Source of the DNA: an uncultured Thermotogae bacterium
GTDB taxonomy: Bacteria; Bipolaricaulota; Bipolaricaulia; UBA7950; UBA9294
Reading direction: 5' to 3'
Assembly (NCBI GenBank): GCA_964354815.1
Contig: CAYHBG010000001.1
Span: 10,803-74,802 of the forward strand
DNA length: 64,000 nucleotides
How positions within the stretch are numbered: position 1 is the first letter of the stretch; the number at the start of each line of letters is the position of its first letter. Below, in pieces: positions 1 through 64,000 of this stretch. A model generated the notes under the pieces. That model had not been told where the DNA came from. It worked only from the letters and a program-made list of their open reading frames with translations, and did no database searches. Both the position numbers and the translations under genes were made by a program.

Positions 1-223
1 GATCTACGAGAGCTCCAAGGCGGGAGCCAGCGTCCTCGCCGTGTTCAGCGGGGTCAACGGCTACCGCGACCTGTCGATGGGCTACGCCGAGGAGATCGCC
101 GTCGAGGAGGGTGCCCGCATCTGGAAGTCCGACCAGCACGGCTACGAGCGCGAGGAGAAGGTCTCCGCCAAGCGCGAGTGGGTCACTCCCGAGCTCGGGT
201 CGGGGAAGAAGGGGAAGAAGTAG
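1..223 (+). CDS. hypothetical protein, C-terminal fragment (gene starts upstream of window)
   Basis: Open frame runs from position 2 to TAG at 221-223 with coding-like composition; the next gene starts at overlapping GTG 223. Confidence 0.4.
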   Translation, partial: IYESSKAGASVLAVFSGVNGYRDLSMGYAEEIAVEEGARIWKSDQHGYEREEKVSAKREWVTPELGSGKKGKK

Positions 224-549
224 TGCCGATCAAGCTGAACATCGAGATCGTCACCCCCATGACGGCCGACGACCGGGATCTCCTCACGGGGATCTCGGTC
301 ATGGTCCTCGCCATCGCCAACCGGGAGATGGCCGAGAACCGCTTCCCGGACACCTTCCAGCCCGACGAGGAGGAGACGCCTCCCACCCCGCAGGCGGAGG
401 AGTACGTCGCCGGCCAGGCCAAGCCCTGCGGCGACCTGGAGTACACGGTTCGCCCCGGGTCCCAGGTCGCGGAGGCAACGGGGAACCTCTGCGTCAGCCC
501 GGTGGGCCACCGTGGTCGCCACAAGTACCGCTCCCTGGGGTTGAACTGA
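223..549 (+). CDS. hypothetical protein (about 108 aa)
   Basis: GTG start overlapping the upstream TAG (tagtg); ends TGA 547-549 overlapping the next ATG (tgatg); acidic protein VPIKLNIEIVTPMTADDRDLL... Confidence 0.45.
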   Translation: MPIKLNIEIVTPMTADDRDLLTGISVMVLAIANREMAENRFPDTFQPDEEETPPTPQAEEYVAGQAKPCGDLEYTVRPGSQVAEATGNLCVSPVGHRGRHKYRSLGLN

Positions 550-821
550 TGCCTCCCAAGCCCGCCGAGAGGATGTCGCAGACGGAGCTGCTCCAGCGGC
601 TCCGCTACGCCATTGACACCGCCATCGCCTACCCCTCAACCAAGAACGTCGAGGCCGCCACCAGCCTGGCCCTCGACCACCCCCGGGCCCTTCAGTCCAG
701 CCACCTCACCCACAACCTGGGAACGAGGCGTTGGACCTGGCTCGAACAGCACGGCATCCACGAAGCCGCCGGCAGCATCGCCCTCAAGGCGGTGATCAGC
801 ACGCCGGACTTCACGACGTGA
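549..821 (+). CDS. hypothetical protein (90 aa)
   Basis: ATG 549 in ATGA-type overlap with upstream stop; protein MPPKPAERMSQTELLQRLRYAIDTAIAY...; the listed ORF 111..821 is an over-extension of this frame. Confidence 0.45.
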   Translation: MPPKPAERMSQTELLQRLRYAIDTAIAYPSTKNVEAATSLALDHPRALQSSHLTHNLGTRRWTWLEQHGIHEAAGSIALKAVISTPDFTT

Positions 822-994
822 TCCACATCAGCCAGGAACGCGACGACTATCTCCGCACGCCTGGCCGGCGGGCCAACCTGTACATCGGGCCGTTCGAGCT
901 CTACCTCTCGACGGCCGACGAGGGCTGGCTCGCCTTCACCATCTCGATCCCGGGCTGGTTCCGGGTCGGCTGGGATTGGCAGGGTAGGCCGTGA
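818..994 (+). CDS. small hypothetical protein (58 aa)
   Basis: GTG 818 overlaps stop 819-821; ends TGA 992-994 overlapping GTG 991 of the nuclease gene (translational coupling chain). Confidence 0.3.
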   Translation: MIHISQERDDYLRTPGRRANLYIGPFELYLSTADEGWLAFTISIPGWFRVGWDWQGRP

Positions 995-1728
995 GCGAGC
1001 GCCCGGTCGTCTTCTCCTCCTCCAGCGTCAACGCCTACCAGGAGTGCCACCTCCGGTGGTACTTCAGCTACATCCTGGGTCAGGAGGGGACACAGTCCGA
1101 GGCCCAGGTGGTGGGGATCGCGGTCCACGACGCCGCCGAGCAGATCCTTCGCAAGAAGCTGCCGGCGGACGCCTTCGACGCCATGCCGCCCATCGACGGC
1201 CTGATGAAGGTCTTCGCCCGTGACATCCTGCCCACCTACCGCGACCCGGTCCTCGTCGAGGCACCGTTCCAGATCGAGGTGGACGGGATCCCGTTCTCCG
1301 GGATCATCGACAGCGTGGACCGCCAGGACGTGCCCGGCCCCGACTGGTCGCCGGCCGACGGCCTCGACGTGCCCGACCACGCCAACATCCTGCGCGACCT
1401 CAAGACCACCGGCAGCCGGCCCTCCGCCGGCAAGTACCGCTTCAACATGATCGGGTACTTCCTCGGGGCCCGCGAGCTGGGCTACGAGATCGCCATCATG
1501 CAGCTCGACTACATCGTGCGAACCAAGACGCCCTACTACTGGCCCGAGGCCCAGCAGATCCCGGACGACGACGAGGTCGCCGGCTGGGCCGGCACCCTGC
1601 ACGCCGCCGCCAACGGCGTGGCACGGGGCGACTACAACCCCACGGGCCTGGGCACCCGCGCCTGCGCCTCGTGCCCCCACAAGGCCCTCTGTGGGCCCTA
1701 CCAGCGATACCAGGAGGTCACAACGTGA
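991..1728 (+). CDS. PD-(D/E)XK Cas4/RecB-family exonuclease with 4Fe-4S cysteine cluster
   Basis: N-terminal Cys (ECHLRWYF), D..IID and D-L-K motifs, QLDY (QxxxY) motif, C-terminal C-x2-C-x5-C (ACASCPHKALC); classic Cas4-like phage exonuclease architecture. Confidence 0.75.
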   Translation: MSERPVVFSSSSVNAYQECHLRWYFSYILGQEGTQSEAQVVGIAVHDAAEQILRKKLPADAFDAMPPIDGLMKVFARDILPTYRDPVLVEAPFQIEVDGIPFSGIIDSVDRQDVPGPDWSPADGLDVPDHANILRDLKTTGSRPSAGKYRFNMIGYFLGARELGYEIAIMQLDYIVRTKTPYYWPEAQQIPDDDEVAGWAGTLHAAANGVARGDYNPTGLGTRACASCPHKALCGPYQRYQEVTT

Positions 1729-2552
1729 CAGTCAAGGCCGAGGAGCCCAAGCCCAGCCTCATCGCCAAGCTGGCGGAGGTCACGGGACTCATGGCAGGCA
1801 TCCCCAAGGAGGGGTGGAACGCCAACCAGAAGTACAAGTTCGTCCGCGAGACGGACGTGGCGGAGAAGGTCAGCAAGCTCCTCGCAGAGCGCAGCGTGTT
1901 CCTCTCCCAGACCGTCCTCACGAGCTCCCGCGAGGCCCTCTACGTCACGTCCTCCGGGGCCACGATGTGGATGAGCCACGTCGAGATGGCCTTCCAGTTC
2001 ATCGACGGCCAGACGGGCGAGGTCACCCCCGTGGCGACGTTCCCTGGGGATGGCGCGGACACCGGGGACAAGGGCATCTACAAGGCCATGACCGGGGCCG
2101 AGAAGTACTTCCTGATGAAGACCTTCCTGGTCTCCACCGGGGACGATCCCGAGGCCGACGAGAAGGTGGACAAGGCGGCTGCAGCTGCCGGCGCTGCCGC
2201 CGGCCCGGTCATCACCAAGAGCGCCCAGAAGGGCGTCCAGCGGGGCGGCAAGAGCGCCAACGCGACGACGGCCCAGATCACCGAGATCGCCCGCCTCGCG
2301 AAGCACCTCGAGCTCGACGCCGACTCCATCGTCCCGGTCATCAAGAAGATCGTCGGGACGGAGCCCGCCGAGGGCCAGAACCTCCGCGAGTGGCTGGGGG
2401 CACTCACCTCCGAGCAGGCCTCCGGCATCGTCATGGCCCTCACGGCGATGGAGACCTTCGAGGTCCCGGTGGAGGGCGTGGGCGAGGTTGTCCACAGCGA
2501 GTCCACCGATGTGGACAACGACGACGACACGGGGCCGGTGCCCGTCGCCTAG
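1725..2552 (+). CDS. putative single-strand annealing protein (ERF-like) with Ala-rich linker and acidic C-terminal tail
   Basis: GTG 1725 with AGGAGG RBS, overlapping the nuclease stop; ~150-aa conserved N-domain, AAAAAGAAAG linker, acidic tail DVDNDDDTGPV; partnered with an upstream exonuclease as a recombination module. Confidence 0.5.
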   Translation: MTVKAEEPKPSLIAKLAEVTGLMAGIPKEGWNANQKYKFVRETDVAEKVSKLLAERSVFLSQTVLTSSREALYVTSSGATMWMSHVEMAFQFIDGQTGEVTPVATFPGDGADTGDKGIYKAMTGAEKYFLMKTFLVSTGDDPEADEKVDKAAAAAGAAAGPVITKSAQKGVQRGGKSANATTAQITEIARLAKHLELDADSIVPVIKKIVGTEPAEGQNLREWLGALTSEQASGIVMALTAMETFEVPVEGVGEVVHSESTDVDNDDDTGPVPVA

Positions 2553-2589
2553 ACTCTCTGGGCGACCCGCAACGTCGCAACCACGGCCG

Positions 2590-2620
2590 AGGGGGAGGGG
2601 TCCGACAGCCCCTCCCCCGA
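2590..2620 (+). terminator. GC-rich inverted repeat (gggggagggg-N8-cccctccccc), putative terminator/attenuator between recombination and replication genes
   Basis: Perfect 10-bp inverted repeat seen directly in the intergenic sequence. Confidence 0.35.
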
Positions 2621-2648
2621 AGCCCCCTTGCTGTCGGAAGGGCACTCC

Positions 2649-3596
2649 ATGACCTATGACCCGCTCCAGGTTGCCACCGTCTACGCGGCCACGTTCCCGG
2701 CCCGCGACGACGTGTACAGCCGGTGGACAGACCAAGGCTGGAGGCCCGTCCGCGAGCCCCTCACCGGGGAAGTCATCCTCGCCGGACTCACGGGTACGGG
2801 CCCCAGCATCAGCGGCTACATGATCGCGCCGGGCAGCGTCTCCCACGTCCTGGCCTACGACTTCGACACCGACAACGGCTTCGAGCAGGCGTTCCAGCTC
2901 GCCCTGTTCATGGAGAAAGAGGGACTGCCGGCCTACGTCGAGACCTCACGCCGTGGGGCCCACCTCTGGTGCGTCATGGACCAGGTCAAGCCCGCCGTCG
3001 CCATCAGGGCAGCAGCCCGGGGCCTCCTCCAGGCCGCCGACCTCCCGGACCAGGACGAGCACATCGAGATCCGCCCCGGATCCGACCGTGTCGATGCCGA
3101 GTGGCACACCCACGTCAGCGGGGCGGTCGTCGGCACCGGCCTGGGCCACGCCCTGCGGCTGCCCCTGATGCCCCACCCCAAGACGGGGAAGACCGGCCGG
3201 ATGCTGCACCCCAACGGCAGCAGGCTGGGGGCCACGATGGCCGAGATCCTGCTGACGATGGAGTGGGCGTCGGCCGACAGCCTTGTCGAGTGGGGGTCTC
3301 GCTGGCGACGGCCACCTCTCACCCACCTCCCGCCCGAGTACCACAACCCACACGACTTCCCAGAGGACACCTCGACCGCGTCGGAGATCCTGCGCGAGCT
3401 CTGGGGCGTCCACAACGCGAGACCCGGAGCCAGCGTCCGCTGCCCGGCCCACGAGGACAAGATGCCATCGCTCTCGATCCTGCGGGACGACCGCCGGGCC
3501 ATCTGCAAGGCCGGCCATTGCGTCCTGAACAACAACGACCACGGCCGTGGAACCTACGAGCTCCGCAAGCTCGCACCCGTGGCCGCCAATGGCTGA
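2649..3596 (+). CDS. bifunctional DNA primase-polymerase (Prim-Pol domain) with C-terminal zinc finger
   Basis: ATG 2649 with GGAAGGG RBS; YDFDTDNG acidic motif and GAHLWC motif typical of Prim-Pol; C-terminal C-P-A-H...C-K-A-G-H-C zinc-binding cluster. Confidence 0.65.
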   Translation: MTYDPLQVATVYAATFPARDDVYSRWTDQGWRPVREPLTGEVILAGLTGTGPSISGYMIAPGSVSHVLAYDFDTDNGFEQAFQLALFMEKEGLPAYVETSRRGAHLWCVMDQVKPAVAIRAAARGLLQAADLPDQDEHIEIRPGSDRVDAEWHTHVSGAVVGTGLGHALRLPLMPHPKTGKTGRMLHPNGSRLGATMAEILLTMEWASADSLVEWGSRWRRPPLTHLPPEYHNPHDFPEDTSTASEILRELWGVHNARPGASVRCPAHEDKMPSLSILRDDRRAICKAGHCVLNNNDHGRGTYELRKLAPVAANG

Positions 3597-4896
3597 CAGG
3601 TGGCAGTTCGAGAAGCTCGGGATGGGCTACCGGTGCTGGAGTGACGCCAGCCAGACGGAGTTCCACCTCACCCACCTCAAGCGCAGCAGGGGAGACCTCC
3701 AGGGGGAGCTCTCGGTCTCCACCAACCTCGCGGCAGCGAAGACCCACAAGGGTGTCCTCCACGTCGCCCGCTTCAACGTCCTCTCCTCGACCTCCCGCTC
3801 CAGCCTCGCCAAGATGCTGGAGAAGCGCACCCCGGGCATGGACATGGACTGGTTCGACGGCCTCGAGTGGCTGTGCCAGAACGTCATCCTGTCGGAGACG
3901 CAGGGGGAGCCGATCAGCGAGGTGGGCACGGCGGCCCCGACACCGCCGGGGCACCAGTACATGGTCGAGCCCCTGATCCTAAAGGGCCGGCCGGCGCTCC
4001 TCTTCGGTCCCGGCGGAGTAGGCAAGAGCCTGCTCGCGCTGACGTGCGGCCTGTCCGTGGCCTGCGGCCGGGAGATCATCCCCGGCATCGCTCCGTCGGT
4101 CCACGCACCCGTCCTGTACCTCGACTGGGAAACGACCCACGACGTGATCAACGACAGGATCGTCGCCATCTCCCAGGGGCACGGCTTCAAGCCCCAGAAC
4201 ATGTTCTACCGCCGCTGTGTCCGGCCCCTGGCCGACGACGCGGAGGAGCTCTCGGCCGTCGTCGCCCAGAAGGGCATCAAGCTCGTCATCGTGGACTCGG
4301 CCGCCTACGCGATGGGGGCCCAGGGCGAGTACGGGGACGCCAACGAGGCGGTGCTCCGAATGCACGAGGCGCTGCGCCTCATCGGGGTGACCAGCCAGAT
4401 CGTCGATCACGTCAACAAGACCGACGCACGCGGAAAGGGCGGCACCGCCACCCCCTACGGCAGCGCCTACAAGACCAACGCCGCCCGCATCTCGTGGGAG
4501 GTCCGCAAGGCACCCTCCGCGAATGGCCTGGCGATCAACCTGTACCACGCCAAGAGCAACGACACCCGCCTCCTGGCACCCATCGGCCTCTCGCTGGACT
4601 GGGAGCAGGACAGCATCACCTTCCGCTCGATGGAGGTGGTCGAGGAGGAGGAGACCTCGCGCAGCGACAAGACGGCGGCGGAGATGATCCTCGAGGTGAT
4701 GGCCGGCGGAGACCATTGGAAGCTCCAGACCATCGCCGAGATGCTGCCCGACATCAAGTACGACACCGTCAAGCACAAGGTGTCCGACCTCGTCAGGATG
4801 GGGAAGCTCTTCAAGGACCCAGACGGCCTCTTCTACGTTCCCCCCAAGCCCGGGATCATGCTCCGCAGCATCAACACGAGGGCCCTCGATGCCTGA
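3589..4896 (+). CDS. RecA-fold replicative helicase / AAA_25 (RepA-DnaB-like) ATPase
   Basis: ATG 3589 overlaps the primase stop (ATGGCTGA); Walker A GPGGVGKS, Walker B LVIVDSAAY; C-terminal winged-helix-like tail; immediately downstream of the primase gene. Confidence 0.65.
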   Translation: MADRWQFEKLGMGYRCWSDASQTEFHLTHLKRSRGDLQGELSVSTNLAAAKTHKGVLHVARFNVLSSTSRSSLAKMLEKRTPGMDMDWFDGLEWLCQNVILSETQGEPISEVGTAAPTPPGHQYMVEPLILKGRPALLFGPGGVGKSLLALTCGLSVACGREIIPGIAPSVHAPVLYLDWETTHDVINDRIVAISQGHGFKPQNMFYRRCVRPLADDAEELSAVVAQKGIKLVIVDSAAYAMGAQGEYGDANEAVLRMHEALRLIGVTSQIVDHVNKTDARGKGGTATPYGSAYKTNAARISWEVRKAPSANGLAINLYHAKSNDTRLLAPIGLSLDWEQDSITFRSMEVVEEEETSRSDKTAAEMILEVMAGGDHWKLQTIAEMLPDIKYDTVKHKVSDLVRMGKLFKDPDGLFYVPPKPGIMLRSINTRALDA

Positions 4897-4918
4897 TGTT
4901 CGGAACATTCCAGGCGCA

Positions 4919-5124
4919 GGGGACACCTCGTCCCCAAGTGTCCCCTGGGGACGGTGTCCCGAGGGGGCTCTGAAAGGGCTTCGCAGACATGTCGGAGGGG
5001 ACACCTAATGGGCCATTCTGAGATCAAGGGGACACCAGGGGACACCATCCCCTACTGTCCCCTCGCCCCCACCAGGGGACAGGGGACGGGGACACCCCCC
5101 CCTATAAGGGGTGTCCCTGTCCCC
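4919..5124. repeat. cluster of >=11 GGGGACA(CC)/TGTCCCC iteron-like half-sites in both orientations (candidate origin or multi-operator region)
   Basis: Copies at about 4919, 4938(inv), 4947-4960(palindrome), 4997, 5028, 5038 (tandem 10-bp period), 5056(inv), 5075, 5083, 5088, 5108-5124(inv pair); TATAAG at 5103; non-coding stretch between helicase and HNH genes. Confidence 0.6.
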
Positions 5125-5156
5125 TGCCTCATGGGCCGTCCCGGAAAGAGTCCCGT

Positions 5157-5513
5157 ATGACGACCTCCATCCCGAAGAGAGTGAGGGAGGCTGTCCTCCG
5201 ACGTGACGGCTATCGCTGCATCGCCCCCCAGATCGACGGCCTCTCCGGCTGGTGCCGTGATGCGTGGGGCAACGTCATCACCCATTGGCCCGGCAGGGAC
5301 ACAGGGCCCGTGTACCTCCAGATGTCGCACACCAAGGAGCAGGGCGAGCTGGCGATGAGCCAGAAGGCGGACTCCGACATCGAGCACCTCGTCACCCTCT
5401 GCCCGTTCCACCACACCGGCACCACCGCCGGCTCTAACTGGGAGGCCGTGAACCGGAACAGGATCAGGCACTTCCTCGACGACCTCTACCGCCCTTCGAG
5501 GAGAAGGCCGTGA
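5157..5513 (+). CDS. HNH endonuclease
   Basis: C-x-x-C...H-x-x-x...C-P-F-H-H arrangement (RDGYRCIAP...HTKEQG...HLVTLCPFHH) in 118 aa. Confidence 0.7.
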   Translation: MTTSIPKRVREAVLRRDGYRCIAPQIDGLSGWCRDAWGNVITHWPGRDTGPVYLQMSHTKEQGELAMSQKADSDIEHLVTLCPFHHTGTTAGSNWEAVNRNRIRHFLDDLYRPSRRRP

Positions 5514-5671
5514 AGCACGTCCGTATCGGGGTCCTCTTCGCGGCCGGCGTCATCGGTGCCGGCGTCGTCTGGCAGTTGCTGGGACCGATGGCCGCGCCAA
5601 CCATCGCCCTGGCCCTTGTTGGCGGCGTTATCTTGGCGGTAATCGACTACATCACCGAGAAGGAGACCTAG
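5510..5671 (+). CDS. small membrane protein (53 aa, two predicted TM helices)
   Basis: GTG 5510 overlapping the HNH stop; VKHVRIGVLFAAGVIGAGVVWQLLGPMAAPTIALALVGGVILAV; followed by GGAG RBS for the next gene; below the ORF-track length cutoff. Confidence 0.35.
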   Translation: MKHVRIGVLFAAGVIGAGVVWQLLGPMAAPTIALALVGGVILAVIDYITEKET

Positions 5672-6481
5672 ATGGCCGTCTACAGGCCAGAGTTCGTCAA
5701 GCAATGGAACGACCCCACCACCACCCTCGACTGGAAGAACTGCACGATGGCAGCCGGGGCGATGGCGCTGGACTTCGACACCCTGGGTCACGTCCAGGTG
5801 CTGGGTGGGCAGCTCCGCAGCGTGTCCGGCGACAAGATCGGAGGGACCGGCCTTGGTAGCCCCGGCCTGACGAGGGCCTGGGCCCACTACGGCCAGGAGC
5901 TCCATGTCGAGAGCGGTGACGATTGGGCGGCGGTCATGGCCGCCCTCCGGGCGTACCGGGGCGTCGTCCTCCAGGGCATGTACGGGGCACTTCCCAAGGA
6001 GTACCGCAGCCCTCTCAACAGCCTCTCCTACCGGGGCCCTCACGGCGTCTACCTGACTCCCGAGATCAACGGCTCGGGATCCATCCTCATGGGCGATCCG
6101 CTCAACGGGAAGTTCATCTGGGTTCCGGCGGGCTACCTCCACAACTTCGCGTCCGCCCTCGGAGCTGTCGAGTACCACTCCTCGAGCAAGCTGTTCTTCG
6201 CGACCAGCGACCCCCACAAGCCGGTCGTCACCGACCCGGTGAAGTACGCCCACACCGTGGTCGTGACCGCCGATCCGTACCTGAACATTCGCGAGACCCC
6301 TTCCGCCGGGGCCAAGGACGTGGGCAACCTCAAGAAGGGGGCCAAGATCAAGACGACCTGGCTGCGCCGTCAGGGTGGCCGGTACATCGTCAATGGCACC
6401 ATGCGGACCGACTGGCTCGGCTTCACCCATGACGGTGAGACCGACTGGATCGCTCGCGCCTACACGAAGGTGGTCATCTGA
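5672..6481 (+). CDS. putative papain-like/CHAP-like cysteine peptidase with C-terminal SH3b domain (candidate cell-wall hydrolase)
   Basis: Cys24 (WKNCTMAAGAM) and His ~124 (GPHGVYL) spaced as in Cys-His peptidases; C-terminal YLNIRETPSAGAKDVGNLKKGAKIKTT...GETDWIARAYTKV resembles bacterial SH3b. Confidence 0.4.
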   Translation: MAVYRPEFVKQWNDPTTTLDWKNCTMAAGAMALDFDTLGHVQVLGGQLRSVSGDKIGGTGLGSPGLTRAWAHYGQELHVESGDDWAAVMAALRAYRGVVLQGMYGALPKEYRSPLNSLSYRGPHGVYLTPEINGSGSILMGDPLNGKFIWVPAGYLHNFASALGAVEYHSSSKLFFATSDPHKPVVTDPVKYAHTVVVTADPYLNIRETPSAGAKDVGNLKKGAKIKTTWLRRQGGRYIVNGTMRTDWLGFTHDGETDWIARAYTKVVI

Positions 6482-6482
6482 C

Positions 6483-6710
6483 ATGGACGTGACCTGGATC
6501 AAGATCGACTCCTGGCACATTCTCGAGGGGACCTGGGTCGAGGGGGCCGTGACGGTCGCCACCACCCGCTGCGGCATCACGCGCCCCTGGGACGGGACGA
6601 GCCTCGACCGCCTCCCCGGTGGGACCGAGACCTCCTGCGAGAACTGCCTCAAGTACAAGCTGGGCGAGCTCGACGAGCCGCCCAAGAAGAGGGCCCGCAA
6701 GGCCAAGTGA
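6483..6710 (+). CDS. small zinc-ribbon protein with basic tail
   Basis: ATG 6483; TTRCGIT...SCENC (CxxC-type pair); KKRARKAK C-terminus. Confidence 0.4.
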   Translation: MDVTWIKIDSWHILEGTWVEGAVTVATTRCGITRPWDGTSLDRLPGGTETSCENCLKYKLGELDEPPKKRARKAK

Positions 6711-7174
6711 GCTGGAGCTTCGTCATCCCCGGCCAGCCCCTCATGGTAACCTTCCCTGTCATGGACGACATCGGAGAGTGCTACGAGCTGTCTGGCGGGA
6801 GCAGGCGCAAGGGCTACGTTCGGGTCGAGTACAAGTATCGGACCCACTCGGCGCACCGGATCGCTTGGATGGCGGTGAACGGGCCGATCCCCGAGAAGGG
6901 GGAGATCCTTCATCGCTGCGACAACCGCTCGTGCATCAGGGCATCGCATCTCTACCTCGGAACGAACGAGGAGAACGTCCGTGATCGGGTCATGCGGCTG
7001 CGGTCATGGCACAAGCTGACCGACGAGGAGGTGCTCGAGATCCGCGCCAAGTACAGCGCCTGGGGAAGGGGCGGGATGACGGGTCGTCAGCTCGCCGCCC
7101 AGTACGGCGTGAGCAAGGCCCAGATCTCGCGCATCGTCACCGGCCAGCGTCGAAAGGACATCGGGGCTGGCTGA
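6707..7174 (+). CDS. HNH homing endonuclease (HNH_3/NUMOD-like) with C-terminal HTH
   Basis: HRIAWMAVNGPIP...HRCDNRSCIRASHLYLGTNEEN signature; C-terminal QLAAQYGVSKAQISRIV helix-turn-helix; the first 11 codons (VSWSFVIPGQP) are a copy of the rusA 5' end. Confidence 0.7.
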   Translation: MSWSFVIPGQPLMVTFPVMDDIGECYELSGGSRRKGYVRVEYKYRTHSAHRIAWMAVNGPIPEKGEILHRCDNRSCIRASHLYLGTNEENVRDRVMRLRSWHKLTDEEVLEIRAKYSAWGRGGMTGRQLAAQYGVSKAQISRIVTGQRRKDIGAG

Positions 7175-7212
7175 TGGGATGGAGCTTCGTCATCCCCGGC
7201 CAGCCCCCGTAG
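6707..7212 (+). mobile_element. free-standing HNH endonuclease insertion flanked by 28-bp direct repeats (TGGAGCTTCGTCATCCCCGGCCAGCCCC at ~6713-6740 and ~7180-7207)
   Basis: Identical 28-nt repeat before and after the HNH ORF, each encoding the RusA-like N-terminus WSFVIPGQP. Confidence 0.55.
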
Positions 7213-7557
7213 CCGTCGGGCAACCACGCCTACAAGATTGGCAAGGGCTACCGGAGGGGCGGCATCAGCTACCCCAGGATCATCAAGACGACCGAGGCGG
7301 AGGCGTACCAGCAGGGCGTGGCCCTGATTGTGCGCTCCGCCAGGCCCAGCGGCTGGTACTGGGGGCCGGGGCAGATGGTGGTGTGCGAGTACAGCTTCTT
7401 CCTCTGGGACGACGCCGACTGCACCAACCTCATCAAGGTCATCGAGGACGGGATCTTCCCGGCGCTCGACATCAACGACTCGTGGGCGCTGCCGCGAGCC
7501 ATCAGCAAGGAGATCGTGCCGAAGGCCTCGGCGCGAGTGGAGGTCACCATCAGGTGA
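7174..7557 (+). pseudogene. rusA: RusA-family Holliday junction resolvase gene interrupted by an in-frame TAG after codon 12
   Basis: MGWSFVIPGQPP-TAG(7210-7212)-PSGNHAYKIGKGYRRGG...WDDADCTNLIKVIEDG aligns with E. coli RusA ITLPWPPSNNRYYR...RDLDNLQK catalytic core; same frame before and after the amber; TAG is an ordinary stop elsewhere in this window. Confidence 0.5.
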
Positions 7558-7630
7558 GACTCATCAAGGACTTCATCGCGTCCGTGGGGATGGTGGGCTG
7601 CTCGCCCACGCCGGCCCCCAGCGCCAACCC

Positions 7631-8212
7631 GTGATCATCGAGCTCGACGAGGCGCAGATGGAGGACGCCAAGACCGTCGCCCGTCGGGTGTACGGCAAGT
7701 ACCACCAGGACGGAGGGCCCAAGACCCGCTACAGCCACGGCCAGATCATGGACATGCGGTACACCCTCAACGGGTTCTGCGCCGAGCTCGCCCTGTCCAT
7801 CCACCTGGGCGAGCGTTGGAACCGTGGCGACTCCAGCAAGGCCGACGTGGGCCGGATCCACGAGGCCCGCTGGACGAGCAAGTACCCACCCGAGCTGCGG
7901 ATCTACGACCCAGCCGACAAGAAGTCGCCCGACTACCAGAAGGCCCAGCGCCGTTTCTGGTTGCTGACCGGCGAGCCTCCGTCCCTCACCCTGCACGGGG
8001 GGACATCCGGCCAGGACATCATCGAACGCGGCGAGCGCCGCGTCAGCCGGGAGGGGATGGCGAGCTGGTTCCTGTCGCTCGAGGCCCTCGAGGGACACCG
8101 ACATGGCTGGGCCAAGGACGAGTCCGGCATCTGGGCCTGCGCTAGCTGCCTCGAGCACTTCGTGGGCCAGGTCCCGGTGGATGTGCTACACCCCGACGGG
8201 AGACAGGCATGA
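7631..8212 (+). CDS. hypothetical protein (193 aa)
   Basis: GTG 7631 overlapping the stop of a 26-codon upstream mini-ORF; coding-like composition; no motif recognised. Confidence 0.5.
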   Translation: MIIELDEAQMEDAKTVARRVYGKYHQDGGPKTRYSHGQIMDMRYTLNGFCAELALSIHLGERWNRGDSSKADVGRIHEARWTSKYPPELRIYDPADKKSPDYQKAQRRFWLLTGEPPSLTLHGGTSGQDIIERGERRVSREGMASWFLSLEALEGHRHGWAKDESGIWACASCLEHFVGQVPVDVLHPDGRQA

Positions 8213-8604
8213 CGGACGAGCTCCACTTCGAGGCGGAGACGAATGAACCGCTCGAGCCGCTCGACACGGGCGAGCCGGGGTTCCGTCTGGCTGGCCTGCG
8301 GGAGGTATCCGGCACGTTCTCCGGCCCCCTCCTGGACGGAGCCCTGCTTGCCATCAACCAGCCGCCGGGGCCCATCGAGCTCTACCTGTACGGGCCGGAC
8401 CCGGAGCTCCCGTGGTGGAAGCATTGGTTCTACCGGATCCGCGAGCGGGTCAGGGGCACGCCGTACCCGACCATCTGCCTCGCCCACGGGCCGGCGATCA
8501 TGGACTTCGAGGAGCCCGTCGAGGACGGTGACGACATCGTGTACGCCGGCACGTTCACCAAGGCCGGCGTCTGGAAGTTCAACGACAGGGAGGTCAACTC
8601 GTGA
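8209..8604 (+). CDS. hypothetical protein (131 aa)
   Basis: ATGA overlap with the upstream stop; acidic N-terminus. Confidence 0.5.
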   Translation: MTDELHFEAETNEPLEPLDTGEPGFRLAGLREVSGTFSGPLLDGALLAINQPPGPIELYLYGPDPELPWWKHWFYRIRERVRGTPYPTICLAHGPAIMDFEEPVEDGDDIVYAGTFTKAGVWKFNDREVNS

Positions 8605-8918
8605 GAACCATCACCATCACCATCCAGGTCCCCGACGGCGTCAACGTCAGCGTCAACCAGAGCGACGGACAGCGGGCCCAGCCGCAGCAGCAGGACCGTC
8701 CGTTCGTGGCCCGGCCGGCTCCGCCCCAGCCTGATGGCGTCTGCCCGGTCCACGACACCGACTGGAAGCTCGTCCCCGCCGGGGTCAGCAAGAAGGTCAC
8801 CAACGCCGACGGCAGCCCGAAGCGGTACAACGCCTTCTGGGCCTGCCCGGAGCGCGGCTGCAACGAGAAGCCGGAGTTCACGCGGTCGGAGGAGCCGAGC
8901 GAGGAGCTCCCGTTCTGA
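8601..8918 (+). CDS. hypothetical protein with C-P-V-H...C-P-E-R-G-C zinc-binding-like motif
   Basis: GTGA overlap start; Gln/Pro-rich linker then DGVCPVHD...FWACPERGCNEKP. Confidence 0.45.
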   Translation: MRTITITIQVPDGVNVSVNQSDGQRAQPQQQDRPFVARPAPPQPDGVCPVHDTDWKLVPAGVSKKVTNADGSPKRYNAFWACPERGCNEKPEFTRSEEPSEELPF

Positions 8919-9265
8919 TGCACACCCTCACCCTTGTGGGTGACCCGAACGACGGCACCCACGGCCTGTACATGAACGGCGTCCTCATCTGTGACAGCGG
9001 CGATGCCGACGCCACCCTCAACAGCCCCGACCTGGACTTCTGGCGCGATGCCCTCGACGCCGCCATCACCGCCCTGGGAGGAGAGCTGGACGAGCAGACC
9101 CGCTACCGCCCAGGCCGGAAGGCCGGCGCTCCGTTCGAGGAGGAGTGGGAGTCCTTCTGGCCCGAGAAGCTCGAGAACATGGGGCCCGTTGAGCCACCCA
9201 TCGGAGAGGAGCCCGTCTTCGAGCTCGACGACGAGGAGCCTGCCAACCCCGACTACATCTTCTGA
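8918..9265 (+). CDS. hypothetical acidic protein (115 aa)
   Basis: TGATG overlap start; strongly acidic C-terminus (EPVFELDDEEPANPDYIF). Confidence 0.45.
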   Translation: MHTLTLVGDPNDGTHGLYMNGVLICDSGDADATLNSPDLDFWRDALDAAITALGGELDEQTRYRPGRKAGAPFEEEWESFWPEKLENMGPVEPPIGEEPVFELDDEEPANPDYIF

Positions 9266-9741
9266 TGCGAGTCGCCATCGCGGGGAGCCGACGCCTGCCG
9301 AAGGGCCAGGCTCCCCGCCTCCTCATCCGTTTCCTCGCGGCGCTGCCGGACGACGCCGTGATCCTCATGCGCCGGCCGAAGGGCGACGGCTCCCTCGCCG
9401 GGTCCCTGCCGGGTCCCTTCGAGATGGACGCGCAGAACCTGTGCGGGATCCTCCACCTCGCGGCGGAGTGGTTCCAGCCGGAGCCGACGGACCATCACCC
9501 GGGGAGGGCCAGCGTCTACCTCCGCGACATCGAGATGATCGAGAAGGCGGATCTGGTGATCCTGTTCGTCCACCCCGACGAGGTGGACACGGGGTACAGC
9601 GGGACCATGCACCTCCTCGACAAGGCTCTCGACGCAGCCCGCCCCTGCTACGCCTACAGCGTGTCCCCGGACGGCAAGGTCGCGAGAGTGGGGGAGTACG
9701 ACCCGGACCACCTCTACGCCGAGATTGCACCTTCCGCTTGA
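9265..9741 (+). CDS. SLOG/DUF2493-like Rossmann-fold protein (DprA/LOG-like fold)
   Basis: MRVAIAGSRRL N-terminus, later DIEMIEKADLVILF, pattern typical of phage DUF2493/SLOG proteins; ends immediately before the promoter and RNA array. Confidence 0.45.
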   Translation: MRVAIAGSRRLPKGQAPRLLIRFLAALPDDAVILMRRPKGDGSLAGSLPGPFEMDAQNLCGILHLAAEWFQPEPTDHHPGRASVYLRDIEMIEKADLVILFVHPDEVDTGYSGTMHLLDKALDAARPCYAYSVSPDGKVARVGEYDPDHLYAEIAPSA

Positions 9742-9767
9742 CATGGCGATATTCGCCAGCGTATTGT
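9738..9767 (+). promoter_or_regulatory. near-consensus sigma-A-type promoter TTGACA-N18-TATTGT at the head of the non-coding RNA array
   Basis: ttgaca 9738-9743, 18-nt spacer, tattgt 9762-9767; only array unit with a full -35/-10 pair. Confidence 0.45.
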
Positions 9768-9822
9768 TCGTGGGCCGTCGCGGTGCGTATGGTGGGGTTA
9801 CTTCCCTTGTAAGGACGAGGTA

Positions 9823-9875
9823 GCGGGTTCGACTCCCGTCACGCCGGAAACGTCGTGTAGCTCATCGGCAGAGCG
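9823..9875 (+). ncRNA. tRNA-like module 1 (permuted: T-arm -> acceptor-type hairpin -> D-arm), candidate Y-RNA-like tRNA mimic
   Basis: gcggg-TTCGACT-cccgt T-arm (9823-9839), cacgccg/gaaa/cgtcgtg hairpin (6 of 7 bp), ta + gctc-atcggca-gagc D-arm (9858-9874); no anticodon arm in canonical position. Confidence 0.4.
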
Positions 9876-9974
9876 CGAAACATCCTCGCCAGACCTGTTC
9901 TCGTCGCGGCACTTGACAATCGAATAGTGGTGGCGGTGCGAAGGCCAGGGATACTTCGATGGGATCTGTGGGTC

Positions 9975-10031
9975 GCGGGTTCGAGTCCCGTCCCCCTGTA
10001 CATGCAGGGGGTAGCTCAGTCTGGTAGAGCA
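9975..10031 (+). ncRNA. tRNA-like module 2 (permuted T-arm -> perfect 7-bp acceptor-type hairpin -> canonical D-arm), candidate Y-RNA-like tRNA mimic
   Basis: gcggg-TTCGAGT-cccgt T-arm (9975-9991), ccccctg/tacatg/caggggg perfect hairpin (9992-10011), ta + GCTC-AGTCTGGTA-GAGC D-arm (10012-10030). Confidence 0.45.
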
Positions 10032-10561
10032 ATAGATGTGAAAGACCTTGACCGACCAGTCCTCGCCTCCACAACAACCGTGCTGACGGTGCGTAGCCTG
10101 GGGATACTTCTCTTGAAAGGAACCTCTGGCGACCTGTCCTCGTCAGCAACAACCGTGCTGACGGTGCGTAGGGTGGGGGTTACTTCCCCTTCTTGGAGAC
10201 AAGGTTCGACTCCTTCGGGTGACCTCGGTCACCTGTAGGCGGGGGTGGCCCCGCGTAGACACCCCTCCGCCCGCTTGATCTCGTCAGCAACAACCGTCTC
10301 GGCGGTGCGTAGACAGGGGTTACTTCGTTGGTTGACACTTCCCCCTTCAACAAGGGGAAGCGGGCGGCTCGACTCCGCCAAGCTGCCTCCGTCGCCTTGA
10401 TCTCGCCGGGACAACATCAACGCCAGCGGTGCGTAGGAGAGGGTTACTTCGGTGCCAGGGCTTCGGCCCACCGACGGTCTACCGGACCGTCAACCCCGCA
10501 AGGGGTCGTCTCCTTCTCCGACTTGACCTCGCTGGCAACAGCCTGAAAGGCAGACGCTTGA

Positions 10562-12160
10562 ATGGGCAAGCTCGCCACGCGGCCGAAGGCCGCACCGAAG
10601 GCCGCGATCCGCTCCACGAAGGGGCGGAAGCCGGACACCAAGACCTTCAACTCTGGTGCCGGGTTCAGCCGCGAGCCGAAGTCGGAGCTGTACCTCCTGG
10701 CCGTGACGAACATGGTCAGCGAGAAGACGTTCTACGAGTCCGCCGAGACTCGTGACCGCCGGTTCAACGACCTCATCCGCCAAGTGGCGCTCGAGGATCC
10801 CGACTGGCTGGCGCGGTTCGTGCCGTACCTCCGCGACACCATGAACATGCGGACGGCCTCCATCGTGATGGCGGCCGAGACGGTCCACGCGAAGCTGACC
10901 AAGCCGGTCCCCGCGTCCACGATCAAGAACCGGACGATCATCGACTCCGCCATCAAGCGGGCCGACGAGCCGGCGGAGATGCTGGGCTACTGGTTCAGCG
11001 AGTGGGGCAAGAACCTCCCGCAGCCGGTGAAGCGCGGCGTGGCCGACGCGGTCCAGCGCCTGTATGGCGAGCGCAGCCTCATCAAGTACGACGGCGGCGA
11101 CAAGGCCATCCGGTTCGCGGATGTGATCGACCTCGTCCACCCGGAGGCGAAGGCCCCCTGGCAGTCGGCCCTGTTCAAGTACGCCCTCGATGACCGCCAC
11201 AAGCGGGAGAACCCGCTGCCCGGCGACCTCGCCATGATCGGTCTCAACCGTCTGGCGATGGGCCTCGGTGACGTTGCGTTCCGGGAGGCGTTCGGACCCT
11301 CGTTCGTGGAGCACGCCGGCCTCACCTGGGAGCAGGCGAGCTCGAAGTACGGCAAGCTCGACGCCCGGTTCTGGGAGGCGATGATCCCCTCGATGGGCAT
11401 CTTCGCCATCGTGCGGAACCTCCGCAACTTCGACGACGCGAAGATCAGCAACGCCGCCCAGGACCTGGTGCGGGCCAAGCTGACCGATGCCGAGACCATC
11501 GCCAAGAGCCGGATGTTCCCGCTCCGCTTCTTCACCGCCTTCCTGGCGACGAAGACGCTGACCTACGCCCGCGAGCTCGAGACCGCCATCGACCTGTCGC
11601 TGGCGAACGTGCCCAGCCTCAAGGGCAAGACGCTGATCCTCGTGGACATCAGCCGGTCGATGGACTGGGCGCTGTCCGCGAAGAGCGACGTGGTCCGGCT
11701 GGCCCCGGCCAGCATCTTCGGCGCGGCGCTCGCGGTCCGGGCGGAGAAGCCGACCCTCGTCGCCTTCACCGACACGAGCGTGGAGATCCACGTCCGCAAG
11801 GGCCAGAGCATCCTGCTCGCGACCAAGGAGATCGCGAACGCCCTGCCCCATCAGGGCACCCAGACCTTCCAGGCGGTGAAGCGCCACTTCAACAGTCACG
11901 ACCGCGTGATCATCATCACCGACGAGCAGGCTGACCCCTCGACGGCCTGGGGCTTCGGGGTGCGGGACACGTCCGACGTGGACCCGTCCGCGATCCTGCC
12001 CGAGACGGTGCCGCTGTTCACCTTCAACGTCGCGGGCTATGCCGCCGGCCACGCGCCGTCGGGGAAGCGCAACCGCTACGCCTTCGGCGGGCTGAACGAC
12101 TCCGCCTTCACCGCCATCGAGCTCCTCGAGAAGGGGCGCGACCAGACCTGGCCCTTCTGA
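10562..12160 (+). CDS. rsr: Ro60-related protein (Rsr): TROVE domain plus C-terminal von Willebrand A domain
   Basis: 532 aa; alpha-helical N-terminal region (FYESAETRDRRFNDLIRQVALEDPDWLARFVPYLRDTMNMRTASIV) typical of TROVE; vWA MIDAS motif LILVDISRSMDW about aa 357; Ro60 orthologs are typically adjacent to Y RNA genes. Confidence 0.7.
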   Translation: MGKLATRPKAAPKAAIRSTKGRKPDTKTFNSGAGFSREPKSELYLLAVTNMVSEKTFYESAETRDRRFNDLIRQVALEDPDWLARFVPYLRDTMNMRTASIVMAAETVHAKLTKPVPASTIKNRTIIDSAIKRADEPAEMLGYWFSEWGKNLPQPVKRGVADAVQRLYGERSLIKYDGGDKAIRFADVIDLVHPEAKAPWQSALFKYALDDRHKRENPLPGDLAMIGLNRLAMGLGDVAFREAFGPSFVEHAGLTWEQASSKYGKLDARFWEAMIPSMGIFAIVRNLRNFDDAKISNAAQDLVRAKLTDAETIAKSRMFPLRFFTAFLATKTLTYARELETAIDLSLANVPSLKGKTLILVDISRSMDWALSAKSDVVRLAPASIFGAALAVRAEKPTLVAFTDTSVEIHVRKGQSILLATKEIANALPHQGTQTFQAVKRHFNSHDRVIIITDEQADPSTAWGFGVRDTSDVDPSAILPETVPLFTFNVAGYAAGHAPSGKRNRYAFGGLNDSAFTAIELLEKGRDQTWPF

Positions 12161-12161
12161 G

Positions 12162-12686
12162 ATGGACGAAACAGCCGAGCGCCCTGATGGGTCATGGACC
12201 CTGAAGGACGCTCGGGCCTGGCTCCGCGAGCAGAGGGTTGATGGCGTCCGCTGTCCCTGCTGCACCCAGTTCGCCAAGATCTACAAGCGTCCCATCAACA
12301 GCCAGCAGACCCGTGCCCTGATCCTCCTCTACCGCCTGCGGGGTCGAGAATGGGCACACATCACCCGCGTGGACAAGAGCCTTGAGGGCAACGGGGGCGA
12401 CATCAGCAAGCTCCGCTACTGGGGCCTGGTCGAAGAGGCCGACGAAACGAGGCCAGACGGTGGCCGGGCAGGATGGTGGCGGATCACAGCCAGGGGCGAA
12501 CAATGGCTCCACGGGCAGCTCCTGGTCCCCAAGTTCGCCTACATCTTCGACACCCGTCTTCTCGAGCTCGATGGCCCGCCAACATCTGTTCGTACCGCTC
12601 TCGGGACGAAGTTCAACTACGAGGAGCTGATGGGTCCCGCCCTATCCAACCGAGACACCTTCTGGGACCTGGATCCCATCGAGTAG
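12162..12686 (+). CDS. hypothetical protein with CPCC motif (174 aa)
   Basis: ATG 2 nt after the rsr stop; VRCPCCTQFAKIYKRP; ends TAG 12684-12686. Confidence 0.5.
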   Translation: MDETAERPDGSWTLKDARAWLREQRVDGVRCPCCTQFAKIYKRPINSQQTRALILLYRLRGREWAHITRVDKSLEGNGGDISKLRYWGLVEEADETRPDGGRAGWWRITARGEQWLHGQLLVPKFAYIFDTRLLELDGPPTSVRTALGTKFNYEELMGPALSNRDTFWDLDPIE

Positions 12687-12696
12687 ACTCCGGGGC

Positions 12697-13137
12697 GTGA
12701 AGGTCCCCTACTCCGACAACACGATGCGCCAGACAGCCCATTGGGCGGAGTGGTTCGCGACGGACTGGAAGAGCGAGTACCCCACCCGCATCCACTCGAC
12801 CGACATCGCGGGAGACGGGTCCCCAGAGTGGCACCCGGACTTCGCGAAGTGGCTGACCAGATCAGGCGGTCAAGGCAGGCGCAACGGAGAACAACGCCTG
12901 CGGACCACCAGGGTCATGCGTCGTCTCAGGCGCGTGGCCGTTCGTGAATACGAGGTCCTCTACAGGATCCTCGTGCTAGGCGAGCGACTCGAGGAGACGA
13001 CGCGATGGCTCAACGAGCGAGCGAGGCGGAACGCGATCCCCTTCCCACCCCACCGCCCGACCGGCCCCCACTACATGGACCGCGACACCCTGGCGATCTT
13101 CATCGCCGGCATCGACTTCGCGAGGGAGTACTGGTAG
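12697..13137 (+). CDS. hypothetical protein (146 aa)
   Basis: GTG start; W-rich protein; no motif recognised. Confidence 0.45.
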   Translation: MKVPYSDNTMRQTAHWAEWFATDWKSEYPTRIHSTDIAGDGSPEWHPDFAKWLTRSGGQGRRNGEQRLRTTRVMRRLRRVAVREYEVLYRILVLGERLEETTRWLNERARRNAIPFPPHRPTGPHYMDRDTLAIFIAGIDFAREYW

Positions 13138-13160
13138 GCCTCGCAGGCCTCGTCTCCCTG

Positions 13161-13718
13161 ATGGTCATGTCCACCGGCACCGTCGGCCGGGAACCATCAC
13201 AGCAGACCATCATCCCCCAGGATCAGCTCAGGGCCGTGGCCCCGGCTCCTCGTCCGAGTCCCACACCCACCGTGGCACCGACTCCATCTGCTCCTGCCGC
13301 TCCCGCCACAGCCTCTCCGTCTCCTCGTCCGACCGCTTCGCCACGACCAGCATCGCCCACACCACGACCACCCAAGCCCCGGCCATCGCCGCGAGCAACC
13401 CAACGACCAGCGCCCAGACCCGCTCCACTTCAGACCTCCAGCTCCGTCAAGGGGACGGCCACATGGTATTGCCTGCCGGGCCAGTCACGATGCACCAGGG
13501 GGCACGCAGGCGGCCTGTACGCCGCGATCAGCCCCGACCTGGACTTCCTGACCGGGAAGCGCATCAGGGTCTGCCACGGGTCTTCCTGCGTCGTCGTCAG
13601 GGTCATAGACTGCAACTGCAAGGCTACGCGGTCGGTGGACTTGTACGCGGACGCCTTCCGGCGCATCGCGCCCCTCTCGGCCGGACGGATCAAGGTGACG
13701 ATCTCGTGGGGATCCTGA
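13161..13718 (+). CDS. RlpA-like double-psi beta-barrel (DPBB) domain protein with Pro/Ala/Thr-rich linker
   Basis: ~80-aa PAPT-rich low-complexity region, then GTATWYCLPG...TRGHAGGLYAAISPDLDF...RIRVCHGSSCVVVRVIDCNC...VDLYADAFRRIA matching the RlpA/expansin-like DPBB pattern. Confidence 0.5.
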   Translation: MVMSTGTVGREPSQQTIIPQDQLRAVAPAPRPSPTPTVAPTPSAPAAPATASPSPRPTASPRPASPTPRPPKPRPSPRATQRPAPRPAPLQTSSSVKGTATWYCLPGQSRCTRGHAGGLYAAISPDLDFLTGKRIRVCHGSSCVVVRVIDCNCKATRSVDLYADAFRRIAPLSAGRIKVTISWGS

Positions 13719-14050
13719 GCTGGCTGTTCTCTGAGCCGCCGAGGCCGACGCTGCGGCCCAACCACGACGACAACCCCCTGAAGCGGTTCATGGCGGACCC
13801 GGCAGCCGACATCGAGGGGATCCCCCTCGACTACTTCTGGAAGAAGGTCGAGGAGGTCCTCCCGGACGACTGGGGCTTCATGCTGGCCGGAGCTCTCGAC
13901 GAGCGCGGGAAGATGTTCTACCTGGCGGAGGCAGCCCTTGGTGGGGAGATGGAGGAGGGCCAGGAGCGTCCGTCGATCTCGTCGGAGCAACGGGAGATGC
14001 CGGAGCGGGCCATCGAGGACCTGTTCTACCGTCTCCGCGACATGCTCTGA
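13706..14050 (+). CDS. hypothetical acidic protein (start ambiguous: GTG 13706 or ATG ~13790)
   Basis: Last plus-strand gene before the convergent junction; KRFMADPAADIEGIPLDYFWKKVEEVLPDDWGFMLAG... Confidence 0.35.
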   Translation: MGILSWLFSEPPRPTLRPNHDDNPLKRFMADPAADIEGIPLDYFWKKVEEVLPDDWGFMLAGALDERGKMFYLAEAALGGEMEEGQERPSISSEQREMPERAIEDLFYRLRDML

Positions 14051-14207
14051 GAACCGAAAAGACCGCCTCCTCGGGAGTGGGACCCTTGCGGGCCTGCCTC
14101 CTGCGGTGACGGTCCTTCGTGCCGCGCCCCTTGCGGGGCTGTCGTCATCACTCCTTGCGGAGATCCCCCGGCGGCCTGCGTAAGGTAGGGGATGTCGGGG
14201 CCGGCTG
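14051..14207. terminator. convergent-arm junction with GC hairpins and three copies of CCTTGCGG (probable bidirectional terminator zone)
   Basis: gggacCCTTGCGGgcc, gcgcCCCTTGCGGggc (5-bp stem gcccc/ggggc), cactCCTTGCGGaga; plus-strand genes end 14050, minus-strand genes end 14208. Confidence 0.3.
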
Positions 14208-14654
14208 TCAACCGAAGATCTGCAGCCAGTTGGCGGAGATGCCCATCACGGTGAGGATGCCCAGGAGGATGATGATGATGTCCTTGCGGCTTCCCCACAC
14301 CCATTGGATCGCGGCCCTGACGGGCTGGACGCGGGCGTCGAACTTGACCTCCTCCTGGTCCTCGATCCGCCAGCGGCGTTCGGCCTCGGCGATGTGGGTC
14401 TCCCAGCGGTCGCAGAGATCCTGTCGTTCCTTGGCATGTTCAAGCTCGTGCTTCGCCCAGCGTTCCTTCGCGGCGGCGCTGTTGGTAGCGAGGTCTTCCC
14501 CGATCTGACCCGTGGCATGGCGCATCCCCTCGATGATCCGAACCTCCGTCTGGTGGAGGAGGCTCGTGAACAGGGTGAGGAGATGGATCAGATCGCCGTT
14601 GGTCGGGATCTCGGGGGGGAGATCTTCTCCACCCGAAAGGTCCGGCATGTCCAC
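14208..14654 (-). CDS. hypothetical tail-anchored membrane protein (coiled-coil N-region, C-terminal TM)
   Basis: GTG start 14654; C-terminus KDIIIILLGILTVMGISANWLQIFG hydrophobic helix; charged helical N-region. Confidence 0.5.
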   Translation of the reverse strand: MDMPDLSGGEDLPPEIPTNGDLIHLLTLFTSLLHQTEVRIIEGMRHATGQIGEDLATNSAAAKERWAKHELEHAKERQDLCDRWETHIAEAERRWRIEDQEEVKFDARVQPVRAAIQWVWGSRKDIIIILLGILTVMGISANWLQIFG

Positions 14655-14655
14655 A

Positions 14656-14832
14656 TCACTTCTTCTTCTTAGGCCGAGTGGAGACCAGCTCTGAGCCGCA
14701 GTTGGGACAGGACCTCATCTTGAGGCCAGGAAGCTTGAGCCAGCGGAAGTCGCACCCGGGCTTCGGGCACTTCATCGGCAACCCGTAGTCCTCGGCCTTG
14801 ATCACGGGGCGGGCAGACCCGCCCGTGGTCAC
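14656..14832 (-). CDS. small zinc-ribbon protein with poly-Lys tail (38-58 aa)
   Basis: Reverse-strand translation ...MKCPKPGCDFRWLKLPGLKMRSCPNCGSELVSTRPKKKK; stop 1 nt before the GTG of the downstream gene; below the ORF-track cutoff. Confidence 0.4.
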   Translation of the reverse strand: MTTGGSARPVIKAEDYGLPMKCPKPGCDFRWLKLPGLKMRSCPNCGSELVSTRPKKKK

Positions 14833-14877
14833 GGGCTGAAGGTGAGGCGCACCCCGTCGGCGCTGTGGATGATCATC

Positions 14878-15231
14878 TCAGACCTGGGGGCCACGGAGAC
14901 CGTTGGCCTCCTTGCTGATGTCGGCGTAGTTCGCCATCGACAGGCGAGCGATCCCGTACCACGCGAGGAACGCGGCGAAGCCCGTGGCGATGTTGAGGGT
15001 GAGGGTCCCGTCGCTCATGCCGGCCGCGACCGCCACCACCACCAGGACGGCAGACAGGACGAAGGCGACGATCCGCTCCTTCCCGTCGATGACGGAGCCG
15101 AGCTGCTTGATGAGCTGGACCAGGCCGGTGATCAGGGCGGAAGCGGCGACGGCTCCGCCGGCCGTGAGAACGAGCGCCAGCGTCAGGGTGGTCTCGTCGG
15201 AGGGCATCGAGGGTACCTCTAGCAGAAGCAC
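14878..15231 (-). CDS. holin-like membrane protein (three predicted TM helices)
   Basis: LTLALVLTAGGAVAASALITGLV / IVAFVLSAVLVVVAVAAGM / LNIATGFAAFLAWYGIA hydrophobic segments in 117 aa; located at the distal end of the tail gene block. Confidence 0.45.
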   Translation of the reverse strand: MLLLEVPSMPSDETTLTLALVLTAGGAVAASALITGLVQLIKQLGSVIDGKERIVAFVLSAVLVVVAVAAGMSDGTLTLNIATGFAAFLAWYGIARLSMANYADISKEANGLRGPQV

Positions 15232-15265
15232 CCCTCCCGGCTGCCTGACGGCATCATACGACGCC

Positions 15266-16768
15266 CTAGAAGCCCCTGATGTCGTTGTCGTCGCGGATCT
15301 GGTGGGAGTGGGCGTAGTTGGGGTCGCTGATGCGCGGCGTGGTCTGGCGGGTCCGCAGGCTGGGCGGGTTGTTGAGGTAGGTCACCTCCACCGCGTCGAT
15401 GTCCCCCCGGTTGATGGAGAAGCGGGTGGTGTCCGCGTCAGGGACGTAGTTCCAGTCGTCGGCCGGGTCGAGGATCTCGCCGTCGAGGGTGTAGACGTTC
15501 AGCGTCCCGCGTGCCGGCGTGGCCGTGGTGTCGAAGTACCTGACCGTCACAGGGCTGTACATCACCTGGATCGGCAGCGTCTCGGTCACCCAGCCCTCGT
15601 GGATGGTTGTTCGGTCGGGCTGCGCGATGGCATTCTTCTTGAAGCCGAAGACCTGGACCCAGTCGATGTCCGCCCACCACGGCTCCGCCTGGAACAGGCT
15701 CCCTCCAGCAGAGAACCCGAGGGCGTCGGGACCGTTGCCGGCGATCTCCCAGGACAGCCCGATGCCGGGGTCCGGGTAGCCCCCGGGACCCCAGATGTAG
15801 ATGCTGTACTGGTCGTAGATATCCCAGACGACGCACCGCTGTCCGCTGATCGTGATCTCCTGGTAGAGGTCAGCCTCGGTGAACCCGGCCGTCAGGGACG
15901 TGAATGTCCAGGTGTCCATGTCCCATTCGCCGTCAGTCCCACGCCTGGTCGGGGTCTCGTAGGGCGGGATGATGTCCACCGTCACGGTCGCGGCAGCGGC
16001 TCCCGCCGCATCTCCGTCGGCCACGTTGATGGTGACGCGGAGGAAGCCCCCGCTGGGCGTCGTCTCTGACACCCCCGCCTCGAGCTCCACGATGTACCAG
16101 GTGTTCGAGGCGATCTCGAAGATGGCCTGGGAGTCCGCAACATCCAGGGACGCGAGGCCGTTGCCCCTGAGGCTGACGGTCCAGGCGTACACCGAGCTCC
16201 TGTTGAGGTAGCCGCTGAAACCAGCCCCCTCCTCGAAGGGGTTGTACATGTCGATCCAGCCCGCCGCCACGTCCTCCTCGGTCAGAAAGTAGAAGTACTC
16301 CCAGAGGAGGCCCTGGTTGTAGCCGTACCTCTGGAAGTGAACGGCCTGGTAGTACATGGGTCGATCCGCGAGGGCGTCCGAGATGCGGACCTTCCACTTG
16401 GCCCGGTAGTGGCCGGTGATCACCGAGGGCGCGGTGAGGCTGATCTCCTGCGTTCCACCACCGGACGACATGTAGGGGATCGCGTAGGGGTAGTAGGTGC
16501 GCGGGGGCTGGTTCTCTTGCCAGGGACGGAGGTCGATGATGCCGATGAAGCGGCTGGCGTTCATGTGGTACCCGATGGCCCCCGGGGGCCACTCACCGAC
16601 GCCGAGATCCTCGACGTAGACGTAGGGCGGAAGCGGGTCGCCCTCCTGCCAGGCGTAGGGGTACAGGTAGATCATCCCGTTCCCGTAGGTGGCGTAGCTG
16701 TAGGGATCGACGGTCGTGATGATCCGGCCGTAGCCGTCCTGGACGATGTAGGGGTAGGGGATGCTCAT
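15266..16768 (-). CDS. minor tail protein / putative receptor- or glycan-binding protein (500 aa)
   Basis: ATG 16768 with GGAG RBS, ATGA overlap with the upstream gene; Trp/Tyr-rich beta-type composition; last large gene of the tail block. Confidence 0.5.
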   Translation of the reverse strand: MSIPYPYIVQDGYGRIITTVDPYSYATYGNGMIYLYPYAWQEGDPLPPYVYVEDLGVGEWPPGAIGYHMNASRFIGIIDLRPWQENQPPRTYYPYAIPYMSSGGGTQEISLTAPSVITGHYRAKWKVRISDALADRPMYYQAVHFQRYGYNQGLLWEYFYFLTEEDVAAGWIDMYNPFEEGAGFSGYLNRSSVYAWTVSLRGNGLASLDVADSQAIFEIASNTWYIVELEAGVSETTPSGGFLRVTINVADGDAAGAAAATVTVDIIPPYETPTRRGTDGEWDMDTWTFTSLTAGFTEADLYQEITISGQRCVVWDIYDQYSIYIWGPGGYPDPGIGLSWEIAGNGPDALGFSAGGSLFQAEPWWADIDWVQVFGFKKNAIAQPDRTTIHEGWVTETLPIQVMYSPVTVRYFDTTATPARGTLNVYTLDGEILDPADDWNYVPDADTTRFSINRGDIDAVEVTYLNNPPSLRTRQTTPRISDPNYAHSHQIRDDNDIRGF

Positions 16769-17574
16769 GGTGTGAGCTCCAGGATGGCCGCGAGTGCGTC
16801 GGGAGCTCCGTTGGGGTGGGGCAAGGGGGTCATGGTTCGTGCCCGCTCGACCGCCGCCGGCACCCAGTCCGGGGCGGCGGCCTGGACGACGGCCTCCCCG
16901 GCGGCGCGGGCGAGCTCGAAGCGAACCTGGCAGTCCTGTGCCAGGAAGAACCCCGCGAACGGCTTCTCGTGGTGGAGCGCCTCGTACATCGTCAGGCCCG
17001 CCTGGCTCACCACGACTCCAGCCGACGCGATCCAGTCCACGGCGTTGGTGCTGACGACGGACGGGACGCCGGCCACCTCGACGGGGGCGACGAGGATGGC
17101 ATCCTCGCCGGCCTCGAGCAGGGCCACGGTGGCCCGCACGAACCAGCCCAGCATTGACCGCGATCCGGTCGCAACCACCACCACATCATGGGCAGGCTGG
17201 GTCTCCACAACGGGGTTGATCCATGCCTCTGTCACGAGACTGGGCCACGGCACCCTCTCGTAGACGCCGGCCGTGATCGTCAGGTCCACGTCCGGCTGCG
17301 CCGTCGGGATGGTGGGCGTCCGACCGACGTACACCGTCCTCTGGCGCGGGGTGTTGATGTAGGTCTGGGACCGCACGTCGAAGATGACGACGGACGAGGG
17401 AGGAGCGAGACGCTGGAACTCGGCCTCCGAGAAGGGCCTGACGGAGCAGTTGGGGGCGGAGTGGGTGTACTCGCTGCCTGACAGGATGACGGCCTCCTCG
17501 GGTGCGATCCTGCCGAGGGCAAGGCAACGCTGGAGCGGCCCGTTGTGTGTCCCTGGAGCATGGAAGAGCCACAT
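16765..17574 (-). CDS. putative glycosyltransferase (MurG/GT28-like C-terminal domain)
   Basis: VVVATGSRSMLGW...AILVAPVEVAGVPSVVS...VVSQAGLTMYEALHHEKPF...AQDCQVRFELARAAGEA resembles the Glyco_tran_28_C pattern (vicRAGa.TvaE...P.i..P...QxxNA); ATG 17574 in ATGA overlap (ORF track shows a longer TTG-started version). Confidence 0.4.
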   Translation of the reverse strand: MWLFHAPGTHNGPLQRCLALGRIAPEEAVILSGSEYTHSAPNCSVRPFSEAEFQRLAPPSSVVIFDVRSQTYINTPRQRTVYVGRTPTIPTAQPDVDLTITAGVYERVPWPSLVTEAWINPVVETQPAHDVVVVATGSRSMLGWFVRATVALLEAGEDAILVAPVEVAGVPSVVSTNAVDWIASAGVVVSQAGLTMYEALHHEKPFAGFFLAQDCQVRFELARAAGEAVVQAAAPDWVPAAVERARTMTPLPHPNGAPDALAAILELTP

Positions 17575-20500
17575 CAGGACGAGGTCCCCGGCGAGTACCA
17601 CCAACGCTCTTCCTCGCGGTCGTTGTCAGCGATGCCGAGCGTGCCCTCGTCTGGTCCCCACGTCCTGCTGAACGTGTCGAGCATGAGCCACTCCTCCTGC
17701 ACCTCGGTCTTCCCCGTTCGGACGAACTTCCGCTGCTTCTTGTCCGACGGCCACGGGAGGTAGTCGTAGATGTTCCACGGGGCCTCAGGGTCGAGGCCCA
17801 GGACCAGATCGTACTGGGGCACGGCGTAGTAGCGGCCCTCGAACGGCTCCTTGCCGACCACGAACCTGAGCGTCATCTGGCGGATCACCAGCTCGTCAGC
17901 CACGCCGTGCGCCGAGGACACCACCTCCGCCACCATGCCGGCCGAGAAGCCCGGGTCGAAGATCGTGGCCTCTGCCTTCACCACAGGGACGCTGTACCGC
18001 TCGTAGATCGAGGTGGCACGGCGGTCGAGCCAGCTCTGGTGGTGGATGTCGTTGCGGAACTCGCCGTACTGCCAGCGCCCGTAGACGCCCTGCGGCGCGT
18101 CCCGCACGGCTGCTGCCTGGGCCTTGCGAAGCTCCTTGAGGTACACCGCGAGGGTCTTCTTGTAGGCGGCCAGGTTGGCCTTCTCCTTGGCCGTCCTCTT
18201 CGACGGGGCCTTCAGCATGATGCGGTCGATCTTGGGCTGGAGGGCCGCGATCTTCCGCTCCCAGTAGTCCACCTGGGTGTTGGAGTCGGCGGGCTGGCGG
18301 GAGAGCATGATCTCGCCCGCCGTCGTGTAGGCGAGCGTGCCCCAGACGAAGGCATCGCTGATCATCGGTCCGATGTCGGAGGAGATCTTCAGGTTCCTGC
18401 TGCTGATCCCGCCGTCGCCGTCGGTGATCGGCCAGGGGGCGGTGACCATGTCGCGGGAGTGGTAGTGGAGCTCCTTGTAGGCGTTGATCCACCACACGCC
18501 CGTGGTCACCATGCTGATCGACTGCATGACCGTCCGCCACGTCGTCCCGGCTTGCATCGTCCAGGGCACCTCGAGGGCCACCTGTTCGACCCGATCCACG
18601 TTGGAGGTGAGGTCGAAGCCCTGTCCCGTGAGGTCCGTCAGGTCGCTGGTGACGATGGACTTGATGATTGTGTCGTCCCACGACCCCTTCGGGAACGGCT
18701 TCCAGTTGCGGTACTCGCCGGTCCCGTTGTGTGCCCTGTCCCACGAGGCGTTGTAGACCACAAGGCGGTCGAACATCACGTTGTAGTCCACCCCGATCAG
18801 GGTAGTCAGCGGCTCGTTGAAGGCGTCGGGGAAGACATAGCCCTTCTCGATCTGGGTGACGTAGCCACCGAAGACCCTGAAGTCGTCGATCTCGACGTGG
18901 ATCTCCTCGCCCCCGACGTACTGGGGGAACGACCCGCGCAGGGTGATACGGAAGGTGCCTGGGCCGGAGCGGGCGGACTGGGTGAACTCTGTCTGGGCCC
19001 ACATCACATCCGGCGTCATGTCGTTCCACGTCTCCGCGTCTGGTCGGGACCAGAGGATGGCAACCTGGAAGCGTCGTGTGATGACAGGAGGGTGGTCGTC
19101 ACCCAGCGGGTCCGTCGGTGAGCCAGAGGGGATGTACCAGGGGATGTTGTGGCCGGAGGCCTCGAGGACCGGCGTCACCGTGATGGTGTGGTCGTCGATC
19201 ACCGCCGTGATCGTGTACTCGACGCCGTCGATCACGATGCGCTGGCCGACCATCGTCGGGTCGAACTCGCCCGACTCCGCGTAGAAGGTGCTGGTCCCCC
19301 GGACCTCCCCGTCCGACCCCTCCTGGCTGGGCGGGAACACGACGTAGTTGGTGCCCATGATGTAGGCACCGACGGTGAAGTAGGGCTGGATGAAGGCGTC
19401 TGCCGTGAAGGTCGGCATGACGTAGGCGGAGAGCGTGAAGTCCCTCTGTGGGGTGCCTACGATGTGGGCCAGGACCTCGATCTCCCCGTACACCGTGCCG
19501 GCGAGCTGGGCGTCGAGCCAGAAGCCCCAGAAACTGCCCAGGTCGTCCACGACGACCGCATCCGCTGTCACACCCAGCTCGGGACTGGAAAGGGCCACAG
19601 CGTCGATCTGGAACGCCCCTGCGCCCTCCAGATAGGTGAGCCAGGCCCCCACCGTGAAGGCCGGCATGATGATCGCGTCGATGGTGAACGGGTAGGCCTG
19701 GACGATGAGGGCCTCGACGTTGAACAGGGCTGTCCACGTCATCCCCAGCCAGGCCCCGGCGGTGAAGGTGCCGCGCTGTTCGTCGGGCGCGTCGATGTCG
19801 GCCTCGAGGGTGAAGGACCCGAGGCGCTCGAGGCCCACGATGGCCGCGTCGATACTGAACTGCTCGCCCGTGAAGCCTTCGATCCAGGCGTCCACCGGCA
19901 CCCCATCGTCGCCCTCGAAGACGGGGTGGTAGACGGGGATCTCCAGCCACGCCCGGACCCGGAAGTAGGCGTAGGGGTGGGTGACTGTGCCGATGATGGC
20001 GTCGGCCGTGAACATCGGCTGCCAGACCACGGCCTCGAGGGGGAAGGAACCCTCCATGTCGTAGCGGAAGAACGCGGCTGCGATCTGGAACCATTGGACC
20101 TTGCGGAGGTGCAGGAGGGTGTCAACGGTGAAGGTGCCGGGCGTCCAGATCGAGGCGAGCTCCGCGTCCAGCGTGAACCACGGCAGGACGAAGGCATCGG
20201 CCGGGAAGCTCGACTCCACGGTGGAGGAGGAGCTGGCGAGGACAGCATCGGTGGCGAACGACCCAGCCTGCTCGAGCAGTAGGATGGCGTCGGTTGTCAG
20301 GCCGCCCGGCTGCGTGGCACGGGTGACGGCGTCGAGAGTGGCAACCCCCGTCGCCGTCAGCCTGACGACCGCATCCCCGCTGAAGGATCCGGGCGTCGTG
20401 GCGGTCAGGACGGCGTCGGAGGTCAGGCCCGACGCGAGCTGGGAGAGAACGAGCGCATCAGCGGTCAGGGACCCGGAAACGGCGGTCCCGAGGACCGCAT

Positions 20501-20615
20501 CCGCCGTGAAGGCCGACTCGTATGTGATCTGGCCTGCGGGGCCGTCCTGCCAGAACCCGTACCAGGCCTGGCCCCGCTCCCAGAAGTTGTCCCAGCGAGC
20601 GTCGAGCCGGGCCAT
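17574..20615 (-). CDS. tail fibre / minor tail protein with N-terminal short tandem GSFTADAV-type repeats (1013 aa)
   Basis: ATG 20615 with AGGAG RBS; N-terminal ~450 aa made of 15-18-aa repeats (SFTADAVL, FTIDAII, FTVGAWL); the same repeat type fills the 2622-aa protein. Confidence 0.6.
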   Translation of the reverse strand: MARLDARWDNFWERGQAWYGFWQDGPAGQITYESAFTADAVLGTAVSGSLTADALVLSQLASGLTSDAVLTATTPGSFSGDAVVRLTATGVATLDAVTRATQPGGLTTDAILLLEQAGSFATDAVLASSSSTVESSFPADAFVLPWFTLDAELASIWTPGTFTVDTLLHLRKVQWFQIAAAFFRYDMEGSFPLEAVVWQPMFTADAIIGTVTHPYAYFRVRAWLEIPVYHPVFEGDDGVPVDAWIEGFTGEQFSIDAAIVGLERLGSFTLEADIDAPDEQRGTFTAGAWLGMTWTALFNVEALIVQAYPFTIDAIIMPAFTVGAWLTYLEGAGAFQIDAVALSSPELGVTADAVVVDDLGSFWGFWLDAQLAGTVYGEIEVLAHIVGTPQRDFTLSAYVMPTFTADAFIQPYFTVGAYIMGTNYVVFPPSQEGSDGEVRGTSTFYAESGEFDPTMVGQRIVIDGVEYTITAVIDDHTITVTPVLEASGHNIPWYIPSGSPTDPLGDDHPPVITRRFQVAILWSRPDAETWNDMTPDVMWAQTEFTQSARSGPGTFRITLRGSFPQYVGGEEIHVEIDDFRVFGGYVTQIEKGYVFPDAFNEPLTTLIGVDYNVMFDRLVVYNASWDRAHNGTGEYRNWKPFPKGSWDDTIIKSIVTSDLTDLTGQGFDLTSNVDRVEQVALEVPWTMQAGTTWRTVMQSISMVTTGVWWINAYKELHYHSRDMVTAPWPITDGDGGISSRNLKISSDIGPMISDAFVWGTLAYTTAGEIMLSRQPADSNTQVDYWERKIAALQPKIDRIMLKAPSKRTAKEKANLAAYKKTLAVYLKELRKAQAAAVRDAPQGVYGRWQYGEFRNDIHHQSWLDRRATSIYERYSVPVVKAEATIFDPGFSAGMVAEVVSSAHGVADELVIRQMTLRFVVGKEPFEGRYYAVPQYDLVLGLDPEAPWNIYDYLPWPSDKKQRKFVRTGKTEVQEEWLMLDTFSRTWGPDEGTLGIADNDREEERWWYSPGTSS

Positions 20616-20623
20616 CGCGGCTC

Positions 20624-21874
20624 CTAGCGGTCAGCTTCGATGTAGATCCGGTTCACGCCGATGGCGACCGTCGTCACCGTGGTGTTGGCCGTGCCGTTGC
20701 TGATCGTCACCTGGGGGCCGAGGAACGTGGAGTCCGCCGGGAGGTTCGTGCTGACGCTGGAGTCGATCAGCGTGGTCCCGGCGTTGATGTCGTCGAGACG
20801 GTAGTGGATCTCGGTGTCGTAGGGCTTGGCGTACATGTAGAAGTCGAAGCCCTGCGCGGCCCCGAGGTTCACGTTGCTGATCGCTGACCCCGTGTTCAGA
20901 GTCGTGCCGTCCTTGGTCGCGAGGTAGAGGACGTTCGCGCCCATCGTGGTGTCGTGCCACAGGCCGATGGTGTTGTTCGTGAAGGTGTCCGATACCGCGA
21001 CCTCTGCGGTGCCCGGCGTCAGGCCCACGAACAGGCGGCAGGAGTCGGCCGCCCACAACTCCACGACGAAGCGGGTGAAGAAGAAGAACCCACCCAGCCC
21101 GGCCGAGGTTCCGCGCCAGAACGCGGGCATGCCCGAGGCGGTGCTGATGATGCCCATGACCTGGTTGGTCGTGGTCACGGCATTCGCGTGCCGCGTCCGC
21201 TTCATCTGGCTGACGATGGCGGGCGTCGTGGAGGCAGGGGTGATGGTGCTGACCGTGCCAGCCGAGCTGCCCTTGGCCCATGTCGTCCCGAAGCCACCCG
21301 TCACCGTCGTGCTGGACATCGGCGTGAACAGCATGATGTTGTTGCCGAACAGGGCAGGCTGGAACCAGGTGTCCACACCCGACGGCCCGATCCACTTCGG
21401 CAGCGTCCGCCCCGAGGTGTTCCTCGCGAACATCCGCAGGCCCGAGGTGGGAGCGGCAGGGTTCGTGATCGCTGCCCATTCGAGGTAGCCGCTGTGGATG
21501 TCGTTGAGCAGCGTGGTGCCGGCGGGGATCTCCGCGAAGTCCCAGCCCTTGCCGTCCTCGTAGGTCGCGGCCCCTCCGGCGGGGAGGTTGATCACGGGCG
21601 TGATCGCGTTCGCGTTCGCCGTTCCGCCACGGAAGAGCTGGAAGGTGTTCGCGCTCACGGTGTCCGTGTTCACCAGGGTGATCGTGCGGACGAAGGTCGG
21701 TCCGTTCGCGGTCGCCGTGTAGATCGTCGCGGCCGAGGCGGCGAGCTGGCCCTGGGCGAGGACCTTGTACGTCTCGGTGGTGCCGTTCAGCTCCATGCCG
21801 AAGATCGTGTAGGTCACCTCCGAGGCAGCAGACGCCACCCCGGCGAGGGTGTCGTTGGCTGCAAGGGTGTACAT
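20624..21874 (-). CDS. minor tail protein (Thr/Ala-rich, 417 aa)
   Basis: ATG 21874 preceded by AGGAGG; the ORF-track N-terminal 131 aa is a low-complexity Pro/Arg over-extension; stop adjacent to the next gene. Confidence 0.5.
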   Translation of the reverse strand: MYTLAANDTLAGVASAASEVTYTIFGMELNGTTETYKVLAQGQLAASAATIYTATANGPTFVRTITLVNTDTVSANTFQLFRGGTANANAITPVINLPAGGAATYEDGKGWDFAEIPAGTTLLNDIHSGYLEWAAITNPAAPTSGLRMFARNTSGRTLPKWIGPSGVDTWFQPALFGNNIMLFTPMSSTTVTGGFGTTWAKGSSAGTVSTITPASTTPAIVSQMKRTRHANAVTTTNQVMGIISTASGMPAFWRGTSAGLGGFFFFTRFVVELWAADSCRLFVGLTPGTAEVAVSDTFTNNTIGLWHDTTMGANVLYLATKDGTTLNTGSAISNVNLGAAQGFDFYMYAKPYDTEIHYRLDDINAGTTLIDSSVSTNLPADSTFLGPQVTISNGTANTTVTTVAIGVNRIYIEADR

Positions 21875-21882
21875 GGGTCCTC

Positions 21883-23451
21883 CTACAGGTTGTGCCAGAC
21901 GTGGTACTCGACGTAGACCTTCCGGCCCCCGGTCGGGTTCGCCGCGAGCTGGAAGATCCCATCCGTGGGGCTGGTCTCGAGGAAGCCTACGGCGCCCGAC
22001 TCCGGGTCCTGCGTACTGATCTGGCGGAGGTTCCCGACGAAGACCGTGATCGAGTCCCGGATGAAGGCGTAGCTGCACTCGTACTTGCGGTTGCCGATGG
22101 AGCGCGGGTACTCCTTGACCAGGGTGTATGCCTCCGCGTTCACGATGGGAGCGTCGGGGTTCTTCCGGCGGTCGATGACGTTGAAGTTGGGGTTCTGGAG
22201 GCCCCTCGTCACCGGCCGCTTGAGGGCCAGCAGCAGGCCCCACGGGTCCTGGGTGTCGTAGCTGCACATGAAGCGGTACTCGACCACGTTGGGCAGCGGG
22301 AAGTTGAACGAGATCGAGCGGATGGGGAAGTTCTCCGTGATCCCGTGTGCGTTCGAGATCACGTTGATGAGCTGGCCTGGGTAGATGGACTCCCCGCCGG
22401 CCCCAAGGCTGTAGGTCGTGAACTCCGCCCGCTTCGCCGGGTCTCCCTGCTGGTAGAGGACTTTCGTGGCGCGGACGTTGACCATCCCCTGGAGCCAGTT
22501 GCTGTTCAGCACCTCGGCGTACTGGAAGCGGCCGTAGGTGTTGATGGAGGTCTGGTTCTTGGCGTGCCTGTAGAGGAGATGGTCAGTCGTCGCCGTGGCA
22601 CGAGGATCGAGGGTCCCGGTGAACACCAGCACGTCGTTCTTGATCTGGCTGATGTCGGTTGTGACCTTGAGGTCCCTCGTCGGGACGCCGAAGACGCCGT
22701 TGTACTCGACGGCGTTGTCCTCGTCGCCCACCCAGTAGGGAGCGTTGTCGCGGTCCTGCTCCATGTAGACGAGGTAGCCGTCGGGGTCGATGTACCAGAT
22801 CGAGGACCCGGGGGTGGACCGCTGGACGTTCGTGGACACGTCCGTCAGGAAGTTGCGGAGCGTGGTGCCGGCGTTGGGCGGGGTGAAGTTGCCGTCGGGG
22901 TTGATCATCCCCACCCGGCTGATCTTCGAGTCCGACCCGTCCCAGCGGATGATGTCGGGCATGTCGAAGTCGTTGAGCATCGCCTTGATGTACTCCCGGT
23001 CGTAGGTGTACCGGGGAACCGTGACGATGTAGCCGTAGGTCACGCCGTTCGCGACCTCCCGGACACGCTTGTACGACCCGCCACCGTCGGGGTAGCGGGT
23101 GGGGTGGGCGTGGTTGTACATCATCAGCTTGTCGAGGAGGATGTTGAGGTCCACCCCATTGAGGATCCAGACACGGTCGCCGGGGTCGTCGGGGAACAGG
23201 TAGCCCTGCTCCACGGTGAACAGGTACCCCCGCCACATCACCTTGTAAGGAACGCTGGCGGTCGAGATCCCGAGGGTGATCATCGAGCCGGGCGTGAACG
23301 AGCGTGACCAGTTGGGGTCGCGGACCACGATCTGGCACGTCCCCGGCTGCGCCCCGGCGGAGATCGTGAAGTTGGTCTGGGCGTAGACCACGTCCTCGCT
23401 GATGTCGCCGTCCGCGACGGTGATCGTGATCTCGGAGAACTCGGGGACCAC
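21883..23451 (-). CDS. minor tail protein (distal tail/baseplate-like; first gene after tape measure)
   Basis: GTG 23451 three nt after the TMP stop; 522 aa; position immediately downstream of TMP as for Dit-like proteins. Confidence 0.5.
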   Translation of the reverse strand: MVPEFSEITITVADGDISEDVVYAQTNFTISAGAQPGTCQIVVRDPNWSRSFTPGSMITLGISTASVPYKVMWRGYLFTVEQGYLFPDDPGDRVWILNGVDLNILLDKLMMYNHAHPTRYPDGGGSYKRVREVANGVTYGYIVTVPRYTYDREYIKAMLNDFDMPDIIRWDGSDSKISRVGMINPDGNFTPPNAGTTLRNFLTDVSTNVQRSTPGSSIWYIDPDGYLVYMEQDRDNAPYWVGDEDNAVEYNGVFGVPTRDLKVTTDISQIKNDVLVFTGTLDPRATATTDHLLYRHAKNQTSINTYGRFQYAEVLNSNWLQGMVNVRATKVLYQQGDPAKRAEFTTYSLGAGGESIYPGQLINVISNAHGITENFPIRSISFNFPLPNVVEYRFMCSYDTQDPWGLLLALKRPVTRGLQNPNFNVIDRRKNPDAPIVNAEAYTLVKEYPRSIGNRKYECSYAFIRDSITVFVGNLRQISTQDPESGAVGFLETSPTDGIFQLAANPTGGRKVYVEYHVWHNL

Positions 23452-23453
23452 GG

Positions 23454-26400
23454 CTACACCGCCGGGGAGCGGAGACCGAGCATCTGGCCCTTCTTCGCGA
23501 GGACGCGCTCAACCTCGTGGGCCACGGCACGAGCCAGGTGCGAGATGTCCTGCTCGCCGCGAACCACGGGGCCGTTGATGTTCACGGTCACGCTGGAGGG
23601 ACCGCCGCCGAACCCGCCGCCCACATCCACCGAACGGGGGTTGCGGAGGATGGCAACCGCCTCGTCTCCCGCCTCGCCCATGATGGCGCGGGTCTTGCCC
23701 TTCGCCATGCCGACAATGCCGGCGGCGTGCGCGATGGTCGGAGCGGTGACGCTCGTCCCGGTCCTCGTCTTCTGGAACGAGAAGCCAAGAGCCTCGAGGA
23801 ACGACCGCATCCCGGTGGATGCCCCGCCGACGTAGTCGCCGAGCGTGGAAAGGTCAGCGTTCGCCTGCTTGATCGTGCCGCCGAACGTGTCGGCGTACTG
23901 CGCCGCCAGGTCCTGGGCGATGGAGTACTTGTTCATCGCGGTGTTGTAGATATCGTCCGCCTTGCCGAGATCGGTAGCGATCTGGGTGTTGAGGGCCGCG
24001 ATGGCGGCCTGGGCCGCCGCCGTCTCGACCTCCGCCGTGTGGGCGGCCTGAGAGGCGGCCCATGCAGCCTGGGCGTCCTGAAGGTTCCGCTGGGCCTGGA
24101 TCTTCCACTCCTCGCCGGTCCCGGCGTAGGACTCCTTGGCATAGCCCAGCTTCTGCTGGCCGATGCCGGCGGTGATGATCGCCTCCTTCTGGCGCATGTA
24201 CCGCTCTTCGCCCGTCTCGCCGGGAGCCTGGAACTGGGCGATGGCGAGCTGGGTCGTGATCTGCCGCTGCTGGAGGGCGAGGTCGAGCGCCTGGCTGGCG
24301 CGGCCGATCTGCCAGAGGTGCCGCTGGAGCTTGCCAAGGGCGGACCCTCCGGCCTGGCCCAGCATGCCGGCCGCGTCCGCGATGCCACGCAGGGCCAGGC
24401 GGGTCGTGTTGGCCCAACTCGCCTGAGAGGCGGTGGCGGACAACTCACCGATCTGACTCTGGAGGTTGGCGACCTCACGACTCGCGTCTTGCGCCGAGGT
24501 CATCAGGCCCTTGTAGCGATCAGCATTGGCCTGGCCGGACGTGGGGAGCATCTGCTTCCCGAACTGGCCTTCACCGAGGGACACCGTCTGCATCGTGCCC
24601 GGACCGGGCTGGCTCTGGATCTCCGCGTAGGCCTTGTCGATGGCCTTCTGGTTGTCGATCTCCTGTGCGACCTGAAGCTCGGTGGCGCGAGCCATGTACC
24701 CGGCCGCCTCCGCTGCGGCTCCCTTGGACAGGCCCATGCCGCCGCCGAACGTGGGCGTTCCGCCCTTGCCGAACTTGACCGTGGGCTTGCCGCTCAGGAT
24801 CTGCTGGTACTCGTCGGTCGCCATGCCCTTGGCCCAGTCGGACCAGCCCTGCTGGTTGCCGAACGAGGCCCCGGCCCTGGTCCGCTGCTTCTGCCAGTAC
24901 GAGATACCAGCCGCCCCCGGCACGACCCCCGATCCGGCGGGGAGATACGGACTCTGGATCCGCTGCATCGCCTGGTTGAGCGGGATCGTCAGGGTCTGGG
25001 TGATCATGCTCGCGATGTCGAGGCGCTCGAACTGCACCGCGACCTTGCGCTCCATCGTCTTGCCCCACTCCGCCGCGTCGGGGATCGTGAGGCCGGTCGT
25101 CCAGTCCTTGAGCGCCTTGTCGATGGTGTTGAAGTCCGTGATGATCTTGCCGGTAGCATCCGTGAAGGCGTACCCGGTGTTCATCAGGTTCTTGACCATC
25201 TGGGGCAGCGCGGCAGCGGCGGGACTCTTGCCCGCATCACGCGCCTCCTGCCCCCGGTACGCCATCGTGGGTCCGGCCGCAGCCCCGACCCGCTTCTGGG
25301 CGCGGGTCATCGCGGCGTTCGTGGAGTCGGTGATGGCGAGTTCGGCATCCATCATCGAGTTGAACTTCTGGGAGACCTCGTTCCAGTTGCCGAACTCCGT
25401 CGGGGAGTAGTACATCTCCTGGACGTTCTTCGGCCGCAGAGCCGGCTCGCCGCCCGGTGTCTGGTTCAGGATGTCCCCGACGATGGCACCGATGCCGCCG
25501 GCGGCAGCACCGCCGACAGCGCCTGCGCCGACGCCGAACGGGGTGGCCGACCACGCCCCGAGACCAGCTCCGGCAGCAGCCCCGGCACCGGCAGCGCCGA
25601 TGTAGCGCCCGATGCCGGTGTCGCCACGGCTGGCCCGGATGGTGTTGACCAACTCCTCGACCGCGCCAGACCCGCCGCCGAACTGGGTCCCGAACAGGGG
25701 TCCGCCCATGACGCCGCCGTAGCCGCCATAAAGGCCCTGGGCCCCACCCTGCATGCTGGCGGCGGCCAGGATCTGGTCCGACGCCTCGGACCACGCCTTG
25801 CCGCCAGCCTTGGCGACGACGGACGCCTTGAGGGCATCTTCCACCCAGCTCCCGACGGAAAGCGAGAGACCAGCCGTCGCAGCCGTTCCAGCGATGGCGG
25901 CCTGGTAGTTACCACCCTGCTGGCGCGTCTGATCAGCGAGGGCGTTCGTGACCTTGGTGGCCGTCGGAGCCATGCCCATCATCACGTCGCCGACACGCTG
26001 CATGGCCGGTAGGGCAGCCTCGTCAATGATCTTCGACGCAGCCTGCATCGCCATGCCGTAGAGGCTGGTCGAGCCAATGATCACGCCCAGGTTGCGGAGC
26101 ACGCCGCCCGTGGTGGGCATCGTCTTCTTGGTGGCGGCATCTAGCTCCTTCTGGTATTGCCTCTCGGCCTGAACCAGCGGCTTGATGGTCTCGCTGTTCT
26201 TCTTCCTGGCCCCCTCGAGCTCCTTCTCCGCGTCGGCTCGTTCGGGCGTTCCCTCCCCGTACTTATCGACCTCGGAGCGGTAGGCATTCAGGTTCGCCAC
26301 GCCCTTCTGGATGGCGTATCCGGTGCGGTTGTGCGCCTGGGTGTACGCCTTCTCCGCCTGGGCGCGGGCGACCATCGCCCGGTCGTATCCCTGGACGCCG

Positions 26401-35293: not shown

Positions 35294-35995
35294 TCATAGC
35301 CGCACCGCGATCTCGATGTCCACGCTGGAGCCCCCGGTGCGGGAGGCCTCCTTCATGGCGTTGGCGATGAGGCCAACGACCTCTTCCCGGCTCTCCTCGG
35401 CGGCGGGGCGAAGGAAGGGGTGGGCACGGTTGTGGCGCGTGCCGAACTCCTGGTACTTCGCGTACTCCGTCGGGGAGATCACCCATGCGGTTGCTGTGGT
35501 GCCGGACACCGAGGGTGCCGTCGCGTGGATCTCTCCCCGCAGGCGACCGCCGATGCTGGCCCCGATGCCCAGGCGAACCCTGTTGCTGCCGATGTACAGC
35601 GCACGCTTGGTCTTCACCTCGCTCGCGCCGCGCTTCGTCAGTTGGGGGCTACCTGGAACGCCGGCCTTGTAGTCCTCGAGCAGGCTCTCCGCCGCAGCCA
35701 GCCGGCGCTTCTCAACGTCGCGCCGCAGGGTCGAACGGAAGCCGCCTGCCTTGAGAGGGGTGGGGGGCTTGACGTGGACCATCCACTCGTCGGCCCCGAT
35801 CTGGCCGCCCCGCGATGCGCGCAGGGCCTCCACATCGCCGATGTACTTGTTGGGCACGAGCTCGTGCTGCGCCCCGAAGATGTTGCGGACCGGGGCCCGC
35901 GCCTTGGCCCTGCCCTCGACGATCACCGCCCCCTGCCCGAGGGCATTCACGGCGGCGTCGAAGATCTCCCGTGCGATGGCCTCGAAGTTGATCAC
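35294..35995 (-). CDS. HK97 gp10-like head-tail joining protein
   Basis: YAKYQEFGTRHNRAHPFLRPA motif typical of the HK97 gp10 family; GTG 35995 in GTGA overlap with the upstream gene. Confidence 0.55.
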   Translation of the reverse strand: MINFEAIAREIFDAAVNALGQGAVIVEGRAKARAPVRNIFGAQHELVPNKYIGDVEALRASRGGQIGADEWMVHVKPPTPLKAGGFRSTLRRDVEKRRLAAAESLLEDYKAGVPGSPQLTKRGASEVKTKRALYIGSNRVRLGIGASIGGRLRGEIHATAPSVSGTTATAWVISPTEYAKYQEFGTRHNRAHPFLRPAAEESREEVVGLIANAMKEASRTGGSSVDIEIAVRL

Positions 35996-36399
35996 TCCCG
36001 CCTCCGCAGGCTGCACGTCAGGAGGGGCAGCCAGGTGGACTCGGCCGTGGTGTCGGAGACCGTGTAGTCGTCAGGCGCGGTGCCGACGTGGACGTGGTCG
36101 CCGGGCGCGATGTCGGTCCCCACGGGGACGAACAGGCGGTAGGTGTTGACCGTGACCACCATCCCCGTGTCCACGTCCTGCTGGGGCGTGGGCGTCGAGT
36201 GGAACCACCCCTTGACCTGGAGCCGCCGGCTCTCGTTCGTGACCGTGTAGGCCAGAAAGTCGTCGCCGTAATCGCCGCCGGCAGGGATCGGTCCCTCACT
36301 CCGCCGCTCGATGGTGATCGTCGTGATCATCCCCAGGAGCGCCACGTCGCGGACCCTATCCAACTGGTTCGGGGTGAGGAACCTGTTCTGGTTCGGCAT
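35992..36399 (-). CDS. head closure / head-tail connector protein (135 aa)
   Basis: ATG 36399 (MPNQNRF...) in ATGA overlap; the ORF-track 358-aa version is an over-extension. Confidence 0.4.
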   Translation of the reverse strand: MPNQNRFLTPNQLDRVRDVALLGMITTITIERRSEGPIPAGGDYGDDFLAYTVTNESRRLQVKGWFHSTPTPQQDVDTGMVVTVNTYRLFVPVGTDIAPGDHVHVGTAPDDYTVSDTTAESTWLPLLTCSLRRRE

Positions 36400-37316
36400 C
36401 AGCGCACCGTGATGTTGTCGGCCCGGAACGAGGAGAGGAGGAGGGCCGCCTCGGGAATGAGGAGGTCCAGGTTCTTGATCAGGCTGGCCGTCGCGCTCGT
36501 CGTGTCGCGGCGCTCCATCGTCACCTCCGCCACCGACAGGCGCGTGAGGTGAGCCATGCCACGGGCGTGGAGCTCGGACTGGCCGTGGAGGTGGGCCACG
36601 ATGTGCCCAGCCCCGTACTGGATGTCCGGCGGGAGCTTGTGGTGGTAGGAGACGCTGACCGTGTCTGTCGCGAGGAGGTTGTCGGTGAAGACGACCGTCC
36701 CCTCCGTCGAGTCCACCGTGAAGCCTGTGGTCTGTTCGGTGCCGTTGAGCTTCACGACCGGCTCGCGGTCGCTGTCGGTGAACCAGAACTGGTTCTGCGC
36801 CCGCCACGTCTGGCCGTCGGAACAGGTGAGGTCCTCGTCGGCGACCTCGAAGTCCCAGCCGTAGGTGTAGTCGGTCTCGGCGATGGGGGTCGCGAGGCCC
36901 ACGTTGGGGATCACGAGGGCGTTGAACAGGCCCTGGCTGGTGATCGCGAGGGAGACCACCTCGGCGTACCGCTCCGTGAAGTTGATCATCAGCTCCGTGG
37001 GTGCGATCTCGAGGTACTGGGTGTTGGTGACCTTGATGCGGAACTGCTGGATGGCGAGGATCGGCCAATGGAAGAAGTAGACCCGCCGCTGCCCCAGGTC
37101 GTTCGGCCAGACGGGGTAGCGCCAGGGGTGCTGCTCGCGCTTGATCGTTCCGCCCAGGAACGAGTGCGCCTGGGGGATCCGGGGCACGTTGCAGTAGCCG
37201 TTGACGACCGTGGTCGCCTGCGCGATGAGCGCAGCCAGCTCCGTGTCGTCGAGCTCGGAGATGTCGATCCCGAAGCCCATCTCGCGGAACCGCTGCGGCG
37301 TCAGATAGACGGCCAT
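36399..37316 (-). CDS. head-tail connector (gp6-like N-terminal region) protein, 305 aa
   Basis: N-terminus MAVYLTPQRFREMGFGIDISELDDTELAALIAQAT resembles gp6-like connector/DNA-packaging proteins; first gene after the capsid terminator. Confidence 0.4.
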   Translation of the reverse strand: MAVYLTPQRFREMGFGIDISELDDTELAALIAQATTVVNGYCNVPRIPQAHSFLGGTIKREQHPWRYPVWPNDLGQRRVYFFHWPILAIQQFRIKVTNTQYLEIAPTELMINFTERYAEVVSLAITSQGLFNALVIPNVGLATPIAETDYTYGWDFEVADEDLTCSDGQTWRAQNQFWFTDSDREPVVKLNGTEQTTGFTVDSTEGTVVFTDNLLATDTVSVSYHHKLPPDIQYGAGHIVAHLHGQSELHARGMAHLTRLSVAEVTMERRDTTSATASLIKNLDLLIPEAALLLSSFRADNITVR

Positions 37317-37320
37317 GCGT

Positions 37321-37353
37321 ACCTCCGGGGATGCGAAGGGACCGCCCCGGAGG
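37321..37353 (-). terminator. strong hairpin (cctccgggg-N14-ccccggagg) immediately downstream of the major capsid gene
   Basis: Perfect 9-bp GC-rich inverted repeat between the MCP stop (37375) and the next gene start (37316). Confidence 0.45.
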
Positions 37354-37374
37354 ACGGCCCCTTCACGCTGTGGC

Positions 37375-38706
37375 CTAGCTGGCGACCTTGACCCGGATCT
37401 TGTTGCTCCAGGGAAGGACCTTCACCGCGAGCCCGTTCATCATGAACACGATGTACAGGTGGGTGAGCTGACCCGAGATGCCGATGGGGATCTCGAGGAC
37501 CGTGGGGCCCGGGCTGCCGAGGTAGGGAAGCGTGATGCTGCCCTCGTCCAGCATGTACAGGTCGCGGTACAGGGTGCCGCCGATGTGGTACGAGGCGATG
37601 GAGTCGCCGGGGACCACCGCGAACGGGACCTGGCCGGCGTAGGTGTTGACCGCCTGCGCGGTGGCACCGACACCGATGTTGACGTACTGCGGGCCGACGA
37701 GCCGGACGTTGGCGTCCTGCTGCTCATCGAACGTGATCTTCTCCTGCGGGTGGCCCCACATGATCGACACGTTGCCGCCGGCCTGGGTGACCGGAAGCAG
37801 CGCCCTGTCCACGCCCTGCCGGAAGTTGCCGGTGGTCGTGGGGTTGGTTGCCGGGTCCAGGTTCACCGCGTTGGTGACCAGGAGCTGCCGCAGCCCGGTG
37901 AAGGCATTGGCGTCGTACAGGCCGAACTCGTCGTCGGCGGTGCCGGAAGCGACTGCAGCGTTGCCGCCGAAGATCTGCTTCTGCATCTTGTGGGACATGG
38001 CGCGGAGGCCACCCTGAAGCTCGATGGCCTCGGGGTTGTAGTTCATCCCGCCCGCCATCACAGCGAACTGCGACTTGAGGGAGATGCCGCGCCGGGTCGC
38101 CAGGATGCCGACGTTCGTGGTCTTCCGCTCGTAGGTGGACGTGTCGTCGCTGACCGTGCCGAGCTCGGCCATGAACTTCGCGTCACCGTAGGCGGTGATC
38201 TGGTTCCAGGCGTGGACCAGGCCGTTGGCCGGCTCCTTGGGGAAGCGGTCGTAGGCCGGGAACTGCCGGATGAAGACCTCGTAGAGCATCGGCTCGAGGT
38301 CCTGGCGGATCAGGGCCGTGGCCCCGCCCGTGTCCAGGGCCTTCGCGATGTCCGGGTCGAGCTGCCCGCCGAGCTGGTTGAAGGCGTTCTGGGCCGCGAA
38401 GCCCGCCGTGTTCAGCCAGAGGTCGAGCGGAATGCCGGTGTCCTTGCGGGCAGCCTGGCGCGTGGTGAGCTCCGCGATCTCGGAGATGGACTTCGTGCGA
38501 AGCACGGCGCTCATCTCGGACCGCTCGTCTGCGGTGATGTACCGCCGGGTGGCGGGTGCCGGAGTGCCCTGGTTCTCGACGCCGGCCGTGACGGCCGTGG
38601 TCGCGACGTTGGGTGCCTCGTTCATGCGGAGGAGCGTCTGACCGATCTGCTCCTGCGTCTCGAGGACACCCTTCAGGAGGGCTTCCAGCTCAGGCGACAT
38701 TGTCAT
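37375..38706 (-). CDS. major capsid protein (HK97 fold)
   Basis: 443 aa following the protease-scaffold gene; typical MCP length and composition; ORF-track N-terminal 120 aa is a GC-frame over-extension, ATG at 38706 (MTMSPELEALLKGV). Confidence 0.75.
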   Translation of the reverse strand: MTMSPELEALLKGVLETQEQIGQTLLRMNEAPNVATTAVTAGVENQGTPAPATRRYITADERSEMSAVLRTKSISEIAELTTRQAARKDTGIPLDLWLNTAGFAAQNAFNQLGGQLDPDIAKALDTGGATALIRQDLEPMLYEVFIRQFPAYDRFPKEPANGLVHAWNQITAYGDAKFMAELGTVSDDTSTYERKTTNVGILATRRGISLKSQFAVMAGGMNYNPEAIELQGGLRAMSHKMQKQIFGGNAAVASGTADDEFGLYDANAFTGLRQLLVTNAVNLDPATNPTTTGNFRQGVDRALLPVTQAGGNVSIMWGHPQEKITFDEQQDANVRLVGPQYVNIGVGATAQAVNTYAGQVPFAVVPGDSIASYHIGGTLYRDLYMLDEGSITLPYLGSPGPTVLEIPIGISGQLTHLYIVFMMNGLAVKVLPWSNKIRVKVAS

Positions 38707-38711
38707 CTGGG

Positions 38712-40013
38712 CTACTGGCCTTTCTTCAGGAGGATGAGGAACTCCTCGCCGTAGACCGACTTCAGGCTCTCGAACTGCTCGTTCGCCTGGCGGACCGTGG
38801 CGCGGCGTCCGACTGGGGTTCGGGACAGGCGACCCAGGATCTCGGCCGTGTTCTTGATGACCTTCTCGGTCACCTCGATGGCCCGATCCCGTTCCGTGAT
38901 CGCGTCGTCCAGGTCCTTCTTCGTGGTGATCAGCTCGCGGGTGATCGCCTTCAGGAGGTCGCTGGAGGTCCGCAGGGAGGCCACGACGGTAGGCTCCAGG
39001 ATCTGGAGCGCCGACTCGACTTCCTCGGTCTCGGTGGGTGCGCTGGAGAGGCCGATGGCTGCCCACGGGTTCACGGGCAGGCTCTCGTCCTCGTCCCCAT
39101 CCTCGGTCTCAGGGGCGCTCGCCAGAGCTTCCTGCGAGGAGCCGCTCGCGGGGGCCTTCTGGCTCCCGCGTCCGGTGTCGATGGAAACGTCCGCATACGG
39201 TGTCTTGATGTTCACCGTCGCGTTCGTGATGGGCGGGGCGACGGTGAACGTCGCCGTCGCCCCGCTGGATGTGGTGGTGGTACTCGCAAGGACCGGCTCG
39301 CCGGGGGCGTCACCCTCGGAGGGTGTCTCAACGACCTCGGGGTCGGCTTCGCCGTCCTCGGGCGGATCATCGGCATGCTCGAGGGTCTCGGCATCGAGCT
39401 CCTTGACGATCTCGGTCGCCTCCTCCGCCGCGTATTCCACGACCTGACCGACCTCGCCGTCGCTCCTCACGCCGAGACCGGCGGGGGCATCGGGATCAGC
39501 CCACGAGACGTTGAGGGACTTCACGGCGTACTCGACCCAGGACCTGGGGTTCGCCGGCACGCCGACGAGGGAGGTCTCGAGGAGCTCGACGTGTTCGATC
39601 TGGTAGGTGCCCGTCTTCCGGTCGCGGCTCGCGCCTCCGTCGGGGATCATCGCCCCGATGGAGAGGCCGAGTTGGGTCCCGCCGTCGATGGCCTCCCACG
39701 CCTTCACGGCGCGGGGGTTGCTCTGGTTGACCACGATGTCCATCGACAGGTCCTTGATCGAGGGGTCCATCGGGTGGGATCGGAGCAGCGCCCGGTCCAC
39801 ATACCCGGCCACGTCCTCGGGGACCTGGTACTCGTGGTTGAGGAAGATCGTCAGATGGTTGTTGGCGCTGCGCTCCATGTCGTCCAGCGCCGAGGTGAGC
39901 ATCACATGCCCCTGGCGGTCCTTGACGGTGGAGCTCGCGATGCCGTGGAGCATCATCCGGTCGCCGTCCATGCTCGCCTTGAGCATCGGCGCGAAGATCT
40001 TGAAGGTGTTCAT
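38712..40013 (-). CDS. prohead serine protease (HK97 gp4 family) fused to an acidic coiled-coil scaffold domain
   Basis: N-terminal ~180 aa with MLHGIASSTVKDRQGHVM and LETSLVGVPANPRSWV motifs of HK97-family proteases; C-terminal 250 aa acidic/helical (scaffold-like); ATGA overlap with the upstream GT4 gene. Confidence 0.65.
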   Translation of the reverse strand: MNTFKIFAPMLKASMDGDRMMLHGIASSTVKDRQGHVMLTSALDDMERSANNHLTIFLNHEYQVPEDVAGYVDRALLRSHPMDPSIKDLSMDIVVNQSNPRAVKAWEAIDGGTQLGLSIGAMIPDGGASRDRKTGTYQIEHVELLETSLVGVPANPRSWVEYAVKSLNVSWADPDAPAGLGVRSDGEVGQVVEYAAEEATEIVKELDAETLEHADDPPEDGEADPEVVETPSEGDAPGEPVLASTTTTSSGATATFTVAPPITNATVNIKTPYADVSIDTGRGSQKAPASGSSQEALASAPETEDGDEDESLPVNPWAAIGLSSAPTETEEVESALQILEPTVVASLRTSSDLLKAITRELITTKKDLDDAITERDRAIEVTEKVIKNTAEILGRLSRTPVGRRATVRQANEQFESLKSVYGEEFLILLKKGQ

Positions 40014-41278
40014 GCGGAAGCCTCCGGCGCTTCAGTACCCACGGGAGGCTCGAAACTGGCGAGCGCCGTGATGTACTCGTCGAACTTGCTGGCCGCGAAG
40101 TCCCAGGTGAAGGTCTTCGCGTGAGCGGCACCCGCTAGACCGAGGTCCCGGCGCAGCCCCTTGGACATGTACAGGCGCTCGATGGCGGCGGTGAACGCCG
40201 GGATGTCGGGCAGCCAGTTGTCGTCGCCAGAGGGCTTCGTGAGGAAATACCCGCTCGGCTCAACGAGGATCCCGCCGGGTCCGACCACCTCGGGGATGGC
40301 GGACACGTTCTGGGCCACGATGGGGATGCCGCACGCGGCGGCCTCGAGGAGGGTCAGGCCGAAGCCCTCTCCCCGTGAGGTGGAGACGAAGCAGTCGAAG
40401 GCGGAGTAGAGGACGTTGAGGTCCTCGATGGCCCAGCCCTCGAAGCTGGTGTGGAGGCCGGGGAAGTGGAACCGCTCCGGGTTCACCTTCTCCGCGTTGC
40501 GGCCCAGCATCGCCTTGAACCGCACCCCCACCGACGGACCCTCGTCCTCGCAATGGAAGTGAACGTCGATGTTGGAGTACTTCTCCATCAGGGGCCAGAG
40601 CGCCTTCACGAGCGCCGGGTAGTCCTTCCGGCCGCTGTTGGTGTCCACCCGCCCGACAAGGAAGCGGTCGGGGTCGTAGCCGAACGCCCTCTTGGCGTCA
40701 GCCCTGGTCCTGCATACGATCCCCGTGCTGGTGGTCTTGGGCTTCTCCCAGATCGGCCAGAACATCTCGTGGTCCAGGCCGTGGTAGACGAGCTTGCTGG
40801 GCTCGTACAGCGACTGCCCCCACTTGCTCATGGCGACGGTGTTCGCCACCTTGGGCATCACGGTCGTCCAGCGGGGCGGGAGGTTCATCGAGTCCACGGG
40901 GACGTACCACAGGATCGGGCGGTACTGGAGGAGCATCTTCGCCGGGTCGAACTGGTCGTTGTCGAACAGGTAGCGGAGGGCGATCTGCGGGTCGTTCAGC
41001 ATCACCACCACGTCCGGCTCGACCTTGCCCAGCATCTCGAGGACCCGGCTGAAGCCGAACATGTCGCCCGCCGCGACGGTGTTGGGGCGGTACAGACGGA
41101 GGGGTGTGACGTGATCGTGCCCGGGTCGTTCGCAGTCCCACGAGTCCCCTCGGTAGTTGACTGCCACAACATGGAGCTCGTGGCCGTACTCCTCGACCAG
41201 TCGTTCGCCAATGGCGTGTGTGACGCGGCTGAAACCTGTCGTGCAGCCTGCGTCCGAGAACCAGAGAACCTTCGCCAC
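40010..41278 (-). CDS. glycosyltransferase family 4 (GT-B fold)
   Basis: STSRGEGFGLTLLEAAACGIPIVA is a textbook GT4 E-x7-E motif region; 422 aa; GTG start 41278. Confidence 0.7.
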   Translation of the reverse strand: MAKVLWFSDAGCTTGFSRVTHAIGERLVEEYGHELHVVAVNYRGDSWDCERPGHDHVTPLRLYRPNTVAAGDMFGFSRVLEMLGKVEPDVVVMLNDPQIALRYLFDNDQFDPAKMLLQYRPILWYVPVDSMNLPPRWTTVMPKVANTVAMSKWGQSLYEPSKLVYHGLDHEMFWPIWEKPKTTSTGIVCRTRADAKRAFGYDPDRFLVGRVDTNSGRKDYPALVKALWPLMEKYSNIDVHFHCEDEGPSVGVRFKAMLGRNAEKVNPERFHFPGLHTSFEGWAIEDLNVLYSAFDCFVSTSRGEGFGLTLLEAAACGIPIVAQNVSAIPEVVGPGGILVEPSGYFLTKPSGDDNWLPDIPAFTAAIERLYMSKGLRRDLGLAGAAHAKTFTWDFAASKFDEYITALASFEPPVGTEAPEASA

Positions 41279-41296
41279 GGTGCCTCCCGTTGAGCG

Positions 41297-41659
41297 TTAC
41301 TCGAGATGGTCGCCGTCCACGAGGAACGGGCAGATGAAGTGCCTCCAGGCGTTCTCGCGCCTGCGGTAGGCGGCGACCGCCACCTTGGGGTCAACCCCCT
41401 CGAGGACAGCCAGTTGCGCCTCCTGGGCGAGGTCGAGTCGCAGCTCGTCCTCCCAGTAGGAGATCGCGGTTCCGTGCTGGAGCGCCGGCATCAGCGGCAT
41501 CAGCGGCTCGAACCGGGGTGCGGGCTTGCGTTGCCCCCGGTCCTTGCGGCGCTCCTCAGGTGTCATCGCCCGGCGGCGGGCTGCCCTTCTGGCAGCTTCA
41601 CGCTTTCGGTAGTCGGGGTGGGCCGCCCGGTAGGCGCGGTAGTAGGCCGCGTCGGGCAC
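41297..41659 (-). CDS. hypothetical basic protein (120 aa)
   Basis: GTG start; Arg-rich N-terminus (YRKREAARRAARRRAMTPEERRKDRGQRK). Confidence 0.4.
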   Translation of the reverse strand: MPDAAYYRAYRAAHPDYRKREAARRAARRRAMTPEERRKDRGQRKPAPRFEPLMPLMPALQHGTAISYWEDELRLDLAQEAQLAVLEGVDPKVAVAAYRRRENAWRHFICPFLVDGDHLE

Positions 41660-41985
41660 TACTGCCGGCGGACGTTGATCGTCACCTCAGGACTGGTGGT
41701 CTGAACGCGACCGCCCTGGTAAGTGATCTCCCATTGGACGATGTACGTCCCTGGGACCGCGAGGTCGTTGGGACCCCACGAGTAGCTGACCTTGCCTGCT
41801 GGGCCGTCGAGGACCACACCCCCGGCATTCACCGTGTAGCGGTGGTCGTCCGCCTTCCGCATCTGGAACTTGACCCCGCTGACGTAGGCGGGGGAGCAGT
41901 CGAGGATGGACGACGGGTCGTCCTCTTCGTGGATGATGGCCGTGATGTCCGGGGCGGTGTCGCCCTGGACGAAGGTCAGGCTCAT
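41659..41985 (-). CDS. small beta-rich hypothetical protein (108 aa), possible Ig-like accessory domain protein
   Basis: ATG 41985 in ATGA overlap with the giant gene stop (41982-41984); ORF-track 352-aa version is a GC-frame over-extension. Confidence 0.4.
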   Translation of the reverse strand: MSLTFVQGDTAPDITAIIHEEDDPSSILDCSPAYVSGVKFQMRKADDHRYTVNAGGVVLDGPAGKVSYSWGPNDLAVPGTYIVQWEITYQGGRVQTTSPEVTINVRRQ

Positions 41986-44900
41986 GCGATCTCCGCGTCG
42001 AGGGTGAAGGTGCCGGCGATCCACGCCCCGGTCCTGAAGTAGTTCCGGCGGGTGAAGAGCCAGGTGAAGTCGAGCGTCCGCGCCGAGAGGGCCGGCGCGA
42101 TGGTGGCTGCGGTGTGGTCGCCCTCGATGGTCCCGGCCCACAGGTCGGGAGCAAGGGTTGCGGCGCTGAAGGTCCCCTCGATCTCGACCGTGATCCGCAG
42201 GCTGATCGAGGCGTCGATCCCGAACGTCCCGGTCCCAGCCGAGCCGATGACCGCGTCGAGCGTGAAGGAGACCGCCCCGAAGCCCGTGATCAGGGCGTCG
42301 AGGGTGAACGATGAGACAGGGCTGGAGCTGATCGAGGCGTCGGCCGTGAGGGTTCCGACGGAGCTCGCGAGGATGGTCGCCGCCGCATCGAAGGCGGAGG
42401 AGGGAGACCCCGTGATGACGGCGGCGACCGGGAAGGATCCGGTGACGGCCCCGACCACGATCTCGGCGGCGGCCGGGAAGGAGGAGGTCTGAGGGGACAG
42501 GGAGACGGCGTCGGTGGCGAACCCGCCCATTCGGGTGGCTGCCACGACCGCCTGGGTCGTGAAGCCTGCCTGCTGCGCCGTCTTCAGGACTGCGGCTGCG
42601 CCGAACCCACCGGGATAGGTCCGACGCAGGATCGCGTCCACGGAAACTGTAACAGAGCGCGTGCGCTTGACAACAGCGTCTGCAGCGAAAGCTCCGGCGT
42701 TCGCCCCGAAGATCCACGCCGCCGCGCTGAACGTCGAGACTGACTGGAAACTGATCACCGCGTCAGCGGCGACGGTTCCCGAGTTGTGGCGCAGCAGGAT
42801 CGCGTCGGTCGTGAACGAGCCGCCCTCCGCGACGGGCGCGACGATCCACGCTTCCGTGGTGAACGACCCGCCGACGGAGGCCTCCACCAGGGCCGAGACG
42901 GTCAGGACGCCAGCGCCCTGATGGGCGATGATGGCGTCGGTCGTCAGGGACGCTGGTGCCGTCCGGTGGATGACGGCGTCGGCTTGGACATGGGACGACG
43001 CCGTTCCCCTGACGACCGCATCCGCAGAGAAGGCGCTGGTCCCGGCCCCAGCCACCAGGGCCGCCACGCCGAAGGAGGTCAACGTGGGCTTGAGGACGAT
43101 GCTGTCCGAGGCGAAGGACGCCTGGACCGGACGCAGGATGGAGGCGTCGGCCGCGAAGCTCGACGTGGCGCTCGAGACGACCATCGCGCTCAACGAGAAC
43201 GCGCTCGCCCTGCTCGACATGATCGCCGAGTCGATCCTGAGCAGCCCCACCGCGCTCGAGCGGATGACCGCGTCCGCTGACAGGCTCGACACAGCCGCCG
43301 AACGGATCACCGCGTCGGTCGTGAAGGCGGAGGAGGCGCTCGAGCGGATGACCGCGTTGGCAGCGAAGGTCGAGGACGCCGTCGCGAGGAACAGCGCGTC
43401 CAGCGTGACCGGAGCTGACGCCTGGGTCCTGAGGAGCGCGGCATCCAACGTGACCGAGGCGTAGACCGGGCCCGCGATCCAGGCGTCGAGGTTGAAGAAG
43501 CCCGCCCGCCCAGCCCGGATGAAGGCATCGACGCTGATCGCGCCAGCCAGCCAGGAGCCAACCGTGAAGGTGCCCGAGAGCCACGCCCCGACCGGGAAGC
43601 TATGTGCGGTCTCTGACCGGATGACCGCATCCGCAGATAGACCGGAGATAGACGTGCGCCCGACGGTCGCGGAGGCCGTGAAGAAGGTCTGCGACGAGGA
43701 GCGGATGACCGCGCTCGCGGCCAGGGTCGCGGCGACGTTCCTGGAGATGATGGCCGAGGACGTGAAGGAGCTGGCGGTGGACCGCCGGACGACCGCATCC
43801 ACCGAGAAGGAGTAGGTCTTGGACGTGCGAACGAGGGCGGCGACGTTGAAGGTGAAGGCGACGTTCCTCGCCAACACCGCGTCGGACGTGAAGGTGAAGA
43901 TGGCCGCGCTGCGGATGATCGCGTCCATCGAGAAGGTCGAGGCGGCCGAGTCCCGCTTGACGGCAGCAGCCGAGAACGTGAAGGAGGCGCTGCTCCTGAT
44001 GACCGCGTCCGCAGCCGCGCTCGACGATGCCGTGGAGCGCAGCACCGACGCGACCGCGAAGGTGTTCGACTGACCCTTGGCGAGGACGGCCCCGGCGAAG
44101 AACGTCCCGGTGGCGGTCCGCTTGCTGATCGCAGCGGCGGTGAAGCTGCCGGCGGCCGTGCCCCTGATGACGGCGTTCACCGTCAGGGCCGACGAGACCG
44201 TCCTCTTGATGACCGCGTTCGCGGTGAAGGAGCCAGCGGTCGTCTCCCCGACGAGGGCAGCGACCGTGAACGACCCCGCCAGATGCCCCAGGACGGCCGC
44301 ATCCGCCGTCCACGCCGTACCACTCCGGGTTCCCCGCAGGATCGCGTAGGCGACGGTGCTGGAGGCCCTGGGGGCCAGGATCGTGGCGTTGGTCTGCCAG
44401 AAGCCCGAGGCGGAGACCTTCAGGACCGCGTTCGCGGTCAGGCTCCCCGTGTTCGTCTTCTGGATCCACGCCGCCGTTGTGAAAGCACCCGTGCGTGGGG
44501 CCTTGAATACGGCATCGGCCGTGAACGTCCTGCTAACGGTCCCCTTCACAACGGCGTTGGCCGAGGTGGCGCTCGTGGCCGTGGCCTTGACGAGGGCGTA
44601 GAGGGTCGTCGCGCCGCTGGCGCTGCCCTTGATGACCGCGTTCGCGGAGAAGGTTCCCGTCGGGACCCGGATCAGCCAGGCAGAAGCGGTCGTGGAGCCG
44701 GTCGAGGACCGCAGCAGGGTGGCGCTGGCGGTGAACGAGGCAGCCTGGGTGCGCTTCAGGACGGCGCTCACGCCGAAGGTGCCCGCCGTCGCGCCGTAGA
44801 TCAGGGCGGAGGCGGTGAAGGACCCGGACCTGGTGGCCTTCAGGGTCGCGGCTGCGGTGAACGTCCCGGCATTGGTCTTCTGGATCCACGCGGCTGCGGT

Positions 44901-46080
44901 GAAGGTGCCTGCCTGCGACCGCTTGATCACTGCGTTCGCCGTGGTGCTGCCGCTCGCGGACGCCTTGACCAAGGCCGCTGCCGTGAAGGTGCCGGAGGCG
45001 CTCGAGCGGATGACCGCGTTGGCCGTCAGGGATCCGCTGACTGTGGCCTTGATGCAGGCAGACGCGCTGAACGTGCCCGAAACGGGCTTCTGGAGCCACG
45101 AAGATGCAGTCAGGCTGCCGTTTCGGGTCGTCCTGACCACCGCGTTCGCGGTCAGGGAGGCGGTCGTAGAGGCCTTGACGAGAGCGGCAGCCGTGAACGA
45201 TCCCGCCTGACCCCGCTTCAGGACGGCGTTGGCCGTGAGGCCCGAGCTCGCCGTCCCCTTGACCACGGCCGCAGCCGTGAACGTCGAGGCGACCGTCTTC
45301 TGGACCCACGCCGCTGCCGCGAAGCTCGATGACGCCGGCCGCTGCACCACCGCAGCGGCGGTGAACGACCCTGCGGCGGTTGCCTTGACGAGGGCGGCAG
45401 CGGTGAACGTGCCCGCCTGGGTCCGCCGCACCACCGCATCGGCCTTGGTCGAGCCTGCGGCGGTCGCCTTGACGACCGCGTTGGCGGTGGTCGAGGAGGC
45501 GTAGGTCTTCTGGATCCACGCGCTCGCCGTGAACGTCGAGGACAGCGTGGCCTTGCGGACGGCATCGGCCGTGAAGGTGCCCGACCTCGTCGCCTTCAGG
45601 ACGGCGTTGGCGGTCGTGGACGAGGTGGCCGTCCCCTTGACCACCGCGTTCGCCGTGAGCGACGACGAGATCGTCGCCTTTCGCACGGCGTCTGCCGTGA
45701 AGGTCTTCGTGGACGACGTGGCCTTGATGACCGCGTTCGCGGTCGTGCTGCCGCTGGTGGTCCTCTTCAGGATCGAGTCGGCCTTCAGGGTCGAGGCTGT
45801 GACCGTCGCCTTGACCACGGCTGCCGCCGTGAACGTCCCGGTGCGGGTGCCCTTCAGGACCGCGTTGGCGGTCAGGGACCCCGCCTGGGTGCGCTTCAGG
45901 ACGGCGTTCGCCGTCAGGGCCGACGAGACCGTCCTCTTGATGACCGCGTTCGCGGTGAATGCCCCGCTGGCCGTCGTCCGGCGGATGGCGTCGGCGGTGA
46001 ACGAGCCCGACTGCGTCTTCCGCAGGATTGCATCAGCGGTGAGACCGACGATGCCACCCTTGCCCGTGATGTAGTGCGCG
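41982..46080 (-). repeat. about 4.1 kb of in-frame tandem ~48-51-nt coding repeats (FTADAV/FTANAV peptide repeats)
   Basis: Periodic ...gcgtc.gcggtgaa.g...c.g... pattern visible on the plus strand; translated repeats are listed in the ORF track. Confidence 0.7.
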
Positions 46081-49000
46081 GCGACTCGCGTGCTCGACAG
46101 CGCCGTGGCGTAAATCGCTACTTCGTCGTAGTCACCCCTGAAGAAGTCAGCGGGGAAGTAGTACATATTGCTGTCGGCCCATGTGAGCCCGGTCTTCGTA
46201 TCTCCCTGCACGCCATCGACGTAGATGGTGAAATCGGACGCCGCCTTGACACAGACAATGTGATGCCAGTTGGTGTCGGTGATGGCCTGAGAGGACAGCG
46301 CGCCAGAACCAGAATGCCCATGAGGCCAGAACCGAATCCGATCATCCCCCTCGATTTCGATAATCGGCGCGTCGTCAGCCGTCTGGTTGAGTAGGTACTC
46401 CTCGGCCCCCGAGCGGGTTCTCTTGAACCACATCTCGATGGATTGCGGGTTGTTCCCGAACTTGAGAACAGCCGGAGCAGGATCGATACGAAGCCTACCG
46501 TTGTTGTTCGCGCCGGTATTCAGCGCGGTGTTCGAATCGCCAACAATGGCACCCGTGATACCGAACAACGGGTCGGTCGGCCCCGGCAACTCCCCTGTGC
46601 CATACCACGTCGCCGTGACGGCACCCATCTCATCGACAGGTGGGTTGGCCTTACTTGCCTCGCCCAGCCGCCAGTACGCGACAGGTGAGTCTCCGAGAAC
46701 CAGCCCGTGATAGGGCTGCATGGTCTTCTTGAGGACGGCGTTCGCCGTCAGGGACCCGGCCTGGGCCCGCTTCAAGACCGCATCGGCCTTGGTGGACCCG
46801 GTGATCGTCTGGGCGGTCACGGCCAGCACGGCGTCGGCAGAGAGCGACCCCGCCTGTGTCCGCTTCAGAACGGCGTCAGACGAGAATGTCCCGCCGGTCG
46901 GCGGCGTACCGATGTAGGAGTCGAGGGTGATCCCGCCGGAAGACTCGCTGTAGAGCTCGAAGCCCCACACGTCGAGGCCGGCGTAGTTCACAGTCGCAAC
47001 GCTGACGATGCGGTAGTAGCGGAAGGACGCTGCGTCCCACGAGAACTCGGTGACGCTGTGGTCGGCGTGGTAGTAGCCGTAGTTGCCCGAGGAATGAACG
47101 GACCTGTGGTTGGTGTGATCTGCCGGACCAGCCAGGGTGGTGTATGAGCTGAAGGCGGAGTCGCTCGAGCCGTCGATCCTCAGGGCACCCGTGAGGGTGG
47201 TTTCCGTGACCGCAGAGGCGTCCAGCATTGCCCCGACGGTGGACTTGGCAGACCCCAGATCGAAGTACATGTCGATCCGGTTGCCGAGCTGAACCTTGGT
47301 GTTAGGGTCCTCGTCCACGATGGCGGCCGGGTCCCCGACGACAAGGCCGTCAGTCGAGTGGTAGGCGTAGGGGACGAGCCGGTAGACGAGGTTGGCCTTG
47401 CCCTTGGTCACCCGCCCGATGCCGATCCAGGCATCGACGGTGAAGGACCCCGGAGCCCGGATCGTGAGGTCGTCAAGGTACGTCCAGGAGAAAGGTTCTG
47501 CCGACCCGGCGTGGGTGGTGACGATGCCGACGTTCCCCGGTCGCTGGAGGGACGCCTCGGAGTCCTCGACGGAGAGGTTCCAGCCTGCCGGCTCAGAGCC
47601 CCCCGTGGCCCAGTACTTCACCTTCAGGACGGTTGGGTTGACCCCCTGCACCCTGACCCGCATGTAGAAGGGGGCCGTGGGCCAGCCGTTCGTATCCTCC
47701 GCGATGCTGGTGGGACCGCTGTAGAGGCCGTCAGTCCACTTGCCGATGGTGGGGTTGTAGATGCTGAAGCTGGGGTTCGAGCCGATGACATAGGAGGCGT
47801 TGGGGCGGTAGAAGGAGCCGCTGAAGGATCCAGACGTGTAGTACATGTACTGCCAGGCCTGGATGCGCGAGGCGAACCAGAACGCGCTGTCCCAGCCCGC
47901 TGTGTTGACGGTGACCAGAAACTCCACGTCCTGAGGCCGGTACTGGCCTCCCGTGTCGCTCTGGATGTAGGTCATCTCCTTGGGCTGGGTATAGCCACCC
48001 GACGCGAGGTAGAGGGTGTTGCTCGAGATCGTGGAATAGCCGCCGTAGGCGTTGTGGGGGGTGCGCCACTTCACGCCGATGGTGTCAGGGGTCCGACCCT
48101 CGAGGTAGGTCCCGTCCGTCCCCGCGAACGTGTCCCAGGTGATCAGCTTGTAGCCGGTGCCCTTCTCGATGGCCGCGCCGACCGTGAACGAGCTGCTGAC
48201 ACCCGTCTTCTTGATGACGGCGTTGGTGGTGAAGAACGGTTGGATCCAGGCGTTGAGACGGAAGTACCTCTCCTGGATCACGGCCCCAGCCGCGAAGCCC
48301 AGGAACTCCAGCCCCGTAGCGGAGAAGGTGGCCGACGCGTGTGTCCCCTGGATGCCCTTCAGGACGTGGTAGGGGACGAGGTTCCAGCCGGAGTCCCCGC
48401 CGTAGACCTCGAGCGATGGGTAGGCGGTGACCAGCCCCAGCCCGCCACCGTTGCCGGTCGAGGTGCCTACGTCGTAGATCTCGGTGAGCTTGTTGTCGAG
48501 GTAGCCGCTGCTGGTGGCGTTGATCGGTGTCCAGGCGCTGAAGCGTGGTAGATCGCTATCAACCGGGTCGGAGAAGGCGTAGAGCAGGAGGGCGTTCTGC
48601 CAGCAATGCTCTTCGTGATCGAGGTCGGCGGTTGCGAGCGACGAGACGGTGGCAACGCTCGTATCGCTGAAGTTCCACGCCCCAGCGATGAAGTTGAGAC
48701 CCATCTCCGAGGAGTCGCCTCCGCCCGTGTTCTGGGCGTTGTAGGTGGGTCCACCCACGCCACCGAACGCCAGGATCACGCCGTAGACGTGGTTGGCGGC
48801 GGGACTGAACGAGATGGCGGCCGATGACTCCGTGCCGCCGTGCGTCCCCTTGCGGGTCGCATAGATCGCGATGGCCGTCTCGGTCGTGAGGACGCCGGTC
48901 CCCGTAGAACTCTGGATACCGATGACATACCAGGGGTAGCCGTTGGTGACGAGGTCCGTGGACGCGGTGAAGTCGTTCATCCCAGCGCACTCGATGAACG

Positions 49001-49850
49001 CGACCAGGAGATCGCCGTCGTTCGAGGCGGGGATGGTCATCGTCAGGCTGCTGGTGCCCGACGCTGCCGTGCCCAAGGAGCGGACGAACGGCCTGCCACC
49101 GTACTGGGTCCTCTTGATGACCGCGTCAACCTTGAACGTGGGCACGGCGCGCACGCCGAAGAGGACGCTCGCCACGCGTTCTGCGGCAGACAGGGTGGCC
49201 GTGACCGTGATGGTCTGTCCCGAGGCAACACCGGTCGAGGCGACCCGGTAGATCAGGTCCGCAGCCATGTCGTTGCCGGTCGTGGACGACAGGTGTGTGG
49301 CCGGGTACTCGACGACGTTCGCGCCCCACGACGGACCGCCAGAGATCGCGGTCGTGGCGCGAGTGAAGGTGGCGCTGTCGTCGGCGACACCCGTCAGGGC
49401 GAAGACGAGCTGGTTGATGTTGATGAAGCCCGTCGTCGTGAGGGTGTGGGACATCGCCGTGCTGCCCATCGCCTGCTCGACGGAGTTGGCGAGCTTCGCG
49501 ATGTCCCAGCCTTCGGTCGCGGCCTTCTGGAGGACGATGATGACCGAGCCTGCGGGGGTGATCGCGCCCGAGCGGGTCAGGGTCGGGTTGTTCGTCTCCG
49601 ATGCGCCGAGGATCTTCCAGGCGACATAGACGCGGGATGAACCAACGCCGATGCCGTTCGCCGTTGACCCCGGCGTCTCGTCGATGATCTCCGTCCACGA
49701 CTGGTCGATGGTCGCGGTGACGCTGTACGGCCTCCAGGCCGCGACGAGGATGCCGAGGTCACCGGCCGAGTAGCCGCCGGGGATCGTGGTCGCGACGTTC
49801 TGGGTGGTGGTGGCAGCCCAGGTTCCTGCGGCGCGAACGGAGATCGCCAT
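41982..49850 (-). CDS. giant 2622-aa fibrous repeat protein with LamG/concanavalin-A-like lectin domain
   Basis: Single ORF; N-terminal ~900 aa globular; LamG-like segment ...NWHHIVCVKAASDFTIYVDGVQGDTKTG...FRGDYDEVAIYATALSSTRVAAHY (nt ~46090-46730); C-terminal ~1350 aa are ~80 degenerate 16-17-aa repeats (GSFTANAVLKRTQA-like). Confidence 0.7.
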   Translation of the reverse strand: MAISVRAAGTWAATTTQNVATTIPGGYSAGDLGILVAAWRPYSVTATIDQSWTEIIDETPGSTANGIGVGSSRVYVAWKILGASETNNPTLTRSGAITPAGSVIIVLQKAATEGWDIAKLANSVEQAMGSTAMSHTLTTTGFININQLVFALTGVADDSATFTRATTAISGGPSWGANVVEYPATHLSSTTGNDMAADLIYRVASTGVASGQTITVTATLSAAERVASVLFGVRAVPTFKVDAVIKRTQYGGRPFVRSLGTAASGTSSLTMTIPASNDGDLLVAFIECAGMNDFTASTDLVTNGYPWYVIGIQSSTGTGVLTTETAIAIYATRKGTHGGTESSAAISFSPAANHVYGVILAFGGVGGPTYNAQNTGGGDSSEMGLNFIAGAWNFSDTSVATVSSLATADLDHEEHCWQNALLLYAFSDPVDSDLPRFSAWTPINATSSGYLDNKLTEIYDVGTSTGNGGGLGLVTAYPSLEVYGGDSGWNLVPYHVLKGIQGTHASATFSATGLEFLGFAAGAVIQERYFRLNAWIQPFFTTNAVIKKTGVSSSFTVGAAIEKGTGYKLITWDTFAGTDGTYLEGRTPDTIGVKWRTPHNAYGGYSTISSNTLYLASGGYTQPKEMTYIQSDTGGQYRPQDVEFLVTVNTAGWDSAFWFASRIQAWQYMYYTSGSFSGSFYRPNASYVIGSNPSFSIYNPTIGKWTDGLYSGPTSIAEDTNGWPTAPFYMRVRVQGVNPTVLKVKYWATGGSEPAGWNLSVEDSEASLQRPGNVGIVTTHAGSAEPFSWTYLDDLTIRAPGSFTVDAWIGIGRVTKGKANLVYRLVPYAYHSTDGLVVGDPAAIVDEDPNTKVQLGNRIDMYFDLGSAKSTVGAMLDASAVTETTLTGALRIDGSSDSAFSSYTTLAGPADHTNHRSVHSSGNYGYYHADHSVTEFSWDAASFRYYRIVSVATVNYAGLDVWGFELYSESSGGITLDSYIGTPPTGGTFSSDAVLKRTQAGSLSADAVLAVTAQTITGSTKADAVLKRAQAGSLTANAVLKKTMQPYHGLVLGDSPVAYWRLGEASKANPPVDEMGAVTATWYGTGELPGPTDPLFGITGAIVGDSNTALNTGANNNGRLRIDPAPAVLKFGNNPQSIEMWFKRTRSGAEEYLLNQTADDAPIIEIEGDDRIRFWPHGHSGSGALSSQAITDTNWHHIVCVKAASDFTIYVDGVQGDTKTGLTWADSNMYYFPADFFRGDYDEVAIYATALSSTRVAAHYITGKGGIVGLTADAILRKTQSGSFTADAIRRTTASGAFTANAVIKRTVSSALTANAVLKRTQAGSLTANAVLKGTRTGTFTAAAVVKATVTASTLKADSILKRTTSGSTTANAVIKATSSTKTFTADAVRKATISSSLTANAVVKGTATSSTTANAVLKATRSGTFTADAVRKATLSSTFTASAWIQKTYASSTTANAVVKATAAGSTKADAVVRRTQAGTFTAAALVKATAAGSFTAAAVVQRPASSSFAAAAWVQKTVASTFTAAAVVKGTASSGLTANAVLKRGQAGSFTAAALVKASTTASLTANAVVRTTRNGSLTASSWLQKPVSGTFSASACIKATVSGSLTANAVIRSSASGTFTAAALVKASASGSTTANAVIKRSQAGTFTAAAWIQKTNAGTFTAAATLKATRSGSFTASALIYGATAGTFGVSAVLKRTQAASFTASATLLRSSTGSTTASAWLIRVPTGTFSANAVIKGSASGATTLYALVKATATSATSANAVVKGTVSRTFTADAVFKAPRTGAFTTAAWIQKTNTGSLTANAVLKVSASGFWQTNATILAPRASSTVAYAILRGTRSGTAWTADAAVLGHLAGSFTVAALVGETTAGSFTANAVIKRTVSSALTVNAVIRGTAAGSFTAAAISKRTATGTFFAGAVLAKGQSNTFAVASVLRSTASSSAAADAVIRSSASFTFSAAAVKRDSAASTFSMDAIIRSAAIFTFTSDAVLARNVAFTFNVAALVRTSKTYSFSVDAVVRRSTASSFTSSAIISRNVAATLAASAVIRSSSQTFFTASATVGRTSISGLSADAVIRSETAHSFPVGAWLSGTFTVGSWLAGAISVDAFIRAGRAGFFNLDAWIAGPVYASVTLDAALLRTQASAPVTLDALFLATASSTFAANAVIRSSASSAFTTDAVIRSAAVSSLSADAVIRSSAVGLLRIDSAIMSSRASAFSLSAMVVSSATSSFAADASILRPVQASFASDSIVLKPTLTSFGVAALVAGAGTSAFSADAVVRGTASSHVQADAVIHRTAPASLTTDAIIAHQGAGVLTVSALVEASVGGSFTTEAWIVAPVAEGGSFTTDAILLRHNSGTVAADAVISFQSVSTFSAAAWIFGANAGAFAADAVVKRTRSVTVSVDAILRRTYPGGFGAAAVLKTAQQAGFTTQAVVAATRMGGFATDAVSLSPQTSSFPAAAEIVVGAVTGSFPVAAVITGSPSSAFDAAATILASSVGTLTADASISSSPVSSFTLDALITGFGAVSFTLDAVIGSAGTGTFGIDASISLRITVEIEGTFSAATLAPDLWAGTIEGDHTAATIAPALSARTLDFTWLFTRRNYFRTGAWIAGTFTLDAEIA

Positions 49851-49990
49851 CAGCAGTCACCGGACACAGCGAAGCCCCGGCCGAGAATGGGCCGGGGCCT
49901 GGAGATGTTCGTGTTGCCCGAGAAGTCGGCCATTGGATTGGCCCTTCGTCGGACGCCGCATGGGATTGCGGCGGCCTATGTCAGCTCGGG

Positions 49991-50491
49991 TCAGCGACCC
50001 TCAAGCATCCTCGACGCGATGGTGTCCACGTCGTCTCCCCCGCAGATTACTCCGTTGGGCAAGAGCCAGAGGCGCTCGTACCGCTCGGTCTGGGTGACGA
50101 CCCTCTTGGGCTTGCGGCCCTTCGTCATGTGCCACCTGGCGGGGACCTTCTTCCCGATCCCCACCGCCATGATCTCGGATCCTGCCATCAGGTTGCCGAC
50201 GTGGTGCTTCACGAAGTAGCCCTGCTCGCCCTCCTCGAGGACGAGGCAGACGATGGGCCGGCCGCTGGCCTTGTGGTGCAGCCACCACGTTCCCGGCGAC
50301 CGCATCAGCTCCTTGTGCTTCTCGATCCAGCCAGGCTCGTCGAGGTCGATCCCGACGTTGCCCGTGGCGGAGTCGGTCTCGATGACGAGGAAGAAGGGGC
50401 TGTCGCCCTCCCATCCCGGCTGGGTCTCGACGGTCAGGGTCTCGACGGCCGTCTCGTCAAGGCGGACGGCGGTGCCTTCGATCACTTCCAC
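49991..50491 (-). CDS. hypothetical protein (166 aa)
   Basis: Complete ORF between the GT2 gene and the giant gene; no motif recognised. Confidence 0.4.
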   Translation of the reverse strand: MEVIEGTAVRLDETAVETLTVETQPGWEGDSPFFLVIETDSATGNVGIDLDEPGWIEKHKELMRSPGTWWLHHKASGRPIVCLVLEEGEQGYFVKHHVGNLMAGSEIMAVGIGKKVPARWHMTKGRKPKRVVTQTERYERLWLLPNGVICGGDDVDTIASRMLEGR

Positions 50492-51348
50492 CCGAGCTTC
50501 TCCAGGGCCTCTTCGCGGGTCAGGATCTCCTGGTCGATCTCCGCCAGGACGGCTGCCCGGAACTCGCTGGCCTGCGGATCGCGGAACGCGATCTCGCGCA
50601 GGAAGGTCGCCTCCGTGATGGCCTGCTCACCTACGTGGGCGATCTTCACGGACGTGTCCACGAAGATCCGGCAGCCGGCGGCGACGGCCTCGCGGCAGAA
50701 CAGGAAGTCCTCGCCCCACTCCTCCTCCCAGCGGAAGAACGGTGCCGGGCGCTGCTTCTGGCGCTCCTCGAAGGTCCCGAAGGACTCCTTGGCCTGCGCC
50801 TGGAGGATGCGGTCGAAGACCCTCTTGTGGACGAGGCAGAAGGCCATGCCCGTGGCATCCACCTCAACGGCGGAGTCCTCGGGCCACTTCTCCATGTAGG
50901 TGTAGCCGTGGGCACCGTGGGGGGCGAGCTTGTACATCGTCGGCTGGTAGGGATCGCCACGCTGGAAGCAGAGGCCGCCCAGGATGTCGAGGTCGAACTT
51001 CTCGCGAGTCTCGACCAGCACCCTGACGGCCTCAGGCTGCCAGGCCATGTCGGAGTCGATGAACAGGATCCAGTCCCCCTCCATCTCGTTGATGCAGGAG
51101 TTGCGCTGGAAGGTCAGGACGTTGCCGACGATGATGAACTTCTTGATGTACTGGCCGGGCTTGAGGTACGTCGTGTCGGTCATCATCAGCGAGACCGCCG
51201 TCGGGGCGGCGATCTTGTCCCGCGTGATCATGGCGATGGTGCCTACGCACTCGCTCTTGCCGGCCTCGACGATCTCGAACTTCTCCATCTCGAGACCGTC
51301 CGTGACCCCGGCCCGCCTGGGGTGGCGGGCCTTAGGCTGGGTGGTCAT
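50482..51348 (-). CDS. glycosyltransferase family 2 (GT-A fold)
   Basis: DxD motif in LFIDSDMAWQPEAV; GT-A type N-terminal Rossmann region; 288 aa. Confidence 0.65.
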   Translation of the reverse strand: MTTQPKARHPRRAGVTDGLEMEKFEIVEAGKSECVGTIAMITRDKIAAPTAVSLMMTDTTYLKPGQYIKKFIIVGNVLTFQRNSCINEMEGDWILFIDSDMAWQPEAVRVLVETREKFDLDILGGLCFQRGDPYQPTMYKLAPHGAHGYTYMEKWPEDSAVEVDATGMAFCLVHKRVFDRILQAQAKESFGTFEERQKQRPAPFFRWEEEWGEDFLFCREAVAAGCRIFVDTSVKIAHVGEQAITEATFLREIAFRDPQASEFRAAVLAEIDQEILTREEALEKLGWK

Positions 51349-51687
51349 CTACGCGACGACGATGGTCGCGGGGTCGAGGACGGCGGACTCGGAGAGGGGA
51401 TTGGTCACGTCGTAGAGCTGGACGGTCCAGGTGCCGGCGGACGGGAAGATGTACGAGTTGAACTGGAACGCGCCGTCCGGCGTGGTGCCGAAGACCTGGC
51501 TCTGCCCCTGGGTCGCGCCGAGAACCGTCATCCTCAGGACGTAACGCTTCTCGGGAGAGGTCGGGTAGAGGAGCGGATCGTAGCTCCCCGTGTCGTTGGG
51601 GTCGGTGCCTGCGATGGCGAAGGTGCAGACATCCTTCTTGGCGGTGATGGCCCCCGAGGCGGGGGTGACGGTGATCGTTGCGGCCAT
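51349..51687 (-). CDS. small Ig-like/beta-sandwich protein (112 aa)
   Basis: MAATITVTPASGAIT...TWTVQLYDVTNPLSE; ATG 51687 in ATGA overlap; sits between two GT2 genes. Confidence 0.35.
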   Translation of the reverse strand: MAATITVTPASGAITAKKDVCTFAIAGTDPNDTGSYDPLLYPTSPEKRYVLRMTVLGATQGQSQVFGTTPDGAFQFNSYIFPSAGTWTVQLYDVTNPLSESAVLDPATIVVA

Positions 51688-52493
51688 CAGGTGGACTCCT
51701 TCTCGAGGGTGAACTCGGATCGACTGTACGGGATCACGACCCGCTCCGACATGGTCAAGCCCAGCACGTTGACGGGCTTTCGGCACGGGCACTCCTCGCA
51801 CACGTCGAAGTCGTGACCGTTGACCGTCTGGCGAACCATCCGATGCTCTTCCATGATCTCCCCGCGAGCTCGGGAGGGGAAGAGGTCCACTTCAGGGTGC
51901 CAGGCGAATGGTGGCTCGTGGACGAACGACCGGAAGTCGTTCCCGACCCCCAGCCGACGCCCGAGTTGCTGGTCCTCGGACCCGTGGTGTCCGAGGTAGG
52001 CGAGGTCGAACCCGCCGACCTTCCAGAAGAGGTTCCGGCGGATCGCCAGCAGGCCAGCGTAGCTGCTCTGCCAGCCGTGCCAGGTGTTGACGGCGGTCTC
52101 CCTCGAGCGTCCCACGAAGGAGGGAAGTTCGAGCAGTTTCTCCCGCCCGTAGCGGGCGAAGTCGATGAAGCGGTGATGGCCCCAGCAGAAGTCATCCTTC
52201 AGCGCGATGCGAGTCGCCTCCTCCAGCATCTCCCTCGGGGCGATGAGATCGTCGTCGAGGAAGACGAGGACATCGGAGGTTGCCACGTCGGCTCCGATGT
52301 TCCGGCGAAGCCCGGCATCACCGTGTCCAATGGGCTGCGTGTCGCTGGCGAAGCGGACAAGAGTCACACCCTCGACAGCCACCTCGTTGCTGACCACCAC
52401 GACCTCGTCAGGCTTCAGCGTGCCTTGACCCAGGCTCCAGACGAGATCGTCCACCGTCGATCTCGTGGTCGGCACGATGACGGAGGTGGTCAT
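51687..52493 (-). CDS. glycosyltransferase family 2 (GT-A fold)
   Basis: VIVPT...N N-terminal and VLVFLDDDLI DxD motif; 268 aa. Confidence 0.6.
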   Translation of the reverse strand: MTTSVIVPTTRSTVDDLVWSLGQGTLKPDEVVVVSNEVAVEGVTLVRFASDTQPIGHGDAGLRRNIGADVATSDVLVFLDDDLIAPREMLEEATRIALKDDFCWGHHRFIDFARYGREKLLELPSFVGRSRETAVNTWHGWQSSYAGLLAIRRNLFWKVGGFDLAYLGHHGSEDQQLGRRLGVGNDFRSFVHEPPFAWHPEVDLFPSRARGEIMEEHRMVRQTVNGHDFDVCEECPCRKPVNVLGLTMSERVVIPYSRSEFTLEKEST

Positions 52494-53152
52494 GACGCGA
52501 GGATGAGCTCGGACCTGGCCCGGAACAGGGCCTCGTCCTGGTCCCAGCCCTTCTGGACATCGCGGTAGGTCGAGTCCCAGGGGAGCGAGTTGGAAGACCC
52601 GAACAGGGGATGGAGATGCTCCACGATGGACTCCATCGCCCTCGCGATCTCACCACGCCGGAGAGCCGTGAGGAACATCTCGTTGTCGGCGAAGTTGTGG
52701 GCGTAGCCGGGGTGGAACGCGAGGCCGGGGGCGTCGAACACCGCCCGCTCGAGATACTCCCGGCGGATCAGCGCCTGGGTCCCGTTGGCGTTGTGGAGAT
52801 CGTTCACGACCACGACCGAGGGACCCGCGTCCATCACCCGCAGCGCGGACGTGAGCCAGCCGGCATGGTGGATCACGTCGTCAGAACCGAAGAAGATCGT
52901 CTTCGCGTCGTCGAGCCAGCGCACCAGCTTGTTCATGCGGGTGACGTAGCGGCGGTCGTCGCAGTCGCTGTCATCGACGTACCACTCCCCCAGCTCGTCC
53001 AGGATCGTCATGGACTCGGGGTCGCTGACCATGAACAGGATGAAGTGGGACTCGGGCGTGTTCTGGTGGATGTTGGAAACCACGTCCCGGATCCGCTGGG
53101 GACGGTCGAGGGAGGGCACCAGGATGGCGCAGGGGAGGAGGTCAGAGATCAC
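52490..53152 (-). CDS. GT-A-like glycosyltransferase (third paralog-type, 220 aa)
   Basis: ILVPSLDRP N-terminal beta-strand-Asp pattern and FFGSDDV DxD-like motif. Confidence 0.45.
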   Translation of the reverse strand: MISDLLPCAILVPSLDRPQRIRDVVSNIHQNTPESHFILFMVSDPESMTILDELGEWYVDDSDCDDRRYVTRMNKLVRWLDDAKTIFFGSDDVIHHAGWLTSALRVMDAGPSVVVVNDLHNANGTQALIRREYLERAVFDAPGLAFHPGYAHNFADNEMFLTALRRGEIARAMESIVEHLHPLFGSSNSLPWDSTYRDVQKGWDQDEALFRARSELILAS

Positions 53153-53969
53153 GGAACGTCTCCGACTCGCGCCAGAAGACCCTCGGCTCCCAGCCTGGCA
53201 CGTTGTTGTGGCCGACGTAGCTCCGGGAGTCGCCGTACCGCTCGGGACCGTGGACGTAGTCGAGATCCAGGTAGTTCGCCATGTCGTTGACGGTCACCAC
53301 GTTGGCCGATCCGCCACCCACGTCCCAGGTCTGGGTCGCGTAGAGCTTCGGGTCCGACATCTGGAGCAGCAACAGGTTGACGTAGTCGCTGACGTGGAGG
53401 AGGTCGCGGCGCTGGAGACCATCGCCGTTGACGACGACCTCCTTCCCCTCCTTCTTCGCCTGGAGGAACCAGGCGATCCAGCCTGACTCGAACGACCCGG
53501 CCTGTCCCGGACCGTAGATGGTGCCAGGGCGGTTGATGACCAGCGGGAACTCGAAGCTGCGGGACATCTCGAGGCACCAGGTCTCGACCATCTGCTTAGC
53601 CGCTCCGTAGGGCGTCATCCCGTCGCGGGCCTTCACCGAGCTGGTGAGGAGCAGCGGGATGTCGAGGCTGGCTGCCACCTGGGCGACCGTGACCGCAGAC
53701 ATCACCGTGTCGCGGAACGTGTCGTAGGGCCGGCTGATGCTGCCCAGCGTCGAGCAGGACCCTGCGAGGTGGATGATGAGGTCCGGCTCCTTGATGGTGA
53801 GTTGCCCGGCGGACCATCTCGAGGCCAGGTCCATCCCGGTCGTCTTGTCAGCGGAGATGACCCCGATCCCGCGATCCTTCAGCGCCTTGACGGTGTGCCG
53901 GCCGACGAACCCGTCGGACCCGGTGACGAGAACCCTCACTTCCTCACCATCCAGAAGCTCCCCGGCCAA
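53142..53969 (-). CDS. NAD-dependent epimerase/dehydratase (extended SDR)
   Basis: VLVTGSDGFVG (GxxGxxG) and YGAAK (YxxxK); TTG start per ORF track; 275 aa. Confidence 0.65.
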   Translation of the reverse strand: MAGELLDGEEVRVLVTGSDGFVGRHTVKALKDRGIGVISADKTTGMDLASRWSAGQLTIKEPDLIIHLAGSCSTLGSISRPYDTFRDTVMSAVTVAQVAASLDIPLLLTSSVKARDGMTPYGAAKQMVETWCLEMSRSFEFPLVINRPGTIYGPGQAGSFESGWIAWFLQAKKEGKEVVVNGDGLQRRDLLHVSDYVNLLLLQMSDPKLYATQTWDVGGGSANVVTVNDMANYLDLDYVHGPERYGDSRSYVGHNNVPGWEPRVFWRESETFRDL

Positions 53970-54577
53970 CGCTGGGGGGTGAACGACGGGAACACCTTCA
54001 ACTCCTCACGGGACGCCTGGTGACTCGACCACAACACCTCCCACGACCCGGTGTCGAGGGCTTGCTGGAGGTGGTCCTGTTCATCGTAGCCACGGTCGCT
54101 CCACGTTTCCGGGTAGGGATCGGGGAGGAAGATGTCGTGGACGTGGACGACGACACCAGGGCGCAGCGTCGGCAGGATCTCGTGGTACAGGATGTCCACG
54201 TCGTTCCCGGCAGCCCACTTGTGGCTGGAGTCGATGAACAGGATGTCCCCCTCGACGAGCCAGTCGAACAGCTCCCGTGGGGCATCCTCGAGACGTACCC
54301 GGCGGTGATCGACAACGGGATCGAGGGTCGTCCTCGGGTCTGGGTCGATGGCAACCAGCGTGCCTCCGTAACCGTCCCGGAGGTTGGACCGCATGGCCGC
54401 GAGCGAGACTGCGGTGGAGTGACCGGCCCCGACCTCGATGATCCTGCCGGGGTGGTACTTGATCACCATCGCGTACAGGACCTCGGCATCGACCGACCCG
54501 AACCAGGTGTTCTCGATGTCGTATCCGATGCCCTCGAAGCCCTCCTGCCACCTGGCAAGGTTCGCGGCGGTGATCAT
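53936..54577 (-). CDS. class I SAM-dependent methyltransferase (TylF/macrocin-O-methyltransferase-like sugar O-MTase)
   Basis: EVGAGHST motif I, LFIDSSHKW motif; 213 aa; ATGA overlap with the upstream epimerase. Confidence 0.6.
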   Translation of the reverse strand: MITAANLARWQEGFEGIGYDIENTWFGSVDAEVLYAMVIKYHPGRIIEVGAGHSTAVSLAAMRSNLRDGYGGTLVAIDPDPRTTLDPVVDHRRVRLEDAPRELFDWLVEGDILFIDSSHKWAAGNDVDILYHEILPTLRPGVVVHVHDIFLPDPYPETWSDRGYDEQDHLQQALDTGSWEVLWSSHQASREELKVFPSFTPQRWPGSFWMVRK

Positions 54578-55479
54578 CCGAGGTAGGACTTGTAGTAGGC
54601 CACGGTGTTCGCCACACCCATCTCGAGGGGCAGGAGCTCCCAGTCCCCGATCAGGGGCTTCAGGGTCTCGGGGTTGCCCACGACGACGGACTTCTCGTCC
54701 TCGCCGGCACGCATCGGGAGGTGGGTGATCTCCACCGCCCGGTTGGTCACCTTCGTCACCTCGTCGGCCACGATGGCGGCGATGTCGTTGACGGTCGTCC
54801 TCCGGCCCGTCCCGGCCTCTGCCGTCGCCTGCGGACCGCCGATGGTCTCCTCGAGGGCCGCCACGAGGATGTGGGCCACGTCGGTGACGTAGATCATGTC
54901 CATGATCTGGGAGCCGTCGCCGTAGATCTCGATGGGCATCCCGGTCAGGGCGCGGCAGATGAAGCTGGGCATGATCTTGCGGACCTTGGACGGACCGAAC
55001 GGCTCTGCGGCAACCTGGCGGGGACCGTAGGCGTTCAGCGCCCGGACCACCGACATCCTGCTGTGGCGGAAGCGGACGTGCATGTCCACGAACCGCTCGA
55101 TGGTGTTCTTGGTGATCGAGTAGGTGTTGTTCATCCAGTAGTTGCCGACGGCGATGTTGACCAGCGGCACGTCGTACTGGGCGCAGGCCTCGAGGACGTT
55201 CAGGCCCCCCAGGATGTTCGTCTCAGCCGCCGGCCGAGGGTTCTTGACCGTCTCCTGAGTGCCGAGGACGCCAGCCAGGTGGATGACTCCATCGGCATGG
55301 GCGACAGCCTCGGTGACGGCGGTTGCATCACGGACATCTCCAAGAACGAGCTGCGCTCCTGCTGCTGGCTCCCGGTAGCGGGTGTCGAGGACGGCGGGCG
55401 AGTATCCAAGGTGGGAGAGCTCCTCCACGACGTAGCGGCCGATGAACCCGTTGCCACCTGTGACTAGGACTGTCTTCAC
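54574..55479 (-). CDS. NAD-dependent epimerase/dehydratase (UDP-sugar 4-epimerase or 4,6-dehydratase type)
   Basis: VLVTGGNGFIGRY (GxxGxxG), YSITK (YxxxK); 301 aa; first gene of the glycan block downstream of the terminator. Confidence 0.7.
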   Translation of the reverse strand: MKTVLVTGGNGFIGRYVVEELSHLGYSPAVLDTRYREPAAGAQLVLGDVRDATAVTEAVAHADGVIHLAGVLGTQETVKNPRPAAETNILGGLNVLEACAQYDVPLVNIAVGNYWMNNTYSITKNTIERFVDMHVRFRHSRMSVVRALNAYGPRQVAAEPFGPSKVRKIMPSFICRALTGMPIEIYGDGSQIMDMIYVTDVAHILVAALEETIGGPQATAEAGTGRRTTVNDIAAIVADEVTKVTNRAVEITHLPMRAGEDEKSVVVGNPETLKPLIGDWELLPLEMGVANTVAYYKSYLG

Positions 55480-55519
55480 GATCCCTCCCGAGGATGAGGA
55501 GTGCGGGCGGGGACCTGGG

Positions 55520-55552
55520 GGAAGCCCCCGCCCGAGTGGAAGGCTACGCCTC
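55520..55552 (-). terminator. hairpin gggcgggg-N12-ccccgccc downstream of the Thr-rich small gene
   Basis: 8-bp GC inverted repeat in the 64-nt gap between 55544 and 55479. Confidence 0.4.
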
Positions 55553-56035
55553 GTCGTAGCTGTAGTTGACGGTCTGCTGGGTCCAGTTGCCCGGTCCAGC
55601 AGTCGCGCCCACAGCGAGCTGCATCACGAGGTACTTGGTGTACGAGCCGGTCTGGGCGGCCGTGTACTGGGCGTTGTCCCAGACCGCCTTCGCGCCGGAC
55701 GTGTAGCTCGTCGCCACCGCGTTGGCGATGGTGGAGGTGGCCGTGGTGCCCTGCTGGTACGTCACATAGGCCCCGGTGAAGTTCAGCGTGGTGGACGTGT
55801 CCACGGTGCTGTTGAACCACACCTTGAAGCTCTGGACGTAGTTCGCGGGGGTCGCGGTGATCTTGAGCCGGATCCACTTCTCGTAGGAGTTGGTGCCGAC
55901 CGTGATCGGGTTGGCCTGGCGGTTCGCCAGGCTGTTGGTGCTGTTGTCGGCCGAGATCAGGTCCACGCCGGTCACGGAGTCCGTGACGGTGGGGCCTGCC
56001 CCGTAGGAGACAGCGACAACGAGGGTTGCGGCCAT
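55544..56035 (-). CDS. Thr/Ser-rich beta-type structural protein (163 aa), candidate decoration protein or glycosylation substrate
   Basis: ATG 56035 with AGGAG RBS; about 25% Thr+Ser; immediately downstream of portal and upstream of the glycan enzyme genes; followed by a terminator hairpin. Confidence 0.45.
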   Translation of the reverse strand: MAATLVVAVSYGAGPTVTDSVTGVDLISADNSTNSLANRQANPITVGTNSYEKWIRLKITATPANYVQSFKVWFNSTVDTSTTLNFTGAYVTYQQGTTATSTIANAVATSYTSGAKAVWDNAQYTAAQTGSYTKYLVMQLAVGATAGPGNWTQQTVNYSYDEA

Positions 56036-56084
56036 TCAGGTTGCTCCTGTGCTGAAGCCCTGCCTACGACGGCTCGGCTGGAGT

Positions 56085-57491
56085 CTAGGACCGCTCGATC
56101 AGGCCCTTGGCGATGTCGTCCCGGCGCTCCATGTACCCCCTCACGAGGGCCTCAAGCTCGGGCGACATGTCCTTGGTGCTGCTGGCGGGCTTCGACTGTC
56201 CAGCCGCCGGAGCGGGCGGAGGAGTGGCGACCTCCTTGGCGGAGAGAACGTCATCGACGGTCACGACGCCGAGGGGAGTGTTCGCCATGAGCTTGTTGTA
56301 CGGGTTGTTCTCGTCGTTGGGGTCCCCCAGCGGAGGCCGACCCTCGTCCATCCGGGCCTCGTTGACTGGCTTCCAAGGCATGCCTGCGAGCGCCAACTTG
56401 TTGATGTTGGCCTTGGACATGGACTCCTTGATGTTCAGCCGCGTGAACCTGAAGGCGAGGTTGTTGCGGTTCCCTCCGTAGGCGTCGTCCCAGACGATCT
56501 CCCGTGTGAAGTAGTCCTGCACGAGCGCCAGAAGTGGCCGGAGACCCTGGTCCTCGGTCATCTCGAGCTGACTCTCAGCGGTGGCCCGGTTGATGTCCAT
56601 CGTGATGCCCAGGTCCTGCGGTGAGATCAGGTAGACCGCGCAGATCTTGAGGACGAGGTACTTGAGCCACTCCTGGTACTGCATCTCTCGGTTGCTGCCA
56701 CGGAACGGGACGAACTTCGCCCCCTTCGTGCCACCGATGAAGGCCATCGCCCCCTTGCCGGCCACCTCGTACTGCCAGTACGACTTGAAGCCCTCGACCT
56801 GTTCCGGCCGAGCGCCCTCGCCCAGGTCAAGCATCCCGTCGGGGGCAGCGTTGGTGACCTGGCGGGTGTTGTACTGGGAGCCGGTCAGCTCCGCGTCCAC
56901 GGTCATCTTGAGGGTCTCGAGGGGAGACAGGCCGACGACCGAGTACGTCCTGGGGTTCGCCATGATGTAGACGATGTCCTCGTTCTTGAACGGGACCTCG
57001 TAGGTGGGGGTGGGGACCCAGAAGTAGCGTGGCTCGTCAGGATCACCGTCCCACAGGGAGTTGACCTTGATCTTGGCCCCGTCCACCGCGTGGAGGGCGG
57101 CCAGGCTGCCGCCGAGGGTGCGCTCCTTCTCGATGCTGCCGGCGTCGAGGACCAGGATGTCCTCCACGATGGGTTCGACCCAGGAACGGAAGGACTCCAC
57201 CGCCGGATTGGGGCGGATGAACAGGTCGCGGAGCTCCTCCTGCATCGCCTCGTTGAAGGGCTTCGCCTGGTCGAAGGGGACGATGTCCCACTCCGCCGAG
57301 GAGACCTGGGCCTTGCGGACGTTGATCGCGGCCCGGATCCACTCCGAGTGCTCGGCCCAGTTGCGGAACAGGGCACTCGAGCTCTTGCCGACCTTCCCCC
57401 GCTCCTGGAAGACCAGGTTGGCGCTCCCCGGCGGGAGGTTCTTGGGGCTGGTCTTGTAGGACCACGTCAGGAGGTTGGAGATCAGGCCCAT
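56085..57491 (-). CDS. portal protein
   Basis: 468 aa directly downstream of TerL (with a 71-aa gene between them); typical portal size and position; ATG 57491. Confidence 0.75.
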   Translation of the reverse strand: MGLISNLLTWSYKTSPKNLPPGSANLVFQERGKVGKSSSALFRNWAEHSEWIRAAINVRKAQVSSAEWDIVPFDQAKPFNEAMQEELRDLFIRPNPAVESFRSWVEPIVEDILVLDAGSIEKERTLGGSLAALHAVDGAKIKVNSLWDGDPDEPRYFWVPTPTYEVPFKNEDIVYIMANPRTYSVVGLSPLETLKMTVDAELTGSQYNTRQVTNAAPDGMLDLGEGARPEQVEGFKSYWQYEVAGKGAMAFIGGTKGAKFVPFRGSNREMQYQEWLKYLVLKICAVYLISPQDLGITMDINRATAESQLEMTEDQGLRPLLALVQDYFTREIVWDDAYGGNRNNLAFRFTRLNIKESMSKANINKLALAGMPWKPVNEARMDEGRPPLGDPNDENNPYNKLMANTPLGVVTVDDVLSAKEVATPPPAPAAGQSKPASSTKDMSPELEALVRGYMERRDDIAKGLIERS

Positions 57492-57706
57492 CAGCGGAGC
57501 TCCCGAAAGTGCGCCGCAAGAAGATGGTCTTGCTGGGCGTTGAGGAAGTTGGACTCCTGCTGCTTGTTCCCGGCCTCGATGGCCTCCTCGTAGGTGAGGC
57601 GGTGGGTGTCGATCCCGGCCAGGATCACGGCGAGGTATGCAGGGACCTGGCGCTTCCCGTCTCGGAACTCGTATTCGATCCAGGGCTGTCCCAGGTCTAG
57701 CATCAT
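57491..57706 (-). CDS. small hypothetical protein (71 aa) between terminase and portal
   Basis: ATG 57706; ATGA overlap with the portal start; ORF-track N-terminus is an over-extension. Confidence 0.35.
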   Translation of the reverse strand: MMLDLGQPWIEYEFRDGKRQVPAYLAVILAGIDTHRLTYEEAIEAGNKQQESNFLNAQQDHLLAAHFRELR

Positions 57707-57710
57707 CACC

Positions 57711-59213
57711 TCAAGCTGCTGCTCGGACGCTGCCGAAGAAGAACGTGTCGCCACCCATGTCCATCGAGTACCCGAGGGAGTCCACGAAGTCGTCGTGCCC
57801 CTTGTGGAAGGACAGCAGCTCGACCTCGAAGGCCGTGCCACGCAGGGAGGCGTGGTGGAGGACCTTGTGCCCCTCGTACTTGGCGGCGACGGCCCGACCA
57901 CGGGTGACCTTGTCGCCATCCGCCGGCTTCCCCTCGATGGGGATGCGGGGGTAGTCCTCCATGACCTCCTGGATCAGGGTGGACTGGAACTGGACCTTCT
58001 CGACGAGAACCAGGCTGATGCTGGGGTAGGCCATCCAGCCGTCGTAGACGAACTCGGCATGATGACTCTCGCGCTTGTCGCGGTAGGCGGAGAGGACGTA
58101 GAACATGCCCCGCAGCATGCAGCCGCTCTGGCACACGTCCTCGGCGGTCGTCACGCGGGCGGTGAAGTCGGCCCTTTCCTTGGTCGAGCTCGCCAGGTCC
58201 ACGCCCATGCGGATCGTGTACTGGTGCCCCTCGGGAAGGGTCGTGAAGTGCTCGAACGGGCCGTGGAAGATGTTGCCCTCGAGCAGGCCCGAGATGTCGT
58301 TCTGGTAGGAGCACGAGAAGAGGGCCGACCCCATCTCCTCCTTCTCCTTGAGCAGCCGGTCCACCGACCAGTACTCCGGCCAGTAGCTGTGAAGCTGCCC
58401 CCGCTCGTCTTCGGTCAGAGCGGACACGACGTGGCTCTTCCACCCGAAGCCCCCGTCGTAGGTGGGCTTCATGAACTGCTCGTAGAGGTCTTCCTCGCCC
58501 CACCTGGTGCCGATCACGACGACCACGCCGTCGGGGGCCAGGCAGGGCTTGAGGGTCTTCTTGAACCAGACCTCGACATCCTCACGCTGGTCCACGCTCT
58601 GCGTGTTCTCCTCGTCGAGGATGTCGTCCATGAGGATGAGGTCGAACCGCTTGCTGATGATCGCGCCGCCGACCCCGACGGCGAACAGCGTCACGTCCTT
58701 GCTGCCCAGCCACCTCGAGCCGGCGCAGAGCCACTCCTTGTCGGTCCACTTGGCGGCCGACGGCTTCGACTCCGGGAAGACGAGCCTGTGGGCGCTGTTC
58801 TGCTCGACGGTGTACTTGATCGCCCGGCTGAAGTCCTTGGCCTGGGTGTCGGTGTTGGACACCATCCCGATGCGGATGTCGGGGTACTTGCCGACCAGCC
58901 AGGAGCACAGGATCGTGTTGTCCCAGGTGGTCTTGGCCCCGCCCCGGGGAAGGAGGTAGACCTCGTGCTCTCGGTAGAGGATCGACTCGAGCGTCTCCGC
59001 GACCATGTCGCGGTGATGCTGGGCGGGGATGTAGCCGAAGACGAGCTCGCCGTAGGCGAAGACGGCGTCCGGGCCGTCAGTTCTCGCCAGTTCGACTAAG
59101 GCGAGGGATCGGAGATCGTTCAGCGTTCGAGGGGGCAAGCCCTCGAGTTGCTTCAACAATGCCTCGAAGAAGGTCGGTTCCGACTGCTCCAGAGGCAGAT
59201 AGGCTGACACCAA
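57711..59213 (-). CDS. terminase large subunit
   Basis: Walker A variant LLPRGGAKTT, Walker B-like DLILMDD, C-terminal RNaseH-like nuclease region (GVDLASS...D); 500 aa. Confidence 0.8.
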   Translation of the reverse strand: MVSAYLPLEQSEPTFFEALLKQLEGLPPRTLNDLRSLALVELARTDGPDAVFAYGELVFGYIPAQHHRDMVAETLESILYREHEVYLLPRGGAKTTWDNTILCSWLVGKYPDIRIGMVSNTDTQAKDFSRAIKYTVEQNSAHRLVFPESKPSAAKWTDKEWLCAGSRWLGSKDVTLFAVGVGGAIISKRFDLILMDDILDEENTQSVDQREDVEVWFKKTLKPCLAPDGVVVVIGTRWGEEDLYEQFMKPTYDGGFGWKSHVVSALTEDERGQLHSYWPEYWSVDRLLKEKEEMGSALFSCSYQNDISGLLEGNIFHGPFEHFTTLPEGHQYTIRMGVDLASSTKERADFTARVTTAEDVCQSGCMLRGMFYVLSAYRDKRESHHAEFVYDGWMAYPSISLVLVEKVQFQSTLIQEVMEDYPRIPIEGKPADGDKVTRGRAVAAKYEGHKVLHHASLRGTAFEVELLSFHKGHDDFVDSLGYSMDMGGDTFFFGSVRAAA

Positions 59214-59646
59214 GGGAACGCTCCTCCGTGATGTTCGACGGGTGGCCGAACAGGACGTTCAGGCGGTCGATGAGGATGGCGATGTCCTGGGGCCGCACGA
59301 CGACAACGGTCTCCTCGACCCAGTCGTTGTTCCGCATCACCATCCGGGTGGCCTTCATGTCGGCCCGCATCTTCGTGATCGCCTCGTCGATGGCCTCGAT
59401 GGCGTTGTCGCGGACGCGCATCTCCTGGGCCCGTCGCATCCCCTCGGCGTCGGCCATGTAGACCACGGCCTTCTCGGACGCCCCACGGCGATATTCGTCA
59501 CGCTTCCGCACCCACTCCCGGGCCTTGCTCTGGGCCACGACGACGGAGTGGTTGGAGATGCCGTGGGAGCGGGCGAGCTCCCGCAGCCCCATGTCCCCGG
59601 TGACGTATTCGCGCTCAAGGAGGGCGTAGTCGTGCTTCGTGTTCAC
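59077..59646 (-). CDS. terminase small subunit (HTH N-terminus), 3' end overlapping terL
   Basis: GTG 59646 in GTGA overlap with the upstream gene; MGLRELARSHGISNHSV helix-turn-helix; position immediately upstream of TerL; about 136-nt overlap with the annotated TerL start. Confidence 0.5.
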   Translation of the reverse strand: MNTKHDYALLEREYVTGDMGLRELARSHGISNHSVVVAQSKAREWVRKRDEYRRGASEKAVVYMADAEGMRRAQEMRVRDNAIEAIDEAITKMRADMKATRMVMRNNDWVEETVVVVRPQDIAILIDRLNVLFGHPSNITEERSLGVSLSASGAVGTDLLRGIVEATRGLAPSNAERSPIPRLSRTGEN

Positions 59647-59969
59647 CTGATGTCCCTTGTCACCCCGTGCCGGAAGTCGGGCTCCCACCAGACCTCGACG
59701 CGGGTGATCTTGGGGTGGTTGATCAGCAGCCGTTCCATGACCCAGGAGGCGATGCCCTGCCCTGTCTGGGAGCCCCCGATGAGCATGTCCCCCAAGCTGT
59801 GGAGGTGGAGCTCGGCGCAGATGTTCGCCAGGTTCGACTGGAGCTTCGTGGTGACCTCGGTCTGCTCCGTCACCTCCACCTCGAAGTGGTGGCCGTGAAG
59901 GTGCAGGCTCTCGAGGGGGTCGTTATGGGTCGCGTCGAAGCTGTCTCTCGCGAGGACGTATCGACTCAC
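59643..59969 (-). CDS. QueD/6-pyruvoyl-tetrahydropterin synthase (PTPS)-fold enzyme
   Basis: SFDATHNDP and ESLHLHGHHFEVEVT align with E. coli QueD FTFEAAHRLP and CGRLHGHSFMVRLE; His triad present, the conserved Cys is replaced (E/S). Confidence 0.55.
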   Translation of the reverse strand: MSRYVLARDSFDATHNDPLESLHLHGHHFEVEVTEQTEVTTKLQSNLANICAELHLHSLGDMLIGGSQTGQGIASWVMERLLINHPKITRVEVWWEPDFRHGVTRDIR

Positions 59970-60143
59970 GAATGGGATCCTCCGGCATGAAAAGAGGACG
60001 GGCCGGCCACAGCAATGACCGACCCGTCCATTCGGGGCTACCGGCGCTCGACCATCCTGGAGGTCAACCGGGAGAGGGGGAGCGCCAGACGAAGACCCTA
60101 TGCAGTTGTACCACGAAGCCTACAGCGCGGGGAAGATGCTGCG

Positions 60144-60395
60144 CTAGCCCTCCTGGTTGGCTTCTGGTGCGTTCAGGTCGTACCAGCGGTCTGTTTCGAC
60201 CCTGTAACGGTAGTCCACGGTGAAGTCGGTGACCTTGATCTCCGCGATCTCGCCGTTCTCGAGGACCACGATCCCGTAGAGCTCGTCGTCCTGGGTGTTC
60301 TCCATCCCGATCAACAGCCCGTTCCTGCCGTCGATCCAGGAGGCCTTGATGGAGACCCTCGGGGGATCCCCGAACAGGGAGATGGGTGCGCTCAC
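60144..60395 (-). CDS. hypothetical protein (83 aa)
   Basis: Complete ORF, mixed composition (MSAPISLFGDPPRVSIKASWIDGRNGLLIGMENTQDDELYGIVVLENGEIAEIKV). Confidence 0.45.
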   Translation of the reverse strand: MSAPISLFGDPPRVSIKASWIDGRNGLLIGMENTQDDELYGIVVLENGEIAEIKVTDFTVDYRYRVETDRWYDLNAPEANQEG

Positions 60396-60538
60396 AGCCT
60401 GCCCTCGATGGTGAAGGTTCCACGGTCAACCAGGTAGACCGGCCTCGAGTCCGACCGGGTGGTCACCTCGGTGAAGGAGCGGTCGAAGCTGATCTTGATG
60501 TCGTCGGTCTCGATGGTCAGGACACTCCCGTCAGGCAT
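60392..60538 (-). CDS. small hypothetical protein (48 aa); N-terminal extension in ORF track rejected
   Basis: Only the C-terminal MPDGSVLTIETDDIKISFDRSFTEVTTRSDSRPVYLVDRGTFTIEGRL part has protein-like composition. Confidence 0.2.
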   Translation of the reverse strand: MPDGSVLTIETDDIKISFDRSFTEVTTRSDSRPVYLVDRGTFTIEGRL

Positions 60539-60788
60539 CGAGATCACGATCTGCGCCTTCGGACCGCCGGGCTTCAGCTCGAGCTCTCGCGGCGGCGTAG
60601 GACGCGCTGATGGCAGCGACCACCTGGGGGTCGGGGACAGGTTCGTGGGGCTGGTCGTAGACCCCGGCCGGAACATATCCCGAAGCTCGGAGATCTCGTG
60701 CGTCGTGATACCACGTTCCCCGGAAGTCCCGGATGACCCTGAGGCCGCAGTCCTCGACCTGGCAGATGCTCTCGCCATGAAAGCTCAC
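60531..60788 (-). CDS. hypothetical protein (85 aa)
   Basis: Codon-position GC check over 60600-60670 supports this frame (3rd position ~88% GC, 2nd ~48%); GTG 60788 in GTGA overlap with the upstream Zn-finger gene. Confidence 0.3.
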   Translation of the reverse strand: MSFHGESICQVEDCGLRVIRDFRGTWYHDARDLRASGYVPAGVYDQPHEPVPDPQVVAAISASYAAARARAEARRSEGADRDLDA

Positions 60789-61048
60789 CGGATCCCGGAG
60801 CACTTGGCGCACAGGGACGGGCACGCGATCAGGTCCCCCAGGCCGACGTAGAAGCAGATCCTCCGCTGGCCGCAGGCGGCGCACTTCTGGCGGGCCGTGC
60901 GGTGGAGCTTGATCGTGATCGAGATCGCCATCGGGCTGTCCGGTCCGGCGGCGAAGCTGGTGTCGATTGCCGACGCGAACATGCCCAACTGGTCGGGGTG
61001 GTGCGGTACCGGGGCTCGCAGAGGTGAAACGGTAGCTCCAGGTGCCAT
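60785..61048 (-). CDS. zinc-finger protein (87 aa)
   Basis: QKCAACGQRRICFYVGLGDLIACPSLCAKCSGIR (CxxC ... CxxxC). Confidence 0.4.
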   Translation of the reverse strand: MAPGATVSPLRAPVPHHPDQLGMFASAIDTSFAAGPDSPMAISITIKLHRTARQKCAACGQRRICFYVGLGDLIACPSLCAKCSGIR

Positions 61049-61050
61049 GT

Positions 61051-61539
61051 TCAGTCCCTCAGGATGGCTGGTGTGCCGGGGCCGGCGTAGAGGCCCACGG
61101 TGTTGAACTCGAGGTACTCCCGGGCGTCTTCGTCGGACATCACGTCGCCGTCCGTCAGGATGGCGACCATCTTCTCGTAGCTGTAGACGAGGAAGTAGCG
61201 ATGACCGCCCTCCTCGAACCTCTCGGCCACGCCCACGAAGGCGTCCTCCATGCCGTCGAACAGGACGAGCTCCTCCTCGTCGAGCCCAGGAAACTCCGCG
61301 ATCCGCTCCAGGATGTCGTCGCGGATCATCTTCTTCTTCGCGCCCCTGGTCACCGTCTTGCTCAGGATGTACGCCCGAACGTCCTTGCCGTCGTATCGAC
61401 GGTCCCCGCGAGACCCCACGCGGAAGTAGGGGAGCTCCTCGGGCGGGATCCGCTTCACGGTGTTGCCGTGGATGCCGAGGAGGGCAGCGACATCGTCAAC
61501 ATTGAGGACGTAGTCGCCCCTGGCCTGCCCGTTGCTCAC
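61051..61539 (-). CDS. DNA-binding protein with N-terminal excisionase/MerR-type HTH
   Basis: YVLNVDDVAALLGIHGNTVKRIPPEELPYFRVGSRGDRRYDGKDVRAYI matches the Xis/MerR-family HTH pattern; 162 aa. Confidence 0.5.
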   Translation of the reverse strand: MSNGQARGDYVLNVDDVAALLGIHGNTVKRIPPEELPYFRVGSRGDRRYDGKDVRAYILSKTVTRGAKKKMIRDDILERIAEFPGLDEEELVLFDGMEDAFVGVAERFEEGGHRYFLVYSYEKMVAILTDGDVMSDEDAREYLEFNTVGLYAGPGTPAILRD

Positions 61540-62381
61540 AGGAGATCCCCCTGCCCGCGGACCAGGTACATCGCGAAGGACACCGCGTGGGCCCAGGTGT
61601 TGCCCGAGTGGCCGGGATCGATCCAGGGGAAGAGGGACTCGAGGAGCTTGTACTGGTAGTTGTTGGGGGCACCGTTGATCGCGTCGATGGCGAGCAAGCG
61701 GTTCTCGGGGGTGTCCACCCAGTCGGTGATGCCGACGCCCTTGGGCTGGTCCCAGGATCTGATCGTGACGTCACCCAGCTTGATCTTGTTGGCCTTGAGC
61801 AGAATGCCCGTCGCGGGGTCCATCGCGGCCTTGTACAGCCTGCCGGCCTCGGAACAGGCCGCCATCTCGTAGGCCTCCTCCTTCCAGCGGAAGTCGGGGT
61901 CCTCGGCCCGGAACCTGTCGATCCGGCGCTTGAGGGCCGGCGGCAGCGCGTCGTACTCGGCGTCGAGCTCGGTGACGTGGTCCACGAAGTCCTGGCGCTG
62001 CTTCTTCTGGTGGTCCGCGATCCAGGCGGCGTGTTCCACGTCCATCTCGCGCTTGGTCTTGTAGTAGACGTGGACGGGCTCTGTGTAGCGCCCATGCATG
62101 TCCGGTGCCAGCAGATCCACGCCGTGGTTCTGGTTGCCGTTGCTCCAGACGCGGATGAGCATGCCCTTCTTCGGACGGGGCGAGATCGGCCAGGGCATCC
62201 TGGTTGTCCAGCCGCCGAAGGTGTTCTTGCCGGCGACGGAGTCACGGGAAACGGTGACGGTCGCGGACTCGCCGTCGTCACCCTCCACCTCTGCGATGAG
62301 GAAGTCGCCCCAGTTGCTGTCGGCCTCACGCTCGGCGGCGCGTTCCTTGGGGTCCGCGAGGATGATCGGGTCTCGCATCAT
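61536..62381 (-). CDS. hypothetical protein (about 281 aa)
   Basis: ATG ~62381 (MMRDPIILADPKERAAER...); the ORF-track N-terminal 57 aa are low complexity. Confidence 0.45.
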   Translation of the reverse strand: MMRDPIILADPKERAAEREADSNWGDFLIAEVEGDDGESATVTVSRDSVAGKNTFGGWTTRMPWPISPRPKKGMLIRVWSNGNQNHGVDLLAPDMHGRYTEPVHVYYKTKREMDVEHAAWIADHQKKQRQDFVDHVTELDAEYDALPPALKRRIDRFRAEDPDFRWKEEAYEMAACSEAGRLYKAAMDPATGILLKANKIKLGDVTIRSWDQPKGVGITDWVDTPENRLLAIDAINGAPNNYQYKLLESLFPWIDPGHSGNTWAHAVSFAMYLVRGQGDLL

Positions 62382-62635
62382 CGGTCTCCATCCAGGGTGC
62401 GGGCCTCGAGGTGGGAGTCCACCGGCTGGCCGAAGTAGATGCCCAGGGCCTCGAGCTGCTCGAGGGTCTCGCCATCGCGCTCCGGGGAGCGAAGCAATGG
62501 CATCTCCCGCGCCACCCACGGCCGAGGCCAGGGGCTGATGTGGGAGAGCCACTCCTCCAGGTGGATGCCTTGCCAGGGACCGCCGACGGTCACGCCGGTA
62601 CCCACGAGATCTCCTTCACGCGGCGCTCCAGCCAC
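62378..62635 (-). CDS. hypothetical protein (85 aa)
   Basis: Complete ORF overlapping neighbours by 4 nt. Confidence 0.35.
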   Translation of the reverse strand: MAGAPREGDLVGTGVTVGGPWQGIHLEEWLSHISPWPRPWVAREMPLLRSPERDGETLEQLEALGIYFGQPVDSHLEARTLDGDR

Positions 62636-62805
62636 GCCATGTCCGTCTCCGGCCTTGGCATGGCCTCGACGGCCTTGGGGGCCTCCCAGCCACCGTAGGC
62701 CGGGTAGTAGGTCGGGCTGGTGTAGATGACGTTGCTGACCGTGGACGTGCTGGAGTTGGACCAGTTGGTGTTGTAGGTCAGGACGGTGTCGTAGATTGCC
62801 ATCAC
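62590..62805 (-). CDS. hypothetical protein (71 aa) with C-terminal DMAWLERRVKEI motif
   Basis: Shares its C-terminal motif with the adjacent upstream gene (EMAWLKRRVDEI). Confidence 0.35.
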   Translation of the reverse strand: MMAIYDTVLTYNTNWSNSSTSTVSNVIYTSPTYYPAYGGWEAPKAVEAMPRPETDMAWLERRVKEISWVPA

Positions 62806-63257
62806 CTCAACCTCCAGAGACAGATCTCATCGACGCGGCGCTTCAGCCACGCCATCTCGGACTCGCCCACGTTGCGGACGGAGTTAGGGGAGGGCTTGTC
62901 CACGAGGCGGGTGACCGCCTCCGGGCGGCCATCAGCGCCGACCCGGAAGACGGTCTCGACGTTGCTGCTGTCGCTGATCGTCCCGTCGGGCATCAGCCAG
63001 CTCCGATCCTTGTCCCCGAAGGTGGCGACCTCAAGGGGCCGGCGGCCGGCCTCGAGTTGACCGGAGATCTGGCCCCAGAGGTCCTTGTCGGACATCCCCT
63101 TGAGGTTGAGGTTCTGGCGGTCTGCCATCTCCTGCGCGTGCTCCCATCCCCGCTGTGCAAGCGTCTTGCCGACCCGGTTGCCCATCACGATCAACGTGTC
63201 GGGCATCCAGGGCGTCGTGTACACCGGCAACCCGTAGAGAAACGGGTCTCCAGGCAT
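62802..63257 (-). CDS. hypothetical protein (151 aa), paralogous C-terminus to the adjacent gene
   Basis: C-terminal VGESEMAWLKRRVDEICLWRL. Confidence 0.4.
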   Translation of the reverse strand: MPGDPFLYGLPVYTTPWMPDTLIVMGNRVGKTLAQRGWEHAQEMADRQNLNLKGMSDKDLWGQISGQLEAGRRPLEVATFGDKDRSWLMPDGTISDSSNVETVFRVGADGRPEAVTRLVDKPSPNSVRNVGESEMAWLKRRVDEICLWRLR

Positions 63258-63763
63258 CAGACCGTCTTCTTGGTCGTCTCGTTGATCTGGCGGTCCACGG
63301 TGACGGTGGGCAGGCGGTCGAGGATCTGGCCCATGAGGTCCTTGAGGTAGCCGACCTCCTGGGAGAACCGCTCCTCGCGGAACTTCATCTCCTTGACGAA
63401 GGCGATGCGCTCGGTCTCGAGGTTCTCACGCTGGACCTCGAGGATGGCCTCCTTGCGGGCGTGCTCGATGCCCTTCTTGGACTGCTCGGCCTCGAACTCC
63501 TGCCGCTTCCGCTCCAGGCCGACCATGTGGGTCGTCTCGCGGATCTTGCGGTCGTTGTCCTCGACAATCTTGCCCTTGTCGATCTCCAGGCGGCTGATCT
63601 GCTCCTGGAGGCTCTTGATGCGCTTGACGGCGTCACGCTCGGTGGTGACGGCCGCCCGCTCGGCCTTCAGGTCCGCGATCTGGTCCTTGAGGGCCGCGAT
63701 TGTGGTCTCGAGCTCCGCTGTCGCGGTGTCCAGTTGCTTCGTCTGCTTGTCGAACAGTCCCAC
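63257..63763 (-). CDS. coiled-coil protein (168 aa)
   Basis: Heptad-rich Glu/Lys/Arg/Leu sequence throughout (LETTIAALKDQIADLKAERAAV...). Confidence 0.45.
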   Translation of the reverse strand: MGLFDKQTKQLDTATAELETTIAALKDQIADLKAERAAVTTERDAVKRIKSLQEQISRLEIDKGKIVEDNDRKIRETTHMVGLERKRQEFEAEQSKKGIEHARKEAILEVQRENLETERIAFVKEMKFREERFSQEVGYLKDLMGQILDRLPTVTVDRQINETTKKTV

Positions 63764-63833
63764 GGGGTCCTCCCTGATGGTTGGCGAATATCGCCAGCAT
63801 GATGGACCGCACCAGACGGTCCGTCAAGGGCCT

Positions 63834-63959
63834 CTACTTCTTCTTGGTGCCCAACTTTCTCTCGAAGAACTCCCTGTCCTGCTTGGGGAGGCCGGCGAAG
63901 GGGTTGTCGGACGTGCTGCGGGGTCGGAGGGGGTCCGAGGGGGTCCTGGGGTTGGTCAT
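63834..63959 (-). CDS. small basic protein (41 aa)
   Basis: Reverse translation MTNPRTPSDPLRPRSTSDNPFAGLPKQDREFFERKLGTKKK; below the ORF-track cutoff. Confidence 0.2.
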   Translation of the reverse strand: MTNPRTPSDPLRPRSTSDNPFAGLPKQDREFFERKLGTKKK

Positions 63960-64000
63960 GACGGCCACGGCGTCCACCACAACCGGGGGACGGGCTGCGA

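What the first reader, a model, noticed from the sequence alone, without database searches (positions are those of the whole stretch)
4919..5124. Dense cluster of GGGGACA(CC)/TGTCCCC repeats between the helicase and an HNH gene: candidate origin or operator array
At least eleven copies of a 7-9-bp motif in both orientations lie within 200 bp. They include a 10-bp-phased tandem pair (5028, 5038) and two inverted pairs (4947-4960, 5108-5124), plus a TATAAG element. The cluster lies directly after the primase-helicase replication genes. This architecture is typical of iteron-type replication origins or of multi-site operator regions bound by a phage regulator.
Basis: seen in the sequence. Interest (0 to 1): 0.6.

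Follow-up and report, generated by a model that had tools for sequence, protein, structure and literature searches.

The report
Phage replication origin: helicase-matched iteron array
The repeat cluster is real and is most likely this uncultured phage's replication origin: short repeats placed just after the helicase gene, matching a DNA-binding domain at the helicase's own tail, a known design seen here with a different type of helicase.

Summary
Nine of the window's 24 GGGGACA copies and all five GGGGACACC copies lie in 4918-5125, against 0.05 expected. No other 210-bp stretch holds more than two.

The cluster fills the 260-bp gap between a RepA-like, RecA-fold helicase (3589-4896) and a small conserved Cys/His gene (5157-5513). 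About 30 distinct metagenomic relatives have the same layout at the same place, each with its own 6-7-mer. The layout is scattered words, then tandem words converging on a short A/T-centred dyad.

The word tracks the helicase's hypervariable C-terminal winged-helix domain, not the helicase core, the primase or the downstream gene. L026 and L027 have 99% identical cores, 49% identical C-terminal domains and different words. Two relatives were predicted from their recognition helix to carry TGCAAC, and both do.

The best reading is an iteron origin bound by a self-loading initiator-helicase. It works like SaPI Rep-ori or phage P4 alpha, but those use SF3 helicases, so this is a new variant of a known kind. 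All evidence is computational; neither binding nor origin firing was tested.

The parts
2628..3596 (+). Archaeo-eukaryotic-type primase (AEP) gene, directly upstream of and overlapping the helicase gene
   Evidence: Pfam AEP-TOTE PF22548, E = 1.5e-11. NCBIfam PrimPol type, E = 5.7e-8. Same position in all relatives.
3589..4896 (+). RepA-like, RecA-fold (AAA_25) helicase of 435 aa; proposed initiator-helicase
   Evidence: Pfam AAA_25, E = 2e-20. Closest PDB sequence is RSF1010 RepA 1G8Y, E = 1e-4. AlphaFold model pLDDT 93. Foldseek top hits are Rad51, KaiC and DnaB. Identical protein P0001 lies on a 76.6-kb contig.
4675..4845 (+). Coding region for the hypervariable C-terminal winged-helix domain of the helicase (residues 363-419)
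4759..4797 (+). Predicted recognition helix H3 (YDTVKHKVSDLVR, residues 391-403)
   Evidence: Third helix of the winged-helix model. Its sequence tracks the repeat word across loci. It correctly predicted the word in L084 and L086.
4918..5125 (.). Whole iteron array; proposed origin of replication
   Evidence: Eleven sites within 2 mismatches of AGGGGACACC and 14 GGGAC cores. P about 5e-18 for GGGGACA.
4918..4962 (.). Distal iteron group. Strong sites: 4918-4927 (+, exact), 4937-4946 (-, 1 mismatch), 4953-4962 (-, 2 mismatches). Weak GGGGAC cores at 4930-4935 (-) and 4947-4952 (+).
4996..5005 (+). Single exact iteron AGGGGACACC
5027..5046 (+). Two exact iterons in tandem, 10 bp start to start
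   Evidence: (family D1). The same pair is conserved in L004.
5054..5063 (-). Iteron in minus orientation (AGGGGACAGT, 2 mismatches)
5074..5098 (+). Left arm of the central dyad: three tandem iterons (5074-5083, 5081-5090, 5087-5096) running into a C-run
   Evidence: (I1).
5099..5107 (.). Dyad centre CCCCTATAA, with TATAAG at 5103-5108. It is the locally least G+C-rich spot and the proposed first melting site.
   Evidence: The 5099-5108 segment has 50% G+C against 72-79% in the two arms. It forms the loop of the 19-pair hairpin. Relatives have an A/T-rich core at the same place, for example TTATAG, CTAAAG, TTTAAAA, CTTAAGG.
5108..5126 (-). Right arm of the central dyad: G-run plus two tandem inverted iterons (5110-5119, 5116-5125)
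5157..5513 (+). Conserved 118-aa Cys/His protein gene that bounds the array. It serves as the control gene and is not part of the specificity pair.
   Evidence: Present downstream in most relatives. It stays 82-88% identical between loci whose words differ. No family match.

Best explanation
The 4918-5125 cluster is an iteron array that serves as the phage's origin of replication. It is recognised by the winged-helix domain at the C-terminus of the helicase encoded immediately upstream.

Proposed steps:
1. Helicase subunits dock through their C-terminal domains on the AGGGGACACC words.
2. The tandem words that converge on the dyad (three on the left arm, two on the right) position two helicase assemblies head-on across the short A/T-centred core CCCCTATAAGG.
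3. The duplex is melted there, or the dyad is extruded as a hairpin or cruciform.
4. The RecA-fold rings load without a separate loader.
5. The adjacent AEP primase primes the exposed strands.
6. The scattered upstream words raise local helicase concentration or add cooperativity.

What is shown (computationally): the clustering; the conserved layout across relatives; the winged-helix fold of the C-terminal domain; and the co-variation of that domain with the word.

What is inferred: binding itself, double-hexamer loading, melting at the dyad centre, and use of this site as the origin.
For: 1. Clustering. GGGGACA occurs 9 times against 0.05 expected, all 5 GGGGACACC copies are inside, and no other cluster exists in 64 kb.

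2. Conserved place and layout.
- In about 30 distinct relatives with 44-81% identical helicase cores, the gap right after the helicase stop holds a locus-specific 6-7-mer in 4-15 copies.
- Each array ends in an inverted repeat built from those words around a short A/T-rich centre.
- Homologues at 24-40% identity show a word cluster at the same place.

4. Co-variation.
- Separating same-word from different-word pairs gives AUC 0.98 for the C-terminal domain, 0.87 for the core, 0.82 for the downstream gene and 0.78 for the primase.
- With near-identical loci removed, the values are 0.96 against 0.72-0.77.
- Partial Mantel test: word against C-terminal domain given core, r = 0.17, p = 0.026. Word against core given C-terminal domain, r = 0.03, p = 0.38.
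- Module swaps: L026/L027 have 99% core identity, 49% C-terminal-domain identity and different words. L024/L036 have 92% core, 20% C-terminal domain, 82% downstream gene, 85% primase and different words.
- The relation looks graded in examples read from the word lists. Domains about 50% identical go with words one base apart: GGGGACA/GGGAACA, TCTAACC/TGTAACC, TGTAAC/TGTCAC.

5. Blind prediction. P0017 and P0031 carry the helix motif TVRSNLSRM and were predicted to have TGCAAC words. Both do.

6. No competing binder. There is no second copy of the domain in the window.

7. Precedent. SaPI Rep helicases use a C-terminal winged helix to bind 6-12 iterons immediately downstream of rep. Those arrays have an AT-rich centre and at least two oppositely oriented iterons on each side (PMC9371898; see also PMC7581432).
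Against: - No experiment has been done. Binding, melting and origin activity are all inferred.
- The C-terminal-domain coding region abuts the repeats, so some co-variation could come from physical linkage in recombination tracts. The equally adjacent downstream gene does not co-vary, which argues against linkage alone.
- The partial Mantel effect is modest (r = 0.17), because most locus pairs have unrelated words.
- The A/T-rich core is only 4-10 bp, far shorter than classical unwinding elements.
- Cumulative GC skew turns near 13-14 kb, where gene orientation flips, not at 5 kb. Skew gives no support here, although it follows transcription direction in this genome.
- The strong hairpin could also act as an RNA-level terminator of the replication operon.
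Confidence: 0.75

Rival explanations
1. The array is a helicase-binding site used mainly for gene control rather than as the origin. In this reading it autoregulates or terminates the replication operon, or gates expression of the downstream genes. The central hairpin acts as an intrinsic terminator or an RNA stabiliser.
For: - The array lies between co-oriented genes.
- The 19-pair dyad is very stable (-27.8 kcal/mol, z = -5.1).
- A strong dyad is present in every relative.
- Initiators often also autoregulate (established knowledge of iteron plasmids).
Against: - No T-tract terminator or sigma-70 promoter consensus was found.
- Words also occur well outside the hairpin and in both orientations.
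- A terminator would not need to change its sequence together with a DNA-binding domain.
- This role is compatible with an origin function rather than an alternative to it.
Confidence: 0.12
2. The array is an operator bound by a separate phage regulator, such as a repressor or activator encoded elsewhere. Its co-variation with the helicase tail would then be a by-product of linkage.
For: - Multi-site arrays in both orientations are typical of operators.
- The C-terminal-domain coding region is physically adjacent to the repeats.
Against: - No other protein in the 64-kb window resembles the winged-helix domain.
- The gene on the other side of the array is just as close yet stays 82-88% identical while the words change.
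- The recognition helix predicted the word in two loci that had not yet been examined.
- The array sits after the helicase gene even in homologues at 24-40% identity with different neighbouring genes.
Confidence: 0.05
3. The array is a packaging (pac/cos) site or a partition (centromere-like) site.
For: Both kinds of site can be arrays of short repeats.
Against: - The terminase large subunit (57711-59258) and portal (56085-57710) genes are about 51-53 kb away.
- No partition genes flank the array.
- The array's constant partner across relatives is the helicase gene.
Confidence: 0.02
4. The cluster is a chance or compositional artefact of G+C-rich DNA.
For: The genome is 66% G+C, and GGGGACA is not over-represented window-wide (24 against 18.8 expected).
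Against: - Nine copies in 210 bp against 0.05 expected, and at most 2 in any other 210-bp stretch.
- Relatives have different words at the same place, several of them A/T-containing, such as TGTATACA and TCTAACC.
Confidence: 0.01

Closest known systems
SaPI (Staphylococcus aureus pathogenicity island) Rep-ori self-loading helicase system, and the related SCCmec Cch2
   Same: - The initiator and the helicase are one protein.
- A C-terminal winged helix reads short (5-6 nt) iterons.
- Six to twelve iterons lie immediately downstream of the helicase gene.
- An AT-rich centre has oppositely oriented iterons on each side.
- A primase gene is adjacent.
- Each element has its own specificity (PMC9371898, PMC7581432).
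   Different: - SaPI Rep and Cch2 belong to the SF3/AAA+ clade. The protein here has a RecA fold (AAA_25, RSF1010 RepA-like).
- The centre here is a 4-10-bp A/T core inside a G+C-rich perfect dyad, not a long AT-rich tract.
- The element is a roughly 76-kb lytic-type phage genome of high G+C content, not a satellite island.
Phage P4 alpha protein with its ori and crr (from my own knowledge, not tested here)
   Same: A primase-helicase with a C-terminal origin-binding winged-helix domain that recognises short repeated octamers in both orientations.
   Different: - P4 alpha is a single fused polypeptide with a different primase type and an SF3 helicase.
- P4 needs a second repeat cluster (crr). 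No second cluster exists in this 64-kb window.
RSF1010/IncQ RepA helicase with RepC and oriV iterons
   Same: The helicase core is the closest solved homologue (1G8Y). Replication in that system starts at an iteron-containing origin and uses a dedicated primase.
   Different: In RSF1010 the iterons are read by a separate initiator, RepC, which loads RepA (established knowledge). Here the DNA-reading domain is fused to the helicase, and no RepC-like gene is present in the module.
SV40 large T antigen and papillomavirus E1 origins
   Same: Short pentamer or hexamer words arranged as inverted sets around a dyad. An origin-binding domain on the helicase reads them, leading to double-hexamer assembly. 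PMC7581432 draws the same analogy for SaPI.
   Different: Those are eukaryotic viral SF3 helicases with an N-terminal origin-binding domain of a different fold. There is no homology.
Classical iteron plasmids (pPS10 RepA, R6K pi, RK2 TrfA)
   Same: Winged-helix initiator domains read repeated words, and specificity pairs define incompatibility groups.
   Different: - Those iterons are 17-22 bp, direct, and phased about every 22 bp next to a long AT-rich element and DnaA boxes.
- Those initiators have no helicase.
- Here the words are 7-10 bp, in both orientations and irregularly spaced at 6-78 bp.

Membership tests
Self-loading initiator-helicase origins of the SaPI Rep type | Helicase carries a C-terminal winged-helix DNA-binding domain | tested here: met
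Self-loading initiator-helicase origins of the SaPI Rep type | Six to twelve short iterons immediately downstream of the helicase reading frame | tested here: met
   Eleven sites within 2 mismatches, starting 22 bp after the stop codon. The same placement is seen in relatives.
Self-loading initiator-helicase origins of the SaPI Rep type | AT-rich centre with at least two oppositely oriented iterons on each side | tested here: met
   Three plus-orientation and two minus-orientation iterons flank CCCCTATAAGG. The A/T core is only 4-10 bp, much shorter than in SaPIs.
Self-loading initiator-helicase origins of the SaPI Rep type | Helicase belongs to the SF3/AAA+ clade and is homologous to Rep | tested here: not met
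   Pfam AAA_25. RSF1010 RepA is the closest PDB sequence. Foldseek top hits are Rad51, KaiC and DnaB.
Self-loading initiator-helicase origins of the SaPI Rep type | Element-specific pairing of the C-terminal domain with its iterons | tested here: met
   Co-variation statistics and module swaps. Blind prediction confirmed.
Self-loading initiator-helicase origins of the SaPI Rep type | Specific binding, ATP-independent melting, and origin activity | not testable with these tools
   Needs gel-shift, footprinting and replication assays.
RSF1010 RepA-type (AAA_25, SF4-like) helicases | RecA-fold ATPase core with Walker A and B motifs, homologous to RepA | tested here: met
   AAA_25, E = 2e-20. 1G8Y, E = 1e-4. 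Invariant GPGGxGKS and D236-S237.
RSF1010 RepA-type (AAA_25, SF4-like) helicases | Loaded by a separate iteron-binding initiator (RepC) | tested here: not met
   No such gene was found in the replication module. The DNA-binding domain is fused to the helicase.
Classical plasmid iteron origins | Direct 17-22-bp iterons in helical phase beside a long AT-rich element | tested here: not met
   Words of 7-10 bp, in both orientations, with spacings of 6-78 bp. No long AT-rich tract: the lowest-G+C segments are 50-55%.
Phage P4 alpha origin | A second cis-acting repeat cluster (crr) in addition to ori | tested here: not met
   No other 210-bp stretch of the window holds more than 2 GGGGACA copies. 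About 12.6 kb of the 76.6-kb genome lies outside the window and was not seen.

The most novel reading that the evidence does not exclude
These loci may define a widespread, undescribed class of self-loading RecA-fold (RepA/AAA_25) replicative helicases in uncultured high-G+C phages and related elements. In this class, origin recognition is done by a fused C-terminal winged helix. The winged helix and the adjacent iteron array travel together as a swappable specificity cassette. The roughly 20 natural helix-to-word pairs found here would then amount to a ready-made recognition table for this domain.
Probability: 0.55. Interest if true: 0.6.

Novelty: new variant of a known kind. Interest (0 to 1): 0.5.

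Why it matters
Origins of replication are unmapped for nearly all high-G+C phages and for uncultured phages in general. This finding gives a specific, testable origin for a whole family that is known only from metagenomes.

- It suggests that the 'initiator fused to helicase, iterons just downstream' design, so far characterised for SF3 helicases of satellites and small viruses, also arose on a RecA-fold, RepA-type helicase.
- The natural swaps of winged helix plus iterons explain how related phages could keep separate replication specificities.
- Those swaps also supply matched protein-DNA pairs for studying or engineering winged-helix recognition and orthogonal replicons.

The idea itself is not new, so the value lies in extending a known principle and in its testability, not in a surprise.

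Tried and rejected
- **Close relatives among cultured phages.** Megablast of 3500-6500 found nothing. A protein search found only Gordonia phage Sour, at 28.7% identity over 39% of the query. No annotated relative exists.
- **IMG/VR scan with the single helicase.** No confirmed relative.
- **Exact look-up of the 449-aa reading frame.** Not on record. The gene starts at the ATG at 3589, giving 435 aa (P0001).
- **tRNA and Rfam scans of the window.** Nothing found, so the region is not a known RNA gene.
- **Promoter and terminator consensus scan.** Nothing found. Reading TATAAG as a -10 box was rejected because it sits at a dyad centre, and relatives carry palindromic A/T cores there.
- **GC skew as an origin predictor.** Uninformative, because the skew follows gene orientation.
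- **A conserved GGCC box on both sides of the dyad.** It looked promising in L002, L003, L024 and L036 but is present in only 6 of 28 loci on the left and 10 of 28 on the right. It is clade-specific and was dropped.
- **Family assignment of the downstream 'HNH' gene.** No match in Pfam, PHROGs, NCBIfam or a PDB profile search.
- **Genome collection scan for a host.** It gave only distant homologues (at most 40% identity) in metagenome bins of Dormibacterota and others. The host remains unknown.
- **Literature.** Searches for this helicase family together with iterons found no prior description.

Full report
**1. The observation**

- GGGGACA occurs 24 times in the 64-kb window, on both strands. 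This is no more than shuffles give (18.8 +/- 4). Nine of the copies fall in 4919-5124.
- All five exact GGGGACACC copies are there.
- The full repeat unit is the 10-mer AGGGGACACC, with four exact copies and one at 90% identity.
- Eleven sites match it with at most two mismatches between 4918 and 5125.
- Against the rate in the rest of the window, nine GGGGACA copies in 210 bp compare with 0.05 expected (Poisson P about 5e-18). No other 210-bp stretch holds more than two.

Three details need correcting.
- 5108-5124 is not an inverted pair. It is two tandem minus-orientation copies forming the right arm of a larger dyad. The dyad is 5080-5098 paired with 5108-5126: 19 pairs, a 9-nt loop CCCCTATAA, -27.8 kcal/mol as DNA, z = -5.1.
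- TATAAG is the centre of that dyad. No promoter or terminator consensus was found.
- The downstream gene cannot be confirmed as HNH.

**2. Context**

The window is a phage genome of 66% G+C.
- It has a terminase large subunit at 57711-59258, a portal gene at 56085-57710, and a head protease or major head gene at 38712-40031.
- The replication and recombination module reads: PD-(D/E)XK nuclease (991-1728), ERF-type annealing protein (1691-2659), AEP primase (2628-3596), AAA_25 helicase (3589-4896).
- Next come the 260-bp gap that holds the repeats, and then a conserved 118-aa Cys/His protein gene (5157-5513).
- An identical helicase (P0001) lies on a 76.6-kb NCBI metagenome contig and in a Logan assembly.
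- No cultured phage is close.

**3. Relatives**

Contigs encoding helicases with 44-81% identical cores were fetched. In essentially every one, the gap right after the helicase stop holds a cluster of a short word.

The word differs from locus to locus:

| Word | Loci |
|---|---|
| GGGGACA | window, L004 |
| TGCAAC(A) | L005, L006, L012, L017, L031, L084, L086 |
| GGGAACA | L087 |
| TCTAACC | L002, L024 |
| TGTAACC | L025, L027 |
| TGTCAC | L026 |
| GTGTACA / TGTATACA | L003, L036 |
| CGTTAC | L015, L016 |
| ATGGTAC | L021 |
| GTGGACAT | L019, L022 |
| CGTAGC | L037, L039 |
| CTTGCA | L038 |
| GTTTCA | L041 |

The layout is constant. Scattered words in both orientations come first. Then tandem words run into a short, often C-run/G-run, palindrome with an A/T-rich core (TTATAG, CTAAAG, TTTAAAA, CTTAAGG and others), mirrored by inverted words.

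The window and L004 share the word and the arrangement, including the 10-bp tandem pair and the triple repeat on the left arm. Their spacers have diverged.

Homologues at only 24-40% identity also show a word cluster at the same place. These include contigs binned with Dormibacterota and Acetobacteraceae genomes.

**4. What reads the words**

The helicase alignment shows a conserved N-terminal domain and RecA-type core, an acidic linker, and then a hypervariable stretch of about 60 residues.
- The AlphaFold model (pLDDT 93) folds that stretch as helix 363-371, helix 379-385, helix 391-403 and two short strands. This is a winged helix.
- The core is RecA-like. RSF1010 RepA is the closest solved sequence, and Rad51, KaiC and DnaB are the top structural matches.

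**5. Co-variation**

Thirty-three non-identical loci were compared in pairs. The table shows how well identity in each segment separates same-word pairs from different-word pairs.

| Segment | AUC, all pairs | AUC, pairs with core identity below 0.9 |
|---|---|---|
| C-terminal domain | 0.98 | 0.96 |
| Helicase core | 0.87 | 0.77 |
| Downstream gene | 0.82 | 0.72 |
| Primase | 0.78 | 0.77 |

- A partial Mantel test gives word against C-terminal domain, controlling for core, r = 0.17, p = 0.026. Word against core, controlling for C-terminal domain, gives r = 0.03, p = 0.38.
- The clearest cases are module swaps:
  - L026 and L027: 99% identical cores, 49% identical C-terminal domains, different words.
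  - L024 and L036: 92% core, 20% C-terminal domain, 82% downstream gene, 85% primase, different words.
  - L004 and L084: 91% core, 21% C-terminal domain, different words.
- The window and L004 have 81% core and 61% C-terminal-domain identity. Their third helices are nearly the same (YDTVKHKVSDLVR and YDTLKHKVSFLVR), and they share the word.
- The relation looks graded in examples read from the word lists. Domains about 50% identical go with words one base apart.
- A blind test also held. P0017 and P0031 carry the helix motif TVRSNLSRM, so TGCAAC was predicted before their contigs were read. Both have TGCAAC arrays.
- No other reading frame in the window resembles the domain.

Linkage was controlled for with the downstream gene. 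It is as close to the array as the C-terminal-domain coding region, yet it does not co-vary.

**6. Mechanism**

The best-supported reading is an iteron origin read by a self-loading initiator-helicase.
- The winged helices of helicase subunits bind the words.
- The convergent tandem words on both arms of the dyad place two assemblies head-on across the A/T core.
- The duplex opens there, the rings load, and the neighbouring AEP primase primes.

This matches the layout described for SaPI Rep. That system has a C-terminal winged helix, 6-12 iterons immediately downstream of rep, an AT-rich centre, at least two opposed iterons per side, and two hexamers (PMC9371898). PMC7581432 describes the same layout for SaPI Rep, reports specific Cch2 binding to direct repeats downstream of its own gene, and compares the logic with SV40 T antigen and papillomavirus E1.

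Clustering, layout, fold and co-variation are shown here, by computation only. Binding, melting and origin use are inferred.

**7. Rivals**

- A purely regulatory or terminator role for the array is possible as an added function, but it does not explain the domain-word pairing.
- An operator for a separate regulator is disfavoured.
- A packaging or partition site is disfavoured by position and by the constant partnership with the helicase gene.
- A compositional artefact is excluded.
- GC skew follows gene orientation and says nothing either way.

**8. Comparison and novelty**

The system works like SaPI Rep-ori and P4 alpha. It is not a member of those families, because its helicase is RecA-fold/AAA_25 rather than SF3.

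Its core is homologous to RSF1010 RepA. That helicase depends on a separate iteron-binding protein, RepC (established knowledge). Here the reader domain is fused to the helicase.

The array does not fit classical plasmid iteron origins, which have long, direct, phased repeats.

Full-text searches found no description of this arrangement for this helicase family. The searched library is incomplete, so this absence is weak evidence.

I rate the finding as a new variant of a known kind. Its interest is moderate: the principle is familiar. The family-wide origin assignment, the natural specificity swaps and the helix-to-word table are directly testable and useful.

Noticed in passing
window 10562-12160 (+): The phage carries a Ro60/TROVE-like protein with a vWA domain (Pfam TROVE E = 6.6e-14; PHROG 850 E = 1e-51). 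No Y-RNA-like or tRNA-like partner was detected in the window by Rfam at gathering thresholds or by ARAGORN.
   Followed up: partly
window 23454-33044 (-): A single open frame of about 3,197 codons with coding-type GC3 lies inside the structural module. It is unusually long, and its function was not examined.
   Followed up: no
window 5157-5513 (+) and its homologues in L002-L087: This small protein is conserved right after the origin in most relatives. It has invariant C21, C33, H58, C82, H85 and H86 but no match in Pfam, PHROGs, NCBIfam or PDB profiles. It may be a divergent His-Me/HNH-type zinc protein. Its constant position beside the origin is unexplained.
   Followed up: partly
L037 and L039 (contig Ga0307503_10000029, 130,935 bp): Two related but non-identical helicase-plus-origin modules lie 75.3 kb apart on one contig. 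Both use CGTAGC words; core identity is 82% and C-terminal-domain identity 62%. This could be two related genomes joined by assembly or a tandem arrangement.
   Followed up: no
P0027 (771 aa helicase relative); L002 1636-2055; L084 2604-2972: The replication module of relatives is invaded by mobile elements at varying places:
- an intein-type insert (PF14528) in one helicase;
- an HNH_3 gene between the nuclease and ERF genes;
- an Endonuclease_7 gene between the primase and helicase genes.
   Followed up: no
window, whole: Outside the cluster, sequences within 2 mismatches of AGGGGACACC are rarer than in dinucleotide shuffles. There are 82 in total, including 11 in the cluster, against 120.5 +/- 12 expected, and all 100 shuffles had at least 82. 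This could be avoidance of stray helicase sites or just coding bias.
   Followed up: no
L088, L089 (Dormibacterota bins), L093 (Acetobacteraceae bin), L046, L049-L051, L053, L059, L071, L076: Helicase homologues at only 24-40% identity also have a word cluster immediately after their stop codon, for example CGTTGC x7, GGGAAC x10, GTGGCA x11, CGTAAC x13. L088 and L089 also have the same C-run/TTAA/G-run dyad. The design seems to span a much wider family than the window's close relatives.
   Followed up: partly
L002, L003, L024, L025, L036 origin regions; window 5009-5014 and 5132-5137: A GGCC(C) box flanks the central dyad on both sides in one sub-clade. In the window it appears as CCTAATGGGCC and CCTCATGGGCC, 123 bp apart. 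It is not general: 6 of 28 loci have it on the left and 10 of 28 on the right.
   Followed up: yes

What the first reader, a model, noticed from the sequence alone, without database searches (positions are those of the whole stretch)
6707..7557. rusA-like resolvase gene disrupted: HNH endonuclease inserted with 28-bp target duplication plus an in-frame amber codon
The 28-nt sequence encoding WSFVIPGQP occurs at the start of the HNH ORF (about 6713-6740) and again right after it (about 7180-7207). In the second copy it opens a RusA-like reading frame, and the downstream catalytic core WDDADCTNLIKVIEDG is intact. The frame is broken by TAG at 7210-7212 after codon 12. The HNH gene appears to have hijacked the rusA translation start. 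rusA is either a fresh pseudogene, is rescued by reinitiation or readthrough, or this is a sequencing error. The locus captures a homing-endonuclease invasion in progress.
Basis: seen in the sequence. Interest (0 to 1): 0.7.

Follow-up and report, generated by a model that had tools for sequence, protein, structure and literature searches.

The report
Homing-endonuclease cassette with candidate stop-codon hop
A mobile HNH endonuclease gene sits inside a phage RusA resolvase gene, and it carries a replacement gene start followed by a conserved 6-base spacer containing a stop codon (CCG TAG CCG) that the ribosome may skip; if so, this would be a miniature, so far undescribed relative of the phage T4 gene 60 bypass.

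Summary
There is a 28-nt exact repeat (31/33) at 6708-6740 and 7175-7207. An HNH_3 gene lies between the copies. An in-frame TAG sits at 7210-7212 in a RusA-fold gene.

The TAG is not a sequencing error: assemblies of two separate runs are 100% identical to the window. It is also not a point mutation. Relative to 28 aligned intact homologues (of 76 found), the window has a 6-nt insertion, CCG TAG.

Six other metagenomic loci carry related HNH genes (54-65% aa identity, synonymous sites saturated where measured) at the same rusA position. All have the same layout: resident rusA codons 1-11, HNH, a new start codon, a RusA-like N-terminal leader ending PGQPP. In five of the six a stop codon (TAG x4, TAA x1) follows, then an intact rusA remainder. 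Flanking proline codons match in the three 6-nt loci (CCG/CCG twice, CCA/CCA once).

The layout parallels the T4 MobA/gene 60 cassette. My best reading (about 0.5) is that the spacer protects against self-cleavage and is skipped by a peptidyl-tRNAPro stop-hop. The main rival (about 0.3) is that rusA is simply inactivated. Two loci with a 5-nt spacer and one with a 9-nt spacer lack a perfectly matched landing codon. There are no expression data.

The parts
6483..6710 (+). Upstream 75-aa gene. Its TGA (6708-6710) overlaps the resident rusA start GTG at 6707. This is the ancestral gene-to-rusA junction.
   Evidence: It aligns with the gene upstream of intact rusA in L001 (...AAGAGGNCCCGCAAGGCNAAGTGAGCTGG).
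6707..6739 (+). Copy 1: resident rusA codons 1-11 (GTG AGC TGG AGC TTC GTC ATC CCC GGC CAG CCC). The following CT(C) probably remains from a resident Leu-12 codon, as in L002/L003. In the window copy 1 is fused in frame to the HNH ORF.
   Evidence: All six loci with data break at the same point, after CAGCCN.
6740..7212 (+). Inserted cassette, about 473 nt (boundaries ambiguous by 1-2 nt): left junction, HNH gene, leader and stop-containing spacer.
   Evidence: Absent from L001, L002 and L003. A related cassette is defined by the with/without pair L254 versus L003, which are 100% identical up to ...CCCGGCCAGCCC.
6743..7174 (+). HNH_3 endonuclease with a C-terminal HTH-like DNA-binding region. 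It is 143 aa as in the public record (P0077). Alternative starts are GTG 6707 (155 aa, fused to copy 1) and ATG 6761 (137 aa, aligned with the start used in relatives). The stop is TGA at 7172-7174.
   Evidence: PF13392 at 9.9e-16, HTH_3 weak. H, N, C and D motif columns are invariant in 17 homologues. dN/dS among cassette HNH genes is 0.14-0.34.
7174..7209 (+). Leader (copy 2): a cassette-borne replacement start (ATG overlapping the HNH stop) plus 11 codons, MGWSFVIPGQPP. This corresponds to RusA beta-strand 1 and the GQP motif.
   Evidence: In the AF2 model of intact homologue P0001, strand 1 is residues 3-8. A start codon and an open leader are present in all 7 loci.
7207..7215 (+). Candidate stop-hop site CCG TAG CCG: take-off Pro codon 7207-7209, in-frame amber 7210-7212, matched landing Pro codon 7213-7215. 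Six of these nine bases are extra relative to every intact homologue aligned.
   Evidence: The same site occurs in L010 (CCG TAG CCG) and L011 (CCA TAG CCA).
7213..7557 (+). Remainder of rusA: 114 codons, PSGNHAYK...RVEVTIR, plus TGA. It is 89% aa identical to intact P0001, with no frameshift or further stop.
   Evidence: RusA fold of the family.

Best explanation
Window 6740-7212 is a mobile homing-endonuclease cassette lodged in the phage's RusA Holliday-junction resolvase gene, after codon 11 (the CAG CCC | CCG TCG motif, PGQP|PS).

Shown:
- The cassette consists of a short left junction, a selectively maintained HNH_3 + HTH endonuclease gene, a new start codon coupled to the HNH stop, a replacement RusA N-terminus ('leader', MGWSFVIPGQPP), and a 6-nt spacer that places a TAG between two CCG proline codons.
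- The same architecture recurs in six other, anciently diverged loci. Five of them keep a stop at exactly this point. One (L254) has no stop and instead carries a sequence-divergent, uninterrupted rusA.

Inferred:
1. The endonuclease cleaves spacer-less rusA at or near the PGQPPS.N-coding motif and spreads by double-strand-break repair.
2. Because the cassette rebuilds the 5' end of rusA, it also rebuilds its own target. The spacer separates the two half-sites and protects the carrier genome from self-cleavage.
3. Two extra residues in the invariantly spaced GQP-x-S-x-N motif would probably be harmful, so the spacer is not translated.
4. Ribosomes starting at ATG 7174 pause with peptidyl-tRNAPro on CCG and UAG-C in the A site. 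Pro-Pro-stop is a very slow termination context.
5. The tRNA unpairs and re-pairs with the matched CCG 6 nt downstream, and decoding resumes at TCG.
6. The product is a 125-aa RusA, MGWSFVIPGQPPSGNHAYK..., colinear with its homologues. This is a 'stop-hop', in which 9 nt encode one amino acid.

The hop need not be efficient, because little RusA is needed (from memory of the E. coli rus literature).
For: 1. The insertion is real and reproducible.

2. The architecture is conserved in 7 loci whose HNH proteins are 54-65% identical to the window's. For the five loci whose HNH ORF was picked correctly (window, L010, L011, L012, L256), dS is 1.06-1.97 where it could be computed (saturated beyond calculation for L010-L256) and dN/dS is 0.14-0.34 (L254 and L255 ORFs were mis-picked). 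Site sequences:
- window and L010: CCG TAG CCG
- L011: CCA TAG CCA
- L012: CCG TAG CG TCT
- L256: CCG TAA CG TCT
- L255: CCG TAG TGG CCT
- L254: no stop

3. A stop is kept in 6 of 6 stop-bearing loci, including one TAG-to-TAA change, although 8 of 9 single substitutions of TAG would give a sense codon and neighbouring third positions have changed. This argues for selection to keep a stop.

4. The flanking Pro codons change together in L011. CCA is only 7-8% of Pro codons in L011 and the window.

5. The leader keeps a start codon and an open frame in 7 of 7 loci. Its IPGQPP core shows about 6 synonymous against 1 non-synonymous change among cassettes. L010 and L012 have an identical WTVSIPGQPP peptide with 4 synonymous differences, while their downstream RusA proteins are highly divergent.

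6. The leader encodes beta-strand 1 of a confidently modelled RusA fold: pLDDT 94.8, TM 0.72-0.77 to 1q8r/2h8c.

7. The rusA remainder after the stop is a full-length open frame in the five loci where it can be read to its end (L010 is cut by the contig end). The window's rusA has dN/dS 0.27-0.34 against intact homologues, the same as intact versus intact (0.28-0.36). Its terminal-branch dN (0.02-0.05) is not higher than its partner's with L003 or L001 as outgroup; with L004 as outgroup it came out higher (0.067 vs 0.001).

8. The hop product has the exact length and spacing of the 123-125-aa homologues.

9. There is a precedent. MobA elements combine an HNH endonuclease, an insert-encoded N-terminal extension with a target-homologous region, an in-phase stop after the take-off codon, matched take-off and landing codons, and an insert that ends at the landing codon. 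The bypass cassette protects against self-nicking (10.1101/2022.08.31.505936). Stop-hops with matched codons flanking a stop work in synthetic constructs (PMC5009743). A Pro codon before a stop makes termination especially slow and shift-prone (PMC3082878).

10. L254 versus L003 shows recent mobility with a clean break at the same site.
Against: - There is no expression, proteomic or cleavage evidence. Everything is comparative and rests on seven loci from metagenomes.
- Two loci (L012, L256) have a 5-nt spacer, so RusA continues in the -1/+2 frame. A +5 hop would land on GCG or ACG (2 of 3 pairs), or a -1 slip would be needed. L255 has a 9-nt spacer with CCG...CCT. One simple matched-codon rule therefore does not cover all loci.
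- No conserved RNA structure or internal Shine-Dalgarno sequence was found at the site.
- Synthetic stop-hops are inefficient (from memory).
- Cassette and rusA histories are not congruent: the leader is similar while the downstream RusA is divergent. Individual insertions may therefore be young, and intact downstream ORFs with low dN/dS could predate the insertion.
- Leaders resemble their own copy 1, so some leader 'conservation' could come from re-copying of resident sequence.
- A possible second junction nuclease (5157-5513, a motif read by eye and not tested; Endonuclease_7 in relative L001) could make RusA dispensable.
Confidence: 0.5

Rival explanations
1. Selfish invasion with loss of function. 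The HNH cassette inactivates rusA, and the leader plus stop is a non-functional relic of how the element first formed. RusA is not made, and the phage tolerates this, for example because another junction-resolving nuclease is present.
For: - An in-frame stop after codon 12, with no nearby restart codon in the window.
- Two of six loci are also out of frame after the stop, and one has an unmatched 9-nt spacer.
- The cassette moves between very different rusA genes, so each insertion could be recent and the downstream ORF not yet decayed.
- Relative L001 carries an Endonuclease_7 gene in the same module. The window has a possible HNH/EndoVII-like ORF at 5157-5513 (motif read by eye, not tested).
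Against: - A neutral leader and stop should have decayed at the divergence seen among the measured HNH genes (dS above 1). Instead the start codon, the open frame, the RusA-like peptide (mostly synonymous changes) and a stop codon are all retained.
- L011 has a paired CCA/CCA change.
- None of the five downstream rusA remainders that can be read to the end shows any lesion.
- The window branch shows no clear excess of non-synonymous change.
- By my reasoning, a leader homologous to the left side of the break should lower homing efficiency through premature annealing. Its retention therefore suggests a benefit to the host.
- L254 shows that the same design yields an uninterrupted rusA.
Confidence: 0.3
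2. Other recoding or rescue at the same site. This could be stop-codon readthrough (giving QPP-X-PS in the in-frame loci), a -1 P-site slip on C CCC CCG (productive only in the 5-nt loci), or termination followed by reinitiation that yields an N-terminally truncated RusA.
For: - Pro-stop-C is a slow, leaky termination context (PMC3082878).
- In L012 and L256 a -1 slip from CCG to CCC would join the leader and RusA, adding two residues.
- L010 and L255 have a GTG two or three codons after the stop, and L256 has an ATG five codons into the RusA frame.
Against: - Readthrough cannot serve the out-of-frame loci. It would also add 2-3 residues to a motif whose spacing is invariant in the 28 intact sequences of alignment A1 and the 39 intact sequences of A4.
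- No suppressor tRNA was found in the 64 kb window. TAG is a common genuine stop there, it terminates the HNH gene of L255, and L256 uses TAA at the site.
- Reinitiation in the window would start at 7318 at the earliest and would lose strand 1 and the invariant S-x-N-H motif.
- No single one of these mechanisms fits all loci.
Confidence: 0.12
3. RNA- or DNA-level removal, or an artefact. Either the ~473-nt insert is a self-splicing intron, or it is excised by recombination between the repeats, or the TAG is an assembly or sequencing error.
For: The insert is flanked by direct repeats and ends in G (TAG). HNH genes often reside in group I introns (general knowledge).
Against: - No Rfam intron or other RNA family matched, even at E up to 10.
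- The HNH ORF fills 432 of 473 nt, which leaves no room for a ribozyme core.
- The 5' boundary does not follow a U in the frame-preserving register.
- Recombination between the repeats would retain the TAG (sequence logic).
- Two independent runs and other projects show the same spacer.
Confidence: 0.03

Closest known systems
Phage T4 MobA / gene 60 mobile cassette (HNH homing endonuclease plus 50-nt translational bypass; Bonocora et al. 2011, from memory; Manning & Atkins 2022, bioRxiv 10.1101/2022.08.31.505936)
   Same: - An HNH-family homing endonuclease is inserted inside a DNA-metabolism gene.
- The insert supplies a new start and an N-terminal extension that contains a region homologous to the target (homR).
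- That extension overlaps the endonuclease ORF.
[quoted passage not shown]
- The insert ends at or just after the landing codon.
- The homologous region is closer to the local parental gene than to other clades.
- The spacer lies in a highly conserved protein motif. It is proposed there (and shown for MobA) to block self-cleavage.
(searches compared)
   Different: - The untranslated gap is 3 nt (5-9 nt inserted) rather than 50 nt.
- No take-off stem-loop, internal SD or long nascent-peptide signal is evident.
- The take-off tRNA is Pro, not Gly or Asp.
- The target is rusA, not topoisomerase.
- The target's 5' end is duplicated, rather than the gene being split into two functional halves.
- The endonuclease is a small HNH_3 + HTH protein (137-155 aa against about 270 aa). 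Its homology to MobA was not tested.
- The host phages are high-GC (66%).
- Bypass has not been demonstrated here.
Synthetic 'stop-hops' in E. coli (Weiss et al. 1987, as described in Atkins et al. 2016, PMC5009743)
   Same: Matched codons flank a stop codon, so that 9 nt would specify one amino acid. A slow-to-decode A-site stop lets the P-site peptidyl-tRNA unpair and re-pair. CCG UAG CCG and CCA UAG CCA fit this definition exactly.
   Different: Those were engineered, low-efficiency events. The review states that no natural occurrences of in-frame stop hopping are known. Here the site is natural, conserved, and tied to a mobile element.
Free-standing homing endonucleases with intronless homing and rebuilt termini (for example MobE splitting nrdA in phage Aeh1; Seg and Mob genes of T-even phages)
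   Same: - The endonuclease gene lies next to or inside its target.
- It spreads by double-strand-break repair with co-conversion of flanking markers.
- The carrier allele is made resistant by sequence change, as in L254, where a divergent rusA replaces the resident one.
- The insert adds new termini to keep the host gene working.
   Different: In six of the seven loci, resistance appears to come from a stop-containing spacer inside the coding sequence rather than from synonymous or divergent target sequence.
RusA Holliday-junction resolvase (PF05866; E. coli RusA, PDB 1Q8R/2H8C)
   Same: - The fold matches (TM 0.72-0.77, probability 1.00).
- 38 of 39 homologues hit PF05866.
- The length is about 120 aa.
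- An acidic/Lys motif D-x-D..N..K...D is invariant.
   Different: This is a divergent subfamily. The window protein scores 21.8 bits, just under the 22.8 cut-off. A sequence profile finds no PDB RusA. There is no member among cultured phages in INPHARED.
Mitochondrial byp elements of Magnusiomyces capitatus (Lang et al. 2014, cited)
   Same: Short mobile inserts inside coding sequences are rendered harmless by translational bypass, with tolerance for imperfect landing-codon matches.
   Different: Byp elements are 27-55 nt, have no associated endonuclease, use a hungry sense codon, and occur in a mitochondrial translation system.

Membership tests
RusA resolvase family (PF05866) | Significant match to the family profile | tested here: inconclusive
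   The window protein (stop replaced by X) scores 21.8 bits against a cut-off of 22.8, covering profile positions 3-124. However, 38 of 39 close homologues match, with a best E-value of 1.3e-8.
RusA resolvase family (PF05866) | RusA alpha/beta fold | tested here: met
   The AF2 model of P0001 (89% identical to the window protein) has pLDDT 94.8. The top seven Foldseek PDB hits are all E. coli RusA (1q8r, 2h8e, 2h8c), with TM 0.67-0.77 and E-values down to 7.6e-8.
RusA resolvase family (PF05866) | Catalytic acidic residues and Lys (E. coli D70, D72, K76, D91; from memory) | tested here: inconclusive
   D82, N85, K88, D92 and D102 (window numbering) are invariant in alignment A1, and the window keeps them. 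Their one-to-one mapping to the E. coli residues was not computed.
HNH_3 homing endonuclease | HNH_3 domain with catalytic His/Asn and Cys/His metal ligands | tested here: met
   PF13392 at 57.5 bits (cut-off 24.8). H69, C71, D72, N73, C76, H81 and N90 are invariant in 17 homologues. dN/dS is 0.14-0.34.
HNH_3 homing endonuclease | Presence/absence polymorphism at one site in otherwise near-identical genomes (mobility) | tested here: met
   L254 (with cassette) and L003 (without) are 100% identical up to ...CCCGGCCAGCCC and 98% identical again from the last 7 rusA codons onward. For the window's own element, HNH-less relatives are more distant, at 77-93% nt identity.
HNH_3 homing endonuclease | Site-specific cleavage of the insert-less allele and resistance of the carrier allele | not testable with these tools
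   This needs purified protein or co-infection crosses.
MobA/gene-60-type endonuclease plus bypass cassette | Endonuclease inside an ORF, with an insert-encoded new N-terminus containing a target-homologous region | tested here: met
   The leader has its own start codon in 7 of 7 loci and is RusA-like. It is linked to the HNH gene rather than to the downstream rusA type. The feature as defined is described.
MobA/gene-60-type endonuclease plus bypass cassette | In-phase stop (or hungry codon) directly after the take-off codon, conserved across elements | tested here: met
   TAG in five loci and TAA in one, out of six stop-bearing loci, always directly after CAG CCN CCN.
MobA/gene-60-type endonuclease plus bypass cassette | Matched take-off and landing codons | tested here: inconclusive
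   There is an exact match in 3 loci, including the covarying CCA/CCA pair. L255 has CCG/CCT. L012 and L256 have CCG against GCG/ACG, or would need a -1 slip.
MobA/gene-60-type endonuclease plus bypass cassette | 50-nt coding gap with take-off stem-loop, internal SD and nascent-peptide signal; homology to the T4 cassette | tested here: not met
   The gap is 3 nt. No conserved structure was found (z-scores from -2.6 to +1.1, with different folds in each locus). The target gene is different. It is therefore an analogue, not a member.
MobA/gene-60-type endonuclease plus bypass cassette | Demonstrated bypass product | not testable with these tools
   This needs a reporter or mass-spectrometry experiment.
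Group I intron carrying a homing endonuclease | Ribozyme core detectable by covariance model; splice-site rules | tested here: not met
   No Rfam hit at E up to 10 in 6000-8500, and none at gathering score anywhere in the window. The ORF occupies 432 of 473 nt.
Amber suppression or stop-codon reassignment | Suppressor tRNA present, or TAG not used as a terminator | tested here: not met
   No tRNA genes in the window. TAG ends 39 of 74 high-GC3 ORFs on the + strand and ends the HNH gene of L255. L256 has TAA at the site.
Transposon-type target-site duplication | Two copies generated from one target at insertion, hence identical and without independent coding features | tested here: not met
   Copy 2 has its own ATG and a different second codon in the window. 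The two copies differ at 6 synonymous sites in L011 and encode different peptides in L010 and L255.

The most novel reading that the evidence does not exclude
This is the first natural programmed stop-hop: 9 nt (CCG UAG CCG) read as a single proline. It would have evolved as the immunity spacer of an HNH homing-endonuclease cassette, making it a second, independent and minimal solution of the kind so far known only from the T4 gene 60/MobA element. It works in high-GC phages, with peptidyl-tRNAPro at a Pro-Pro-stop pause.
Probability: 0.45. Interest if true: 0.9.

Novelty: new variant of a known kind. Interest (0 to 1): 0.78.

Why it matters
Translational bypassing linked to a homing endonuclease is known from one system, T4 gene 60/MobA. 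That system needs an elaborate 50-nt signal.

The 2016 review by Atkins et al. says shorter counterparts with matched take-off and landing codons were long presumed to exist. It also says no natural in-frame stop-hop is known.

This locus offers a very small, directly testable candidate:
- 9 nt flanked by a 12-codon leader, easy to move into reporters;
- natural variants with 5-, 6- and 9-nt spacers, TAG or TAA, and CCG or CCA;
- a stop-less control (L254).

It could also show how selfish endonucleases insert into conserved motifs without killing the host gene.

In practical terms, it shows that gene callers miss or truncate such genes. Here RusA is uncalled in one assembly's gene calls (L008) and called as a 79-aa fragment in the other (L009).

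If the rival explanation is right, the locus is instead a clean example of a homing endonuclease that repeatedly knocks out a phage resolvase.

Tried and rejected
- Nucleotide search of 6300-7900 against cultured phages found no match. Protein searches found only distant HNH_3 relatives (41% identity or less) and no RusA of this subfamily.
- Rfam searches for introns or other RNAs found nothing. A tRNA scan for suppressors found none.
- Degenerate DNA patterns for the stop site in IMG/VR gave only chance hits on unrelated sequence.
- HNH-profile scans of metagenome, viral and genome collections returned about 240 loci. Only L012 is a close relative next to rusA; L013 is a degraded copy elsewhere.
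- A RusA-profile scan of IMG/VR found 4 intact genes and no spacer-only 'hit-and-run' allele.
- The short RusA calls P0069 and P0073 looked like further interrupted genes. They turned out to be a CTG start and a gene-caller start choice.
- A generic test for flanking repeats around 247 HNH_3 genes found nothing comparable.
- RNA folding around the site found no shared structure.
- A PDB sequence-profile search did not reach RusA; the fold search did.
- My automatic ORF picking failed for the HNH genes of L254 and L255, so their rows in the dN/dS table are invalid and were not used.
Full report
**1. Observation**

The sequence is as described.
- A direct repeat lies at 6708-6740 and 7175-7207 (31/33 identical, 28 nt exact).
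- Between the copies is an ORF (6707-7174) with an HNH_3 domain (PF13392, 57.5 bits) and a weak C-terminal helix-turn-helix.
- The second copy starts with its own ATG (7174), which overlaps the HNH stop (TGATG). It reads MGWSFVIPGQPP, then TAG (7210-7212), and continues in the same frame for 114 codons to TGA at 7555-7557.
- The next in-frame start codon is only at 7318.
- The window is 66% G+C. TAG and TGA are both common terminators and there are no tRNA genes.

**2. The TAG is real and is part of a 6-nt insertion**

Logan assemblies of two different sequencing runs (ERR3804374, ERR3804373) are 100% identical to the window across the locus.

A protein search with the reading-through sequence found 76 homologues, mostly 123-125 aa. 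In the alignment, all 28 intact sequences read IPGQP-[P/L/V/I]-SGNHAYK without gaps. The window has two extra codons, P-stop.

DNA alignment with three relatives that lack any HNH gene (L001, L002, L003) shows two things. The window's copy 1 and its upstream gene form the ancestral junction (upstream gene, GTGA overlap, rusA). About 473 nt (6740-7212) are inserted after CAG CCC.

**3. What the two genes are**

*RusA family.*
- 38 of 39 homologues hit PF05866. The window protein itself is just under the cut-off (21.8 against 22.8 bits).
- An AlphaFold model of P0001 (89% identical to the window protein) has pLDDT 94.8. Its best PDB matches are all E. coli RusA, with TM 0.72-0.77.
- Residues 3-8, which are encoded by the repeated segment, form the first beta-strand.
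- A PDB sequence-profile search alone did not reach RusA.

*HNH protein.* It keeps every invariant motif residue.

**4. The same construction elsewhere**

HNH homologues with 54-65% identity were traced to their contigs. Six loci have the gene at the same place in rusA: L010, L011, L012, L254, L255 and L256.

All have this layout:
- resident rusA codons 1-11, ending CAGCCN;
- a semi-conserved junction (...AACC ATG);
- the HNH gene;
- a start codon overlapping or next to the HNH stop;
- an 11-15-codon RusA-like leader ending (I/V)(P/H)GQPP.

(alignments A5 and A6)

What follows the leader:

| Locus | Site sequence | Spacer | Frame of RusA remainder |
|---|---|---|---|
| window, L010 | CCG TAG CCG TCG | 6 nt | 0 |
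| L011 | CCA TAG CCA TCC | 6 nt | 0 |
| L012 | CCG TAG CG TCT | 5 nt | -1/+2 |
| L256 | CCG TAA CG TCT | 5 nt | -1/+2 |
| L255 | CCG TAG TGG CCT TCG | 9 nt | 0 |
| L254 | no stop; uninterrupted, sequence-divergent 124-aa RusA (TAT GGA CAA CCC GTG AGC TGG AAC) | none | 0 |

Where the contig allows, the RusA remainder after the stop is open to its normal end.

L254 and L003 form a with/without pair. They are 100% identical up to ...CCCGGCCAGCCC. Then about 834 nt (HNH plus a foreign rusA) replace 318 nt. Identity of 98% resumes at the last seven rusA codons. The element is therefore mobile and uses this exact site.

**5. Where the cassette ends**

Leaders are linked to the HNH gene, not to the downstream rusA.
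- L010 and L012 share the leader peptide WTVSIPGQPP (4 synonymous differences), but their RusA remainders are highly divergent.
- The leader of L255 is nearly identical in DNA to the window's, although its RusA is very different.

The window's copy 1 reads CAG CCC CTC, and its nearest intact relatives have Leu (CTG) at position 12. The CC of the 'landing' CCG therefore arrived with the cassette (inference). The right end of the mobile unit is at or just after the stop and landing codon.

**6. Constraint**

*HNH genes.* For the five loci whose HNH ORF was picked correctly (window, L010, L011, L012, L256), dS is 1.06-1.97 where it could be computed. One pair (L010-L256) is saturated beyond calculation. 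dN/dS is 0.14-0.34. These are old, functional endonucleases. The rows for L254 and L255 in that table are invalid because my ORF picking failed.

*Leader and stop.* Despite that divergence:
- every leader keeps a start codon and an open frame;
- its IPGQPP core shows about six synonymous and one non-synonymous change (about 28% synonymous expected by chance; my count);
- all six spacers keep a stop, including one TAG-to-TAA change;
- both proline codons flanking the stop are CCA in L011, where CCA is 8% of Pro codons.

*The window's rusA.* dN/dS is 0.27-0.34 against intact homologues, the same as intact pairs (0.28-0.36). Its terminal-branch dN is 0.02-0.05, not higher than its partner's, when L003 or L001 is the outgroup. 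With L004 as outgroup it came out higher (0.067 against 0.001), probably because of mosaicism at the C-terminus of L002.

*Caveats.* Cassette and rusA phylogenies are not congruent, so individual insertions may be young. Leaders also resemble their own copy 1: 0 to 6 synonymous differences in the window and L011, with 2-3 non-synonymous differences as well in L256 and L254. This hints at occasional re-copying from resident sequence. The same was reported for the homR of MobA elements.

**7. Mechanism proposed**

The architecture parallels the T4 MobA/gene 60 element. That element has:
- an HNH homing endonuclease inside a conserved gene;
- an insert-encoded N-terminal extension with a target-homologous region;
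- an in-phase stop after the take-off codon;
- matched take-off and landing codons;
- an insert that ends at the landing codon;
- a spacer that protects the carrier from self-nicking without inserting residues into a conserved protein region.

I infer the same logic here. Rebuilding the rusA 5' end recreates the target. A 5-9-nt spacer breaks it. The spacer is not translated.

For the window the simplest route is a stop-hop. Peptidyl-tRNAPro on CCG, with UAG-C in the A site, re-pairs with the CCG 6 nt downstream. The product is a 125-aa RusA colinear with its homologues.

Pro before a stop makes termination unusually slow and shift-prone. Stop-hops with matched codons flanking a stop are established in synthetic constructs, but the 2016 review states that no natural case is known.

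The steps that are shown and the steps that are inferred are listed under Best explanation.

**8. Rivals**

- *Loss of function* (about 0.3). This fits the out-of-frame 5-nt loci and the lack of any expression data. It does not explain retention of the leader, its start codon, a stop codon and the paired CCA codons at saturated divergence.
- *Readthrough, a -1 slip or reinitiation* (about 0.12 together). Each fits only some of the loci.
- *Splicing, excision or error* (about 0.03). These are contradicted and by sequence logic.

**9. Open points**

- How, or whether, the 5-nt and 9-nt variants are decoded.
- No conserved RNA structure was found. L010 has an 8-bp hairpin, GUAGCCGU...ACGGCUAC. 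By my reading the window could form the same stem with one mismatch, but the predicted minimum-energy fold does not use it.
- The cleavage site of the enzyme is unknown.
- Only seven loci could be examined.

**10. Verdict**

However, the repeat is a cassette-borne replacement N-terminus, and the amber codon is a conserved, probably functional component rather than an error or a fresh lesion.

The locus is best described as a new, minimal variant of the endonuclease-plus-bypass cassette known from T4, pending experimental proof of the hop.

Noticed in passing
window 10562-12160 (+): A 532-aa ORF sits at the position where relatives L003 and L006 have a TROVE/Ro60-like gene (PF05731). No Y-RNA-like or any other Rfam family reaches gathering score anywhere in the window. 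A phage Ro60-like protein without a recognisable partner RNA may deserve a look.
   Followed up: partly
window 5157-5513 (+); L001 689-1057: A 118-aa ORF with an HNH/Endonuclease VII-like Cys/His motif (read by eye, not tested) lies in the same replication module. Relative L001 has a PF02945 Endonuclease_7 gene there. It could be a second junction-resolving nuclease, which bears on whether RusA is dispensable.
   Followed up: no
window 7558-7633: Relatives L001 and L004 carry a 126-aa Phage_VG64 (PF25682) gene shortly downstream of rusA (directly after it in L001). The window has only a 77-nt gap with a 26-codon ORF at that position, which suggests a deletion next to the cassette.
   Followed up: no
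L254 691-1524 versus L003 618-935: This is a natural with/without pair. HNH plus an almost complete foreign rusA replaced the resident rusA in an otherwise 98-100% identical phage. L254 is from ENA sample ERZ27247977 and L003 from JGI 3300032143. The spacer-less L002 is from ERZ27247974. This suggests ongoing homing in related natural samples.
   Followed up: yes
L003 3347-3766 (-); L254 3936-4174 (-): A second HNH_3 gene lies on the opposite strand about 2.4 kb downstream of rusA in these relatives. These phages carry several free-standing HNH genes.
   Followed up: no
L004 1058-1060; L005 1775-1777: rusA in these contigs begins with CTG (CTCTGAGCTGG) where relatives have GTG. Gene callers therefore report a 90-aa truncated protein (P0069). 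This is either a non-canonical start or a start-codon loss.
   Followed up: partly
L013 2501-2858: This HNH relative has 70% identity in its best segment but carries an internal deletion (it lacks the RDRVMRLRS...EIR segment). It sits in an unrelated context on a contig with opposite-strand genes, so it is probably a decaying copy outside rusA.
   Followed up: no
L045 and L110, 2407 and 2970: A 15-nt exact repeat, GCACAGTGTGATAGG, flanks a distant HNH_3 gene at a spacing of 563 nt. It may be another insertion with duplicated target sequence.
   Followed up: no
window 7172-7212 and the equivalent region in six loci: The HNH C-terminal codons (...GGGGCTGGCTGATG) are conserved at the nucleotide level just upstream of the leader start. 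The base after the stop is C in 5 of 6 loci. These could be a ribosome-binding signal for the leader and a weak termination context; neither was tested.
   Followed up: no

What the first reader, a model, noticed from the sequence alone, without database searches (positions are those of the whole stretch)
9737..12160. Ro60/Rsr (TROVE+vWA) gene preceded by an 800-bp array of structured tRNA-like non-coding RNA units
A 532-aa TROVE-plus-vWA protein (MIDAS DISRSMD) sits directly downstream of a non-coding region full of T-arm and D-arm-like elements. Ro60 orthologs in bacteria and some phages are known to be encoded next to Y RNAs that mimic tRNAs. Here the non-coding region is unusually long and organised as 6-7 tandem degenerate units, which would be an expanded Y-RNA locus. 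What a phage uses a Ro60-Y RNA RNP for is largely unknown.
Basis: partly seen in the sequence, partly recalled or inferred. Interest (0 to 1): 0.85.

Follow-up and report, generated by a model that had tools for sequence, protein, structure and literature searches.

The report
Phage Ro60 gene with six Y RNAs
An uncultured high-GC phage carries a Ro60-type RNA-binding protein gene preceded by six different Y-RNA-like genes packed head to tail, a larger set than in any characterised Ro60 system, though unannotated arrays of 2-6 units also occur in related actinobacterial phages.

Summary
ORF 10562-12160 is a Ro60/Rsr orthologue: TROVE above Pfam's cut-off, an intact MIDAS motif, a match to the solved Thermus phage Ro60, and 37-44% identity to the best-matching actinophage 'Ro-like RNA binding proteins'.

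The 820 bases upstream are non-coding (GC3 0.63 against 0.91-0.96 in the flanking genes). They hold exactly six units, 66-144 nt long and 7-18 nt apart. All share one scaffold: closing helix, GGUGCG(U/A)A, second helix, NUACUUC, variable module, second-helix partner, CNNGNNCUC, closing-helix partner.

Both helices covary across 25 units from the window and four related loci. A profile built only from relatives finds these six sites and nothing else in the window.

- Two units carry a permuted tRNA-like T/acceptor/D module (YrlA type).
- Two carry only a T-arm-like hairpin.
- One is minimal.
- One has three hairpins.

Each class recurs in related phages. A σ70-like promoter ends just before unit 1, and no terminator-like site was found between the array and Ro.

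This is a known kind of system (Ro60 plus Y RNAs) in an expanded, diversified form. Related phages carry unannotated arrays of 2-6 units. Function during infection is inferred, not shown.

The parts
9738..9767 (+). σ70-like promoter: TTGACA, 18-nt spacer, TATTGT. The predicted start is about 9773-9775, the first bases of unit 1.
   Evidence: It is the only promoter-like site in 9000-13200 (10 of 12 matches). The same hexamers and spacing precede the first unit in the closest relative, L008.
9744..9758 (.). Perfect palindrome TGGCGATATTCGCCA inside the promoter spacer; a possible operator.
   Evidence: A second perfect copy lies at 63782-63796.
9775..9909 (+). Y unit 1, YrlA type with a V hairpin. 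T arm 9823-9839; acceptor-like stem with GAAA loop 9840-9857; D arm 9860-9874.
   Evidence: Unit table, fold, Rfam YrlA 32 bits, profile R1 E 5e-4, class alignment A4.
9928..10071 (+). Y unit 2, YrlA type. T arm 9975-9991; acceptor-like stem-loop 9992-10011 (8 predicted pairs, tRNA-like 7-bp geometry by my reading); D arm 10014-10030.
   Evidence: 45.4 bits, E 4e-8; E 3e-6.
10081..10148 (+). Y unit 3, minimal: only the two scaffold helices plus a short loop (68 nt).
   Evidence: z -2.3; E 4e-6; class alignment A8.
10156..10289 (+). Y unit 4: T-arm-like hairpin (AAGGUUCGACUCCUU) plus two further hairpins.
   Evidence: z -2.95; E 7e-6; class alignment A7.
10297..10411 (+). Y unit 5: one hairpin plus a T-arm-like hairpin (GGCGGCUCGACUCCGCC).
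   Evidence: E 3e-7; class alignment A3.
10421..10537 (+). Y unit 6: three hairpins and no T or D arm.
   Evidence: z -3.15; E 2e-6; class alignment A6.
10545..10550 (+). Likely ribosome-binding site GAAAGG, 11 nt before the ATG.
   Evidence: Read from the sequence. The N-terminus aligns with homologues.
10562..12160 (+). Ro60/Rsr orthologue: TROVE ring plus vWA domain with MIDAS.

Best explanation
This is a phage Ro60-Y RNA module.

Shown by sequence analysis:
- A Ro60/Rsr orthologue is preceded on the same strand by six paralogous small-RNA genes.
- The six share one two-helix scaffold with conserved strands GGUGCG(U/A)A and CNNGNNCUC, followed by NUACUUC.
- This scaffold has the same order of elements as the Ro-binding end of the Rfam YrlA consensus: GGCGAAUG motif, helix strand, CUAC.
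- The six differ in their inner modules.

Inferred:
- One promoter (9738-9767) transcribes the six units and ro60 as a single precursor.
- Host RNases cut in the 7-18-nt spacers, four of which are A/C-rich and contain ACAAC or ACAUC. RNase P may also cut the acceptor-like stem of unit 2, as reported for M. smegmatis YrlA.
- Each RNA docks its conserved bulged helix on the outer face of the Ro60 ring.
- The variable module acts as an adaptor or gate, coupling Ro60 to a partner. The documented precedent is the host exoribonuclease PNPase.
- The phage thereby redirects decay or quality control of structured RNA, or counters an RNA-directed host defence.

Six conserved classes suggest several distinct partners or conditions rather than redundancy.
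For: Protein identity.

Non-coding array.

Exactly six scaffold motifs, against 0.35 expected by chance.

Covariation in 25 units from the window plus L005-L008:
- 86% of cells paired, against 65% in shuffles
- 13 of 15 pairs with changes on both sides
- covariation score 0.647 against 0.25 (0 of 500 shuffles)
- slid registers give 38-51% pairing

Cognate strands pair better than non-cognate ones: closing helix 6.36 of 7 against 4.23, second helix 7.12 of 8 against 6.07 (0 of 20,000 permutations).

A sequence profile built only from relatives' units finds the six window sites at E 3e-7 to 5e-4, and nothing else in the window at E<=1.

The YrlA model matches units 1 and 2. Its consensus shows the same order of motif, helix and YUAY.

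Each class recurs in relatives. Arrays of 2-6 units accompany Ro in more than 25 actinophage loci.

The promoter is conserved in L008, and no terminator-like site was found between the array and Ro.

Precedents: Y RNAs lie next to Ro60 in bacteria and 22 phages, and M. smegmatis YrlA is cut by RNase P (PMC4201824). Phage phiLo Ro60 binds two upstream Y-like RNAs and host PNPase in vitro (PMC12135203). A Ro60-like protein of coliphage Bas63 counters the Ppl defence (PMC11482910).
Against: - No expression, processing or binding data exist for this uncultured phage.
- The Rfam YrlA model stays below its gathering score for units 1 and 2 and does not match units 3-6.
- The published 5' motif GNCGAAN0-1G is not matched exactly: five units have UGCGUAG and one has UGCGAAG.
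- Single-sequence folding energies for units 1, 2 and 5 are not better than shuffles (z -0.4 to -1.3), so support for those units rests on covariation.
- The 3' partner of the closing helix was picked as the best-pairing candidate behind the anchor motif, which inflates its pairing somewhat.
- No PNPase, RtcB or other RNA-repair partner was found among the neighbouring genes tested.
- The window has no tRNA genes, so a tRNA-linked role is not supported by context here.
Confidence: 0.85

Rival explanations
1. The array is mainly a cis-acting leader of the ro60 mRNA. Ro60 binds the Y-like scaffolds in its own 5' untranslated region to autoregulate translation or stability, and free small RNAs are not the functional product.
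For: No terminator-like site separates the array from ro60. Unit 6 ends only 24 nt before the ATG. A single promoter lies upstream.
Against: In phage Atuin, candidate 5'-motif units lie on both sides of Ro among tRNA genes. In BRock and GiJojo the Ro/Y-unit block lies within a tRNA gene cluster, which is processed. Six conserved classes with elaborate inner modules are more than an operator needs. Characterised Y RNAs are free RNAs (PMC4201824). The two readings are not exclusive.
Confidence: 0.1
2. The region is a decayed tRNA gene cluster (pseudo-tRNAs) left next to Ro by chance, as relatives have tRNA arrays there.
For: Relatives' Ro genes sit in tRNA arrays. T- and D-arm sequences are present. 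The Rfam tRNA model gives 26.2 bits at 9781-9847.
Against: ARAGORN finds no tRNA, and the tRNA score is below the cut-off of 29. In units 1 and 2 the arms are in permuted order (T, acceptor, D), as in YrlA. All six units share a non-tRNA scaffold whose helices covary. The classes are conserved across phages, which decay would not produce.
Confidence: 0.03
3. The repeats act at the DNA level, for example as iterons of a replication origin or binding sites for a regulator. The replication and recombination genes lie upstream on the same strand.
For: Conserved short motifs repeat six times in 760 bp. Nearby genes encode an ERF recombinase, a primase and a helicase-type ATPase.
Against: The conserved features are strand-specific. 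They are tied together by compensatory base-pair changes in helices 45-130 nt apart, which DNA-binding sites would not need. The same scaffold follows Ro, not replication genes, across unrelated phage backbones.
Confidence: 0.02

Closest known systems
Bacterial YrlA/YrlB Y RNAs with Rsr (S. Typhimurium, M. smegmatis; Chen et al. 2014, PMC4201824; Rfam RF02553)
   Same: - Encoded just upstream of the Ro60 orthologue on the same strand.
- A 5' motif is followed by a helix strand and YUAY.
- Units 1 and 2 have the permuted T/acceptor/D tRNA-like domain.
- Unit 2 has a tRNA-like 7-bp acceptor stem, as in M. smegmatis YrlA.
- Units 4 and 5 carry only a T arm, as reported for YrlB.
   Different: - Six units instead of two.
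- The motif is UGCG(U/A)AG rather than GNCGAAN0-1G.
[quoted passage not shown] - Rfam scores are below gathering.
- Units 3 and 6 have no tRNA-like element.
Thermus phage phiLo Ro60 with Yrl1 and Yrl2 (PMC12135203; PDB 9KOP, 9L5Y)
   Same: - A phage Ro60 with Y-like RNAs directly upstream.
- Stem, bulge and stem around a CGAA-type motif.
- The protein is a detectable homologue (E 6e-23).
   Different: - Two RNAs against six.
- No tRNA-like modules were described there.
- Binding to Ro60 and host PNPase was shown in vitro for phiLo, and nothing has been shown here.
Unannotated Y-unit arrays in cultured actinophages BRock, GiJojo, VanLee and Atuin
   Same: - Ro-like protein 40-44% identical.
- 4-6 units with [G/A]NUGCGNA ... 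NUACUUC (VanLee has a more divergent 5' motif).
- Typically two YrlA-type units plus others.
   Different: - Their arrays are embedded in, or next to, tRNA genes, while the window has no tRNA gene.
- The 3' strand motif differs (CUUUUUCUAG in BRock and GiJojo).
- Two of their units are annotated as tRNA-Arg.
Metazoan and D. radiodurans Y RNAs
   Same: - The 5' and 3' ends pair into a bulged helix.
- The conserved 5' strand (GGUCCGA in vertebrates) resembles GGUGCGUA.
- Several paralogues occur per genome (2-4 in vertebrates).
   Different: - Metazoan Y RNAs have no tRNA-like module.
- Metazoan genes are separate transcription units, not one tight array in front of Ro60.

Membership tests
Ro60/Rsr (TROVE + vWA) | TROVE (HEAT-repeat ring) domain | tested here: met
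   Pfam PF05731, 52.4 bits against a cut-off of 23. PHROG 850 covers residues 18-524. PDB 9KOP, E 6e-23.
Ro60/Rsr (TROVE + vWA) | C-terminal vWA domain with MIDAS (DxSxS...T...D) | tested here: met
   D362, S364, S366, T433 and D454 are invariant in 10 homologues. The Pfam vWA_Ro60 match is below its cut-off (19 against 27.7 bits).
Ro60/Rsr (TROVE + vWA) | Closed ring fold with a central cavity | not tested
I did not run a single-sequence prediction.
Y RNA (general definition) | Encoded near the Ro60 orthologue on the same strand | tested here: met
   All six units lie 25-787 nt upstream of ro60 on the + strand.
Y RNA (general definition) | 5' and 3' ends pair into a long stem around a conserved bulged region | tested here: met
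   Closing and second helices are 86% paired, with 13 of 15 pairs showing double changes. Cognate strands beat non-cognate ones. RNAalifold recovers the same stems in every class.
Y RNA (general definition) | Conserved Ro-binding 5' strand (GGUCCGA, GNCGAAN0-1G or CGAA) | tested here: inconclusive
   GGUGCGUA in five units and GGUGCGAA in one. This is similar to the published motifs but not identical, and it occupies the same position as GGCGAAUG in the Rfam consensus.
Y RNA (general definition) | Expressed as a discrete small RNA and bound by Ro60 | not testable with these tools
   Needs RNA-seq, northern blots, immunoprecipitation or gel-shift assays.
YrlA (Rfam RF02553) | Reaches the family's gathering score (69 bits) | tested here: not met
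   45.4 bits (unit 2) and 32 bits (unit 1). Units 3-6 have no match.
YrlA (Rfam RF02553) | Permuted tRNA-like domain: T arm, acceptor-like stem, D arm | tested here: met
   Met for units 1 and 2 only (alignments, A4). Units 3-6 lack a D arm.
tRNA | Cloverleaf recognised by tRNA finders | tested here: not met
   ARAGORN finds 0 genes in the window. The Rfam tRNA score is 26.2 against a cut-off of 29.

The most novel reading that the evidence does not exclude
Actinobacterial phages carry a conserved toolkit of at least six functionally distinct Y RNA classes: two tRNA mimics, two T-arm-only, one minimal and one three-hairpin. All plug into one Ro60 ring through a common scaffold. Each would couple Ro60 to a different host factor, or act as a decoy for a different tRNA-directed host nuclease. 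Ro60 would then be a programmable RNA-adaptor hub in infection or counter-defence. The window would be the most complete single-operon example.
Probability: 0.3. Interest if true: 0.75.

Novelty: new variant of a known kind. Interest (0 to 1): 0.55.

Why it matters
What Ro60-Y RNA particles do in bacteria is only partly understood, and their role in phage infection is essentially unknown.

A compact operon with six structurally distinct Y RNAs sharing one docking scaffold makes the 'Y RNA as modular adaptor' idea concrete and testable. The scaffold can be kept and the modules swapped or deleted.

The same scaffold lets one find and count Y RNAs that the Rfam YrlA model misses. It also flags probable tRNA mis-annotations in published phage genomes. 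Cultured relatives with 4-6 units (BRock, GiJojo, VanLee, Atuin) make experiments feasible even though this phage is uncultured.

Tried and rejected
- Megablast of the locus against phage genomes found no match, so the phage has no close sequenced relative.
- Tandem Repeats Finder found no array, only a 12-nt repeat inside ro60.
- Rfam at gathering thresholds over the whole window found nothing.
- The window's exact 5' motif (GGTGCGWANNNNRGGG) found nothing in the first four relatives because their motif differs.
- A looser regular expression for counting units had too high a background on the opposite strand: 35 against 138. I therefore took unit counts from inspected listings.
- The two reviews on bacterial Y RNAs and the supplement of Chen et al. 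2014 are not held. I could not check whether larger arrays were tabulated there.
- I looked for conserved protein neighbours. Only the two closest loci share the flanking genes, so no protein partner is indicated.
- The weak nucleoside 2-deoxyribosyltransferase match of the upstream ORF (E 0.001, below cut-off) was not pursued.
- I rejected the tRNA-remnant and DNA-iteron readings on the covariation evidence.
Full report
**1. What is there**

The window is a phage genome fragment with about 66% G+C.
- It encodes a portal protein (56085-57491, - strand), a large terminase (57711-59213, - strand) and an HNH endonuclease.
- A + strand block encodes a PD-(D/E)XK nuclease, an ERF recombinase, an AEP-type primase and an AAA_25 ATPase.
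- It comes from a Logan assembly of run ERR3804374.
- It has no close sequenced relative. Megablast of the locus finds nothing, and the best terminase match among phages is 29% identical.

**2. The protein**

ORF 10562-12160 (+, 532 aa) is a Ro60/Rsr orthologue.
- It matches Pfam TROVE above the curated cut-off, and vWA_Ro60 weakly.
- PHROG 850 'RNA-binding protein' covers almost its whole length.
- It matches the solved Ro60 of Thermus phage phiLo (9KOP/9L5Y, E 6e-23).
- It is 37-44% identical to the best-matching 'Ro-like RNA binding proteins' of Streptomyces, Gordonia and Arthrobacter phages.
- It is up to 71% identical to uncultured viral contigs.
- The MIDAS residues (DxSxS, T, D) are invariant in a 10-sequence alignment.

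**3. The upstream region is non-coding**

Codon-position GC is flat in 9775-10537 (0.60/0.62/0.63). The flanking genes have GC3 of 0.91 and 0.96. The gene calls on the source contig leave the same 820-nt gap.

**4. Six units with one scaffold**

Each unit reads as follows:
- closing helix, 5' strand (7 nt)
- GGUGCG(U/A)A
- second helix, 5' strand (8-9 nt, ending GGG)
- NUACUUC
- variable module (20-96 nt)
- second helix, 3' strand (CCUY...)
- 1-3 nt
- C-N-N-G-N-N-C-U-C
- closing helix, 3' strand

| Unit | Coordinates |
|---|---|
| 1 | 9775-9909 |
| 2 | 9928-10071 |
| 3 | 10081-10148 |
| 4 | 10156-10289 |
| 5 | 10297-10411 |
| 6 | 10421-10537 |

The spacers are 7-18 nt. Four of the five are A/C-rich and contain ACAAC or ACAUC.

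The 5' signature occurs six times in 64 kb, all here and on the + strand, against 0.35 expected by chance.

The closing-helix sequences differ between units but stay complementary within a unit. Examples are GCUGAC/GUCAGC, GUCUCGGC/GCCGGGAC and GCCAGC/GCUGGC (read).

**5. Tests of the structure**

I collected 25 units with the same scaffold from the window and the four closest loci (L005-L008). I aligned only the scaffold (A1).
- With the two helices named in advance, 86% of cells pair, against 65% in column shuffles.
- 13 of 15 pairs show changes on both sides.
- The covariation score is 0.647 against 0.25 (0 of 500 shuffles).
- Sliding the partner by 1-3 columns drops pairing to 38-51%.
- Swapping partners between units lowers pairing. 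The closing helix falls from 6.36 of 7 to 4.23, and the second helix from 7.12 of 8 to 6.07. None of 20,000 permutations reached the observed sum.

There is one caveat. The 3' partner of the closing helix was chosen as the best-pairing candidate behind the anchor motif, which favours that helix somewhat. The second helix and the anchor are independent of that choice.

A sequence-only profile built from the 19 non-window units finds the six window units at E 3e-7 to 5e-4. It finds nothing else in the window at E<=1.

RNAalifold, run separately on each class, recovers the same stems. It also pairs the conserved strands into a short bulged helix: G-C, G-C with a bulged U opposite, then G·U and C-G.

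**6. Inner modules and classes**

- **Units 1 and 2** match the Rfam YrlA model over its tRNA-like core: T arm, acceptor-like stem and D arm, in that permuted order. Both scores are below gathering. Unit 2's acceptor-like stem-loop is predicted with 8 pairs, which I read as a tRNA-like 7-bp acceptor stem followed by UA and the D stem. Chen et al. link this geometry to RNase P cleavage of M. smegmatis YrlA (PMC4201824).
- **Units 4 and 5** each have one T-arm-like hairpin, as that paper reports for YrlB.
- **Unit 3** is only the scaffold.
- **Unit 6** has three hairpins.

By inner-module similarity, each window unit has its best counterparts in relatives rather than in the window.
- YrlA with a V hairpin: unit 1, L006_2144, L007_931, L005_2231.
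- YrlA without a V hairpin: unit 2, L008_1967, L005_2071, L006_2006.
- Minimal: unit 3 plus five others.
- T-arm plus two hairpins: unit 4, L006_1836, L008_2117.
- Hairpin plus T-arm: unit 5 plus four others.
- Three hairpins: unit 6, L008_2367, L007_1165.

The assignment is weakest for unit 5, whose similarity scores barely separate relatives from other window units.

The classes keep their helices through compensatory changes. The order of classes differs between loci. The six are therefore old, differentiated paralogues, not recent duplicates.

**7. Relation to the known family**

The Rfam YrlA consensus begins acggCgaAUGCuuggGgaaCUAc. That is the published GNCGAAN0-1G motif, a helix strand and the conserved YUAY (PMC4201824). 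The window units have the same order: GGUGCGUAG, NNNGGGG, UUAC. They look like divergent homologues of the Ro-binding end of YrlA, with a recognisable conserved 3' strand as well.

**8. Transcription**

The only σ70-like site in 9000-13200 is TTGACA-18-TATTGT at 9738-9767. It would place the start at the first bases of unit 1. The same hexamers and spacing precede the first unit in L008, although the spacer sequence differs.

No terminator-like site lies between the array and ro60. Co-transcription and processing are inferred from this.

**9. How common this is**

Every related locus I inspected has candidate units next to Ro. Counts come from the inspected listing of 5' motifs and are approximate.

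| Locus | Units |
|---|---|
| Window | 6 |
| L026 | 6 |
| Atuin | about 6, on both sides of Ro among tRNA genes |
| GiJojo | 5 |
| L006, L007, L008 | 5 each |
| BRock, VanLee, L005 | 4 each |
| Other loci | 2-4 (some contigs are cut short) |

None of these is annotated as a Y RNA.

I found no paper in the held library describing phage arrays of more than two Y RNAs. Two reviews and the 2014 supplement could not be read.

**10. Function**

Nothing here tests function. The precedents are:
- Y RNA tethers Ro60 to PNPase in D. radiodurans and S. Typhimurium (PMC4201824).
- phiLo Ro60, its Y-like RNAs and host PNPase assemble in vitro (PMC12135203).
- A Ro60-like protein of coliphage Bas63 counters the Ppl defence (PMC11482910).
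- Overexpression of the mycobacteriophage LeBron Ro-like protein is toxic (PMC13148394).

The most likely reading is a phage particle set in which one Ro60 ring is coupled, through six interchangeable RNAs, to host RNA-processing factors. I put about 0.85 on 'Ro60 plus six Y RNA genes'. I put much less, roughly 0.3, on any specific partner or on the multi-adaptor idea.

**11. Verdict**

The finding is real and correctly interpreted. It is an expanded and diversified variant of a known system. The main new points are:
- the shared covarying scaffold
- the six conserved classes
- the fact that such arrays are widespread but unannotated in actinophages

Noticed in passing
L002 2751-2825 (GiJojo tRNA-Arg(cct)); L003 2704-2775 (VanLee tRNA-Arg(tct)): Both annotated tRNAs start at, or within about 10 nt upstream of, a Y-unit 5' motif. 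Neither gets an Rfam tRNA match at E<=0.01. A YrlA match (2744-2807) overlaps the VanLee call. They are probably Y RNA modules mis-called as tRNAs.
   Followed up: partly
L005 and L008 (IMGVR_UViG_3300028802_000007, positions about 29-36 kb and 104-111 kb): One 131-kb viral contig holds two different Ro-plus-Y loci 75 kb apart, with 4 and 5 units. Each has the same flanking genes as the window. It may be a join of two related genomes or a genuine duplication.
   Followed up: no
window 9744-9758 and 63782-63796: Perfect palindromes TGGCGATATTCGCCA (inside the array's promoter spacer) and TGGCGAATATCGCCA. These could be operators for one regulator (0.32 matches expected by chance at one mismatch, 4 found).
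   Followed up: partly
window 1-64000: There are no tRNA genes at all. In BRock, GiJojo and Atuin the Ro gene sits inside large tRNA arrays.
   Followed up: no
window 23454-33029 (-) and 41982-49850 (-): Two very long ORFs (3191 and 2622 aa) with coding-type GC3 have no PHROG match at E<=1e-5.
   Followed up: no
window 2628-3596 (+): The primase-like protein matches the AEP domain named after the TOTE conflict system (Pfam PF22548, E 1.5e-11).
   Followed up: no
L001 5061-5224 (BRock): A manA RNA motif match (49.7 bits, just below the gathering score of 55.2) lies between tRNA-Lys genes.
   Followed up: no
L001 about 2403-2433; L002 about 2393-2423: In BRock and GiJojo the first YrlA-type unit overlaps a near-consensus TTGACA-17-GATACT. 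The scaffold's AUACUU doubles as a -10-like hexamer. Its meaning is unknown.
   Followed up: no
window 9265-9741 (+): The upstream 158-aa ORF has a weak, sub-threshold match to nucleoside 2-deoxyribosyltransferase (E 0.001). It is conserved next to the array only in L005 and L008.
   Followed up: partly

What the first reader, a model, noticed from the sequence alone, without database searches (positions are those of the whole stretch)
9781..10445. Conserved 24-nt core CGGTGCGTAgnnnGGGGTTACTTC repeated six times with a cTTGAC(c)tcg motif heading each unit
The core recurs at roughly 150, 155, 75, 140 and 115 bp intervals. Only the first unit has a complete TTGACA-N18-TATTGT promoter (9738-9767). 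The others may be internal promoters, processing sites, or protein-binding sites, for example for the Ro60 protein. The array ends with UUCG- and GCAA-tetraloop hairpins just before the rsr start. I did not recognise the motif.
Basis: seen in the sequence. Interest (0 to 1): 0.7.

Follow-up and report, generated by a model that had tools for sequence, protein, structure and literature searches.

The report
Six tandem Y RNAs beside Ro60
The repeat is an array of six small non-coding Y RNA genes just upstream of a phage's Ro60 (rsr) gene, and the conserved 24-nt core is the part of each RNA that pairs with its own 3' end to form the predicted Ro60-binding stem; this is a known kind of system, here in unusually high copy number and missed by standard annotation.

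Summary
The six-fold core is real. It occurs at 9781, 9934, 10087, 10162, 10303 and 10427 on the + strand and nowhere else in the 64 kb.

It is not a promoter array. Window 9774-10538 holds six tandem Y RNA-like (Yrl) genes directly upstream of rsr (TROVE/Ro60, 10562-12160).

In each unit the core and the few bases before it pair with that unit's own 3' motif, YUGWYCUCG.

Relatives support this fold by compensatory changes: 31 consensus pairs, 26 of them compensatory, in 63 long units.

A covariance model trained only on rsr-linked units from 26 actinobacterial chromosomes finds all six window units full-length (42-101 bits) and nothing else significant.

- Units 1 and 2 carry the YrlA-type tRNA-like module (T arm, closed acceptor hairpin, D arm).
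- Unit 3 is a minimal hairpin.
- Units 4 and 5 keep only a T-arm-like hairpin.
- Unit 6 has three hairpins.

There is one conserved sigma70-like promoter (9738-9767) and no terminator before rsr. This suggests one precursor that is processed into six RNAs.

The kind is known (Chen et al. 2014). The new points are the copy number (4-8 in viral contigs, 1-3 model hits in bacteria), the non-tRNA-like modules, and that Rfam YrlA misses all units at its threshold.

The parts
9738..9767 (+). Sigma70-like promoter TTGACA-N18-TATTGT. The predicted transcription start at about 9773-9775 coincides with the first paired base of unit 1.
   Evidence: It is the only promoter-like site in 8800-13000. The -35 and -10 elements are conserved upstream of the first unit in relatives L004 and L001, while the spacer between them differs.
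9774..9910 (+). Unit 1, a YrlA-type Y RNA-like gene. Core 9781-9804, tRNA-like module (T arm, closed acceptor-like hairpin, D arm) at about 9816-9877, 3' motif CTGTTCTCG 9895-9903.
   Evidence: R1 model 85.2 bits, E=3.5e-20, full length. Rfam YrlA 32.0 bits, below the threshold of 69. It is a row of the 63-sequence alignment with 31 consensus pairs.
9927..10072 (+). Unit 2, a YrlA-type Y RNA-like gene. Core 9934-9957 (GCGAAG variant), T arm, 7-bp acceptor-like hairpin CCCCCUG/CAGGGGG, D arm, 3' motif CAGTCCTCG 10057-10065.
   Evidence: R1 101.2 bits, E=2.7e-24. Rfam YrlA 45.4 bits at 9967-10038. Its best orthologue is L004:3459-3603.
10080..10149 (+). Unit 3, a minimal (short-class) Y RNA-like gene. 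Core 10087-10110, one small apical hairpin, 3' motif CTGTCCTCG 10134-10142.
   Evidence: R1 41.6 bits, E=1e-10 with filters off. The minimum-free-energy fold is a single long hairpin, z=-2.2. It is a member of the 52-sequence short class, whose basal stem has 8 pairs, 6 of them compensatory.
10155..10290 (+). Unit 4, with a T-arm-only module. Core 10162-10186, AAGG-UUCGACU-CCUU hairpin plus two further hairpins, 3' motif TTGATCTCG 10275-10283.
   Evidence: R1 51.8 bits, E=1.4e-11. In a 3-sequence alignment with L002 and L004, 39 pairs are predicted, 14 with compensatory changes. Fold z=-2.9. Its T-arm stretch matches the RNA-sense sequence of the M. smegmatis YrlB probe.
10296..10412 (+). Unit 5, with a T-arm-like module (GGCGG-CUCGACU-CCGCC) after a GC-rich hairpin. 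Core 10303-10326, 3' motif TTGATCTCG 10397-10405.
   Evidence: R1 45.8 bits, E=5.2e-10. In a 3-sequence alignment with L004 and L028, 34 pairs are predicted, 11 compensatory.
10420..10538 (+). Unit 6, with a three-hairpin module (UUCG, 3-nt and GCAA loops) and no T or D arm. Core 10427-10450, 3' motif TTGACCTCG 10523-10531.
   Evidence: R1 43.7 bits, E=1.8e-09. Fold z=-4.2, with 0 of 200 shuffles folding as well. The orthologue L004:3859-3983 keeps the hairpins through base changes.
10562..12160 (+). rsr, encoding a Ro60/TROVE-domain RNA-binding protein of 532 aa. It starts 24-25 nt after unit 6, with no terminator in between.
   Evidence: Pfam TROVE E=6.6e-14. phrog_850 RNA-binding protein E=1e-51. 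PDB 9L5Y/9KOP (Thermus phage phiLo Ro60) E=6e-23. 39-44% identical to the 'Ro-like RNA binding protein' of Streptomyces and Gordonia phages.

Best explanation
Window 9774-10538 encodes six tandem Y RNA-like non-coding RNAs, the RNA partners of the Ro60 orthologue Rsr that is encoded immediately downstream.

Each RNA closes on itself. A variable 6-8-bp terminal stem is continued by the conserved 5' block CGGUGCG(N)AG, which pairs with the conserved 3' block YUGWYCUCG. This is the counterpart of the GGUCCGA / UUGACC Ro-binding helix of animal Y RNAs and of the CGAA-type motif of bacterial ones. Next come a small internal loop and a second covarying 7-9-bp helix. The junction WUACUUC then leads into a unit-specific apical module:
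- a tRNA-like module (T arm, closed acceptor hairpin, D arm) in units 1 and 2;
- a minimal hairpin in unit 3;
- a T-arm-only module in units 4 and 5;
- three hairpins in unit 6.

Shown here: the repeat, the fold (by covariation across about 140 related units), homology to rsr-linked units of actinobacterial chromosomes, the constant position and strand relative to rsr, and a single conserved promoter.

Inferred: the array is transcribed from 9738-9767 as one precursor that probably runs on into rsr. It would then be cut in the 5-16-nt linkers (mostly A/C-rich) between units. Each mature RNA would be bound and stabilised by the phage Rsr through the conserved stem. The different apical modules would tether or gate Rsr towards different partners, for example host PNPase or enzymes that recognise the tRNA elbow, as established for Deinococcus, Salmonella and Thermus-phage Ro60/Y RNA complexes.
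For: - **The repeat.** Six cores lie only here and all on the rsr strand.
- **The terminal stem.** Across 88 distinct units, the positions -1 to -6 before GGUGCG pair with the bases around the end of the 3' motif in 90-100% of units, using many pair types (position -1: C-G 64, U-A 18, A-U 5). Registers shifted by 1-2 nt give 0-0.8.
- **Helix 2.** This helix was not used to select units. A unit's own strands give -12.6 kcal/mol duplex energy, against -6.7 with partners swapped between units, p=6e-45.
- **Consensus folds.** RNAalifold on 63 long units gives 31 pairs, 26 compensatory, covering the terminal stem, helix 2, T arm, acceptor-like hairpin and D arm; window units 1 and 2 are included. 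On 52 short units the terminal stem has 8 pairs, 6 compensatory.
- **An independent model.** Model R1 was built only from 26 units next to rsr in actinobacterial chromosomes. It finds all six window units full-length at 101, 85, 52, 46, 44 and 42 bits. The next hit in the 64 kb scores 9.9 bits.
- **Link to rsr.** R1 gives 159 hits in 74 rsr loci. In the 64 loci that were fetched through the rsr match, all hits are on the rsr strand and nearly all lie upstream of it.
- **Rfam.** YrlA matches the tRNA-like modules of units 1 and 2 (45.4 and 32.0 bits, E=1e-8 and 9e-5).
- **The protein.** The adjacent ORF is a TROVE/Ro60 protein.
- **Transcription signals.** There is one promoter, conserved in relatives, and no terminator before rsr.
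- **Literature.** M. smegmatis YrlA and YrlB lie upstream of rsr, are processed from one precursor and co-precipitate with Rsr. Deinococcus Yrn2-tRNA-Yrn1 is polycistronic (PMC4201824). Thermus phage Ro60 binds two upstream Yrls and host PNPase (PMC12135203).
Against: - There are no expression, end-mapping or binding data for this phage or any close relative.
- Rfam YrlA is below its gathering score of 69 bits for every unit, here and in all 32 related loci tested. Units 3-6 get no Rfam match at all.
- The published motif GNCGAAN0-1G is not matched literally. The core reads GGUGCG[A/U]AG, and only unit 2 has CGAA.
- Forced global Rfam alignments put that motif against the second block (ACGGAUACUU) instead. 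Which block contacts Rsr is therefore not settled.
- Folding-energy z-scores for units 1, 2 and 5 are unremarkable (-0.3, -1.1, -1.2).
- Units entered the terminal-stem statistics only if at least 6 of 9 flank positions paired. This inflates those percentages; it does not affect the helix-2 test or the R1 search.
Confidence: 0.85

Rival explanations
1. The region is only a structured 5' leader of the rsr mRNA. The repeated stems would be cis-acting Rsr-binding sites that auto-regulate rsr translation or stability, not genes for free small RNAs.
For: There is one promoter and no terminator between the array and rsr. Unit 6 ends only 24-25 nt before the ATG. The array is always on the rsr strand.
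Against: Homologous units in M. smegmatis accumulate as discrete Rsr-bound RNAs (PMC4201824). In several loci the units are separated from rsr by genuine tRNA genes or lie 1-2 kb upstream. Distinct apical modules are conserved between phages, which a simple titration site would not need. The two roles are not mutually exclusive.
Confidence: 0.08
2. The units are tRNA genes or decayed tRNA pseudogenes, a phage tRNA cluster. The core would be the acceptor 5' strand plus U8-A9.
For: The Rfam tRNA model scores 26.2 bits on 9781-9847. ARAGORN and GenBank call a tRNA on the 5' half of homologous units in the phages VanLee and Alone3 and in L075, L060 and L002. In BRock and Alone3, rsr sits inside a real tRNA cluster.
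Against: ARAGORN finds no tRNA in the window, and 26.2 bits is below the tRNA gathering score of 29. A normal-topology acceptor stem between the core and the 7 nt after the T arm is not conserved: mean 3.67 of 7 pairs in register, against 3.0-4.2 at other offsets, and only 12% of units have 6 or more. The strand after the T arm instead covaries with the following strand as a closed hairpin. Units 3 and 6 have no T arm at all.
Confidence: 0.03
3. The repeats act as DNA: iterated promoters or operator sites for a transcription factor.
For: TTGAC-like hexamers recur, and the first one is part of a good promoter.
Against: No -10 element follows any of the other TTGAC-like motifs. The motifs are strictly strand-specific. 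The variable flanks change in a compensatory, base-pairing manner, including G-U pairs, which DNA-level recognition would not select. The core is not found upstream of any other gene in the 64 kb.
Confidence: 0.02

Closest known systems
Mycobacterium smegmatis YrlA and YrlB (Chen et al. 2014, RNA 20:1715, PMC4201824)
   Same: An actinobacterial Rsr locus with two or more Y RNAs upstream of rsr on the same strand, processed from a single precursor. YrlA carries T, acceptor-like and D arms. YrlB is shorter and keeps a T-arm. The RNA-sense versions of the published probes align to this family: YrlA-5' against the family consensus, and YrlB against the T-arm stretch of window unit 4. Model R1, built on actinobacterial chromosomal units, scores the window units at 42-101 bits.
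   Different: There are six units here rather than two, in a phage. Two module types (units 5 and 6) have no described counterpart. The M. smegmatis locus itself could not be fetched, so the comparison rests on probe sequences and on other actinobacteria.
Rfam RF02553 YrlA / Salmonella Typhimurium YrlA (crystal structure 6CU1, bioRxiv 10.1101/312249)
   Same: A modular design of a Ro-binding stem plus a tRNA-like effector module, with the order T arm, closed acceptor hairpin, UA, D arm. Units 1 and 2 align to model positions 23-89.
   Different: Scores are 45 and 32 bits against a threshold of 69. The stem half of the model does not align. The actinobacterial/phage type has an extra conserved 5' block, a recognisable 3' strand and an extra hairpin before the T arm. 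In Salmonella the genes lie downstream of rsr in the rtc operon (my recollection of Chen et al. 2013; not checked in the papers read here).
Deinococcus radiodurans Yrn1/Yrn2
   Same: Several Y RNAs upstream of rsr are made as a polycistronic precursor. Both strands of the Ro-binding helix are recognisable, as in animals (PMC4201824).
   Different: There are two RNAs plus an interleaved tRNA, with a different orientation of the tRNA-like arms. No sequence similarity was detected.
Thermus phage phiLo Ro60 with Yrl1/Yrl2 (NAR 2025, PMC12135203)
   Same: A phage-encoded Ro60 with Y RNA-like genes directly upstream and a CGAA-type motif at an internal loop of the 5'/3' stem. The protein is the only solved structure matched by the window's Rsr (E=6e-23). 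Binding to Yrls and host PNPase was shown experimentally.
   Different: Two units rather than six, a different host phylum, and no tRNA-like module was mentioned in the passages read.
Metazoan Y RNAs (Rfam RF00019)
   Same: The Ro-binding helix has a 5' strand GGUCCGA and a 3' strand UUGACC (the human Y1/Y3 sequences are recalled from memory). Compare GGUGCGA/U and CUUGAYC here, at a similar distance from the RNA ends.
   Different: No match to the Y_RNA model at E<=10. The apical part is entirely different.

Membership tests
Y RNA (Ro60-associated ncRNA, general definition) | The 5' and 3' ends pair into a long stem. | tested here: met
   All six units close with a terminal stem in their minimum-free-energy folds. 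The stem covaries across relatives.
Y RNA (Ro60-associated ncRNA, general definition) | A conserved Ro60-binding motif in the 5' strand of that stem (GGUCCGA in animals, GNCGAAN0-1G / CGAA in bacteria and phage). | tested here: inconclusive
   GGUGCG[A/U]AG is invariant at the right place and matches GGUCCGA at 5-6 of 7 positions. Only unit 2 has a literal CGAA, and GNCGAA is not matched exactly. Rfam global alignments place the motif on the second block.
Y RNA (Ro60-associated ncRNA, general definition) | Encoded next to the Ro60/rsr gene, on the same strand. | tested here: met
   The array ends 24-25 nt before rsr. The same arrangement is seen across 74 loci.
Y RNA (Ro60-associated ncRNA, general definition) | Physically bound and stabilised by Ro60. 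| not testable with these tools
   This needs a pull-down or EMSA. It has been shown only for homologues in M. smegmatis, Salmonella, Deinococcus and Thermus phage.
Rfam RF02553 YrlA | Covariance-model score at or above the gathering threshold (69 bits). | tested here: not met
   Units 2 and 1 score 45.4 and 32.0 bits, and units 3-6 have no hit. None of the 32 related loci reaches the threshold either. Nine bacterial loci give 30-52 bits.
Rfam RF02553 YrlA | A tRNA-like module in the order T arm, closed acceptor-like hairpin, UA, D arm. | tested here: met
   Met for units 1 and 2 (alignments; covariation). Not met for units 3-6, which belong to other Yrl classes.
Actinobacterial rsr-linked Yrl family (model R1, defined here) | A full-length significant match to a model trained without any window or viral sequence. 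| tested here: met
   All six units match model positions 1-143 at 42-101 bits, E=1e-10 to 3e-24.
tRNA | A cloverleaf recognised by ARAGORN or by Rfam RF00005 at 29 bits or more, with a conserved acceptor stem joining the 5' and 3' ends. | tested here: not met
   ARAGORN finds 0 genes in the window. RF00005 scores 26.2 bits on unit 1 only. The alternative acceptor pairing is no better than out-of-register controls.
Sigma70 promoter array | A -35 and a -10 hexamer at 16-18 nt spacing before each unit. | tested here: not met
   Only 9738-9767 qualifies.

The most novel reading that the evidence does not exclude
Actinophages carry expanded, diversified Y RNA cassettes (4-8 paralogues per rsr gene, against 1-3 model hits in bacterial chromosomes). 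Each paralogue shares one Ro60-docking stem but presents a different apical module. The phage Rsr would then be programmed by a small library of adaptors, each aimed at a different host partner: PNPase, tRNA-elbow-binding enzymes, or possibly tRNA-targeting defence nucleases, since several units present anticodon-arm-like hairpins. Because the docking stem is the same as in host actinobacterial Y RNAs, the phage RNAs could also capture or compete for the host's own Rsr.
Probability: 0.3. Interest if true: 0.65.

Novelty: new member of a known kind. Interest (0 to 1): 0.42.

Why it matters
Ro60/Y RNA particles are conserved from bacteria to humans, where Ro60 is a lupus/Sjogren autoantigen. What the variable Y RNA modules recruit is still largely unknown.

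A phage that invests about 760 nt in six different Y RNAs in front of its own Ro60 offers a compact natural set of adaptors to test that question: one protein, and six RNAs with the same docking stem and different heads.

There is also a practical consequence. These arrays are invisible to Rfam at its curated threshold. In GenBank phage records they are left blank, annotated as hypothetical proteins, or their 5' halves are called tRNA-Arg or tRNA-Ser. Phage tRNA inventories next to rsr are therefore likely to contain false entries.

Tried and rejected
1. **Internal promoters.** The scan finds one promoter only. Rejected.
2. **True tRNAs.** ARAGORN finds none in the window.
3. **A conserved normal-topology cloverleaf,** with the core as acceptor 5' strand. 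This would have supported a tRNA-like 5' half. Pairing in register averages 3.67 of 7, no better than out-of-register controls. Rejected as a conserved feature. The sporadic tRNA calls may be vestigial or chance, and the link to the dimeric-tRNA origin model (cited in bioRxiv 10.1101/312249) remains a lead only.
4. **Rfam at gathering score,** on the window and on 32 related loci. No YrlA hit.
5. **Fetching the M. smegmatis locus** with a probe-derived 23-mer. No exact match in genome contigs.
6. **A conserved protein partner next to rsr.** The flanking ORFs are shared only with the two closest loci, and the ORF right after rsr with none.
7. **A close cultured relative of the phage.** No megablast hit for 24 kb.
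8. **Deciding between the two possible registers of the Ro helix.** The positions concerned are invariant, so there is no discriminating covariation.
9. **Reviews and supplements.** Two Wolin-lab reviews and the supplements of Chen et al. 2014 are not held. I could not check whether arrays of this size have been tabulated before.

Full report
**The observation.** The region 9500-10800 was read directly. The composite pattern CGGTGCGWA-N4-7-GGRTTACTTC has four exact matches in the 64-kb window, against none in 100 dinucleotide-preserving shuffles. The two further copies differ only by GCGAAG and/or GGATACTTC. The six cores start at 9781, 9934, 10087, 10162, 10303 and 10427. All are on the + strand, with spacings of 153, 153, 75, 141 and 124 bp. 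The array lies in a local G+C dip, 0.57-0.61 against about 0.68 in the flanks. It sits between a 158-aa ORF that ends at 9741 and a 532-aa ORF at 10562-12160. That ORF is a TROVE/Ro60 protein:
- Pfam TROVE, E=6.6e-14;
- phrog_850, E=1e-51;
- the Thermus phage phiLo Ro60 structures 9L5Y/9KOP, E=6e-23.

The window is a phage. It encodes a portal protein, a large terminase and a major head protein. It has no close cultured relative. Its Rsr is 39-44% identical to the Ro-like proteins of Streptomyces and Gordonia phages.

**What the units are.** Rfam reports nothing at its curated thresholds. A permissive scan of 9600-10700 gives two YrlA (Y RNA-like, RF02553) matches. They lie at 9967-10038 (45.4 bits, E=1e-8) and 9816-9877 (32.0 bits), and both cover the T arm, closed acceptor-like hairpin and D arm of the model.

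Folding each inter-core segment shows the same outer architecture in all six:
- The few bases before the core plus CGG pair with ...CUCG plus the bases after it.
- GCG pairs across a one-base bulge.
- UA faces a 3-4-nt loop.
- The nnnnGGGG part of the core pairs with a CCYCnnnn stretch just before that loop.

It ends a unit rather than heading the next. Its homologues in units 1-3 read CUGUUCUCG, CAGUCCUCG and CUGUCCUCG, not TTGAC.

**Relatives.** A protein-guided scan of IMG/VR returned 26 loci with an Rsr relative. A scan for the core returned 13 more. A scan of one genome per bacterial species returned 39 actinobacterial loci, from Streptomyces, Nocardia, Amycolatopsis, Micromonospora, Dactylosporangium and others.

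The core GGTGCG-N-AG...GG-WTACTTC recurs upstream of rsr, always on its strand, in most of these loci. I extracted 142 distinct units. Their lengths are bimodal, about 70-85 nt and about 130-150 nt. The classes are:

| Class | Units |
|---|---|
| T arm + D arm (YrlA-type) | 63 |
| Short | 52 |
| T-arm only | 18 |
| Other long | 9 |

**Evidence for the fold.** An earlier set of 88 distinct units was used for the pairing statistics. In it, positions -1 to -6 before GGUGCG pair with the last base of the 3' motif and the five bases after it in 90-100% of cases. Many pair types are used: at -1, C-G 64, U-A 18, A-U 5, U-G 1. Registers shifted by 1-2 nt give 0-0.8. Units were admitted only if at least 6 of 9 such positions paired, so these percentages are inflated.

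Helix 2 played no part in the selection. Its own strands give -12.6 kcal/mol duplex energy, against -6.7 with partners swapped between units (Mann-Whitney p=6e-45).

RNAalifold on the 52 short units predicts the terminal stem: 8 pairs, 6 with compensatory changes. On 63 long units, including window units 1 and 2, it predicts 31 pairs, 26 with compensatory changes. These comprise the terminal stem, helix 2, T arm, a strongly covarying closed acceptor-like hairpin and the D arm.

Units 4, 5 and 6 have only one to three recognisable orthologues, in L002, L004 and L028. Small alignments still show 14, 11 and 5 pairs kept through double changes.

**An independent membership test.** I built covariance model R1 from 26 long units taken only from bacterial chromosomes. 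No window or viral sequence was included. Searched against the whole window, it returns five units full-length:

| Unit | Coordinates | Bits |
|---|---|---|
| 2 | 9927-10072 | 101.2 |
| 1 | 9774-9910 | 85.2 |
| 4 | 10155-10290 | 51.8 |
| 5 | 10296-10412 | 45.8 |
| 6 | 10420-10538 | 43.7 |

With filters off it also returns unit 3, 10080-10149, at 41.6 bits. The next best hit in 64 kb scores 9.9 bits (E about 1).

Over 74 related loci R1 gives 159 hits at E<=1e-4. In the loci oriented by the rsr match, all are on the rsr strand and nearly all lie upstream of it.

Rfam YrlA never reaches its 69-bit threshold in 15 viral and 17 bacterial loci. It gives 30-52 bits on bacterial units. The curated model therefore does not capture this actinobacterial/phage branch.

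**Link to validated Y RNAs.** Chen et al. 2014 (PMC4201824) report the following:
- YrlA-like RNAs lie within 4 kb of rsr in 254 bacteria and 22 phages.
- M. smegmatis YrlA (about 147 nt, tRNA-like) and YrlB (shorter, with a T-arm) lie upstream of rsr, are processed from one precursor and co-precipitate with Rsr.
- Deinococcus Yrn2-tRNA-Yrn1 is polycistronic.

The RNA-sense versions of their M. smegmatis probes align to this family. YrlA-5' aligns to the hairpin and GGUC that precede the T arm of the consensus. YrlB aligns best to the T-arm stretch of window unit 4. I could not fetch the M. smegmatis locus itself.

The 2025 study of Thermus phage phiLo (PMC12135203) shows that a phage Ro60 binds two upstream Yrls carrying a CGAA motif and assembles with host PNPase.

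**Transcription.** The only sigma70-like site in 8800-13000 is TTGACA-N18-TATTGT at 9738-9767. No terminator-like site lies between the array and rsr. The -35 and -10 hexamers are conserved upstream of the first unit in the two closest loci, while the spacer between them diverges. A start 6-8 nt after the -10 falls on the first paired base of unit 1 (9774).

Units are separated by 5-16 nt, mostly A/C-rich linkers (AACAACC and similar). Unit 6 ends 24-25 nt before the rsr ATG. I infer one precursor that continues into rsr and is cut in the linkers. This has not been shown.

**Copy number.** On the rsr strand, core counts are 6 in the window, 8 in L035 and 6 in each of L006, L008, L017 and L028. 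The 39 bacterial loci have 0-4 cores and 1-3 R1 hits.

The cultured phages BRock, VanLee and Alone3 each have four R1 hits in the gap before rsr. In these records the region is unannotated, or its 5' half is annotated as a tRNA. Examples are VanLee tRNA-Arg(tct) and Alone3 tRNA-Ser(gct), both inside full-length R1 hits. Gordonia phages Trax and Neville annotate a hypothetical protein over the part of this region that matches unit 1.

IMG/VR contigs are predictions and some are prophages. The viral-versus-bacterial contrast is an observation, not a controlled comparison.

**Rivals.**
- A pure cis-acting leader is possible as an additional role. It does not explain the conserved, distinct apical modules, nor units separated from rsr by real tRNAs.
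- tRNA genes are excluded. ARAGORN finds none in the window. The closed acceptor hairpin covaries. A normal-topology acceptor stem is no better than out-of-register controls.
- DNA-level promoters or operators are excluded by the lack of -10 elements and by RNA-type covariation that includes G-U pairs.

**Open points.**
- Which conserved block contacts Rsr is not settled. Block 1 (GGUGCGNAG with its 3' partner) has the position and the two-strand resemblance to the animal GGUCCGA/UUGACC helix. However, forced Rfam alignments set the GNCGAA motif against block 2.
- The register of the Ro helix cannot be resolved from invariant positions.
- It is not explained why WUACUUC is conserved in sequence in every class.
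- Partners of the six modules are unknown.

**Verdict.** The feature is a new, high-copy member of a known kind: Y RNA genes next to rsr. Its interest is moderate. It lies in the expansion and diversification of the array in phages and in the annotation gap, not in a new mechanism.

Noticed in passing
L080:2201-2342 (Gordonia phage VanLee NC_073474.1 65454-65525); L081:2189-2338 (Streptomyces phage Alone3 OR725492.1 10920-10993); also L075:2812-2880, L060:2808-2880, L002:3637-3710: tRNA genes annotated in GenBank or called by ARAGORN (tRNA-Arg tct, tRNA-Ser gct, tRNA-Asp gtc) lie inside full-length Y RNA-like units just upstream of rsr. They are probably the 5' halves of Y RNAs, not tRNAs. A normal-topology acceptor stem is not conserved across the family.
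   Followed up: partly
L079:1903-2394, L080:1902-2437, L081:1707-2338: The cultured phages BRock, VanLee and Alone3 each carry four R1 hits in the gap before rsr, which is otherwise unannotated. In BRock and Alone3, rsr sits in the middle of a large genuine tRNA cluster.
   Followed up: partly
L001 and L004 (IMGVR_UViG_3300028802_000007, 27941-37512 and 102940-112502): One 131-kb viral contig holds two rsr genes 75 kb apart, both 71% identical to the window's. Each has its own array (4 and 5 units) and the same flanking genes. This is either a large duplication or two related genomes joined in assembly.
   Followed up: no
L005, L006, L009, L017, L044 (e.g. L009:2208-2281, L006:3345-3419): Genuine tRNA genes (51-70 bits) are interleaved with the Y RNA-like units upstream of rsr. 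This resembles the Deinococcus Yrn2-tRNA-Yrn1 precursor.
   Followed up: no
window 9744-9758: An inverted repeat, TGGCGA-TAT-TCGCCA, fills the spacer between the -35 and -10 hexamers of the array promoter. It could be an operator. The terminator scan picked it up only because of the T-rich -10.
   Followed up: no
window 9804-9822, 10108-10126, and the column block after ACUUC in alignments A2/A3: The first hairpin after the core often has anticodon-arm geometry: a 4-5-bp stem and a 7-nt loop, in most cases beginning CU and ending AA or AU. Examples are CUUGUAA in unit 1, CUUGAAA in unit 3, and CUGUUAA, CUGCUAA and CUCAUAA in relatives. This is why tRNA finders assign anticodons to these units.
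   Followed up: partly
window 12162-12686 (+): A 174-aa ORF starts 2 nt after the rsr stop codon. It matches phrog_2693 (unknown function, E=5e-43). No homologue was found next to rsr in any fetched locus.
   Followed up: partly
window 23454-33029 (-) and 41982-49850 (-): Two very long ORFs of 3191 and 2622 aa lie on the minus strand of the structural region of the phage. They were not examined.
   Followed up: no
window 9911-9926: The 16-nt linker between units 1 and 2 contains a perfect TTGACA (about 9914-9919) with no -10 element at 16-18 nt.
   Followed up: yes
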